Shown here: positions 1 through 64,000 of the stretch, one piece after another
Position numbering within the stretch: the first letter of the stretch is position 1
Layout: each line of letters starts with the position of its first letter
NCBI GenBank assembly: GCA_051362555.1
Contig: CM120645.1
Coordinates: 22,754,001-22,818,000, forward strand
Direction of reading: 5' to 3'
DNA length: 64,000 nucleotides
Origin: Lingula anatina
Taxonomy: Eukaryota; Animalia; Brachiopoda
Notes under the pieces: model-generated
Seen by the model: the letters and a program-made list of their open reading frames with translations, nothing else
What the model was told of the DNA's origin: nothing
The model's database searches: none
Program-made: the position numbers and the translations under genes

Positions 1-1418
1 GTTAGTTTCAAATCAATCATCGTCCCTGGCGTCATTGGCATTGGCCCTATCTCCTAAGGCTTATTCTCTTTGGCGACACCTAAGAGACGGTGTCTATGCT
101 GACAATCCCCTAGTTACTAATGCTCTCAAGTATAACAGTCGAACGGCGATCAGGAGAAATCCTATGTCATAATGAGCATTGTCAATACAAACTTCAATAG
201 CCATTGCGATTCAGCGCCATTATAAAGTATTGAGCTGTACTCGAAATTTGACGGCATACATGTACGAGGAAAAAACTTACACCACACAAAACTGTCTGTA
301 AGACAGATCTATGCAAAAGAGAGAAGTTTTCCTTTCAGCAGAAAACGCTACTTTATATAAAATGGAAACATCTTATTGGATCATCTTATATAAAAATGTC
401 TAGTTTTCTCCTTTCGATGTGCAGAAAGCAAATGATTGAAATAAAGCCGCAGTTTGAGCGATGCAAAAGTCAAGTAATAGTGTTTGATAAGATAACAACA
501 TGTGTTAATTAATTGTTGTTCTTCAGTGGTCTCTCTGGAACAAAAATAAACTTTTACCAAAATGTGACGACAGTTGCAAAAATAATTACTCAAGCTGTGC
601 TTTTTTTCTTTGGTTTCATCTCTTTTCCAGTAAAAAAGAGAAAAATCAGTTTTGGTGAGGTTTTAAAATTTGTTTTTATTAGCAATAATGTTATATATTT
701 CTTAGATCTTGAAGTTTTATGTGAGATTTTGTCACATAGATTGTGGTAGATATAGCAGCGCTTTGTTAAGTTATTAGTATGTAAAGTTATAAGGAAGTTG
801 GTTAATTTTATTCTCGCTTTCATGCATAGTTTTACTTTGTACCAAAAAGAATTCCCCATATCCATCTCACCATTTTTTTTCACAATGTATTTTTTCACAT
901 GTATTCCCCTTTTGTTAGGATTATATTGTGCCCCTGGGAAGAGGAATTTGCCCCAGATGAGATGAAACTGTTTGTAGTGGGCATTTTCTTTCCAATGGTA
1001 AGTGACAGTAGTAAATTGATAAGCAGTGCATTTCAGTTATGGCCAATCATTATTGACGTTTTTTTTTTTTAAATAAAAGTATAACTGAGTCTAAGTATAT
1101 AATTTAAAAAAAATAGGTATTTAGATAGATAAATCATAAAATAAGCTTGAAATATAATTTTAATGTTTATCCTTGACTAATTAAATTTTGATAATATGTT
1201 GATTTTTTTTTTTTTAGCTAAATTTAACTCAACCAAGGAGATACGTCTTTGACAAGATGATGAAACGCCAAGTCCTTGGTCTATCACAGATAGTAAATGA
1301 TGCATTTGTCTTGTTGATTGGCATTATTCTTATATATGATCCTTTACAACAAATAAAAAATATCCAGAAATAAGACCTTAATAAAGTATTCATTCGTTTC
1401 TGGATGACACAGTAGGAC

Positions 1419-1420
1419 AT

Positions 1421-1463
<43 letters not shown>

Positions 1464-1465
1464 TT
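1419..1465. repeat. (ATTT)n microsatellite
   Basis: About 11 consecutive ATTT units. Confidence 0.9.
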
Positions 1466-4255
1466 CCGATAAAAATGGAACAGTATATGCCATTGACGAA
1501 TTTTGAAAATTCCTTTCCTCCAAAATTTGTTGATAAGACCTCAGGTAAAATTAATTTCATTGAAGTAGAAGTGTAAAATTTCTTTGTGAAGTAAATGATT
1601 AAAGAATGTGGTTTTGTTTCATGTTGCAGAAAATGATCCACCTGGATGTGAGGAAACATCTCTAGGACAATGTGTTGGAGAGTCTAAAGTCAGGTCCACT
1701 ACAGTTTTGTTTTACAGTATTGTTTGACACGGTGTTTCACAGCATACAGGTACATGTTTTATTCTGTTGCTCAAATAGCAATGCATTTTGTGCGATAATA
1801 ATTTATTGTATCATCTTGGATGATAAGGCAAAACTCCGGTTTTTACATTGTACTTGTAATAAGTAATTCATTTTCTTGTATTAAAATACAGTGATTTCTC
1901 GTTGTTTTAATGTGATATTAACTGTAGATCATGAAGTAAACAATGTTTTGTCATTTAGGGAAAATTTACCCTGCAGTTAGACTTTTTGTGAGTCGTTGTA
2001 CTTGTAAAAATAATTTTGAGTTTTTTTTTATTTATAACTTTAGATACATCAGGTTTTATCCATTAATACTAATTACCAGTATTTATTTTGCGATGTAATA
2101 TTAATTTTACAATATTGGCGGAGGCAGTGCTTTTCTTTTACACGTTTTAGTAACATGTTCAGATAATATGATGATAGTTGCAGTGAGATTTCTGTATTTG
2201 TAAGTGAAAAAATAGTATATTCGCTCTGTAAATTTGATAAGATTTACCATGTACTATCAAAATTGAAGGGCATCGTGTATTTTTTTACATTATACTTATT
2301 ATTATTATAACAAAATAATAAGTATACAGGGAATTTTTTTCACATATTTTCTCTAAAAGTGAAAGATTGTACTTCAAAAATTTTCAGCAAATTAAATATA
2401 TTCAAACTTAATTTTTCTTCAATAAAATAATTAAAAAATCGGGAAAACAATTAGACTAAGAAAACATGAGGATTTCGCGATAACAGAGGTTTATAAAGAA
2501 CAAAAAGTCCAGTTTGATTTTCAGAATCTATTCCTAAGCAATCATCAATATTTCAGTTACAGTCTGATCAAGAGAGAGTAAGAAGGTCTAAAGAAAAGAT
2601 AAAGCGAACAAATGCTAGCGTGCAATGCATCTGTAACTGCTTACCTTCTTCAATGACTAGAGATGTTCTCAATCTTCTGACTTTTCTTTCAAATTATCTG
2701 ATTGGTAAATATGCAAATACTTGAGAAAACGCCATTACGACCGGCGCAGTTGGGTTTTCCAAGTGCAGTCTACCAACGATGAACAAAATGCAACAGTCCG
2801 TCTCGTAGACTTCAGATAACAAACAAAAATACTTATGGATAGCATTAAAAGCAGATCCATGAATTTAGATAACGCAACCAAGGATAAGCGCAAAGCAAAC
2901 GCACGAAAAGAAAGAATTTGAATGCCATTGACATCGATTCATTGAACTCAATTTCATCACTTCTAATATTATATCATTCTCATAAAAATTGATGCACATT
3001 TTCACCATTAACCCATGAAGTCGCAATCAATATTTTATTGGGAGATGAAATCACATTTTATCCTATGAAGTAGATTTGTCAGTACAATCAGGGCATTTAT
3101 CCCGTAAAGTGGTAGTATACCATTAAGTATCTTTACAAATGTCGATTACGTTTGGTTTGCAATAAAATTCCTCGAACTGTCCCTTAAACTCACACTACTG
3201 AACAACTGATAAAAATACCATTCTCTTTCATTAACCATACACAATAACGGTACTCAGTGTTCCCTTTTAAAAAACATTTTCCTCAACATCCTTATCTGAA
3301 CCTTCGAAAGTAAAAACCGAAAATAAAAATAATTGAAGTATAGGTCGCATTTGTTTGACAAAAGTCAAGCAATTGCATGACTTGATGATAAGATAACTTA
3401 TTTACTTTGCTGTAGTATTATTTCATTTATCATTCACGGAGTTGATATAAAGCTTCTATTACCCTTTACACCCAAACCCGATATAGCGGCGCAATTGATG
3501 TCACAGGCATTCTCTTAAAATATTTAGTGCTCAGATTGATTGCAAACTATGTTTAATTACTTTAGGGTCCCACATGAAGAATTTTGTATTCAAGTTTCAC
3601 TCTCCTGGAACCATGAATAATGAAAAAAATAATCCATCGTCTAACCCAAGAAGGGAACGTGTGTTACTGTCACAAATGCAAAACGTCCAACTGTGAACCT
3701 CTCGTGCTCCAAATATTATATCAGAAATGTCAAACTGTCATGGAATCACGATATATCACGACAAAAGAAAGCATTGCTTTTTCTTGTACTAAGTACTTGA
3801 ACACAATGAAACATTTTGACAATTTTTCTAGGGAACATACGTTACCTAGTGTTAGCAATGACGCAAAGCCCCTTGAGTGACAGTTTAAATATTTAGAAAA
3901 ACATCCTTACGTCATGTCCAATTTACCATGACTGAACCACTACAAAATATATTGGAACGCGGTATAAAAATTAAAATTAAATTACCTGGAACATACGTTA
4001 CCGTACTTTTTTTGGAACATACGTTACCATTTAGGGCTCTTTGCGTGATGAAAAAGACATGGTAAAATTTAAAATTTGAATTTAATTTGAGACAGTGGTG
4101 GATTTTTGTTCTATACGCATATATGTTTTAAAAAATTGAATAAACTTTGAATTCATTCAATTTTACTTTTTGACACTTCAGCATGTGAAACGCACCTCTA
4201 TATTGGGTTTGGGTGTTTAACATCCTTCTCGCATAAAGAGTCCACTCTCTGTTTT

Positions 4256-6287
4256 CTACCATTCATACTGGTTCTCTACCATACTCGGTTGAACACTTTG
4301 CGGTCTTTTTTTCAGATAAACGGCCAAACCAGCCACGACACCAATGACAACTGCACACGCACGGCCGGCAATTATAGCAACCACCATAAAGTCCACTCTG
4401 TTGGATTGGTCTGATGAGTTTTCTTTAGTTGCGCTTTCTTGCACTGCGGCGATTGGTGTCGTGCCGATCCCCTTCTTGTCAGGCAATGTAGGTGGGGCTT
4501 TAGAAGATGGGGCAGCTGAAGGGTCGAGTGAGACTGTCACAGATGATGAAGTGTGGCCCTGTGTGGTTCCAACTTTGGTCGAAACTGGTGTTGGGTTTTC
4601 CCAGGAACTCACAGTTACATCGCTGGCATCTGAGGGATTGGTCTTTGTTCCTCTTGTTAAATCAGTGTTGTCCTGTGAAGAAACTGACGTTATTTTGTGT
4701 CCGGAACTCACAGTTGTATCGCTGGCATCTGAGGGATTGGTCTTTGTTCCTCTTGTTAAATCAGTGTTGTCCTGTGAAGAAACTGACGTTATTTTGTGTC
4801 CGGAACTCACAGTTACATCGCTGGCATCTGAGGGATTGGTCTTTGTTCCTCTTGTTAAATCAGTGTTGTCCTGTGAAGAAACTGACGTTATTTTGTGTCC
4901 GGAACTCACAGTTGTATCGCTGGCATCTGAGGGATTGGTCTTTGTTCCTCTTGTTAAATCAGTGTTATCCTGTGAAGAAACTGACGTTATTTTATGTCCG
5001 GAACTCACTGTTGTATCGCTTCCCGATGTTGTTGTTTGAATGGTTGTTGGCTTTGGACATTTAGATTGGTAGTGTTTGTACCAGTCTGTAGTCTCTGGTG
5101 CCGAGGTGCTGCTTGCAATGTTACCTGAAAGGGAAAAATAAATATTCGAAATAAATGAACGCCTTAAGTTCATCAACCCAAGCTGGGGGATTCAGAATAT
5201 CGACATCGCAGTTTCCCCGCTTTGAAGAAGGCTTTGAGCTCCGATCATTTTGTCTGAATCTAAATCTGATATTTTGGTTTGGAAAAGGGGGGAGTTGCCA
5301 CTCCTCCTTCATACATCAATACAGTGTACATAGCGCTAATCACAAGAAAATCCCATCAATTGCCAAGCTGCTTAATGTATTTCTGGAAATATATTATCGT
5401 TTCAATCCTTAAAGCAAAACAAATATAATCTCTAAATCAATGCATACTGCAATAAAATGACATCAGCTTGATAAGGTTCCTTTCGGAATCAGCGGTTTGG
5501 CATTAAAGATATGACGAAATAAAACATGGCACACATTGGATGATGGTGTAATTTACGGATCTTTATGAGAGTTATCGGGTAATAGTCCCCGTTTGTATAT
5601 TTCAAGAGAATTTCAAAGCCGATGCTCATTCTTGATCGGCATTGTCAAACCCGGGTGTTAATGTCCTTATTACCAATAATAATAATAAGAAGAAGAAGAA
5701 TTTACCTGAACAAAGAGCCTTGGAAAAGTTGCTGGTAAAATGGACAAGGTCATCAAATGAGTTTAAGACGAAAGTATGTTTTTCTGCAGGGGCTGTGGCC
5801 ATCGCTTGTAGTTCCAGGATATCTACCCCTGCCCCCAAGCCGATAATATACAACTCGGTACTCATATTCTTGAGGCTGGACGCCTCACTCACAACGCTAC
5901 ACAAATCAGGTGGCTTCTGCGTGGTTATGAGGACACCAATTTTCCTTACATTTGTGTCGTTCGCCCGATCCACTGATTTATTTGGATAAAGAACAGCTGA
6001 TTTCAAGTAAAATAGGGCCCAGTATGTGTTAGTATTTTGTGAAAATTGACGAAGGATAATGTTGTTCATGTGGACGTCTAATGAATTGCTTGTAAATCGG
6101 TCGTTTAGACTGATAATTTTCTTTGGCTTATTAAAAGGTGAAATAGAAAACACTGCTGTTCGTACGTTTTCCGGACCCAACACAAATGCGGTATTTATCA
6201 TAGTCTTGATAAATTGCTGAATTCTTGCAGCCTCATTTGACCAACCAACCGCGTCTAACATAAAGCCAACGTCTGCATGGTCTGTCA
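4256..6287 (-). CDS. VWA-domain, Ser/Thr-rich (mucin-like) stalk, single-pass membrane protein; last two coding exons (5' exons not resolved)
   Basis: Exons 6287-5706 and 5124-4256 join in phase 1 with canonical GT/AG. The first encodes a VWA fold (ADVGFMLD..., VRTAVF, TNTYWAL, KIGVLIT, ELYIIGLGAGVDILELQAMAT, HTFVLNSFDDL). The second encodes an S/T-rich repeat stalk, a TM helix (FMVVAIIAGRACAVVIGVVAGLAVYL-KKR) and a short tail ending ENQYEW*. Confidence 0.75.
4604..5020. repeat. Coding tandem repeat, 99-bp (33-aa) unit x ~4.2
   Basis: Units start at 4604, 4703, 4802, 4901 and (partial) 5000; they encode TVSSGHKITSVSSQDNTDLTRGTKTNPSDASD[T/V]. Confidence 0.95.
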
Positions 6288-9028
6288 CTGAAACAAAAAT
6301 ATTGAATTTTATGCTTGTTAAAATAACATTCATAAAAATCCAGCAAAGAAAAATTATAATCACATGTCAGTCAGATCAAAAGTAGAGTTCTTGATATTAG
6401 ATCATATATCTAAGCGTATACTTTTCCAATGCTCTTCGACAATTCTTTCCTCATTAAGGAGTTTACTAATGCATTTTTTTTGTACATATAAATCAAAACT
6501 CTACGTACTGCAAATTTCGTTTTCTCCTTGACTTAAACCCAAAGGGATGACCAGCAAAATCAAATACGCGTAAATTGTATTGCCCATCCTCTACCTTCGA
6601 TTTACACTGGTGGATTTACTTCAAGTGAGTTGATGTTATACAAGTGTGAGAATGTGAGCACGGACTGACAGCGGGATGTTATTAAGTGTTTATGTAGGCT
6701 CAGGAGTCCCCTTTGTTATCTAACTGAATATGTCTGCTCACATCTGACATCAGCCATTGGCTCATTTTGTTTTGGGCAGGGGCGTTTACAATATTTGGTA
6801 TTAGTATTTTTGTCATACCTGTAACAAAAGAGAATGTTTCTGAAACTAGGAGATTATGTGAAATTATCAAACACCACTGACGTCGCGATACTTTTAGTGG
6901 AGAACTGAGGTGTTTAAATCCCTATCACAGTAATAAACTAGTGTTCACAATTGGTCTATATGCCATTTTCTACACGCAACCAAAAAGTTCGAAATCGTCG
7001 TTATTTTCAATAATTATAAAATAGCCACATGAGCTTAGGTGAATGTTTCAACCAAATAATGATGGATAGTGCACGTACCATTCTTTACTTTTTATTTTAC
7101 TGGAGATTGCCCCGCTGCCTCACACAGCTTTAATTATTGAAAAACAAATTCCTTTTTCGAACTTTTTTGGTCGAGTGTTTAATGGTACTTGACAATAATG
7201 ATATAAACCATATAATATTGCAGTTATTGAAATAGATTGGACAATGAAAAATGAATTTTCCAGCGTCCCAGGTTTGCTTTTGGATAAGCCAGTCATTGTG
7301 TGTGTCAGAAAGTGCAATAAAGTGATGTAATCGGCGGAACTTATTAGAAGATAAGAAAGTGATACTTGCTATCTACCTTTATTAAAGACCTAGGCATTAA
7401 GTCTTTATCCATCATAAGATACGCATTTTGGGTTCACAGGCTGTTATGGGTTATTGAAAGAAACTAACAATGCTCACAGTTTAATTCCATTGATTCAAAT
7501 TTGAGATTCGTCAGTGGTGCCACAGATTCTTCAAAATGAATGAACGATTCAGACAGATCTATGTTAAGATCGAATTGTTTGTTCTGCAGGTTACTTTTGT
7601 TAATTCTCTATAGTTGAAATACTTAAAAGCTTTCATTTTCTATCCTCCGACCATGAATGAATATTTATAAAACTTATTTTCTGTGTTTAGGCCAAATTTT
7701 ACCAAAGAAAATGATGAACTTAGTCAGGCGGCTCAGTCCATTTTTTTTTCAGAATTGTGCTAAAGTTGAGAAAAGCATGAAACTTTCCATGATGAATGAC
7801 CATTGGCTCTTTGTCAATTTTGGATGGGGGGGGTGCAACTGTGAAATATAATTTTTTCCCCAAATAAGCGGCTTTATTAGAATATGGTGACTCAACGTTT
7901 TTATTCGCCCGGATATCTCACCAAACAAGAGCTACTTTCGTTAATTATTATGGCATGAACAAATTTGATAAATTTCACTTAGTGTGCACATCTAAAATGT
8001 GGTTAAGCCGCCCAATAGTCGCCAAAGCAATTACATCGAGTCTCATGCGTCCCTTGTGCCTCCTTTGAACGGCCGGACCTAGATTCCACCTGTAAAATTG
8101 ACAGCTGCATGTGCGTCCACTGAGCGACCTGCCTAGAAAATCAAATGTTTAAAAAGTGTGTTTATTGTTCAGTTAATATGAAAATCACCTTGCCAGGTCA
8201 AATAGGCAGCATTTTTAATTTTTAGTAAGGTCTGATTTTCATAGACGAACAGACAAATACTGCAATGTTTTACTGTAAATAGAAAAGGACTGTGGTTTAT
8301 TAAACTGGAGAGAAAATACTTTTCACTTCTACATTTAACAGCAATGGTGTTTGATATGTGTTAAAGAATGGCCTTAGAGTTAATTCACAACAGAAGTCCA
8401 AGTCACCAAAAGCCCCATTTTTTTTTATTCCCAACTCTCGTGTATTCTCTAGAGATCTCAACCACCACAGGCACATTTATTAATTGTGACTGGTGTGCAT
8501 CTGACCGCAACAATAGCAATGAATACACTGCAGTAATTAACTTAATTTATCCTCCTTCATTTCTACATTTTCCAAAATAACACGAGTTTCACTATGTTGG
8601 TCTTGTTATCCTTATTTTGGTCTTGTTATCCAATGTTATGACTAATTTAACACTGTAGTTTATGTACATTAGGTATTGTATTTTTATCTAGTTTTTCTTG
8701 TTGGTCTGTGCCCCTTTATACATTACTTCCTTTTCTACGACTATTTGATCCCTTTATTGTTTTATAACACTGTTCCACTATACCACAAAGCAATTCGTGG
8801 TTATATACCAAAATCAAAAACTCCATTTAAACCCAAAATACCACAATGGAACCAAATAACTCCCGGTAACAGCTCCGCCAAAAACATATGTCTGGATTAA
8901 CTCACTGCTGACTTATATTAAAACAATTTACGAATATATTCTGATAACCACCAAAGATATTATACTATTCAGTATATGTTAAATCTCGAAAAGATGGCGT
9001 CCAATGCTTTTTGCCACTTCTTTGGAAC

Positions 9029-12873
<3,845 letters not shown>

Positions 12874-13879
12874 TCTACATATAAAACAAACAACACCGCT
12901 CAAATATATATGTAACTTCCAATGTAACGGCAGGTTGAATTAAATAGCAATGTATCATATTTATCTACGTCAATATTTTACTCAACGATAAGTGTGGTTC
13001 CCCGAGTTATATACGTGGTTACTGCATACGTGGCTTTGGTATGCATGTATTCATAACGTGTTTTAAGAGCCCTATTGAATAGCAACGTATCGCTTTTATC
13101 TACGTGAAGATTACTCAACGACTTGTGTTGTTTCACCTAGTGATGGGGTAACTGCGTAGGTGACTGTGGTATAAATGTATTCATAACCCAGAAAATCAAT
13201 GTGCAGTCTTTTATTTTATCTTTACCAGAGACCATTGCGAGATTAGCAGTATTGCTTTCATGTAGGATGCGCCATATTTGATCCACAAATCCGCTCTCAC
13301 GTATCCACTAAAGATCTCAACCACTACAAGTATTGTGACTGGTGTGCATCTGACCGCAACAATAGCAATAAATACACTGCAGTCCGTAACTTAATTTATC
13401 CTTCTTCATTTCTGCATTTTTACAAAATAACATGAGTTTCACTATTTTGGTCTTGTTATTCTTACCTCAATGTTATGACTAATTCAACACTGTAGTTTCT
13501 GTACATTAGGTATTGCATTTTTTATCTAGTTTTTCTTGTTGGTCTGTGTCCCTTTATACATTACTTCCTTTACTACGACTATTTGATCCCTTTATTGTTT
13601 CATAACACTGTTCCACAATACCACAAAGCAATTCGTGGTTATATAATGAAATCAAAAACTCCATTTAAACCCAAAATACCACAATGGAACCAAATAACTC
13701 CCGATAACAGCTCCGCCAAAAACATATGTCTGGATTAACTCACCGCTGACATATATTAAAACAATTTAGGTATATATATATATATGTATTGTGATAACCA
13801 CGCAAGATATTATACTATTCAGCATATGTGAAATCTTGAGAAGATAGCGACCAATGTTTTTTTGCCGCTGCTTTGAAAC

Positions 13880-15916
13880 TCAATTTGAACGAGCAAGGAT
13901 TTTTGGTATGGTTTTCATCCAAAATTTGACCCGTTTTGGAATGACACTCCTCTTTCCCACTATGACGTCACCAAATTCGAGGTAGTGCTCTTTATTCATA
14001 GTGTATTCTTCCCATATTGCTGGAACAGGCTCTGGCGTGTTTGGATTTCTGAAACAAACCATAAATTACAATATGAACAGTTTAAAATTATAGTGAGCGA
14101 TCACTTGCCCTCATTAAGTGACATTGTTAAAGGAATTACGTCAGAGTAGCTTGAAGTTAAATGAGCCTCTATAATATACTTAAGTCATAAGACAGCACCC
14201 AAAATGATGTAATGAAACTGGTGCTTGGTGACAATGGTAAACAAGTGTTTAATGGATGTTATTTGTTTAATTTTCATGATCAAATATGCATTTTGTTCCT
14301 CAACACTGTATCTGGTTTCAGTGATGTCTGTTACATCAAAGTAATTCTCTTTAGCGAAAAATAAATTAAGGAGAGTTTTTCGTTTAATGAAAAGCTTTTT
14401 GAAATGTTATATTATAATTTTTTAATATTCACTTTTACGGAGGTAATTGGCTAAGAAATCAAGACGTGCAGTACATGTGTATCTTCTTTCTGGTGAATTA
14501 AGAATTTGGACAGGTTTTGGAAGTGAACTCAGAAAATTATAATATTTGAAAGATATATAAATAATTGATCCAATTGCATTTTAACAGAAGGCCGCCGAAC
14601 CTGAATTAAAGAAAAACTGCCACTTTGTACATGTAATATAACTCACCCGGTCTTGGCAAAGTTGGACCAATATGTTATCAGCATTTTAGTCAGTTGTTTC
14701 TCATCGTCCGTGAAAGTGGCACCGGAGACGATAGGTTCGTGTGAACCAATCATAAAAAGAAGTTCGTCTCCGTGACTTGCGCGCTGAAACCAAGGTGGTA
14801 AACCAGTCCCAATATGTCCATACAGCGGCTTTCTCGTGAAGTAGTAAAGATATGTCGAACCACCTCCTTCGAAGAGGTGAGACGTCATGAATTCAAACAT
14901 CGGTTGAGTGAATGCAATGTCAGTGCCGAGGTCGACATAATCACGAGCAGTTTCTATTTTGGTGGAGGTTTTGTCATAGTAGAACTTTGTTATGGCGTCG
15001 ACAATGTCTGTATTGTTTTCAAAAACATACTTTGCCGTATCGGGAATCAGTGTGTCACGGAAGAAAAGGGGATCAATTCCGTCTAAGAACTTATTCATAA
15101 CAAAATTGCTTCCGTCTCCAGCAAGAATCCCAGTAACGAAGTCGAGGGAACGGAGGCGCTGCAATACAACGGGATCACTTAACAACTCTGATATTGGTTT
15201 CGTTAGCAATATACCGTCGACTGAGGGTCTGTACAAAAAACCAGTAAGCCCTACGGTGGCACTCACACTGGCATTTACGAGTGGTTCGGCGTCTATGGTG
15301 CGTAGACAGTCTACCAGGGCTGTGGTACTTGTCGTGGGACAACCGACAATGTTTCCAATTCTCACAGCAAGTTCAGGGCCATTGTGTGACATTGCCCAAA
15401 AAGCGCATGTGGTACCACTCTGGCTTATCAATCGGTGAAAGAGACCCGAAGAAGCGTTTGTCAGTGCCAACTGTGTTGTACTACAGCCACCTGCAGATTC
15501 GCCAAAAATCGTCACCCTGTAAAATACCAATATGGCAATATAACAGTAAACTAGAAAAGCACTCCGAGAGCGCAGACCTCCGCCACGGCAGCAAAGTCTT
15601 CAGCCAATGCCTTTTCATCCCTTAATTTTAATTCTGTAATGATTTAGATTTTTATTTTTGATTGATTAATGACTTGGATCACTACCAAAACTAATCATCT
15701 GTTCCTTGGCCCACTTCTGACAGTTCCTGAAAACTTTATCCAATTTCGGTCCATAATTTTTTTCTGTAATGTTGCTAACAGACAGACAGGCAAACAGATA
15801 GACAGGCAGACAAACTAACGGAACCAAAAACATAACCTTCTTGGCGGAGGTAATGAGCGCACAAGCTTGTGTCATCACAATGATATGATGTTATAAATAA
15901 AACATGGACAGGTGGA

Positions 15917-15961
<45 letters not shown>

Positions 15962-18171
15962 TCGCGCACCTTCCAGGGTCCCCGCCAAAGTACTGGATAT
16001 TCTTCTTGATCCATTTCAGGGCCTCAATTTGGTCCCACAGTCCTATATTACCAGATACGCTGTCGTCACCAGTGCTGAGAAACCCGAACACATTCAGGCG
16101 GTAGTTCATAGACACGACGATGACGTCACCTGTTACAGCTAAAAATAGATGTGCTATTTCTAAATACACGTATATATTTTATATGCTTGTAAAGTTGAAA
16201 ATGTGAGTACATCGAAATAGCAGCAGCATGAATAGGTCAGGCTTTTCTTGTACATTAGAGATTTCAATTAAATTACAGTGTTACAAAAATAAATAATATA
16301 TAACAAAAGTGTGCAGTTGGTAGTTGGATCATAAGATCAGTAACAATATAAGCACTATCAATTTAGACCTTGGTTATATCTTTTAAGGGCTGGGTGTGTT
16401 TACTTTTTTTATATATGTACAATTCCATTGTACTCACCAAATTCTTTGAAACTGTAGATAGAAGTTCCACCAAATTCATATGCCCCACCGTGTATCCAGA
16501 CCATTACCGCCTTATTGTTGGAACTGTTTGTGGAGCCAGGAACAAAAACGTTGAGTGTCAGGCAGTCTTCTGAAATCTGGATGATAAATTCTGGAGAATA
16601 TAGCTGTAGTGTGAAAATTCGCTGGCTCATTTTATTATTATACACCTTTGGTCAAATTATTATTATACTCTTTGGTCAAAAGGTTGTTCCACCTCTAGTT
16701 CCACGTGTTTTTCGTTTTACAAAAAATCACATCATAGCCAAAAACAATTTAAAATACTGCTTTTTACCAAGAAACCATATTCAACATAATTCATATAATT
16801 CAGTAATATACAGAATATCGGTGACGATCCATATTTTATATCATTAATTAAATTTTCCCCATGATTCCACAGAGGTTAAGAGGTTAATTTGCATTTGCTA
16901 ACAGCTCTCGTCTGGCAAGTGATTTGGTGCAGAAAAACAATGTTTTGAGTATAGGGTAACCATATTTGAACCCTGATATTTACCCTATTGAGTACCTGTG
17001 GCATGAATTGCAGTGTTCAATGCAGAGGAGAACCAATTTTCAAATAATCTGGACCAACTTCGCAGAGTTTTTTTCCAAGAATAGGACAATTTCCGACAAA
17101 ACGGAATTGAGATAATTGCAGTACGCGGTAGACACACACGCTATTTGACACGTGGCCTTTAACGAAGACATCCTACTGTTAATTTTGTGGCGGTGTCTTT
17201 TTAATTCAACAGGCAATTCTTTGCCTCTGTGGAAATCACAGTGAAACACTGGATTTGAGGGTGTGCATACTCTTAATTTGAATTAATGTTATAAAATATA
17301 GATATTTTCGCCGCTATTTTGTATTTTCTGAACACTTAATCATGTAAGTTATGGTATCTGGAATGAAAAGCATTGTTTAGAACAGTGTACACCAATGACG
17401 TGATCATTTGCAAATAAAAGCACATGGAACTGGGGTGGGACAACCTTTTTGACCAATGTTGTATATAACCTATATACTTATATTATAAGTACTTATATCA
17501 ATTAATTGAGTAAGATTTGATTTAGCCCTTTTTATTTTTATTCATATCTCTATCGTTGTGATTGAATTACTTTAATTAAAATCGCTAATTATGAGCTCAT
17601 GTTTGAAAGTATGATTACAAAGACTTATTCCCACCTTTTAACTACTGGGTACAAAGATTCTTTTAAGATACAACATACATCTCCGCCTCATGGTCAATTA
17701 TGTAGCATAATGTGTCCGCTACATCATTTTTTTGCAACATTTACTACATAAAGGGGAAATTGAGTATACTTTCATGAAGCTTTTGACTAAGTTAAACCAG
17801 TGCCTCTGTAATCCATTCAATATGCTTTATAATCACATGCTTTATAATCACAAGAGCAAGTAAAATGTAGTGTTTATTACCGTCTCCGGGTTGGGATAAG
17901 GTACTGCCACGATTTGCATGCAGGCAGGTCCAAACGCCGTGGCATCTTTAACACCTTCCCAGTTCTCTGCAGGCTCTGGTAACCTAAACCTGAGATCTCC
18001 CACGGGAGGCTTGGCGAATGGTATACCTAAGAATACATCCACTCTGCTCTCTTGCACAGTTTCTGTCGCTCCCTGTAACGCTCCGTTGTCAATGTACACA
18101 ATGGTCTGGGATTTCACTCCCTCCAGAAGTACAAGAGAGGCACAGATGACAACCATGATCCAAGACTCCAT
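13880..18171 (-). CDS. Type-B carboxylesterase, copy CE-2 (secreted, ~545 aa, intact)
   Basis: Exons 18171-17881, 16576-16438, 16138-15970, 15516-14647, 14048-13880. Same motifs as CE-1 (WIHGGAY oxyanion loop, GESAGG, GDG, HGDEL). Confidence 0.92.
15550..15853 (-). mobile_element. Non-autonomous Helentron-type (HINE/DINE-like) element in CE-2 intron 3
   Basis: Absent from the homologous intron of CE-1 and CE-3 (…aacagtaa^tggagcgcacaag). Subterminal inverted repeats ACCTCCGCCA / TGGCGGAGGT, internal (CAGA)n tract and a terminal hairpin GCACTC-CGA-GAGCGC; inserted in an AA/TT context. Confidence 0.65.
16668..17461 (+). mobile_element. Degenerate, internally deleted Tc1/mariner element in CE-2 intron 1
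   Basis: TIR-like ends TTGGTCAAAAGGTTGTTCCACC ... GGTGGGACAACCTTTTTGACCAA flanked by TA. An internal relic at ~16968-17010 translates [14 protein letters not shown], resembling the Tc1 SPDLNPIE.LW motif. Confidence 0.65.
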
Positions 18172-18537
18172 TCTACATATAAACCAAATTGATAACACCG
18201 CTCAAATCTTTATGTAACGTTCAAAGTAGCAATGTATGGCATTTATCTACGTATAAAAAGATTTAACTCAACGATGAGTGTGGTTTCATTGAGTTATATA
18301 CGTGGTAACCGCATTCGTGACTATGGTATGCATATATTCATAACGTAAGTTTTAAGAGCCTTATTGAATGGCAATGTATCTTTTTAATCTACGTGAAGAT
18401 AACTCAACGACTTGTGCCGTTCACTAGTGATGTGGTAACTGCGCACGTGACTATCAGGCCTACCCAACTACCAGACTCGGCACCGAATGATCCTGAATTC
18501 ACCGGTAGATCAGACCACACTACCCGTTTTCAAGGTG

Positions 18538-18688
18538 TGTGTCAGATCGCATTACACAGTATCAGACGCGACACCGCTCTTGCCTAGTACGCGATGTGAT
18601 AGTGACGATTCTCAGCGGGGTCGAAAAGCATTGCATCACCACTCAAAATTTGTTCAGGGTATGATACTGTGTAATGCGATCTGACACA
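18538..18688. mobile_element. MITE-like element with a perfect 27-bp inverted repeat
   Basis: TGTGTCAGATCGCATTACACAGTATCA (18538-18564) and its exact reverse complement (18662-18688); part of an insertion absent from the matching CE-1 and CE-3 upstream regions. Confidence 0.65.
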
Positions 18689-21600
18689 TCAATGTGCAGT
18701 CTTTTATATTATCTTTACCGGAGACCATTGCGGGATTAGCAGTATTGTTTCATGTAGGATCCGCCATATTTGATCCGCAGATCCACTCTCACGTATCCAC
18801 TGAAGATCTCAACCACTACAAGTATTGTGGCTAGTGTACATCTGAACGCAAACAATAGCAATGAATACACCGTAGTGCTTAACTTAATTGACCGGGAAAA
18901 GGTGCGATTCTCAAAGACGAACACTGCAGCGTTTAACAGGAAATAGTGAGTTGCTGCAATTCAGAAATGTTGCACATCGTAAATGCTCCCATTCGAGTAT
19001 GTTGTTTACACTTTAACCTATATTTCCTGCTGACTGTTTAGTATTATCACTTTTGTCGGATAAAATCAATTCTTATTTGCGTAGACACTAGACATTGTTT
19101 TCCAGTACGGTTTCGGCTATGCCTTGATCGTGGACGAGTTCTTCCAGGTTTATCGAGTATTGGACAAGATTGATATCTATGGGGAGATACCCAAGACAAT
19201 GACATATTATGTTGCGTCAGCTGGACTTTGCTGCAAGGCCGCCGTGAGTAACCCATTTAAAACACCTCCTTTTCCAGTACGGTTTCGGCGATCCTGGATC
19301 GTGGATGAGTTACGAGATGCTGCTGAGTTTATGAACCAATTCACGACACGAGTGACAGACTGTACAAAAGACGTGTGCTGATATATACTCATCGTCAAAA
19401 TTCTTATCATATAAACTGCACAAAACTGTTTTAAATATCATTAAAATATAACAATGTCAGCATTCGTCTCTCGCTGTGAAATGCATTTCTGTTGTTATTA
19501 ACAATGACGAATTTGAGGTGACAAACTTGTTTTCTTCGTCGTTATTTATTAATTTCATCAGACAAGTATCATTTTGTGCATATTATTCGATACTTTCTTT
19601 TATAAATTTATCCTTAGTTTTTTTCTTTTATCGTTTTTTTTTTACTTTTTGTATGATATATAGCTCTTATTTTGTTTCCTTCATTGCTACATTACCCTAA
19701 ATTACATGAATTTTATTATTTTGCTCTCATTTTATATTATCCTTACCTCGGTGTTATGGTTATAATGTCACACTGTGGTTTCTGTACATTAGATATTGTA
19801 TTATTTTATTTAGTTTTGCTTGTTGTTCTGTGTCCCTTTATACATTGCAACCGTTACTATGATTATTTGATCTTTTTTCTTTTTTGATAATGTTGTTCCA
19901 CAAAACCACAGAAAAATTCCTGGTTGTATAATGTAAAATCAAAAATTCAATTGTTACCCAAAATTGAATAACTGGAACTTTATTACTCCCAATAATAGCT
20001 CCATCATATACAAATGCCTTTGAATTAGTCACTGCTAACAATTTAGGTATATACTGTGATAACCACCAAAGAAATTATACTATTCAACATATGCTAAATC
20101 TCAAAAAATGCCATCCAAAGTTTTCCCACTGCTTTGAAATTCAATTTGAACGAGCACGGATTCTTGGTATGGTTTTCATCCAAAACTTGACCCGTTTTGG
20201 AAGGATTTTATTCTTCCCCACTATGACGTCACCAAATTCGAGGTAGTGCTCTTTATTCATAGTGTATTCCTCCCATATTGCTGGGACAGGTTCTGGCATG
20301 TTTGGATTTCTGAAACAAACCATAAGTTACAATATGAACCGCTTAAAAATTATCAGAAGATATTATCCGCTACCAGTAAGTGTAATTCGTAGAGAATGAC
20401 GTCAGAGTAATTTGAAATCAAATAAGTCTCTATTGTATAATTTATTCAAATGACAATACCTTAAAGAAGCTAATAATACTGCACTTGGCCACAGTAGAAA
20501 AAAGACGCTAAATGCATGTAAGTTGACGATAACACATGGTCAAATATACATTTGGTACCTAAATATTGAATTTGGTTTCAATTGCACCTGTTATATCAAA
20601 TTACTTATCTTTGGCGTTGAAAAAAATCGAGGGAGCTTCCCGCACGTTTTAGTTAAAGCTTTTTGATAAGTGTACATCATCATATACCTAAAACACCAAC
20701 TTTCATACCATTTATATGCACGAAATCAAAACAAATAGTATCTGCTTCATAGTTAATTGTGGATTTCGATTTTTTATGTTTGTGGATTACAATATTTGAA
20801 TGATATATACTGAGTTGGCTCAATTTCTTAAAACAGTAATAATATAGTAACTGAACGATGTAAGAAAAGTGCTTCGTCGCCATATAACTGTGTTTTATAG
20901 TTTTACTTACCCAGTCATAGCAAAGTTGGACCAATATCGTATCATCATCTCACTCAGATACTTCTCGTCGTCAGTGAAAGTCGCACCGGAGACGAAAGGT
21001 TCATGTGAACCAATCATAAATGGAAGTTCGTCTCCGTGACTTGCTCGCTGAAACCAAGATGGTAAACCAGACAAAACATGCCCATACAGCGGCTTTCTCG
21101 TGAAGTAGTAAAGATATGTCGACCCACCTCCTTCAGAGAGATGAGGCAGTAGGAATTCGTACATCGGATGAGTAGAGGATATGTCCGTGTTGAAGTCGAC
21201 AAAATAACGCCCAGTTTCTATTTTGGTGGCGGTTTTGTCATAGTAAAATTTTGTGATCGCGTTGATTATTTCCGTGTTGTTGCCAACCACCAACTTAGTC
21301 CAATAAGGTATCAGCGTGTCACGAAAAAAAAAGGGGCTCAATCCCGTCGGAGAACTTATTTTGAACCAACATTGCTCCGTCTCCATTAAGAATTCCAGTT
21401 ACGAAGTTGAGAGAGCGTAGACACTGCAATACAACGGGATCACTTAACATTTCTGATATTGGTTTAGTAAGCAAGATTCCGTCAATTGAGGGTCTGTAAA
21501 AATCTCCAGTAAGCCCTACGGTGGCACTCACACTGGTATTCACAAGGGCCTCGGCGTCTATGGTGCGTAGACAGTCTACCAGGGCCACGGTGTTTGCCGA

Positions 21601-21879
21601 TGGACAGCCAAGAATGCTTCCTATTCTCACAGCGAGTTCTGGGCCATTTTGTGACACTGCCCAAGCAGCGCTGGTGGTACCACTTTGACTTATCAAGCGG
21701 TGGAAGAGGCCTGAAGAAGCGTTTGCCAGGGCCAGCTGTGTTGCACTACTACACCTGCAGATTCGCCAAAAATCGTCACCCTGTAAAACACCGATGACAA
21801 TATAACAGTAAAGGAGCGCACAAGCTTGGGTCATCACAATGATATGATCTAATAAATAAAGTATTGACAGATGGACTCT

Positions 21880-21914
<35 letters not shown>

Positions 21915-21943
21915 GTGTGTGTGGGTGGGTGCATAATCGTTCA

Positions 21944-22162
<219 letters not shown>

Positions 22163-22396
22163 TTAAAAATTAAATGAAGAGAAATACTGGTATTAACATT
22201 TTTAAGGCTTTAAACAAGGCAAATTTCCTTTGGGTGCTTAAATTTGTGTCAGAATAAGATATTTATTTTTCATTCCATGTGATAACTTCCGTAGTTCCCA
22301 TAAGTTAGTACAGAAAGGGGAAATGATGCGTTTGAAAGATATAAGAGTCATTTTGGGATAATTCATCATAATGATGTTTCATTTTATATGCCTGAG

Positions 22397-22921
22397 TGTA
22401 AGAACAAAAATGATTGTATCTAACTTAGTTTATGGTTTATTGCATCAGATATGCTAAGCAAGCACATCTATCACATTTCTTTAATAAAAGGACCTCATTA
22501 GCATAAGTGAACAGTCCTAGTTGTCACACACAGGAGAGTGTGGGTCAGTTAGGTGTGTGCTGCAGAGGAGTGCAGAGGTGCAGAAATGCAGTGGCATTAT
22601 TGTATTTACCCAGTAGAGGCATAATGGTAAGATGTTTATGTCAATTTTGTACATAATGTATATTACCAGTATTTCTTTCTTTATATTATATAGTTTTATT
22701 AATTAACCTGGTTGCTAATTGTATTTTAAATAGCAATTTGTATTATAAACTCAGATGTTATGTGAGAAGTGGTGATACCAGCTAGACAAATAAGTGACAG
22801 TTGTATTTTCTTTGTTTTAGTTACACGGCTGTTTCAACCGGAGACAATTTAAATAAAGCTCAAGTTAAGGAATATGCCCGTTGTCATTTGCCTCGTTTAT
22901 CTGTGGCCCCTGCGAGCTACA
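22397..22921 (+). mobile_element. Solo LTR (525 bp), probably BEL/Pao-type, in CE-3 intron 2
   Basis: Begins TGTAAG and ends CTACA, flanked by a 5-bp direct repeat CTGAG (22392-22396 / 22922-22926); AATAAA near the 3' end; absent from the homologous CE-1 intron. The superfamily assignment is inferred from TSD length only. Confidence 0.75.
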
Positions 22922-24027
22922 CTGAGTATCTATACTGTAATGAATGCTCACACAAAATTTTTCGCTATCACCCCCCCCCCCCGCCAAAAAAAAAAAGATG
23001 ATGGAGAACCTCATTTTTATGTGGCATAATAAAGCAATATAAAGTGCATTTCAAGATAACTGTTCAAGTATTTATGTATTGTTTTGTAATTAGAAGTTTG
23101 GCGCATTTATCCTTTATATGCCTTAAGTCCTTTTACTCACCGAATTCTTTGAAACTGTATACGGATGTTCCACCTATGTTGTAACCCCCAGCATATATCC
23201 AGACCATTACCGCCTTATTGTTGGAGCTGTTTGTGGATCCAGGAACAAAAACGTTGAGTGTCAGGCAGTCTTCCGAAATCTACAAGATAACGAGCCATAG
23301 TATTACATCAATTTGATGAATTTCGAAGTTACATCAGGTAGATAATATACATGAATCGATGCTTCTATAACATAAATGGATCAATTCGTATGTGCTTAAG
23401 TGTTCAGAATCAATTTAATACCATATGCGTGAATGTAAATACCTAATAACTTATTGAATGCACCTGAAGTTAAAATAACTAATGCTTTTTCTCAGAACCT
23501 AAAATTTTATTGTCATAAAATATGGGATTGCTATATATTTTGAACAACAGGCCCTGAGGTTAAGGATAATGGTTAGTTAAGGGGCACATTTCCGTTTTTA
23601 TAAAAAGAAAACTAGTCATGCAGTGCTTAGCCAAGTCGGACAAACCCGTTTTAATTAAAGGAACTAATTTTAATAAAACAAAGATATAAAAATAGTATTA
23701 TTTTTGGTTTGTGTGACTTTTAATAGTGTGAGCTGGAGGTTTTATTTGCAAATGTAGAAGGTTAAGTTCTTGAATAGCATATCACTTTGTGGGATTATGG
23801 TGCATATGATGAAACCTTTGCATCTTTTACTTCCAATTTTAACAGTCGTTTGCCCTGCTGAAATTTGAAATGATGGAAATACATCTAGCTGTGAAAAATA
23901 ATTTTTTTAGTTCAATACCGAAGTACAGTTGGGATTGCTAGTAAAAATAGTGAAGCCTTCATGCGAATATACCTACACTATCAGCATGATTTGGGCTCAA
24001 ATAGAGTAATGGTATTAACAGGTGATG

Positions 24028-24058
<31 letters not shown>

Positions 24059-24233
24059 GCTTTCACATGCAGGCATCTCAAGGATATCGTTACATTTCAG
24101 ATACCTTCATATATTCGCTATATATAGAACACTGTAATGGCACAGCATCCCCAATTGCTACCTGCTGTATGTATTCGATAGATGTTACTTGGAAAGAAAA
24201 ATGTTATTGTCAAACCCATCATGATCATAAAGT

Positions 24234-24760
24234 ATCATCATCCAGTGCCCTGCTGTTCAGCGTTGGTGATCATGTCTCTCCACACATCTCGGTCTCGAGT
24301 GGCTCTCAGCAAGTCAACTGTCGTCTCCAGTCCCACCTAGGATATCAGACCGTCTGTGATTTTTTCCCGTTGTCTTCCGCGGCACCTTTTCCCATTGATT
24401 TTGGTCTGTAGTGGTCAGGTGCTCAAGACCCCCATTCCTCATAAGGTGGCCGAAATATTTTGCTTGTCGTTTTCGAATTTGTTAAAGAGCGATCTTTTGG
24501 CGTCTGCTTCTTTCAACACATTTGTATTTGTTTTTCTATCGGTCCAAGGTATGCGTATCATTCGTCTGTATAACCACATTTCGATTTTCCTTTTCATTTG
24601 CTTACTTAGTGTCCAAGCTTTGCATCCATACATAAGAATAGGTTCAATGTAACATTGTAAAACTTTCTTTCTTGTGATAAGTGATAGATGTTTGTTCGTT
24701 AAAACTGATTTCGTTTTTTGAAAAGCTGCCTTTGCTTGAGCAATTCTTTCAATTTTATTT
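24234..24760 (-). mobile_element. 5'-truncated RTE-clade LINE fragment
   Basis: ORF 24439-24792 contains RIAQAKAAF...KKVLQCYIEPILMYGCKAWTL...EMWLYRRMIRIPWTDRKTNTNVL, the typical C-terminal part of RTE-type reverse transcriptases; short (TGA)n 3' tail at ~24235-24241. Confidence 0.8.
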
Positions 24761-26280
24761 CCGTGTTGCTGCACCCATCGGCTGCATTGCATTCATATAT
24801 AAGATTGTTTTATTTTTGTTACCATCCATGATATTTACAACAGCAGATATATCTTAATAAGTTATTTTTAAAGATTTTTAAATTTTTGAACAAATGCTGA
24901 TTGATTGGTGTATCAAATAACTGTCGAGGGTACGTAGTATACGGGCGAGAAGGATTAATTTCACGAAAAAATAGAAGTTTAGTACAATAATGTCCTCCCT
25001 ACTCAGACCTGTATGCTGGTGGTGGCGCTTTGTAGTACATCGTATTATTACGATAATTTAATTCCCTGCATCTTAAAAATATGGTGTAAATCATGGCAGC
25101 CATAGGTAATTTATGTTTCTTCTTGCTTATTCTATTGGATTTGCTGGAAACAGGATGGATTTATGCTGAATAAAACATCAATGCGTTGTTTTATTGAACA
25201 TCGGTATCTGAGGTTTGATAAAAAAAATTCTAGCTATAAATAAATTTTAAATGCACATATACAATGTGTCTCATGCTAACCGTCTCAGGATCGGGAAAGC
25301 CAAAAGGGTTCGGCAAGTTTTGCATGCAGGCAGGCCCAAACGCCGTGGCATCTTTAACACCTTCCCAGTTCTCTGCAGGCTCTGGTAACCTAAACCTGAG
25401 ATCTCCCACTGGAGGCTTGGCGAATGGTATACCTAAGAATACATCCACTCTGCGCCCTTGTACAGTTTCTGTCGCTCCCTGCAACGCTCCGTTGTCAATG
25501 TACACAATGATCTGGGATTTCACTCCCTCCAGATTTACAAGTACAAGATAGACATAGAGGACAACCTTGACCCAAGACTCCATTCTACATATAAATCAAA
25601 TAATACCGCTCAAATATACATGTAACTTTCAATGTAACGGCAGTTTAAATAGCAACGTATCACATTTATCTACGTAAATATTTTACTCAACGACGAGTGT
25701 GGTTTCACCTAGCTACGTGGTAACCGCATACGTGGCTATGGTATGCATTTATTCATAACATAAATGCAACAGCCATATTGAATAGCAGAAATATTGCTTT
25801 TATCAACGTGAAGATACTCAACGACGAGTGTTGTTTCACCTAGTGATGTGGTAACTGCGAACGTGACTATGGTATACATGTATTCATAATACAGGGAATC
25901 AATGTGCAGTCTTTTATTTTATCTTAACCAGATACCATTACGGGATCAACGGTGTTGCTTTCATGTAGGATCCGCCATATTTGATCCGCAGATCCACTCT
26001 CACGTATCCACTAAAGATCTCAACCACCACAGGTATTGTGACTAGTGTACATCTGAACGCAACAGTTGCAATGAATACACCATAGTGCTTACATTGTAAC
26101 TTAATTGATCGCGGAAAAAGTTCCTATTTTCGAAGACGAACAGAAAAAACTGCAGCGTTTAACATGAAATAGTTAGTTACTGCAATTCAAAAATATTGCA
26201 CATCGTTAATGCGCCCTTTCAAATATGTTGTTTGACCAATATTTCCTGCTGTACGTTTAATATTATACTCTGCATCTACA

Positions 26281-26323
<43 letters not shown>
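26281..26323. repeat. (AAT)n microsatellite
   Basis: About 14 AAT units. Confidence 0.9.
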
Positions 26324-26325
<2 letters not shown>

Positions 26326-27252
26326 TGCACTCATCTGTCACTCATCTGCACTCTTATTTGTTCCCCATAGCAAAATACGCATCCAACTTTTAAATGTAGT
26401 TTATAGACCCGTTTACTTCCAACTTTGTCCATACCAGTAAAATATATGTAACCCCTTTGTTGAATAAAGCAAATTGTGATATTAATTAAATTAAATTTTA
26501 TTGTTAGAGTGCAAAACGTGAAATTATATGCAGTATGTTTATATGTTCTTTAAAAACACGTAATTATAGACATGTTTGTTTATACATGTAAGTGTATAAT
26601 AAAAATAACAATGTCATCATTCGTCTCTCGCTGTGAAATAGTTTTGTTATTGTCTTCAGTGACGAATGTGAGGTAACAAACTTTTCTTCATCGTTGAATT
26701 ATTCCCATAGATAAGGTACATTCTGTGCATAATATTTTATGGTTTTGTTCATAAATTCTAAACTTAGTTTTTGCTGTTTGTGTGATATATTACTTTCATT
26801 TAGATAGTCTTGTTTTAGTTTCCTTCTTCGTTGCTACTTTTCCCATAATTACATGCGTTTCATTATTTTGGCCTGACTTCTGTAACACTGTGGTTTCTGT
26901 AGATTAGGTACTGTATTATTTTATTTAGTTTTCCTAAACATAACAACCTTTTCTAGGACTATATGATTCCTTTATTCTATGATAATACTGTTCCACAAAA
27001 CCACAGAAATTCTTGGTTATATATCGTAAAATCAAAAACTCCATTTAAACTCAAAATACCACCATGAAACTGAATAACTCCTTATCATAGTTCCATCATA
27101 TACAAATGCCTTTGAATAACTCAGTGCTGACAATTTAGGAATATATTTCGATCACCACCAAAGCTATGATAACCACTAAAGATATTATACTATTCAGCAT
27201 ATGCTAAATCTCGAAAGGATGTCGCCCAATGATTTCCCCACTGCTTTGAAAC

Positions 27253-31763
<4,511 letters not shown>

Positions 31764-32521
31764 TTAAAAGTTGTTTCCGTCAGCCCGCATATTCTGCCAG
31801 AGCTGTAGCTGAACTGGTTATCTAAAATACATTGCTCTATGTTGCCAGCCATCATATTGGCATGTGCTTTTTACCACACACTTTTTGTCATTGATGAAAT
31901 AGTTCCATATATCGCTAATTCTTAGCTCTGTATCTGTCAGGGTATATTGGATAATCACATTTTAAATTATAATGAAAATATTCTTAAAATACCTATAAAA
32001 TCAAAACAGATTCATTAACGACCCTCTACATGCTTCTGACCTTTTGTTTCTGGCTTTTTGTTTCATGCCGGTCATTTTAGTTGTTTGCACAATACAATGC
32101 CCACCTCTGTATTTCGATTGAATGTCAGCCCATCTGCCAAAATGATTATTTGTTAGTTTTATTGAGTTGGGAGCATCTATGAACATGAATGTACATATAA
32201 TGGCGAACATGCCGCTTATATCACTAAATTTTATCTCCACAGTCGATGCACTTGAAAGAAGATCATATATAGCTCTCTCAACTACTACTACTGCCCCAAC
32301 GTATCATTTAATACGTGACATTCATGTTGAATCTGTCTCTCGTCTGAGACCTGACGTATTCCGAACAACAAACAACAAACACCTTTTACATGAAAAAGTG
32401 TCAGACAAGGGCAGCATTGTGTTCCAAATTTCACAAATACAACATAAGACAGCTATCTTCTTACAGGAGCAAGTCATCATTCTTAAAAGATCACATGCAA
32501 TATCATAGAAGAGCACTTAAC

Positions 32522-32798
32522 CAGTAGCGGATTCCCGTTTCTGAAAAATATATCACACCAATATATCCCTCTTGAAATTAGAAATTGAGCAAGCTGAACC
32601 CTGGCTCTAAACCGTACCAAAGGGCACCGCTTAATTTGCCCTCCAAATCACCCAAAAAATTAGAGTCCCTTGAGCAGGCCCCCAATCCCACGCCAAGAGG
32701 GTGATGGTCGGCTTCGCATCCGAGGCCTGTCGTTCCTGACCCCCCCCCCCCCCCCCCCAAAAAAAAAAAAAAATCAGATAATCTTGGATCCGCCCCTG
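32522..32798. mobile_element. MITE-like element of the CAGGGGCGGATC...GATCCGCCCCTG type
   Basis: Degenerate left end CAGTAGCGGATTC, right end GGATCCGCCCCTG, internal poly-C/poly-A; no clean TSD. Confidence 0.4.
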
Positions 32799-32917
32799 AT
32801 TAACGTACATGGTATAACTGTTTCACATTTAAAAATTCAACATAGACAAACAAAGCTCATAGAATTGCTATGGTAGAGAATGGACCATTTGTTTAGGTCG
32901 CACAGTATATCATCATA

Positions 32918-33157
32918 GGGACCATTCCCACAGATTTTTGGATCGATCTATCTTCCTGGGGAGTCTCACTACATTGCTATCAAACTAACCAGCTTAAACG
33001 TCTGTCACGCCTAGTAAAGCTGTTAGTGTTAGTCTTTACCCCTAGCTGATTCGGTACACGTGAGAGGCATTTGAGCCTCTTGAGCTGATAGCAATTTAGC
33101 GTGAACCCCCAGGGAGTTAGGCCGATCCAGTTGGATGGATCTAAGTATGGGAACCCA
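32918..33157. mobile_element. MITE (same family as 63682-63907, opposite orientation)
   Basis: Shares AATTTAGCGTGAACCCCCAGGGAGTTAGG, GGGGAGTCTCACTA and GATCGATCTA blocks with the reverse complement of 63682-63907. Confidence 0.7.
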
Positions 33158-33277
33158 GTCGTAGTGTAGCAGACACGTTACTCTGACCTGATTCAGGAAG
33201 CATGATAAGATATAGCCATAACACAAACACTGTAGAAAACACTGAGTCACGAACGTGTTTTTAGTTACTCTCGTAAA

Positions 33278-33883
33278 ATGGCTTGGTGGATTCCATACCT
33301 GCTTTTGCTTTTTTTGTCAGTAACTGTAGTAAACAGCCAGTTAGAGGTCACCATCAGAACCGGTAGAATACGAGGTTTCAGCAAAACAGTGAACGGGACA
33401 ACTGTGAACGAATTTTTAGGAATTCCCTTTGCCAAACCTCCAATTGGGAACCTTAGATTTGCAAAGCCCCAGCCTGCAAACCGCTGGGCAGGGGTGAAAG
33501 ACGCCACGGCGTATGGTCCAGCTTGCATGCAGAGACCCAACCCTTTTGGATTTCCTAATCCGAAGAAAGTAGGTTTAGTAACTTTATATTTAATGTTTTA
33601 AAATTAATTAAAAACAAAAGTTCTTTTATGAAATGCAGAGACCCAACCCTTTTGGATTTCCTGTCCCGAAAACGTGGGTACAGTGTATACCAAGTTCACA
33701 TCCTACTGTATTATGTAATCATAATCATAAACACCATTACGTGGGATTTAGGTGTAGAAATCTTAATTGTTTTTGTCCTGACCTGTCTCGTATAGTTCCG
33801 CCCGCTCCTGCGGCTCCGCAGGATTTCGTGAGACACAAGTCACCGTTACCGCTTCTCCTCCTAGACCGCATGTACCTGTAGCC

Positions 33884-33918
<35 letters not shown>

Positions 33919-35201
33919 TCTCAGTCGGTACATTGGCCTGGGCGTGACGCTCGTTGAAACGCAACCTTGTCAAAATTTTTGAAAATTCAATGTAAAATAT
34001 CTCCCAAACCGAAGGAATTATGGGGAAAATTACTGCAGAAGTCTGTCCGAGAGTCATATGTGGAGATTTCAAATATGCCCTTGGATTTGACCTTTGACCT
34101 TTATGTCAAGGTCAAACGGGCCAAAATTTTCTAAAAATGGGAATTTTCTGCAAAAAATTGGGTTTTCCCAATTTTCAGAAACTACATAGACCTAAGCTCT
34201 CATAAAACAGGGACTTGAGCAAAAATGTTCATTAGCTTGGTTGTTGGATAAACATGATCTAAACATAAGAGGGTCCTGGCCGCTATACCACCTAGCGGTC
34301 AGTGAGTGTGAACAACTACTCACGTCAGTCTGATGAAGACCTTAGACCAGGTTGGCCGCAAGCTAACGGTACGGAAAATTTTAGGCTTGTGTCTGGGAAT
34401 TTTCATGTTTAGTGAAGGGACTTCTTTCATCTCTTGGAGTTTGGGGTCAATCGGTGCATTTTCACGGGAGAAGCAGCCAATAGATGCCGAAACTGAAAAC
34501 TCTCTCTAATTCTGGAACCGTAAATGCTAGAAACCTTTTCTTTTTTTTTTGCATTTTGTAGAGCTTGTCAAGGGGTTGCACTATATCAAAAAGTACACCG
34601 TCGCAATATTCAGTGGTGAAAATAAAATGTGAAATACTCCAAAATTGGCAGGGATACAACCATAGTTGCCATAGTTATTATTTAACTTCAATAGGAAGTC
34701 ATTTACTGGCAATCTAACTGTGACCTTGAAATAGACCTTTGACCTTCTTTTCATGATGAACTGCACTTTGCAAGTTTTCTCCAAATCTGGCAGAGATACA
34801 CCCATAGTTACTATTGAACTTGAATAGGAAATCATATACTGGCAATCTGTGACCTTGAAATTGACCTTTGACTAACTTTTCACCATGAAATTTCTGTCAC
34901 TTATAACTCCAAAACTGGCAGAGATACGCCCAGTGTTGCCCCTGGGTTTTCTCTTTTTTCAGCATATATGCAACACCGATAACACATAAAAAAACCGATA
35001 GACCTATTGTCTTGAAAACCCAAGGAGTGATCAATGTTACGAAAATCGGCTTGATCGGACCGTTTTTACAATTATGCTGTTTTTTCACTTCTTTCTGCAT
35101 ATTTCGAGAACTCTTTTTTATCGCATTTTGCAGAGCTTGTCAAGCACAACACTGGTGGCGGTGTCCCTTATTTATTTATTATTTTTTTTTAATTTTTGAT
35201 A

Positions 35202-35255
<54 letters not shown>

Positions 35256-37811
35256 TTTCCCATACGAATGCGCTTACTCCAGCTGGTGGTACAATATCCG
35301 GAGGTGGTATCACCCTTCTGATCCTCTAGTTTTCTTCTTCCTCTTTGGGCGCTCTGTCAGTACTATGATATTGATACAAACAACAGTTTCATTCATGATC
35401 ACATTTCATGAATTATTGATCCAAAGCTATCGATATTGGTATGGAGTTTATGGAGGAGACATATGCGTCATGTAAAATTATTTATCAACTTCAGATATCT
35501 GAAGATTGCCTGACGCTCAACGTTTTTGTTCCCGATACCCCTGGCGTTAAAGCTGTAATGGTCTGGATTCATGGCGGAGGCTACTACACAGGGGGCAGTT
35601 TTCACTATGATTTCACCGAATTCGGTAGGTCCACTGTGTGGCCCTTCATGGGTTATATACATGTGTAATCTGCTCTTTGTCAGTGCATCTACATGTATAT
35701 AAAAATGGAAAGAAAATATAAGGAAGAAAGAAAAGTGAATATCAAATATGAAATCAAATTCAATGAATCAAATTATATTTTCTATCATTTTGATAAGCTG
35801 CAAGAGGCGACATTATCGTTGTGTCATTGAATTATCGCCTGGGACCATTTGGTTTCCTGAGTATAGATGGCGCTAATGCACCTGGAAATCTGGGACTGTG
35901 GGATCAGATTGAGGGCCTGAAGTGGGTACAAGACAACATTGGAGCCTTTGGTGGTGACCCTAAAAAGTACGTTTGACATGGTTGTGACCTGTTTAAACTG
36001 TCGGCCTACTTGCTTGTCGGTCTTTTGTTTGAATTTTCGAGACTTTTCTGCTACTTGGGCTTGGCCAAAGCAGTGAAGGTAATACATGTTTTAGAAAATA
36101 TATATACTACATCGAATTTAAGAGACGTTGTTGTGTTTCCTCAAATGAGAGAATAAAATACATTTACCCAACGAATACTTCCTAGTGGTATTACATGATA
36201 TAATGATCCGAACCCGGTAGATTCAATAAATCAGATAAATACTAACGCATATAAGAACCCTGAAGGAGACGTGCATTTCGAATGCCTCCATCAAAATTTT
36301 TATCTTTTTTCAGGGTTACTACATTCGGGGAATCTGCCGGGGGTAGCAGTATCTCTCAGCTTGCTCTTACCGCAAAAGCCAAAGGCCTCTTTCACCGTTT
36401 CATTCCTCAGAGCGGGTCCGCCTGGGCAGACTGGACGTGGTCGACGGAAAAAGCTGCAACACTCTCTCTAAGGATTGGCGACATCATAGGCTGCCACGCC
36501 GGGCCAACAGAGAGGTCAAAACTCCTCGACTGTCTGCGAAAAACAACAGCTGAACGATTCCTAGACGCGAGTATCGTTGCTACCATAGGTGTCCCTGGCA
36601 CCCTCCATTACAGCGCTGAGGTCGACGGCGATATGTTTCCAGAATCCTTATCAGACATGTTTAAAAAACCTGATTCCGAAGTCATACAGCACTTTCGTTC
36701 TCTGGACTGTTTGGGAGGTTTCACTGACGGAGACGGGGCGATATTGATCCATGACATCGATAACGGGATCACCCCTGCAGAATTACGAGACAAGTTTATC
36801 CCTGATGTGGCGAAGCATGTCGCACCTGGCCACAAAGCCGAAATTGAGAACGTTCTAATGAAGGAATACTACAACAACGCAGCTAATCGATATGACACTG
36901 CTAACCGCTACGTCGACATCTTGACGGACTGGGATTTAGCAGGACCGATGGCAATTCTGACAGATAAACACGTGTCACCATGTGGTGGCTCTACATACCT
37001 TTACTACCTCACAAAGGTACCTTCATTTGGCTACGTTTTGAAATTCCCTCCTTGGTTCGATCGGTCCAACCACGGAGACGACATTTCGTATCTCCTTGGT
37101 CCAGATCACCCCACAATGTTTGATGACGGCGTCGAGTTTGATGACGGTGACAAGAGGATTTCTTACGAAATGATGAAGTATTGGGCAAACTTTGCTAAAA
37201 CAGGGTAAGTGTAGATCTGATAATTCTTGTGTTACAACAATCACTTACTTAAAGTATAGTTAACTTTATTTTGGGTAAAGAGTAGCATACAGCCGTGTAA
37301 ACATTATAGTTACCAAGAGATGTTTGCAAAAAGCCATTGTACGAGTTCGCCATTTCTCGTCTCAATTACGAAACATAAAACCCAAAATCGAGTTAAAGGG
37401 AGTAAATTTATCAACATATTTGTGTACAGTAAATATGGATGATAAGTGAAACTGCTGGAATTTCCAGAAATTTAGTTTTTCTACATACAGTTCTAACATT
37501 CAATGTATGTTGATGCCATGCACAAATGTACAGAACAGTTATCATTCGTTTAATAAAGGGATCCTAACAAACCAGACATGCCCACCACGACCTGGCCACC
37601 ATACACTTCAGACAAGAAAGAATACATCGAGTTAGGTGACGTCACCAAGTCTGCTTCTGACGTCATACCAAGTCGTTGGAAGCTGTGGGTGACCACCATC
37701 CCGGAGATCCAGGCGTCCCCCGTGGTCTCTAAAGCTCGCGGACGCTGTCCCCCGTATCTTTGTCATTGTTGCGGGTACGATGTCTGCCTGGACGACAAGT
37801 ATCTGAACTAA
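33278..37811 (+). CDS. Type-B carboxylesterase, divergent copy CE-5 (~577 aa, intact, Cys-rich C-terminal extension)
   Basis: Exons 33278-33568, 35495-35624, 35798-35966, 36314-37204, 37559-37811; same intron positions and phases as CE-1 to CE-4. Signal peptide, WIHGGGY, GESAGG, GDG, HGDD. Confidence 0.92.
33760..35331 (+). mobile_element. Composite non-autonomous repeat insertion(s), Helentron/HINE-like, in CE-5 intron 1
   Basis: Repeated TGACCTT(T/G)GA motifs, internal tandem duplications (~34620-34930), T-rich ends and a terminal ...CTCTAGTT; boundaries approximate. Confidence 0.4.
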
Positions 37812-38715
37812 AAGCAAACAAAATGTAATGTAAAGAGAACATAACCCTTTCCTAAAGGACGTTCAGTTGGACTCTAAGGGAACCCTACAGGCCTCTATCG
37901 GACATCCTCTGATTCCTGTACAACATGTTTAATTTTACTAATGTTATTGGATTTGCTATAAATAAGATGTTTTAATGCTGAATAAGAAGCACAAATATTG
38001 TCATGTTGAACTTCTGTCTTCGACGTTGAATTTGATTTGGCGGTAATATCCTGGTTAGTAGAACTTTAATTTTGTAATATGTTTGAGCTGGTTATTTGGA
38101 ATTAAAGGGCCGCGTCGTTCCGAATCCACGCAGACATTGGGTTCTTTGCCGCATTTTATGATAGAGGTTCAACTGATGCAATTTACAGGCGCCATTTTTT
38201 TTTTCAAAATAACCTCTTTTCTTTGTACGAAGCTCAACAACACAGGCAAAGCTGTAGTGAGTGGAAACTAAAGAAATATACAAAACACCACATTCTTTGC
38301 ACTGAACAAGACATAGAGGAACTGAAAAATGTCCTTTGTCCGTTATTTCAACCATGTAGTGGCATCATTGCCCATTGGATCCATATTGGTATCACGTCAT
38401 GTAGCACTGTGTATGGTGCAGACGACATTATTTGTGTTATTCTATTCTCAGCATAGTGGCTCCTGTGCATTGGCAATAAGTCAGAAGTATAAAGATTTTT
38501 GCTCATGCGGGTTGTGCAGATAAAAGTGAAAATTGCGACTTTATGATGGTAGCATTAATCGTCTTCTTCAAACTATATTTGAGGATAATCGATTTGAAGC
38601 GCGCACTTCACCGTTGTACAGTTGCCGTTAACCATCGACCAGAGTGGAGTACCAAAACATATCACCAAAGATCCGTTGGAACATCTTAATAGGCGTCGAA
38701 GATTTACACTGAAAC

Positions 38716-40149
38716 ATGGTGAGTTAGACAAGATTACTTAGGAGTATTGTGCCCATATTTACTCATTCTCGAAATATAGGTTCATTTAACATTTTTTTTT
38801 ATTTCATTAAAAATAAGCGAGCGGAAGATTTGTTTGTCCAAGTAAAACTTTACTTACATCAGTCTAGCAATTTAAATCATTTGAAAAAAAAATTCTAGAT
38901 TTATCTGTTCTGGCCCAAAAACATGAACGGAGTAATTTTCAAACCTTCTTTGCTGTCCCTCGCAGCACCATCTCACATTCTCCTATTGATCTACTTCATT
39001 TGAACAAAAGTAGAAATTTTGCCACTTGTTAGGTAGCGAGCATGACGGCTAACGAGTAGGAAAGTGCCTGGAATGTTTATTGTAAATTTTTAAAACTTTT
39101 GTTACTCAAAACTTATTTACTGAATATGAAAACTGTGCAAATTAGCAATGCATGAACCTGAAAATGTTTGCATGTCATAGACAAAAGGCTATATTTATTA
39201 ATTACTGTCGCCAGGCCTTAAACAATTGAATTCATGAATATTCATGCATCTTTAACTTCATTTTTCCACTTTTCTGTTTTTTTTTTTTTTTTCAAATGGA
39301 ACTGTGTGTCTCGTTTAGATTGCATCACTATTCCTTTTTTTAAAGGTACTGCATCTCTTTTCCCTCCTGTGTTTCTTCGCATTGCCAATGGTGATGGCGG
39401 GAGAAAAATTGTGCATCGTCTACACTATGATTGGTCAGGGCAGCATCAATGCCGGCGAATTTTCCAGCGAGCAATGGTACCAAGTACACCGATATTTCGA
39501 TCGAAACACTAACGCCAGCATCGCAGCTGAAGGGAGAAAGTTCCTACAGTTTTTGAGAGAATGGTACGGCATCGACGCGGTCGTTGGTGATGATAGCTTG
39601 TCAGGGGTTGATCCGACCCCTGTGTCTTTCCAGACCACGTCACTAAACTTTACATTCGCAATTATGACTCTTCCACAGTCTGCTAAGTTTCAACTTTATA
39701 CGGAGTCGCGAGGCAAACGAGTTCGTTTTTACGCTACCAAGATTCAGAGTATTGGATGGATGATTACAATCGACAATCAGTTCACTGTGAGTGAGGGTCG
39801 AAACCAGGGAATGGAGGTGCCTGCAAGAAGTACCATTAAGTTTGAAGACGTCTATATGAGACCGGGGCCATTGGGATTCGACAGTGAAATAAAGCTACGT
39901 GCAGACGACCGTGTTCCAACTGTTCGCATTCCAATCCCATTGGGGCAATATACTAATATGACCGGGTATGACGTCACACAAGGAGAGTACGCCGTCTTCA
40001 ATCGCCACGTCATCAGTCTGACCAGACCCGAATTCGGTGACGGCGTAGCGTACGGGGTCCTTACTCTCTACGTGCACGGAAACGAATATCTGAATGATGG
40101 TCGAATGGTTATCACCTTCTGCAACCGTACAGAGAATGATCTGCCATAG
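38716..40149 (+). CDS. Uncharacterised secreted protein (~268 aa)
   Basis: ATG at 38716-38718 is followed directly by GTGAGT. The acceptor TTTTTTTAAAG at 39345 opens exon 39346-40149 in frame with ORF 39382-40149, giving signal peptide M-VLHLFSLLCFFALPMVMAG. Composition is coding-like, with several N-glycosylation sequons. Confidence 0.75.
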
Positions 40150-41951
40150 TTGAGCTTTTCATACATTGAACTGTTTTTCTCTTTTGAGGTAATACGACTG
40201 TAATGTTTTTTGTTTGTTTGTTTGTTTGGTCTTAAGTTGTTATTTTAGTTCAATGAAATTTATTGTAAAGATCGGGTAAGGGAAGTAAAAAAGAACAAAG
40301 AGCATTTTGGCTTTTGAAATCAATGTAACTACCTTTGAAATGTTTTTTTTTATTTCTTAGAGAGAGAGAGAAAGACAGATGCGGGTTTCCTCCTGTTCAT
40401 ATAACGTATACCATTTACACCGCACAAGCAATGTCAAGCAGCAGTAAAAGCCCGAATAAAGTGCGGATTTTTTATTAAGAAACATTCTCAGTATTTGTAT
40501 CCGATCAAAGAAAGACTTGTCCAATGTTATGGGTTAAAAAACGAAACTGATCCCTCTCATCTCAACCCGTATCCTTCAAATTAAAAAGTGAAATAAAATA
40601 AAAGTGATAGTAAAATGTAGAACCACTTCCATTTTCAAAACCATCATGTGTAAATTTGATGAAAATGGGACATTAGACAAAAACGACAATATAGGTATAG
40701 ATAAGGAAATTGTATATTTTAAAGCAGAATTAAAATCTAATTGAATCGCTTGTTACGTAAACAGCCTAAATTTCCATATGTTAGTTTACTGGCGTTAAAA
40801 CATATTTTTGTCATTTGGAATTGCAGTTTTTCACGTTTATATTGAATTGCACATAATAGCATGTAAAAATTTAAAAAAAAACGTCAAGTCTATGAATTGG
40901 ACCATCACTCCTGAGGGTACGAGAATTAGGAGTTTGAAGGAGAATAGAAATAGATAAAAGAAATGGCCTCTCAACCGAAACCGGTGATTAAAACGTGCCA
41001 GTAAAAACTATGCTTATAAAACGTGCCTATGTAACGTGCCAGCTAGTATTCATTAAAATAGATTACTGAGAAAAGCATAAGTGCTTGAAAGTTATGCAGC
41101 TGTGGTTGAATCCTGGTGCCGTTTCAAAAAGTTATTAAAGTCGTTTAGTGCACAGATATAATTTGTTAAATTAGGTTTCTCTGCCTGGTAGTTTCCCCCT
41201 CAGTCCCATAAGCGAACTATACTTGTCTTGACACTGGTCTTCATTCTTCATGGTAACGATGGCCGACGGCGCTATGCCACGTACATTAATTGCGAATCTA
41301 GCAGGTCTACAAATCGTATAGTTGTATAGTATACTGTCTAATCTAATGTAAGATATCTTGTCTAAGCCCAAACTCGTGAAGTAATTCTGCATATCACTCC
41401 CTCTAATTTTTACTAGCTAAATCATAACTCTAAACCGTACCAAATGGCTGGGTTTGCCCTCTAAAAGACCACGCTTAGTGGGGGAGGGGGGTCGGATTCG
41501 TATCCGCAGACCCCCACCCCTTTAAATGGGGTAACGTTACATTAGTGCTTAACGTCGTACTTTGTTTAATAGACAGGCATTATGGATACTTCATAGTAAA
41601 CAATTATACCGGGTTTGGTCACATGCTTGTCGTATCTGCCTTACTCAAGCCAGATATCCACATTGTTAATAAAAATACTTGATACCGTATCGCCTACGAG
41701 AGATGATAATCTGCTAAAAGCGGAAGGATTTATTTATGAGGAAGTCTGATGCAGAGGGAACATACATGTATTTCAGTAGTATACATCTGTGGTATCTTTG
41801 GTGGAGGAAACGGTACTCATATTTTTCCACTTTTATTGGGAGGCATTATCCCCACCTCTAAGCATTTTGTTACTTCTCATTGGACACATTGACCACAGGT
41901 ACTTAAGGCTGCTGTCCAGCAGAATAGGTAATGATTATGTTAATGGATAAG

Positions 41952-42183
41952 ATATTAAGCATCTCTTGCAAGGTGACACGCCTAATGCTTAACTTAATCT
42001 AACATAATCCTTAAACCAAGCAAATGATTCTCTACAAACAAAAAATCACTGGCCAGTAGATTAGGTAATTATTATATGTTAGTGAATAAAATATTAAGCA
42101 TCTCTTACAATGTGGCACGCTTAATGCTTAACTTAATCTAACATAATCCTTAAACCAAGCAAATGATTCTCTACAGACAAAAA
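41952..42183. repeat. Local direct duplication (~90-bp core, ~139-bp spacing) upstream of the GPCR
   Basis: ATATTAAGCATCTCTT...TAATGCTTAACTTAATCTAACATAATCCTTAAACCAAGCAAATGATTCTCTACA occurs twice. Confidence 0.8.
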
Positions 42184-42531
42184 ACGTATTTGTTGACTAG
42201 ATTTTTTTCAATTTTAAGGACTGCACAGACTAAGGTATATATAGTTGTTTGGTACATGCGGCTTGTTTTAACTGTGATAAGGAAAAGTAGCTAGGACCAT
42301 AATTCCCTTCTAGGACATGCCAGTGGTTTTGATCGTGCGTTTTCAATACAGCGCGTTGACGAACAGCCAAAATGCAAGAACGTATACGTGACTTATATTT
42401 CTGTTTGTAATGATTAACTACAAATGTCAATCAATCGTGGTATAAGGAAGTGCAAAATAGAGAATAGAGTGTGATAATTTACACTGTGTGTTTTAGTATT
42501 GGGTGATCAACGTCACAGGAAGGACTGAAAT

Positions 42532-43701
42532 ATGGAGTTCATCAGCGGCATAACACCCTCAATTAGTACAGAAAACAGTAGCGTTCATTCCACGGGTGAC
42601 GATTACACATCTTTCCTAGTGCGCATAGCCACGGAGCAGGTCACGCCAAGCACGAACAATGGTACTTTGGAAATTGTGGCACTGAGACTAAGACAATATG
42701 GCCGCCCTGTCATTTGCACCCTTGGAGTGGTCTGCAGTTTGCTGTCCATTGTCGTGTTCAGTAGAAAACGACTGCGCACTACACCAACATGTCTACTGCT
42801 CCTGGCGGCGGCCTGTGGCGACTTATTAACCACGCTGAACGGGTACGTCCCCTGGCTGGAGTACGATCTTCCGGACCTTCACGTTCACGCGCTCACGTGC
42901 AACGCCTTCATGTGCCGGCTGTCTGTGTTTGCGTGCTTCTTCGGACCCGAATTGAGCGCGCTCCTGCTTACGTCCATGGCGTTGGAACGTTACATCAAGC
43001 TCGCGAGGCCCATGGTTCACGCTTTATACCTCACCGTCAGTAGAACACTGATCTTCATTGGTTTCTTAGCTTCTGTTCTTATCCTTCTGAACATTAACAT
43101 ATTTATATCTGACATATACTTGGAAAAGGTGGATGGGAATAATACGGTTTGCTGGAATATGTTCCACGACAGCGTTGATTTACTAAGGAATAAGACAAAC
43201 GCTTCAGCCATTACCTACTGGCAAGTACACAGATGGATAGCGCTAACGTTGTATTGGATCATCCCCTCAGTTTTACTGCCCGTCTTTAACATCGCGTTCA
43301 TTGTTTCTTTAAAGCGGCGCCTGACGGAGCAACGCCCAAGTGAAGAACCGTCGTCAAGTTTTAACGAAGACTTGTTGGCAGTGATGGGAACGCATGAGGA
43401 CCCCAGATGGGCAGACAGTGACCCCGATAAAGAGGTCACGGTGATGTTAGTGACGGTCACAGTGGCGTTCATTCTGTTAACCAGCGGGTTTAACTTGGTG
43501 CAGGTGGGTCTGTTAAAGCTTTTCAACCCTGACAAACCTACGACACAAACGCCAGTTAATAGTTTAGTATTCACGGTCTTCATCCTGCTGTTCTACCTGA
43601 ACCACGCCTTGAACTTCTTCCTGTACTGTTTCAGCGTGCGGACGTATAGAAAGGAATTTTACGACCTATTTCGCAACCTGCGTTGTACTTCCAGCTCATA
43701 A
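42532..43701 (+). CDS. Rhodopsin-family (class A) GPCR, FMRFamide/peptide-receptor-like or chemoreceptor-like, intronless, 389 aa
   Basis: Seven hydrophobic segments, LA..D in TM2, C at the top of TM3, MALERY (DRY variant), P in TM5, NHALNFFLY (NPxxY variant), YRKEF helix 8, N-terminal glycosylation sequons. Confidence 0.88.
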   Translation: MEFISGITPSISTENSSVHSTGDDYTSFLVRIATEQVTPSTNNGTLEIVALRLRQYGRPVICTLGVVCSLLSIVVFSRKRLRTTPTCLLLLAAACGDLLTTLNGYVPWLEYDLPDLHVHALTCNAFMCRLSVFACFFGPELSALLLTSMALERYIKLARPMVHALYLTVSRTLIFIGFLASVLILLNINIFISDIYLEKVDGNNTVCWNMFHDSVDLLRNKTNASAITYWQVHRWIALTLYWIIPSVLLPVFNIAFIVSLKRRLTEQRPSEEPSSSFNEDLLAVMGTHEDPRWADSDPDKEVTVMLVTVTVAFILLTSGFNLVQVGLLKLFNPDKPTTQTPVNSLVFTVFILLFYLNHALNFFLYCFSVRTYRKEFYDLFRNLRCTSSS

Positions 43702-43914
43702 AAGTCTCACTCTTGCCAGTGGAGCCCGTACGTCAATTTTTGGTTCATAACAAGTTGATTTCTTTTGTCAGAACTATCCATAGGACATAATGGACAAAGT
43801 TAAATCATACCTACTGACAGCAATTATTTCGTTTGTTTTCGGTAAGAATTGATTTGTGATTAATTATGTAATGACAGACATCCTTAATCAAAGGGACTAA
43901 ATTTTTTGTCAAAA

Positions 43915-43916
<2 letters not shown>

Positions 43917-43960
<44 letters not shown>
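43917..43960. repeat. (AT)n microsatellite
   Basis: About 22 AT units. Confidence 0.9.
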
Positions 43961-43963
<3 letters not shown>

Positions 43964-45440
43964 TTTTATGGACAGAGTTAAATAATATCTAACATTTGTT
44001 TCATTTGTTCTCAGTAAGAATGGTTTGGGGACTAAATATATTGCGACAGACGTCCCAAATATATATCAGACATTTTGATTCTGAGCCCCTGGTTCAAGAA
44101 ATGTACCAGGCGGATGCAAAATAAAATTGCAGTATCATCAGATTATAATCACGTGAATGTCACTACTGTATCGATTTATTAAAATTGATAAGTCAACAAA
44201 TTCTCCGAAGGGAAATTGGTGTGTAAAGACATGCCCTGTTAGAAACGATTCTACTTCACGAACATGAAGTTCATTTCAGTGTTAAAATTACTTTCCTTAT
44301 ATTTCATATGGCTTAATATGCCCTTTTGTATTGTTAAAACATTAGAGAATGATCTCATAAGTTTTTATTGCATCATAAATAAATTCATAGCTTCGTGAGC
44401 GATAGCATTTTGTTTTTACAACATAAATAAACTCCAGTCGAGTCATTGGATTCCGTGGCAATTACTCATCAGAGCTCAAATGCTTTAATTAACAAAGTGA
44501 CAAATTTTGTGAGCAATATCATCATATTCAAATTAAGCATACTGGTTTATTGCAAATCAGTTAAAGATGGAATAACATGTACATATACCACCATAATAAC
44601 AGCACAATCTTTTCTTAGTATCCTGCGCTTTAGATAGCACTCTCCCATCAGATTATCTGTTCTTCCTTTTCCCACTTCAATCCCCCCTCCAATCAGCATA
44701 CTTGTTCCATATTGGTTTTTTCAAGAACCTATCAGATTGCATGTACTTCTTGATTGTAGGCAGCGCCTGAAATGTAAGCGTGAAAGTTACCTTACTCCAC
44801 GCCCTAGAGAGACATAAGACAGAATACACAGTAAAATATTCCAACTCACTTCAAAGTTTGCCATGAAGTTCACCAGGTTCTTAAAGTCATCAAGACATCC
44901 AGGAGAAAAGATCCGATGCATGTCTAAGATATCGTAGGCCAGAAAGTCAACGTACGTGAGCTGAAAGAGAAAGCCACAGTTTCAACTACATTCAGAAGAA
45001 TACTGCGTCTTTAAGATATTTTCTAATGAATAAATTTTATCATGTGCGCCATAGGTGAATGACAACAAAAATTAAACACAGGGAGTGAAGAGAGCACAAG
45101 GAAATAAATATAATAACTTTACAATACAACACTTTTTCTCTCTCGAGCGCACACACACACTCACACACACACACACACACGCGTGCGCACGTACACACTA
45201 CTAACATGTATTCAACTAAATATTCATGTACACAAATGTTTATTTACGTACGTTATTGCCGGTAAACCATGGACGGTCCTGCAAGAACTCAGAATACTCC
45301 TTCAACATGTCTGGCAGTTTCGACAAATACTCGGACCTCTTTTCTGCCTAGTATAAAATAGTGACATAATCACGTCATATGAATGTGCAAATTAAAATAC
45401 AGTGTTTCGCATCCTTTCGAAGAAATAGGTATAACATATC

Positions 45441-45606
45441 CAGGGGCAGATTGAGGCCGTCTTCTGGGTGTTCTGGAAGACGGTCAGATTTTCAAGTTTA
45501 CATTGACCGGTATCGAATTTTTTGTCGGAAGACGGTCAAATATTGAAGATGGATCAACAAGGATAATTTGGAAGAATGTCAGAAAATATCTCTGGATCTG
45601 CCCCTG
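45441..45606. mobile_element. MITE with 11-bp TIR and 5-bp TSD
   Basis: CAGGGGCAGAT ... ATCTGCCCCTG flanked by ATATC on both sides (45436-45440, 45607-45611). Confidence 0.7.
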
Positions 45607-46996
45607 ATATCTACTGACAAAACCAAATAATCTCATGATAGACACCTCCGCCACGCTTCAAATACTCACGTAATCCCAGTTGGAAAGTTTTTTAGCATAG
45701 CAGACGTAAATAAATGCCCAAACGAAATCGTCCAGCTGGTGTTCAAGGATATCACATCTGATGTTTTCCTGCTCAGTGGAGGGACCTGAAAAGGGGATAG
45801 AGTTAATATACACTTGCACGTGTAGTTTGATAATGATGATGGTACGTGCCCGCGCACACGCTTACACACACACACACACACACACACACTAATGATAATG
45901 TAACTGAATAATGATAATGATGCCTCTATGGGTCAATCGCTTAAAAATAAAAAAGGAAATTAAAAAAAAATTGGGACGTTTTGATATACGTTTAATATGG
46001 CTTTGTGGGACCAGAGAGAATATATTCAAATTCATAGATAATCTATACAAAATTTCCCGTCAAAATGAATTTTCCTCTGGGTAAAAAAGCAAATTTTCTT
46101 GTACTCGCGAGATGTTGCTTTCGAAGTTTAATTCCGTTTTTAATCAAATTATATAGTTCTAAAATAATATCCAATTGGAAAGAGCAGACTATTGAAATTA
46201 TCTTATTATGAAGATCTAGGGCCAATTAGGCAAATACAAAATCAATTCTCTCTGACGAAAACTTGGAACAGTTTTAAGTTCCAAAGAAAGACACTTAAAT
46301 ATGACAGAATAATCACAAGCTCTGGCAAACAGTGCCAATACTTAAGGATGCATATTGAAATCCAATCACTCACACAAGTTATGTTTTCGAGCAAGGTGCT
46401 TCAGAATGGCATGACTCTGGACGATTGCAATATCGTTATCAATCCAGTATGGGTTCTGAAAGGTAAAACAATACAGGTGATCTGCAGTGCGACAGTTGAG
46501 ACCGTTTCGATATCAGATTTTAAGTTACGTGGGTATTTTATGACGTTAACCCTCAAAATGACGTCATAAGATTTAAAGAACGAAGTGACGTCACATGGCA
46601 ATTTTAAGTTCAGCTAAATATGTTTTAAATGTGCTCTGAAAATTCATAACAGCATTAAGAATTTTCAGAGAAAACCTTTGGTCTTTCTAAGTGTACCATA
46701 TCCATTTATGTCATTCAGTTTCAGTTTTAGTATCCACGTACATTTGGAAAGGGTAATCCAAGTTTGAACTTTTCACTCAACCAAGACTCACGGCTGAAAT
46801 CAGGAGCTGAAACAAAACACGTGGTCAAAAATTGAGTAATAGAATTTATACCGATCATTGTAGAAATGATTGAAATAAACCTTGTACAGTACGCATATAA
46901 TATGAATGATGGCGTTATCCGTTATTCATTCTCACATTGAAAAGTTCACTTATTCTAACATCAGCTGATACGGACAGAATTTGGGATGGAGGAATG

Positions 46997-47043
<47 letters not shown>

Positions 47044-48647
47044 CTGGTCCAGACTCATAGTACTTCTCTTCGTATTCTTCTTCCACATAATTCAGCAACA
47101 GTCTGATGGGCTGGGCAAGCTACAGGGAATTAAGATATTTTGTGAGCGATAAGATAAGACTCATAACATTTAAAGGAGATAAATAATAGCGGTCGACCGT
47201 TAAACCAAGTTATGTAGTTTTAGGGGTTATCTTTAACAGGCAAAAGTAGGAAAACGACTGAGTAAGTCAATTTTAAGTGGGTTCTGCTTTGTCTGAGTTA
47301 CATTTTAAACTTACTGTAACTATCCTTTTTACGTAAAATGAAGAAAGAACGTAAAGAGAAGACACAAATTAACACGAGGGTTCTTCAACGACATCAAGTA
47401 TCCGTGTGTTACATAATGGTTGAACAGACAAAATATTTATATCAGTCACGCTATCTGGACTCTTCATTCACATCAGGTATCTTTGGTGTTACGTACATAT
47501 TGAACCGATAAAATAGTTGCATCGTCAAGAAAATATCTATAGGCCTACTTTTATGATCTCTATACACAAGCCTCAAGGCTCAATCTCCCAAGCTTTAAAG
47601 TGTTGCTTTCCCTATGACATGTGACACGACACACAATAGCACAACAGTTTGAACTTGGCCATATAAAAGAAGTGTGATACGCGTGTTTTGGTAAAGAGGT
47701 CGCTTCGTATATAGACATGTAGGCGTGTATAAGCTTTCCAACTCGCAGCTGTGGTATTTATAATAATAATCACTCATCACATTTATTAACTTTTAGCTTT
47801 GACAGATATTTTATTCTTTATTTTACCCCTTATTTATATTTTTATGTAAGCACAATAGAGTAGTGTTAGTAGTAGTTTAGACAGCGAACAATGTTGTAAC
47901 ACTTATAGCTGAATAAATTATTAAATTATTTAGGTAAACATCCTTTATTGTGGTATCACAGTCAACACATGTAAGCAGCACTGTATGTCTAAAAGCCAGA
48001 CCCTCATTGCTGAATCATTATAAGTTCATTACCAGCGTGACGCTTGTGACCTCTTCTATCTTTTGTACGTCGAGAAGATTTACCGTCGCAAAGGCAAGCC
48101 ACCTTTGATGGATGTTTTAGATCACAAACGCGGCAGGTGTGTGGGACTTCGACAGTTTTGTGCTGAGCATTGCTCTCCGCACTGCAAGAGCAAAGTCCAG
48201 CCAAATTGATAACTTCCTTACAGTCATCCGTTCGCTGGATTCCTTATCAAGATGATATCTACCGGTATATACTACACACCGGGGATTTTACGGATACATA
48301 ATATATTACTTATGTAATTTTGGTCCTGCAGCAAGGGACGCTGTTCAAACACGCGTCCTCACGGACCCTGCTCTGAATCGTGTTGTTTTGATAACATGGA
48401 TTCTAACTAGTGCAAGATGATCTATCTCTGATACCTCCTTAACTAGGGCATGAGTCGACTGACAGTCCCGAGACTCATTAACTATCCTGTTTACATGTTT
48501 AAAAACACGGCAAACCAGCAATAATTTGGTTAGAAGCACGCTTAATTATAACCTGCAAATAGAAAAGGGCACATCCACAACGTTCTGTTAGATGCAAAAA
48601 GCATTAATGAACATACCCCTCTTTGCTTCCAGTACCCCAGCACGGGC

Positions 48648-49214
48648 TGTTAAGTCTCAATTTTCGTCGGTTAGACTTTACGAGAAAATAATGTCACGTT
48701 AGATAACGCGCCGGTTCTTGGGCCTTAGTGTTGTGCGCCCAGCTGATCCAGTAAAACGAACAAGATTCTCATTTGATGCAAGTGGAAATTTAATACTGTC
48801 TTTTGGAAAATATACAGAGGTTTCTTCTACATAGTAACTGTCAGTCCAAAATGTATAATGATATCGCCAGAGCCAAAATACGATATGCCCTCACCTTAGA
48901 AGAGGGCAGCCTTTATAGATCATTCAGGAATTTTAATAATCCAGGAAGACGTACACTTGACTGAGCGCAGTCCTTTCGTCTCCGGCTCTGCCTCCACTCC
49001 GTCACCGTGTTTCCTGGATCATTCCCACCCCTCTCAGCCTTCAAAGGCATTCCTGAATTTATCTCCGGTTATCATCATTCCTGAATGTCTATTGACTGTC
49101 CCCTTCTAAGTTTATCTTAAGATTATTTTAATTTTAAACGTCCACGTTACTTTAAGATTATTTTAATTTTAAACGTCCCCGTCACTTCTAAAATACCCAA
49201 AGTGGTATTTTACA
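48648..49214 (-). repeat. 3' LTR (567 bp)
   Basis: No mismatch to 56119-56685 found by eye; candidate poly(A) signal ATTAAA on minus at 48789-48794. Confidence 0.95.
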
Positions 49215-49231
49215 CCACTATACTACCCACC
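49215..49231 (-). other. Atypical polypurine tract
   Basis: GGTGGGTAGTATAGTGG abuts the 3' LTR on minus; only 12 of 17 bases are purines. Confidence 0.45.
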
Positions 49232-49553
49232 GGTTGAAATGTTCACATTTCAACTACAAGAAATTAAAATAATATGTTAAATATGCTTCAATAACGTCTA
49301 CTTTAAAAATCTATCCTAATAAACATAGAATCATAGATATAAATATAAGGTATTAAAGTAACCAACATTTGTATACCCTTGAATTGTAGTAATACTAATT
49401 CAATACTCAGATATATGTACAAATAGTGCATATCCGCTTCGTGATTATGGCATCAATTAAACTTTTACCGTTAATTGACAAATTACTGTATGGTATAACA
49501 TGATATCAAACAAATACACCTTAAAAGGTAAACCCCACGCTTAAACCAGACCC

Positions 49554-51659
49554 TTAAATCGCGTGTTGTTCCATCAGCATATGCAACGGAGGTGCAGGAA
49601 GCGACTCGTTCAACGCTAGTTGTTCTTGGGCCGTCAGCGCCTGCGCCTCAGGTCCGTGAACCGTCAGTGTGTCCGAGGTTGCTGTCAGCTCCACCGGGAC
49701 ATAAGTGATGGTCTCACAGTCGTTAGTACTATTGGCTGTTACCGTACGCTGATGAACAGGGCTGTCCGGTGCTGAAATATGACTCAACTCAAGTTCATTT
49801 GACATGGGTTCATATAAAGCGTTATCACATTCCTCATTATGTCCACTAGACATTTCTGATTTCCGTTTATTGGCGTGATGGCTTTTTTTAATTATTTCCC
49901 GCCAATTACATCGCCGATACCCACATATTACAATCAGAATCACCCCAATCACAATGAGGGAGCCAGTGGTCGTTCCAATTACTAATTGTCGCCTAAATTT
50001 GTTAGCAAAAAATATAGAAAAGGGATTCGGTTCATCGCTTATCGGAGATAGCAATATACGTTTAACTGGTTGTAAAGGTGTTAATTCGTCAGGTTTCATG
50101 ATGTGCAAAGCTACGCTAGCCGGAATAATATTTTGTACCTGCAAAGGTTTTATATCATTTACCATGAGTGCCTTAACGCTTACTTTGCCCATCCGTTGTT
50201 TTAAACCCGGTAGTGTGAAGTTGGTGGCCGTTATGGAACAGCCGTCACTTACATGTATCAGGTAAACCCCTGGCCATAGGGTATGTGACACAGCAGGTGA
50301 CCGTGGACACCGTGTATATATTGTTTCCCCCGAAGTGGTAAGCGCGTAATCCCCTAACGCTAACTCTACTGCCTGCGACTGTACATACCTAGTTAATTCT
50401 ATTTCACATGCTCGCCTATGTTTCACCTGCCCGGTGATCAAGGCCCTGGAGCATAGTTCTATACCAGGTCGAAACATCGGTCCTGACCTGCATACAATGG
50501 GTCGCCACCCTTGGCAGTTCGAAGGGTGAAAGATGTCCCCCGTGATAGGATCAATCCCAACGTTGGTGAACGGAATTATTACCTTTGCTGCTATCCCGGA
50601 CGTGTTGTATGGTGCGGGGAAGCTAAGAATCCGGTATTTCTGGTATACCCGCTGTGCAATGAGGGGTAACTTTACCCTGTATATCAAAGTCTCACCTCCC
50701 CATGCTGGATTGACCACGACATGCTCGTAATACCAGTTGATCGGTTGAATTGGCAAAGATGTAACATTCACTGTCGCTGTTGTCAAGATATCCTGAAGTT
50801 GGTCGGGCGGAAGCAGTTCTTCTGTTAAACGACCCAATTCAAGGCTTGCTTTCTGTCTTAAGTATTTCTCCATAGCTGTTTGAAATGCCGATACCATACG
50901 TTCATATTCCGATACTGCTAATTCGATTTGAGAAGCGCAATATAAGTTGTTCAATTTACCTTGTGTTATATTTAATTGTGAAACTACTGCTGGAAAATTG
51001 TGAGTTACAAAATTTCGAATGTATCGTTGAATGTTGTTTATACTTTGTCTCCCTTCATCTATTAAATCATAAGTGTGGTTTAATACTGATACGAGATCAT
51101 TAACTTTATGAACAAGTAGTTTATTTTGATGTCTGGTCTCCTGAACAATCTTAGTAACTTCTGCTAAATTTTCGTCTGTGGATAGGCCAAAAAGACTGTG
51201 AAAGGCGTCACCAACAAAATTCAGCAATCCTCTTTTGGGACGTAAAGCTAAACGATGGGATGAATCATAGTGATATTTCGTTATACTTAGCGTTGTCAGC
51301 GTCCGAAATTTCTCTTTGCAGAAGTCGAGTCTTCCCATCCACAGGTCAGCGTTTCTCCTAGTGATAGTACGGGAATCGATGAGGTTTTGAATTTGCAGTT
51401 TGAGTTTAGCTAACTGGACCCAATGGTCGTCTGTGAAGACAGGGCGATCCACGGTTACGAGTAAGTTCCACTCTGTCGTTTGGATAGCCATGTCTACCCG
51501 TCCGGTGACTAAAACGCCGTCTGGTATCGGTATCACTTCAGATGTGGCGTCCGTGTGTATTCTAGCAGATGACAGCAGAGCCATCCATATTAAGATGTGC
51601 TTGAAGCCCCTTCCTTTCTCCGTTGTTTGGACGAAGGTTGTGCCTCGGGACTTGGACAT
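49554..51659 (-). CDS. env: Envelope glycoprotein, class-I fusion (baculovirus F / errantivirus Env-like), 701 aa
   Basis: N-terminal hydrophobic segment (ILIWMALLSSA), furin site RPKR (51242-51231) followed by fusion peptide GLLNFVGDAFHSLFGL, heptad-like helical region, Cys-rich ectodomain, N-glycan sequons, TM LVIGTTTGSLIVIGVILIVICGY (49985-49917), ~120-aa tail; lies between IN and the 3' LTR. Confidence 0.88.
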   Translation of the reverse strand: MSKSRGTTFVQTTEKGRGFKHILIWMALLSSARIHTDATSEVIPIPDGVLVTGRVDMAIQTTEWNLLVTVDRPVFTDDHWVQLAKLKLQIQNLIDSRTITRRNADLWMGRLDFCKEKFRTLTTLSITKYHYDSSHRLALRPKRGLLNFVGDAFHSLFGLSTDENLAEVTKIVQETRHQNKLLVHKVNDLVSVLNHTYDLIDEGRQSINNIQRYIRNFVTHNFPAVVSQLNITQGKLNNLYCASQIELAVSEYERMVSAFQTAMEKYLRQKASLELGRLTEELLPPDQLQDILTTATVNVTSLPIQPINWYYEHVVVNPAWGGETLIYRVKLPLIAQRVYQKYRILSFPAPYNTSGIAAKVIIPFTNVGIDPITGDIFHPSNCQGWRPIVCRSGPMFRPGIELCSRALITGQVKHRRACEIELTRYVQSQAVELALGDYALTTSGETIYTRCPRSPAVSHTLWPGVYLIHVSDGCSITATNFTLPGLKQRMGKVSVKALMVNDIKPLQVQNIIPASVALHIMKPDELTPLQPVKRILLSPISDEPNPFSIFFANKFRRQLVIGTTTGSLIVIGVILIVICGYRRCNWREIIKKSHHANKRKSEMSSGHNEECDNALYEPMSNELELSHISAPDSPVHQRTVTANSTNDCETITYVPVELTATSDTLTVHGPEAQALTAQEQLALNESLPAPPLHMLMEQHAI

Positions 51660-54600
51660 AACGCCGCTCTCTTCTTATAACGGGTATTGTAGCTATGATC
51701 TGCCGGTCTGCGTAGCTGTGGTTCTCTATCTGTCCAGCTATCCCACTCTAATGACGTCTCGGATTCGGCAGAGTCAGAGTCGGTATCGTCTTGCTGATGT
51801 GAAGTCCCCTCCTCTAACTGATCTCTCAAAGGTGGCACTGGAGGTATTATAGCAGTCTCGGGGGTGGCCTTTTTCCTTGAGTTACGCAACGGTCGTGGTC
51901 TGACCTCATCCCAAGCTATATCAGGATCAACTACGCGTAATTTATTTCGATTCACGGTTATTATCTTTCCAGATAGTTGATTCCTAATTTTGAACACCTT
52001 TCCCCACTTATCAATAACCTCCCATTCCGGATCCCACTTTGAAGTTAGGGTTAATCGTTCCTGGGCTTTAACCACTACCGTGTCACCAATTTGGATAAGA
52101 TCGGCATTGGCTTTTGCATTAATTCTGGAAGGGTTATATTGCCTGGAATTTTTAAGATTCACTTGGGCGCAACGAAGCGCTTTAGACATTTCCCTTAACC
52201 GACCATGCAATGCGTTTGTCTGACTGGTGGCTTTTAATGCTTTAGTCAGTGGCAGTCTCCCCCTTCTACCGTACATCAAAAAGAACGGTGTAAACCCTGT
52301 GGATGAACTGGGGCTATTGCGATAAGCACATACCGCATTTCCTAATTGGTTTTCCCATTGAAGTGCATCATTGTCGACCAATTTCGCCAACAATTCTTTA
52401 ATGGTTCTATTTACTCGTTCAGTTTTACCATTTGATTCAGGATTATGACCTGTAGTTGACCTATGATTAATTCCCAAATCTGTCAGAAATTGTCTAAAAC
52501 TTAGACTTTGGAATTCCCCACCCTTATCCGTGATAATAATTTCCGGAATACCATGTCGCGGGAAGAAATCTTTTGCCAAAACTGCCTCCACTTCTAAGGA
52601 AGTTTTATTAGGTATAGGATATGACTCGACCCACCCAGATAAATGATCGATGGCATTTAAAATGTATCTATTGCCCTTATCACTTTCCCGAAACGGACCA
52701 ATTAAATCTAACCCAACAATCTGCATGACATACGATGGAATAGGCATTTCTCCAAATGGCGCGTGTTGTGCCCGCGATTTATGTACCTGACATACCGGAC
52801 ATCGTTGCAGCTGCGATGTAATATCCCGTCGGATTCCGGGCCACACGTACGCTTCCTGTACTCGGTGTTGTGTTTTCGCAGCCCCCATGTGGCCAATTTC
52901 TTCGTGACATCGCTGGATCACCGCCTCTCTGTATTGGAAGGGAAGTACTAAACGTGGATAGACAGCAGCTGTACGCGATGGTTTCTTTACTGAATAAAGT
53001 AACCCATCTAATACTGCAAGGTCCGAATCTTCTGTTCCCGCATTCTTAAACCACGCTTGGAATTCTTCTTCCTGTTCTCCGCGTAACTTCTCTGGTAGTA
53101 AATCGTCTGCTTCTAGGGGTATTCGTTGAGCAGCGTCTTCATCCGGAAGCGCGTCCGGGTCCACCCATTCATCTGTGTCGAAAGTGGCGACCTCTGGTGG
53201 CGGCAATCTACTCAAAACATCCGCTCGTACGTTTTTCTTACCTTGTATATATTCTATCTTCGCCCCAAACTCGGACAGCAGCATAGCCCAGCGTTGTACT
53301 TTGGTGTTGCGCATTTCAGCCGTGAATAAAGATCGTAAAGGTTTATGATCCGTGAAGATGGTAAAATCGGACCCGATGAGATACGGACGTAGTTTACTGA
53401 CGCAGAAAATTAAACTGTAGGCTTCGCGTTCAAGTGTGGACCAGCGAAGAGCCGGTCCTGACAAGGATTTAGAGACATACTGTATGACACGTTCCATTCC
53501 ACTGTCATCTACCTGAACTAAAATGCCCCCTACCGCGTAATTGGATGCATCCGTATACAAGCGATACGGCCTGTCTGTTCGGGGATACGCCATAATCTCA
53601 TTCGAACACAACTGATCTTTTAAGGTTTGAAATGCCTGTTGTTGTTCGTCCCCCCATACATATTTCTCGCCCTTCTTGGTAAGTTTGTATAGGGATGATG
53701 CTGTGTGAGCAAAATTGGGAATGGTTCGCGAGTAATACTGACACATGCCGAGAAAAGACCGAATACCCTTGACCGATTTTGGTGGTTCTAAGGCGGAAAT
53801 TGCTTTTGTTTTCTCGGGATCACTACTGATACCATCGGGGGTCACAATGTAGCCTAAAAGTTTAATTTCTTGTTGGGCAAATGAACACTTTGAAGGTTTT
53901 AATTTTAAACCGGCGTTGCGCAATCGCTGAAATACCTGACGTAAATGTTCTGCATGTTCTTCTTTTGTCTTACTAAACACGCAAATATCATCCAGATAAA
54001 CAAAACATGATACTCCGATAAGGCCACTCAGAACCGAATCCATCATGCGTTGAAAATACGCAGGTGTAATGGACAACCCAAAAGGACAACGTAAGTATTC
54101 AAATTGACCCAGATGACAAACAAATGCTGTCTTTTCAATATCCTTTTCAGCAATGCGAATTTGTGTGTACCCTGAACGACAATCTAGTACTGAAAACCAC
54201 TGTGCTCCACTCACCTGATCAAAGATGTCCTGAATGAGGGGTAGCGGGTACCTTGCGGGTGTAATAAGCTCGTTCAATTTTCGGTAGTCCACACAAAATC
54301 TCGTGCTGCCATCCTTCTTTGGTACTAGTGTAACGGGAGAGGCCCATGGACTGAAACTTGGTTGAATCACATTATCTTTCAACATTTCTTCAATTTCAGA
54401 TTCTATAAGTTTTCGCTTCGCTAGTGGTGTGCGATATGGTCTCTGTCTAATGGGCACATGATTACCCGTATCTATAGTCATCGGTTCCACGGTACTTAAA
54501 CCGTGCGGTTCACCTTTTACACTAAACACATCATTAAAATCAGTCAAGACCTTATCTATTGCCTCGTGACCCACAGGAGTTGCTTTTAAAAGTGCGGTAC

Positions 54601-54988
54601 ATAAATCAGTATCTTGTTTGTCTTGATACTGTTTATATTCAACCAGCGGCCATTCCCTACGACACCAATACAGCGTATTAGTGTCATAATTAATGACTCC
54701 CCTGTGTGCCTGAAGCGTGTCATTACCCAAAATCATTTGATGGTCAATATTGTCTACAATGAGCATCTCTACCACATTTGCAAAGTCAATACGAATTTGA
54801 GCCGTTCCTAACACAGTAAGTTGCTGACCCGTTATACTAATGACGGGTTGTGTACTTTTCACTAATCTAGGTCTACTAGTCATCGCACATAATTTCTTAA
54901 ACACTGAGTAATGGAGCAGAGAGGTACTAGCGCCCGTGTCAACTAATGCTAAACAAGGTTCCCCATTTAAAGACACACTAACCCCCAT
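51590..54988 (-). CDS. pol: Pol polyprotein: aspartic protease, reverse transcriptase, RNase H, integrase
   Basis: LVDTGAS (PR); SPWASPVTLVPKKDGSTRFCVDYRKLN, PFGL, YLDD (RT); LYTDASNYAVGGIL, TDHKPL, ADVLSR (RH); H..IGH...CPVC, DLIGP, TDKG, NGKTERVNRTIK (IN). Gypsy domain order; no stops. Confidence 0.97.
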   Translation of the reverse strand: MGVSVSLNGEPCLALVDTGASTSLLHYSVFKKLCAMTSRPRLVKSTQPVISITGQQLTVLGTAQIRIDFANVVEMLIVDNIDHQMILGNDTLQAHRGVINYDTNTLYWCRREWPLVEYKQYQDKQDTDLCTALLKATPVGHEAIDKVLTDFNDVFSVKGEPHGLSTVEPMTIDTGNHVPIRQRPYRTPLAKRKLIESEIEEMLKDNVIQPSFSPWASPVTLVPKKDGSTRFCVDYRKLNELITPARYPLPLIQDIFDQVSGAQWFSVLDCRSGYTQIRIAEKDIEKTAFVCHLGQFEYLRCPFGLSITPAYFQRMMDSVLSGLIGVSCFVYLDDICVFSKTKEEHAEHLRQVFQRLRNAGLKLKPSKCSFAQQEIKLLGYIVTPDGISSDPEKTKAISALEPPKSVKGIRSFLGMCQYYSRTIPNFAHTASSLYKLTKKGEKYVWGDEQQQAFQTLKDQLCSNEIMAYPRTDRPYRLYTDASNYAVGGILVQVDDSGMERVIQYVSKSLSGPALRWSTLEREAYSLIFCVSKLRPYLIGSDFTIFTDHKPLRSLFTAEMRNTKVQRWAMLLSEFGAKIEYIQGKKNVRADVLSRLPPPEVATFDTDEWVDPDALPDEDAAQRIPLEADDLLPEKLRGEQEEEFQAWFKNAGTEDSDLAVLDGLLYSVKKPSRTAAVYPRLVLPFQYREAVIQRCHEEIGHMGAAKTQHRVQEAYVWPGIRRDITSQLQRCPVCQVHKSRAQHAPFGEMPIPSYVMQIVGLDLIGPFRESDKGNRYILNAIDHLSGWVESYPIPNKTSLEVEAVLAKDFFPRHGIPEIIITDKGGEFQSLSFRQFLTDLGINHRSTTGHNPESNGKTERVNRTIKELLAKLVDNDALQWENQLGNAVCAYRNSPSSSTGFTPFFLMYGRRGRLPLTKALKATSQTNALHGRLREMSKALRCAQVNLKNSRQYNPSRINAKANADLIQIGDTVVVKAQERLTLTSKWDPEWEVIDKWGKVFKIRNQLSGKIITVNRNKLRVVDPDIAWDEVRPRPLRNSRKKATPETAIIPPVPPLRDQLEEGTSHQQDDTDSDSAESETSLEWDSWTDREPQLRRPADHSYNTRYKKRAALCPSPEAQPSSKQRRKEGASSTS

Positions 54989-55017
54989 ACGAGCCTTCTT
55001 ACGCCTCTCTGCTTGAA

Positions 55018-56073
55018 CTAGTTTAAATGATCAAAAGGTTGCTGTTTCTTACGTAAAGCTTTGAGTTGGTAACATTCTGCCTTTACATGGCCTACTTTAC
55101 CACAATGAAAACATTTTATCTGTCCGTCTGCCGTCCATCCCTTACTGTCCTTAGACGATTGAGGCGGTTTGCGTGGGTGCTGTCTTGTGTTGGATGACGT
55201 CATCGGTGGCTCGCGTTGAGCTGCGCTTTTCAACGCAGATAAGATCGACTCTTTTAGTTCGGTAGCCCATCGTGGTACTTGGTCCACAGGTTGTGTCGCC
55301 CCGATTTCCATTGGCTCCTCTATGCGGCGTTGAGTGTTGCTATTTCGGTCTCCGTAGACGGTTTGAAATAGGAGATCACCCACCTCTTCATTGTCCACGT
55401 ATCTCATAGCTTCTTGCAACGTTGACGGTCGTCCCTTCCGTATCATGTCCCTAGCGAGGCGAATCTCATGCAGGCCCCGCGTATAAGCTTTAATTAACAG
55501 GCGTTCCGCTTCCTCGGATCGCGGAAGTGGGTATGCTTTCCGCGCCACGTCTCTGAAGCGGCGATTATAGGACGCCGTGTTCTCAAATTGTGATTGTTTT
55601 ATTCGTTCCAATTCGGCTCGAATGCAACTAGTTTCATCGGCGGAAAGAAAGACCCGTCGAATATGGTTTCGTAGCACCGTCCAGTCCGTTCCAAAATACT
55701 CTGGCTGTTGATTTAAGAAATAATCTATCTCACCTGCCATTGACCCTTGTGCCGTCTGCAGTGCCAGTTTAATTGTGGCGTGTTCAATTTCCTCCGTCCG
55801 GGGAATTGTTCGTTCAATTTGGTCAATCCAGTCTCTCGTGTCGTCCGGAATGGACCCATCACAGGGTTTAATAGCCCTGCACAGTACGTCCAATTTTGTC
55901 TGGTGCTCACCCTCTATTTTCATGCGTTCCATCCTCGCATTTCGAGCATCTTCCGCTCGCCATCTTTCCTGCATTAAATTTCTCCACTGTCCATCTTCCT
56001 GGTGCGCCTGCACCGTTGTTTTTGCCAAAGCTGCAACTCCGGCGGACAGCTGCTGAAGAGAATCTGGATTCAT
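55018..56073 (-). CDS. gag: Gag (capsid plus CCHC nucleocapsid), 351 aa
   Basis: Starts 45 nt after the 5' LTR; IKQSQFENTASYNRRF (MHR-like), EPMEIG, zinc knuckle CFHCGKVGHVKAEC. Confidence 0.93.
   Translation of the reverse strand: MNPDSLQQLSAGVAALAKTTVQAHQEDGQWRNLMQERWRAEDARNARMERMKIEGEHQTKLDVLCRAIKPCDGSIPDDTRDWIDQIERTIPRTEEIEHATIKLALQTAQGSMAGEIDYFLNQQPEYFGTDWTVLRNHIRRVFLSADETSCIRAELERIKQSQFENTASYNRRFRDVARKAYPLPRSEEAERLLIKAYTRGLHEIRLARDMIRKGRPSTLQEAMRYVDNEEVGDLLFQTVYGDRNSNTQRRIEEPMEIGATQPVDQVPRWATELKESILSALKSAAQREPPMTSSNTRQHPRKPPQSSKDSKGWTADGQIKCFHCGKVGHVKAECYQLKALRKKQQPFDHLN
55021..55027 (-). promoter_or_regulatory. -1 ribosomal frameshift slippery heptamer U UUA AAC at the gag/pol junction
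   Basis: gag ends CAT TTA AAC TAG; the -1 frame reads CTA GTT CAA GCA GAG AGG CGT AAG AAG GCT CGT ATG GGG..., open into pol. Confidence 0.85.
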
Positions 56074-56098
56074 TTCGTTAGATCGCTAAAAATTAAGT

Positions 56099-56116
56099 CC
56101 TGAAAAGAGCTCGCCA
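56099..56116 (-). other. Primer-binding site (TGGCGAGC...; tRNA-Arg-like, partial match)
   Basis: TGGCGAGCTCTTTTCAGG begins 2 nt after the 5' LTR; TGG complements the tRNA CCA end. The tRNA identity is tentative. Confidence 0.65.
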
Positions 56117-56118
56117 AT

Positions 56119-56685
56119 TGTTAAGTCTCAATTTTCGTCGGTTAGACTTTACGAGAAAATAATGTCACGTTAGATAACGCGCCGGTTCTTGGGCCTTAGT
56201 GTTGTGCGCCCAGCTGATCCAGTAAAACGAACAAGATTCTCATTTGATGCAAGTGGAAATTTAATACTGTCTTTTGGAAAATATACAGAGGTTTCTTCTA
56301 CATAGTAACTGTCAGTCCAAAATGTATAATGATATCGCCAGAGCCAAAATACGATATGCCCTCACCTTAGAAGAGGGCAGCCTTTATAGATCATTCAGGA
56401 ATTTTAATAATCCAGGAAGACGTACACTTGACTGAGCGCAGTCCTTTCGTCTCCGGCTCTGCCTCCACTCCGTCACCGTGTTTCCTGGATCATTCCCACC
56501 CCTCTCAGCCTTCAAAGGCATTCCTGAATTTATCTCCGGTTATCATCATTCCTGAATGTCTATTGACTGTCCCCTTCTAAGTTTATCTTAAGATTATTTT
56601 AATTTTAAACGTCCACGTTACTTTAAGATTATTTTAATTTTAAACGTCCCCGTCACTTCTAAAATACCCAAAGTGGTATTTTACA
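56119..56685 (-). repeat. 5' LTR (567 bp)
   Basis: TGTAAAATACC...CTTAACA on minus; TATAAA at ~56388-56383; 27-bp direct repeat TTAAGATTATTTTAATTTTAAACGTCC twice in U3. Confidence 0.95.
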
Positions 56686-59600
56686 GGGCGGCATGTTGTG
56701 GAGTAACAATGAGATATTCAAGCTCTGAGGATGGACCGCTAGATGGCGTGGATGTGTTGTTAGTCCTTTGGCTGCAAATCGTAGTTTAAAGATCGGTCTG
56801 AAAGATGCATATTAAGCGAGTCGACATATCAAAGCATTGCAACTTATCCCAACCAAATGGCATCATCTTGTTCCAAACTGCATAACTTAAAGCAATACTA
56901 TTGATAATCGTTTCACCCCTCCCCCCCCCAAAAAAAAAATAATAATAAAAAATAAATAAATAAATTCTGCTCTTTCTGTGCGACCAGTTATACAATTCTA
57001 AAGAAGGCTCTGCTATTCTTTTCTAATCCATGCTTCCTTGAACATGGCATTTGATTTTCCCTATAAAAACAAATTTCCGTGAATTTATCAAACTTACAAT
57101 TGATCGCGAGAAAGAACCAAACGAAAAGAGAATCATCCCAAAATGTACTGTAACTTTCAGGTAGAAGAAATTATAATAAATTATTACCGAGTTGGTGGAA
57201 TAATACATTGTCTTAATAAAGACTCACTGGAATTACAGATGCAATATTCTGTTGGAATATTCATATGATTTTAGCAAAAGTGTATTAATTGCCAATAATA
57301 GGCGTCAATCACTCCGCCTGACCCAGAATGTTTAGATTTACCCAACATTAGGCCGCATTATCGATACTCTCATTCTACGATTCTCACCTTGATCTCATTT
57401 TCCGCGTTTTGTCTATCTTTTTTCAAAGTTTGAATGAAAGCCTATTAATAAAGATGTGTGAACATGAAAAAGTTTGTTGTAATCGCATCCTGGGTTCAGT
57501 TAAACAATCTTGTTTCGAATTTTGTCCACATAAGCATTGCAATTTTCCGCTTCTTTAATTAACTCACCAACATGGATTTTCTTTATTCAAATCCTCCCTC
57601 CGCAATACGTTCATTTTAACGTATACCCAACATTACAACACTGATCGCCATTAAAACACAATAAAAACTCTCAAGTTACAACATACCAATGATGGAATTA
57701 ACTACCTGAAATTCAATACGTTCAACATCGTGCCATCATTACAATAACAGTAATAACAATTACAACAGACTTACAACTCTTAACATACCAATGAAAAAAC
57801 TGATCGCCTCATACTTCAGCAAAAAACATCAAAAGTACAAGACTGGACTTATATAATGAATAACTCTGGTGTCAGCCACTTCATAATTGTGAGACGGCGA
57901 AAACGTTGGCCTCTCTATACGGTAATTACTCGATCTTTTCAATGGGGAAAAATTATCACACTTTCAGATACATCATTTTATAATCTCAAATATTTCTATA
58001 TAGCATTTGTGGTGTTTTTACTGCTTAGTAAAAAACTATAAAACAGTCTGCTATTTAATTTTGTTGCTACCACTCAATAGAAATTTTCAAATTAACTGAG
58101 GAAGTTGCGACATAAAATACTGTATCTGTAAAATTCACAATTCCCCCCCCCCCCCCCCCCCCCCCCCAATGAAAAGATCGAGCAATCACTGTATCTCATG
58201 CACACCTACACGTATTTGGAATGTTCACTTTTAGCACAACCACACACATATAACAGATGTCTGCCAAATATGTATCACATAAAGAATAGAATTTTAAAAC
58301 TATAACGTAATAACATATATCTCCGTGATATACATGTACCTACCATATTGCAGCAGTAATCAGCCGTTTACATATATGTAAATAGGAATATGCACAAGCA
58401 AGTAGAGGACTGGTTAAAATGTTTGGTGGATCCAGTGTAGCTTCTCTCAGCTCAATAACACGTATGTACTTTGCTAAAATAGGTATTTTTCAAATACATT
58501 TTCAGCTGATAACTGCACAATTGAACAAAACTTTATTAAAATTATTTTCAAAAATCATTTTTTGTTAAAAAAACTTTACTCCCACATGAAAATCATCTGC
58601 ACCAGGGAAATTTTTCTCTTAAAATGAAATGTACAATGTCTAAACCAAATATCAGTTTTTGTCTTTGAACAATAATAATAATAGCGCCAATCATTCCATT
58701 GCTTATAATCTTTAGGTTGACATTCATCTAATCACTAAGGGACTTTAAGGTAATGCTTACCATTCAACTATTGAAAAAAATCTAATGGCACTTAAAGCAA
58801 AATAACCCCCATATAAAACCTCCCATTTGCTATTCAATACAAAACATATCACCAATGATACACTGTACCCCAAACTCATAATCCCTTCCACAAAGTTTAC
58901 TTCACGACTAACTGAACACCTATGTTAAAGAATTACATAGCTTGAACAACAGACATTAACTGCATTAAGAGGGGACTTTAATAAGCAGTGGAAAAATGAG
59001 CCAACATTTTATATCATTTAATATAATATAATATAATATACAGTAAAGAAATGTAAAAACACATCAGCAAAACCTGATTTACAGCTCGATGTGCAATGGG
59101 CAGATTTTCAGGGTATATATGTAACAATATCGTTAAACTTTATACAGATAATGGAATATGACATAATGAAATAGCATCCATCTGCCTGTGTCAAATGACA
59201 TTTAACCAGTCCACACAAGAAAAAAGGTAAAATTTTCATAAAATGAAAAAAAAATGACACCTACAATTTGGCTTTGAAGATTAAAACCTATAAAGTCAAC
59301 TTAGAGAAGATTTTAAATAAGTCACCCTATATTGTGTATAATATATACAAAGTTATCTGCACTGGATAAAAATATCATTTAGTTGCCATTGTGGTGGATA
59401 CACATTAAAAATACATGTGCATCTCTTAAAAAATAGAAAAAAGCAGCACTTGACTAGATATGGCCCTCTGATGTGGCCATTCACAAGGAGTATGAGAGGA
59501 AACTGAGAACCACCCCCACTATCAGCATACCTGGGCACACCTGGTGTTACTCGGGGTGTAACCAGCTTGAATCAAGATGTATTAATATTTGACTAGAAAT

Positions 59601-60030
59601 AATAAGAAGAATTAAGAAATTGCCAGCACAAATAGTTGTCACCATATAAACCAAATCCTTCTGGAAAGTACTATTACTAGTACATGTACCTTTATATAAA
59701 TCCTTCCCTCCCAAGTTAGCTTGCACATTCAATAACTGAGAAATACAAAATATGAAAATATATGAAAAATTGACTTGCATTTTCATAGTAATATTTGCAC
59801 ATATATAACAAAATATACAACAAGATATTACACTCCCCCTCCTAAAAATGACAATAAAATGTCTGCCTTAATCATATGTCTGAGTTTCACAGTTGGCTGC
59901 ATTGAGCAATATATATCCATACAGTAATATATGTTAGACATGCTATATCTGTGCCTGACAATAAACCTACGGTATCCCCCATTTCGTGTACTATTTTAGA
60001 GGCTCCTGATATCAGAGGGCAGTGTAAAAA

Positions 60031-60850
60031 CTACGGTATACCCATCATGTCCAGCAGGGTGTTAATCTTAGCGTTGAGCCACTCTGCCTGTCTGTTCCTG
60101 AGTCCAGTGATCCAGGGAGTGGGGAGCTGAGAGTAACCTACCCTACACCCCAGGAAACCCCCTGCTATACAAGCATTGCTGTTGCTGTCCCCTCCACGCA
60201 TAATTAGGTCTGTGATGATATCTCTGGAAATACACAGGAAGAGTTTAACATATTAGACAGCAATGCTATCAGATTTACAGACAATATATTGCAGCGATGA
60301 TGTCTCTGGAAACAAAGAGAGAGAGAGTTTAGCACATTAGACAGCACTGCTAGCAAAATGTTCAGAAAATGTTACTGACATGACTCAAATGTTCACTTTT
60401 TTTGGTAATAATCACTGGACAAACAAGATGCAGGTTTGACAACAAATAACTGAAATCCCATGTTTCCATTTACTTTCGGAGAGCTTGTTAACAAAGTTAA
60501 CTTTGACTACATTTTGGTGAGATGGTAAAACTGAAGAACATCCAAAAAGCATTATGATATAAAATATACCAGTAAAAATATCTTCCAAAAAGCAATGAGC
60601 CTCCCTGTACTACTACCTAGAATGTTTTAACATTTTCTACGAGTGATTCTCCTTGTACCAGCTAGGTATACACACACTACCTGTAATCTCTCTGGTCTCT
60701 GAGTGCGGCCAGACCAGCTGCCAGTGGGGTGTATACAAAACTCATTGTTGATGGACTGGTTAGGTCAAGGCTGAAAGGAAAAATAAATGGGTAGTACAGT
60801 ATACACCATATGCAATAAATGAATGATAAGGAATTTGAAGTATGGCTCAG

Positions 60851-60901
<51 letters not shown>

Positions 60902-63642
60902 TATGCGCATGCGTGCGTGCATGTGTGTGTCTTCAAAATCTAAAAACTGCATAATATTCATGCTAAAACAATTAAATCTGACCTACCTATCAAACTGTGT
61001 AACACTGATAATATGATCAAACTCCTTGTACTGTTTCTCTGTGGTAAGCTGTTTCCTGGCCAGTTCAGCAGCCATTGCTATCATCTTCTCCAGCTCTTCT
61101 GGCTTAGCCACATCATGCTTACCCTGGGGAGGAGAAAAACTGGTGAAATAGGGTTCATCACTTTTTCTTGTGTAATGATGATAAAAAATTGTTTCTAAAG
61201 CGATTAAAGGGCAACTCAATGGGATTTACCTGGGGAAATCAGCAATTTTCTTGTACTCTAGAATCATTTATCTATCCCTCTCTGCACTTGGATTCAACCT
61301 TTCATTGAATCTATAAATTCTTCAAATGTGAAATTTCAAATGCAATGTAATGTATAGAAATTCAAACTATATGTTACTGAAGATGGCAATGAATACAGAA
61401 TACCTGGGAAATAATGTTATAAATTTCTGTACAAAGTTCAGTGACAAAATACAATGCACATTGACAATAATTAATACACCTGATATATATGACCATGAAA
61501 AACAAAGTAATAAAAACTATTACAAACAGATTGGAGGTAAAAAGATGTTCCTATAAACACATACCTGTAAAAGCAGCGCCACTGTCGCGGCCACCATGAC
61601 GGCTGCTGCCAGACATCGCGGCTCACTGTGGGTGGCCTTGCATATCCTCAGTGTGTTAGCAACCACCTCCTGGTAGTCATGGAAATGTGGAACACCTGGG
61701 AGATATTAAACATTGCTTATAAGTCACTACGTCATTCTCTGTTGCTGTTTAATCACACATTACATAATTATCATAGAAGGTTTAAAAATAGTTTTATAAC
61801 TTAATGGGCCTTTTGCCATTTTGGCGATATTTTTCATCATGAAAGTTGAAGATATTATCTTAGAGTGACATCTAGCTGAAAGAGTATACTTTTGTCCTTA
61901 AAATACTCCTCAGGGCAAAGAACAGTACTACTTGTATAAAGGATGTGACTTTGTTGTCCAGTACAAGTACACGGATCATTTACAACTATAGAACACTCTC
62001 ATACCTAGGACAAGACACCTTGACAGAGCAGCATTATCACAGAGAATATCCACATCACCATTACAGTTCTCTCCATCACACTGGTCATGTGACTGGTCAC
62101 ATGTCTGGTCATGTGACTGCTCCACCAGCGATCTGGCTGCAATGTGAGGCTTCTCTGTGAAATACGGTGTGTTCACGACCTGAGGTGATAGTGACAGACA
62201 TAATGGAATATACATGTAGATGTAGAACATTTCCATGGCATTCTATATACCTTATGAAATATCCTATTGTTAGTTGTATAGGACACCATAAGAATCCTAC
62301 AGACGTCCTATAGGATTTTTATGTGGAGATTAACATTTGTTAATCTGATTTAAACGCATCACACAATGCCCGCTGCCTTGTAGGTTGCGTGAGACCCTAC
62401 AGCGCCACCTGCGGTAACGCCCCCTGCATGTAGTTGCGCGCGCATGTTAGACCGTTAAATTCAATTTCGCATCTTCAACAGTGCAGCGCCGCACGCTTTC
62501 CGCTTATGGCTTTTTAATTCCCACCCTCCCACTCTATATTTAGTGTCTGCTTTGCTTGTGGGTACTTATAGAATCTTTTCATATTTCTTATTTTGTAAGC
62601 TTTATTTTACATCTCACGGGGATTTTGTATTTTTGCCTTGAGTACCATAAGACCGCTACGTGGCTCTGAGCTTTAAAGAATTGTTTTTGGTTTTAGTTTA
62701 GTGTAGTGTTATTTAGTAATCAACCAATAAACTTTTCTAAGCCTGTGTTGTGTGTTTGTGTTTAACTAGGAAATACATCCTACTATACGACCCTATGGGA
62801 TATTTCCATATTGGGTATAAAAAGGGTTGTTGATACAAACATGATCTACAATTTTTTTTATACATAACGATTGGAATAACAGTTGAAAGCTAGAAATGTA
62901 CTCCTCACTTTATGAAAGTCATGTTGCTATTTTTAGTTATAAAAAAATCTTCAAATTGTCATTGTCTATGATTTACCTTGGTTATAGTATTACTGAACAC
63001 AATTCCCTCAGAGTCTCCCAGCTCAGTGAACCCATGGTCAGACCAGTGCTTTAGTCTTTTGGCAAAGTCCAGTTCATCCACCACGCCTCCCCACTGGTCA
63101 AGAGAATCCAGCACCAGAGCCTGGAGGAAGAAATAAAAAGTACTCCTTGATTTTCTGGAGAAAGGAAATAACATAAATCACACATCGTATGGTTAAAATC
63201 ACAGCTCCAAATATTACAACAGCCATGTTTGCAATTGTGGTTTTCTAAAATATTTCCTGATCGACTGCTTTTTATATTATGATTTATAATAGTGACTAAA
63301 CAACAGGAGATCCATACAAAAAAATCTTAGCATAACACCACTGATCAATACACGATCCTTTGAGAAATAAAAATTAAAAATTACATTCAGTACTGCACTC
63401 AAATGATTCAGTTTCACTATATTCCCAGTTTTCATGGTTTTCCCCATACTTCCTACTTGTACTCACACATTGATCAAAGTCCACAGTCCAGTCCCCCTGT
63501 CTCCAGCGTACTCTGTGCTGATCCCGCACAATGTCACTGTAGGTCAAGGTCTCTGGTTCGTAGTAAAATTGTGCCTCTTGCACTGGCATGAACTCCGTGG
63601 CCAGCCCTATGGCATCCCCTATTGCAGCCCCATACAGCAACC
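60031..63642 (-). CDS. ADP-ribosylglycohydrolase (ARH/DraG/crystallin J1) family protein, last seven exons; 5' part not within the window
   Basis: Exons 63642-63467, 63120-62977, 62179-62005, 61695-61565, 61123-60987, 60770-60681, 60223-60031, phases consistent. Motifs GLLYGAAIGDAIGLATEF, GDWTVDFDQ, ATHSEPRC, GGDSNSNACIAGGFLGCRVGYSQLPTPWITGL. Confidence 0.88.
62246..62818. mobile_element. MITE-like element with degenerate TIRs in an ARH intron
   Basis: Left TATACCTTATGAAATATCCTAT versus the reverse complement of the right end TATACCCAATATGGAAATATCCCAT. Confidence 0.4.
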
Positions 63643-63681
63643 CTACACAGTATATGATATTAATTATAGTAGTGTACTCAT

Positions 63682-63907
63682 AGGGTGCTTTCCCAGAGAT
63701 TTAGATCGATCTAAAGCTTAAGTTTTAGATCGACCTAACTCCCTGGGGGTTCACGCTAAATTGCAGTCAGCCGAGCGGACACCATAGTTAATTACCCCCT
63801 TACAGCGCTTAGTAGGCGGGACAGACGCTTAAGCCGGCCAAGCTGACAGTAATCTAGTGAGACTCCCCATAGGGATAGATCGATCTAAAAATCTATGGAA
63901 ATGGGGT
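63682..63907. mobile_element. MITE (same family as 32918-33157)
   Basis: Imperfect TIRs ...TTTCCCAGAGATTTAGATCGATCTA / TAGATCGATCTAAAAATCTATGGAAA; internal homology to 32918-33157. Confidence 0.7.
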
Positions 63908-64000
63908 GTTAGTGTAAAAAAAGTTTTTAAAATCTAGTTGTCTGATGATAATAAGAATGGTCATTTTAGTTCCCATTTCATACAATTATTAAATGCTTTG

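Follow-up and report, generated by a model that had tools for sequence, protein, structure and literature searches.

The closest described systems are the envelope-carrying Ty3/gypsy elements of animals surveyed by Chary and Hayashi (eLife 2026, PMC13524379). According to the text and table of that survey, 1,512 intact gag-pol-env elements are known in animals, 1,386 of them multicopy, and the F-type members come from annelids, molluscs, nemerteans and a hemichordate. In the table, molluscs account for 46 rows and annelids for many, all 10 of its bryozoan rows are gB-type, and none of its 1,512 rows is assigned to Brachiopoda or Phoronida; the Lingula anatina assembly LinAna2.0 is entered there with 11 POL and 17 ENV regions and the remark 'No intact copies'. 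The same survey describes a second, 'pseudo' RNase H in insect errantiviruses and a 'mini' domain in the 'ancient' group and in Tf1, records Arg(ACG) primers in annelid and rotifer members, and calls errantivirus transmission outside Drosophila unknown. In Drosophila, env is expressed from spliced RNA and serves soma-to-germline passage, as stated in sections of PMC12992720 and PMC13524379, and the former describes Drosophila lineages in which env-F was lost on a shift to germline replication.

Here, we describe an LTR retroelement with gag, pol and env that covers 8,038 bp (56685 down to 48648, minus strand) of a 64-kb stretch of DNA (the window). It is very probably an 'ancient' F-type errantivirus. 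By the operational definition given in the survey (PMC13524379), its gag, pol and env genes are open, and its Env has the F-type sequence features and the corresponding Pfam match, with the F-type fold matched weakly. The first-pass annotation of this DNA had put the element forward as a candidate novel system. That proposal does not hold, as intact Ty3/gypsy elements with an F-type env are already catalogued across metazoans in the survey; the new part is the host, probably a brachiopod, a phylum for which its table has no intact copy. Searches of the open literature for a brachiopod errantivirus returned PMC13524379, PMC12440569 and the listing of an annelid genome preprint, and no report of such an element; the family may be present in Repbase or Dfam, in journals behind subscription or in supplements to bioRxiv preprints.

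The element shares with the F-type 'ancient errantiviruses', as they are described in PMC13524379, the gag-pol-env order, the LTRs and the tRNA primer site, an F-type env with a furin site and fusion peptide, an RNase H with a mini bridge domain and the occurrence of several near-identical copies, and it differs from the catalogued ones in host phylum. With Drosophila gypsy, ZAM and Idefix, it has three ORFs in common, and its Env resembles those of Drosophila errantiviruses in having a signal-like peptide, a furin site, a fusion-peptide-like segment, cysteines, a membrane anchor and a tail (features taken from the account in PMC12992720). Unlike that of insect errantiviruses, the Pol found here appears, in its structure model, to lack a pseudo RNase H. 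Insect errantiviruses splice env. The env of this element begins with an in-frame ATG of its own, and an env splice joint was not seen among the 102 reads obtained from four RNA runs. To our knowledge, the CCHC knuckle and the 46-nt leader of this element are not gypsy/ZAM-like.

Structure of the element

The features of the element, in window coordinates, are as follows.

48644-48647, strand not applicable: target-site duplication GGGC, left (sequence)
48648-49214, minus strand: 3' LTR, 567 nt, TG...CA, 0 differences from the 5' LTR
49215-49232, minus strand: purine-rich tract adjoining the 3' LTR, imperfect, probable polypurine tract (sequence; putative role)
49233-49553, minus strand: 3' untranslated stretch, AT-rich (sequence)
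49554-51659, minus strand: env, F-type, 701 aa from ATG (Pfam Baculo_F)
51590-55030, minus strand: pol, 1146 aa between stops, 1132 aa when counted from the first Met as in the first-pass annotation (Pfam, structure model)
55018-56073, minus strand: gag, 351 aa from ATG, one CCHC zinc knuckle (Pfam zf-CCHC above cut-off)
55021-55027, minus strand: slippery heptamer T TTA AAC, where ribosomes are predicted to shift by -1 out of gag and into pol
56109-56116, minus strand: primer-binding site core TGGCGAGC, probably for tRNA-Arg(ACG) (8-nt match)
56119-56685, minus strand: 5' LTR, with TATAAA at LTR position 298 (putative promoter) and ATTAAA at 421 (putative poly(A) signal)
56686-56689, strand not applicable: target-site duplication GGGC, right (sequence)

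The first-pass annotation had reported 567-bp LTRs free of mismatches, a perfect GGGC duplication, a primer-binding site, a frameshift site and three uninterrupted ORFs with their catalytic motifs, and each of these was recovered here. Alignment of the 5' and 3' LTRs, both TG...CA, gave 0 differences over 567 nt, and the identity ends precisely at the boundaries 48648-49214 and 56119-56685. The GGGC duplication is present on both sides, a random 4-nt match having a probability of about 1/256. The primer site begins 2 nt past the 5' LTR and agrees with the listed tRNA-Arg(ACG) end at 8 of 12 nt; an Rfam scan of the window returned no matches and thus supplied no host tRNA to set against it. Its sequence appears in no row of the table of PMC13524379. 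The leader is short, at about 46 nt from the LTR to the gag ATG, and AATAAA is absent from the LTR sequence. The G+C content of the element is 45%, compared with 37-38% in its flanks, and gag, pol and env each occur once in the window. The paired LTRs, the target duplication, the primer site (an 8-nt match) and the purine tract (imperfect) are those of a Ty3/gypsy (Metaviridae) element.

Host and neighbouring genes

A GPCR gene at 42532-43698 has six of six matches (E up to 1e-20) in Lingula anatina, at 34-38% identity. Among the tandem carboxylesterases, one exon is 75% identical to an L. anatina protein and single exons reach 73-95%, while an oyster match stands at 31%. Both sets of matches are at the level of paralogues, so the neighbouring genes point to a lingulid brachiopod as the probable host, Lingula or a closely related animal rather than a particular species, in keeping with the non-insect, lophotrochozoan-like host proposed in the first-pass annotation. 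None of the six proteins of the window had an exact-sequence match in the protein collection. For L. anatina, LTR expansions of recent date are described in a section of PMC13121700.

Gag, the frameshift site and Pol

Gag carries its CCHC knuckle at residue 321, and its Pfam Retrotrans_gag match falls slightly under the cut-off. The gag and pol genes overlap by 13 nt, with pol in the -1 frame, and the T TTA AAC heptamer lies within this overlap, phased with gag. Its placement there is unlikely to be due to chance, because only 28 heptamer-like sites occur in the 8,038 positions of the element. On the 3' side of the frameshift site, a single fold, made without a shuffle control, predicts a modest hairpin of -14 kcal/mol.

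In Pol, Pfam finds protease, RT, RNase H and the zinc finger and core of the integrase, arranged as in Ty3/gypsy elements; a predicted 'mini' bridge domain lies between RNase H and integrase, the integrase has SH3-like C-terminal strands, and the final 70 nt of pol are shared with the start of env. The motifs DTGA (residue 31) in the protease, YLDD (345) in RT and DAS (494) in RNase H are present, together with an integrase HH-CC zinc finger and the catalytic residues D775, D835 and E871 in D-35-E spacing. Behind the integrase, no Pfam chromo match was obtained at E values up to 0.1. Ty3 was the best match in a search of solved structures by sequence (E 9e-110) and the closest in fold (TM 0.84 across the Ty3 RT). 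The model, built from an alignment of 87 sequences and with a mean pLDDT of 85, leaves out residues 1041-1146. It contains a single RNase H, followed by three helices and three short strands and then by the integrase zinc finger; the pattern in this bridge of about 100 aa is H461-494, E502-505, E508-511 and E524-526. Judged by the text description in PMC13524379, the predicted bridge corresponds to the 'mini' pattern and not to a pseudo-RNase H duplication.

The closest database relatives of Pol are 53-62% identical across RT-RNase H, and a Pol-based scan of viral contigs found no relatives. In an RT tree of 122 sequences, rooted on P0022 and with all rows kept, the element has a single sister (P0023, support 0.986), and the backbone is weak and names no clade.

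The F-type envelope protein

Env matches Pfam Baculo_F at 32.4 bits, above the cut-off of 24.1. A weak signal-like stretch (aa 22-32) is followed by an RPKR furin-type site at 140-143 and, after it, a conserved hydrophobic, fusion-peptide-like segment; the protein also has long helices, 12 cysteines, 7 N-glycosylation sequons and a transmembrane helix at about 560-585 that precedes a long tail. The furin motif and the fusion-peptide-like segment are kept in all six aligned Env sequences. In the ESM Atlas, Baculo_F clusters rank top at 0.96, at a recognition value of 1689 that lies under the level making a high score strong evidence, and the Env alignment profile matches PDB 9w4d ('fusion protein') with an E value of 3e-6. 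The top Foldseek matches of the Env model are RSV F and baculovirus F. The modelled F fold is nevertheless weakly supported, because the model is poor (pLDDT 48, pTM 0.32) and the TM-scores of these matches are low (0.1-0.25).

Four relatives of Env were found in databases at 33-42% identity and four more in metagenome loci at 28-30%, and searches of viral contigs (by alignment) and of genome contigs gave none. A catalogued family with a near-identical env, an insect host, substantial LTR divergence, or a lack of expression and of other copies had been named beforehand as arguing against the first-pass reading. None of these was encountered, the best database relative of Env standing at 42% identity and the elements of the survey's catalogue being compared by table only. 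An integrase lies directly upstream of env in two of the four metagenome loci (L002 and L004), and the contigs of one env cluster (P0004) are matched by size, six out of six, in a pol cluster (P0013). Given this arrangement of the sequences, the pairing of pol and env is seen to be old and stable.

Age, copies and deleted derivatives

With 0 differences in 567 positions, LTR divergence has a 95% upper bound of 0.53%, and the insertion is very probably recent. Intact frames together with identical LTRs bear on the age of the insertion and do not establish present activity.

Part of the stretch is contained in 10 runs from four studies, of which four (X1, X3, X9 and X10) were compared by their contigs; no RNA run is among those listed in the run index. 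The long internal contigs of X1 are 99.6% identical to the element (17 differences in 4,262) and those of X3 99.5% (15 in 2,811). Internal contigs are deeper than flank contigs, at 290 versus 26-59 in X1 and 32 versus 8-12 in X3, which hints at several close copies, contig depth not being the same as copy number. X1 may be the source of the window itself and is hence not independent, because its listed flank contigs show 0 differences. Of the 17 core differences, 13 are listed, nine silent and five replacing (one site is counted in both frames). Older, diverged copies are represented by pieces at 93-96% identity, about 96% in X9 and about 93% in X10; at 90% likeness, parts of the internal region are uncovered in these two runs, whose contigs show presence rather than absence.

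One X3 contig tracks the left flank as far as 48643, where the duplication is about to begin, and continues for 265 further unplaced letters. This contig is a probable empty allele, its joint lying outside the 15 of 46 joints displayed. The close copies and the probable empty allele are consistent with recent movement, and together with the LTRs they bear out the very recent insertion proposed in the first-pass annotation.

Several joints cut across the internal region: 50462-54871 in X9, with just 23 letters on its short side, 51997-56111 and 55522-55937 in X10, and 50898-54490 in the RNA run X17. In the RNA run X12, loose ends join env at about codon 575 to primer-site/LTR-like sequence. Taken together, these joints and loose ends point to internally deleted derivatives.

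Transcription

Four RNA runs, each sampled at 6-25%, yielded 41, 39, 8 and 14 reads matching the element in 9.5-12.4 million records, of which 6, 1, 8 and 0, respectively, were at least 99% identical. The reads come chiefly from diverged copies, most carrying 5-8 differences, and chiefly from the 3' end. Their orientation varies between runs, in a comparison made without a control gene. The family is weakly transcribed, which applies to the family and not specifically to the copy in the window.

Replication and alternative explanations

We consider the best explanation, and a likely one, to be an intact Ty3/gypsy element with an F-type env that inserted recently, is predicted to be copied through RNA and would be passed by Env between the cells of one animal. 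The replication steps proposed are those of the known Ty3/gypsy cycle. Genomic RNA would be driven by the 5' LTR, Gag-Pol would be made through a -1 ribosome slip at T TTA AAC, and the RNA would be packaged by Gag. Reverse transcription would be primed by a tRNA, probably Arg, and the integrase would insert the DNA with a resulting 4-bp duplication. By analogy with Drosophila gypsy and ZAM, Env may be expressed from a subgenomic RNA, be cleaved at RPKR and then fuse membranes, so that particles from somatic cells could enter the germ line. On this analogy, the chances that Env still serves cell-to-cell passage seem evenly balanced. A more far-reaching proposal is that of an endogenous retrovirus of a brachiopod that is active at present and infects from cell to cell, polymorphic between animals and the first intact F-type member in lophophorates, with Env made from its own start codon and with a swarm of short satellites, reduced by deletion to LTR, primer site, env tail and LTR, packaged in trans; we regard this as rather unlikely.

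Retrotransposition confined to germ cells, with env recently turned into an idle passenger and the family drifting to env-less or deleted forms, would fit the many deleted derivatives (the X9, X10 and X17 joints and the X12 reads) and the high-depth env-tail contig, where 12 of 18 differences are replacing and six silent; a loss of env-F on the move to germline replication is also described in part of PMC12992720. Against it, all 701 env codons are open, the furin site, cysteines and membrane anchor are kept, the core env differences are five silent versus two replacing, and the same env adjoins pol in distant relatives, and we think this account improbable. More weight belongs to a young copy that is now silenced by small RNAs or chromatin, the few reads representing older copies or antisense RNA. 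The scarcity and divergence of the reads speak for it, as do the first mates of X11 and X12, which lie on the coding strand and, in a stranded library of the most common type, would represent antisense RNA. However, the tissue of these partially read RNA runs is unstated, the pile-up of reads at the 3' end is as expected of polyadenylated sense RNA, and in X14 eight of eight reads are at least 99% identical and extend into gag and env. Silencing would, moreover, be compatible with the anatomy on which the favoured explanation is built, and we see it as a serious but minority possibility. Confinement to germ cells and silencing are both compatible with the anatomy of the element.

That the element is an artefact of assembly, in which collapsed reads gave identical LTRs, or the DNA of a symbiont or contaminant, is very improbable. 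Assembly can homogenise identical repeats, and the element is richer in G+C than its flanks, but its TG...CA ends are exact, and it has a target duplication, a primer site and a purine tract in their proper places. In addition, the 10 runs that contain part of the stretch are all labelled as one organism, and one X1 contig spans the right junction with 0 differences, its 29 LTR letters falling below the 31-letter rule.

Significance and relation to other elements

The recently inserted F-type element favoured here closes a phylum-level gap in the broad survey of Ty3/gypsy elements that have an env gene, as far as its table shows (PMC13524379). It also adds a case on which to test the proposal that env and pol have moved as a pair, along with their hosts, from pre-Cambrian times onwards; on that proposal, it should be placed with the F-type elements of annelids and molluscs. 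The element is young and probably polymorphic, and the embryos of its host animal are studied in the laboratory, so that it would offer a way to ask whether soma-to-germline passage exists outside insects.

An identity with Troyka was considered and rejected, since Troyka, as outlined in PMC12440569, has no envelope and has unusual termini. Among viral proteins, baculovirus F (Ld130) and paramyxo- and pneumovirus F belong to the same family as Env and are its top fold matches, although identity is 9-15%, the gene here lies within a retroelement and the model is of low confidence. Yeast Ty3 (PDB 4ol8, 7q5b) has the closest solved Pol in both sequence and fold, and S. pombe Tf1 has the mini domain in common with the element; in contrast to the element, both lack env and have fungal hosts.

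Related and possible derived forms of the env-carrying element

In a metagenome contig (L002, positions 1–10553), one of four such loci with a distant relative of the env of the gypsy-like element, the genes run in the order pol end, env, gag and pol again. The two pol ends, spaced 9,224 nt apart, are identical across at least 300 nt, and a tandem repeat of 53 nt separates env from gag. This locus is a related env-carrying element in tandem or circular form.

A shortened form of the element may also exist. RNA reads from run X12 and the end of a deep contig from DNA run X1 were found at window positions 49937 and 49559–49931, which suggests a short non-autonomous derivative carrying the env tail alone between LTRs.

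Close to the U3 end, both LTRs of the main element share a fine structure that possibly represents enhancer sites:

49112–49187 and 56583–56658: two AT-rich repeats at 35-nt spacing, with short palindromes

Other genes and repeats in the window

The remaining features are the following:

4259–6366 (−): exon encoding a VWA domain; Ser/Thr-rich stalk, then a membrane segment
8700–31700 (−) and 33300–37750 (+): carboxylesterase tandem array and a fifth gene
39391–40146 (+): 252-aa open frame whose N-terminus is hydrophobic
42532–43698 (+): single-exon rhodopsin-type GPCR (7tm_1, Srw-like)
57916–58100: short MITE-like repeat of very high copy number
61500–63700 (−): exons encoding YGAAIGDAIG...DWTVDFDQ

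The VWA exon, the stalk, which contains four repeats of 99 nt each, and the membrane segment probably constitute a single mucin-like surface protein. The 252-aa frame had no Pfam match and no exact-sequence counterpart in the protein collection searched, and the exons at 61500–63700 represent a putative ADP-ribosylglycohydrolase gene. The GPCR apparently belongs to a Lingula-specific expansion. Four of the carboxylesterase genes are near-alike and arranged in tandem, while the fifth copy is more diverged and lies on the opposite strand; their nearest matches are Lingula anatina esterases. The short repeat, which reaches depths of 1,300–9,400, showed inverted joints in all four DNA runs compared.
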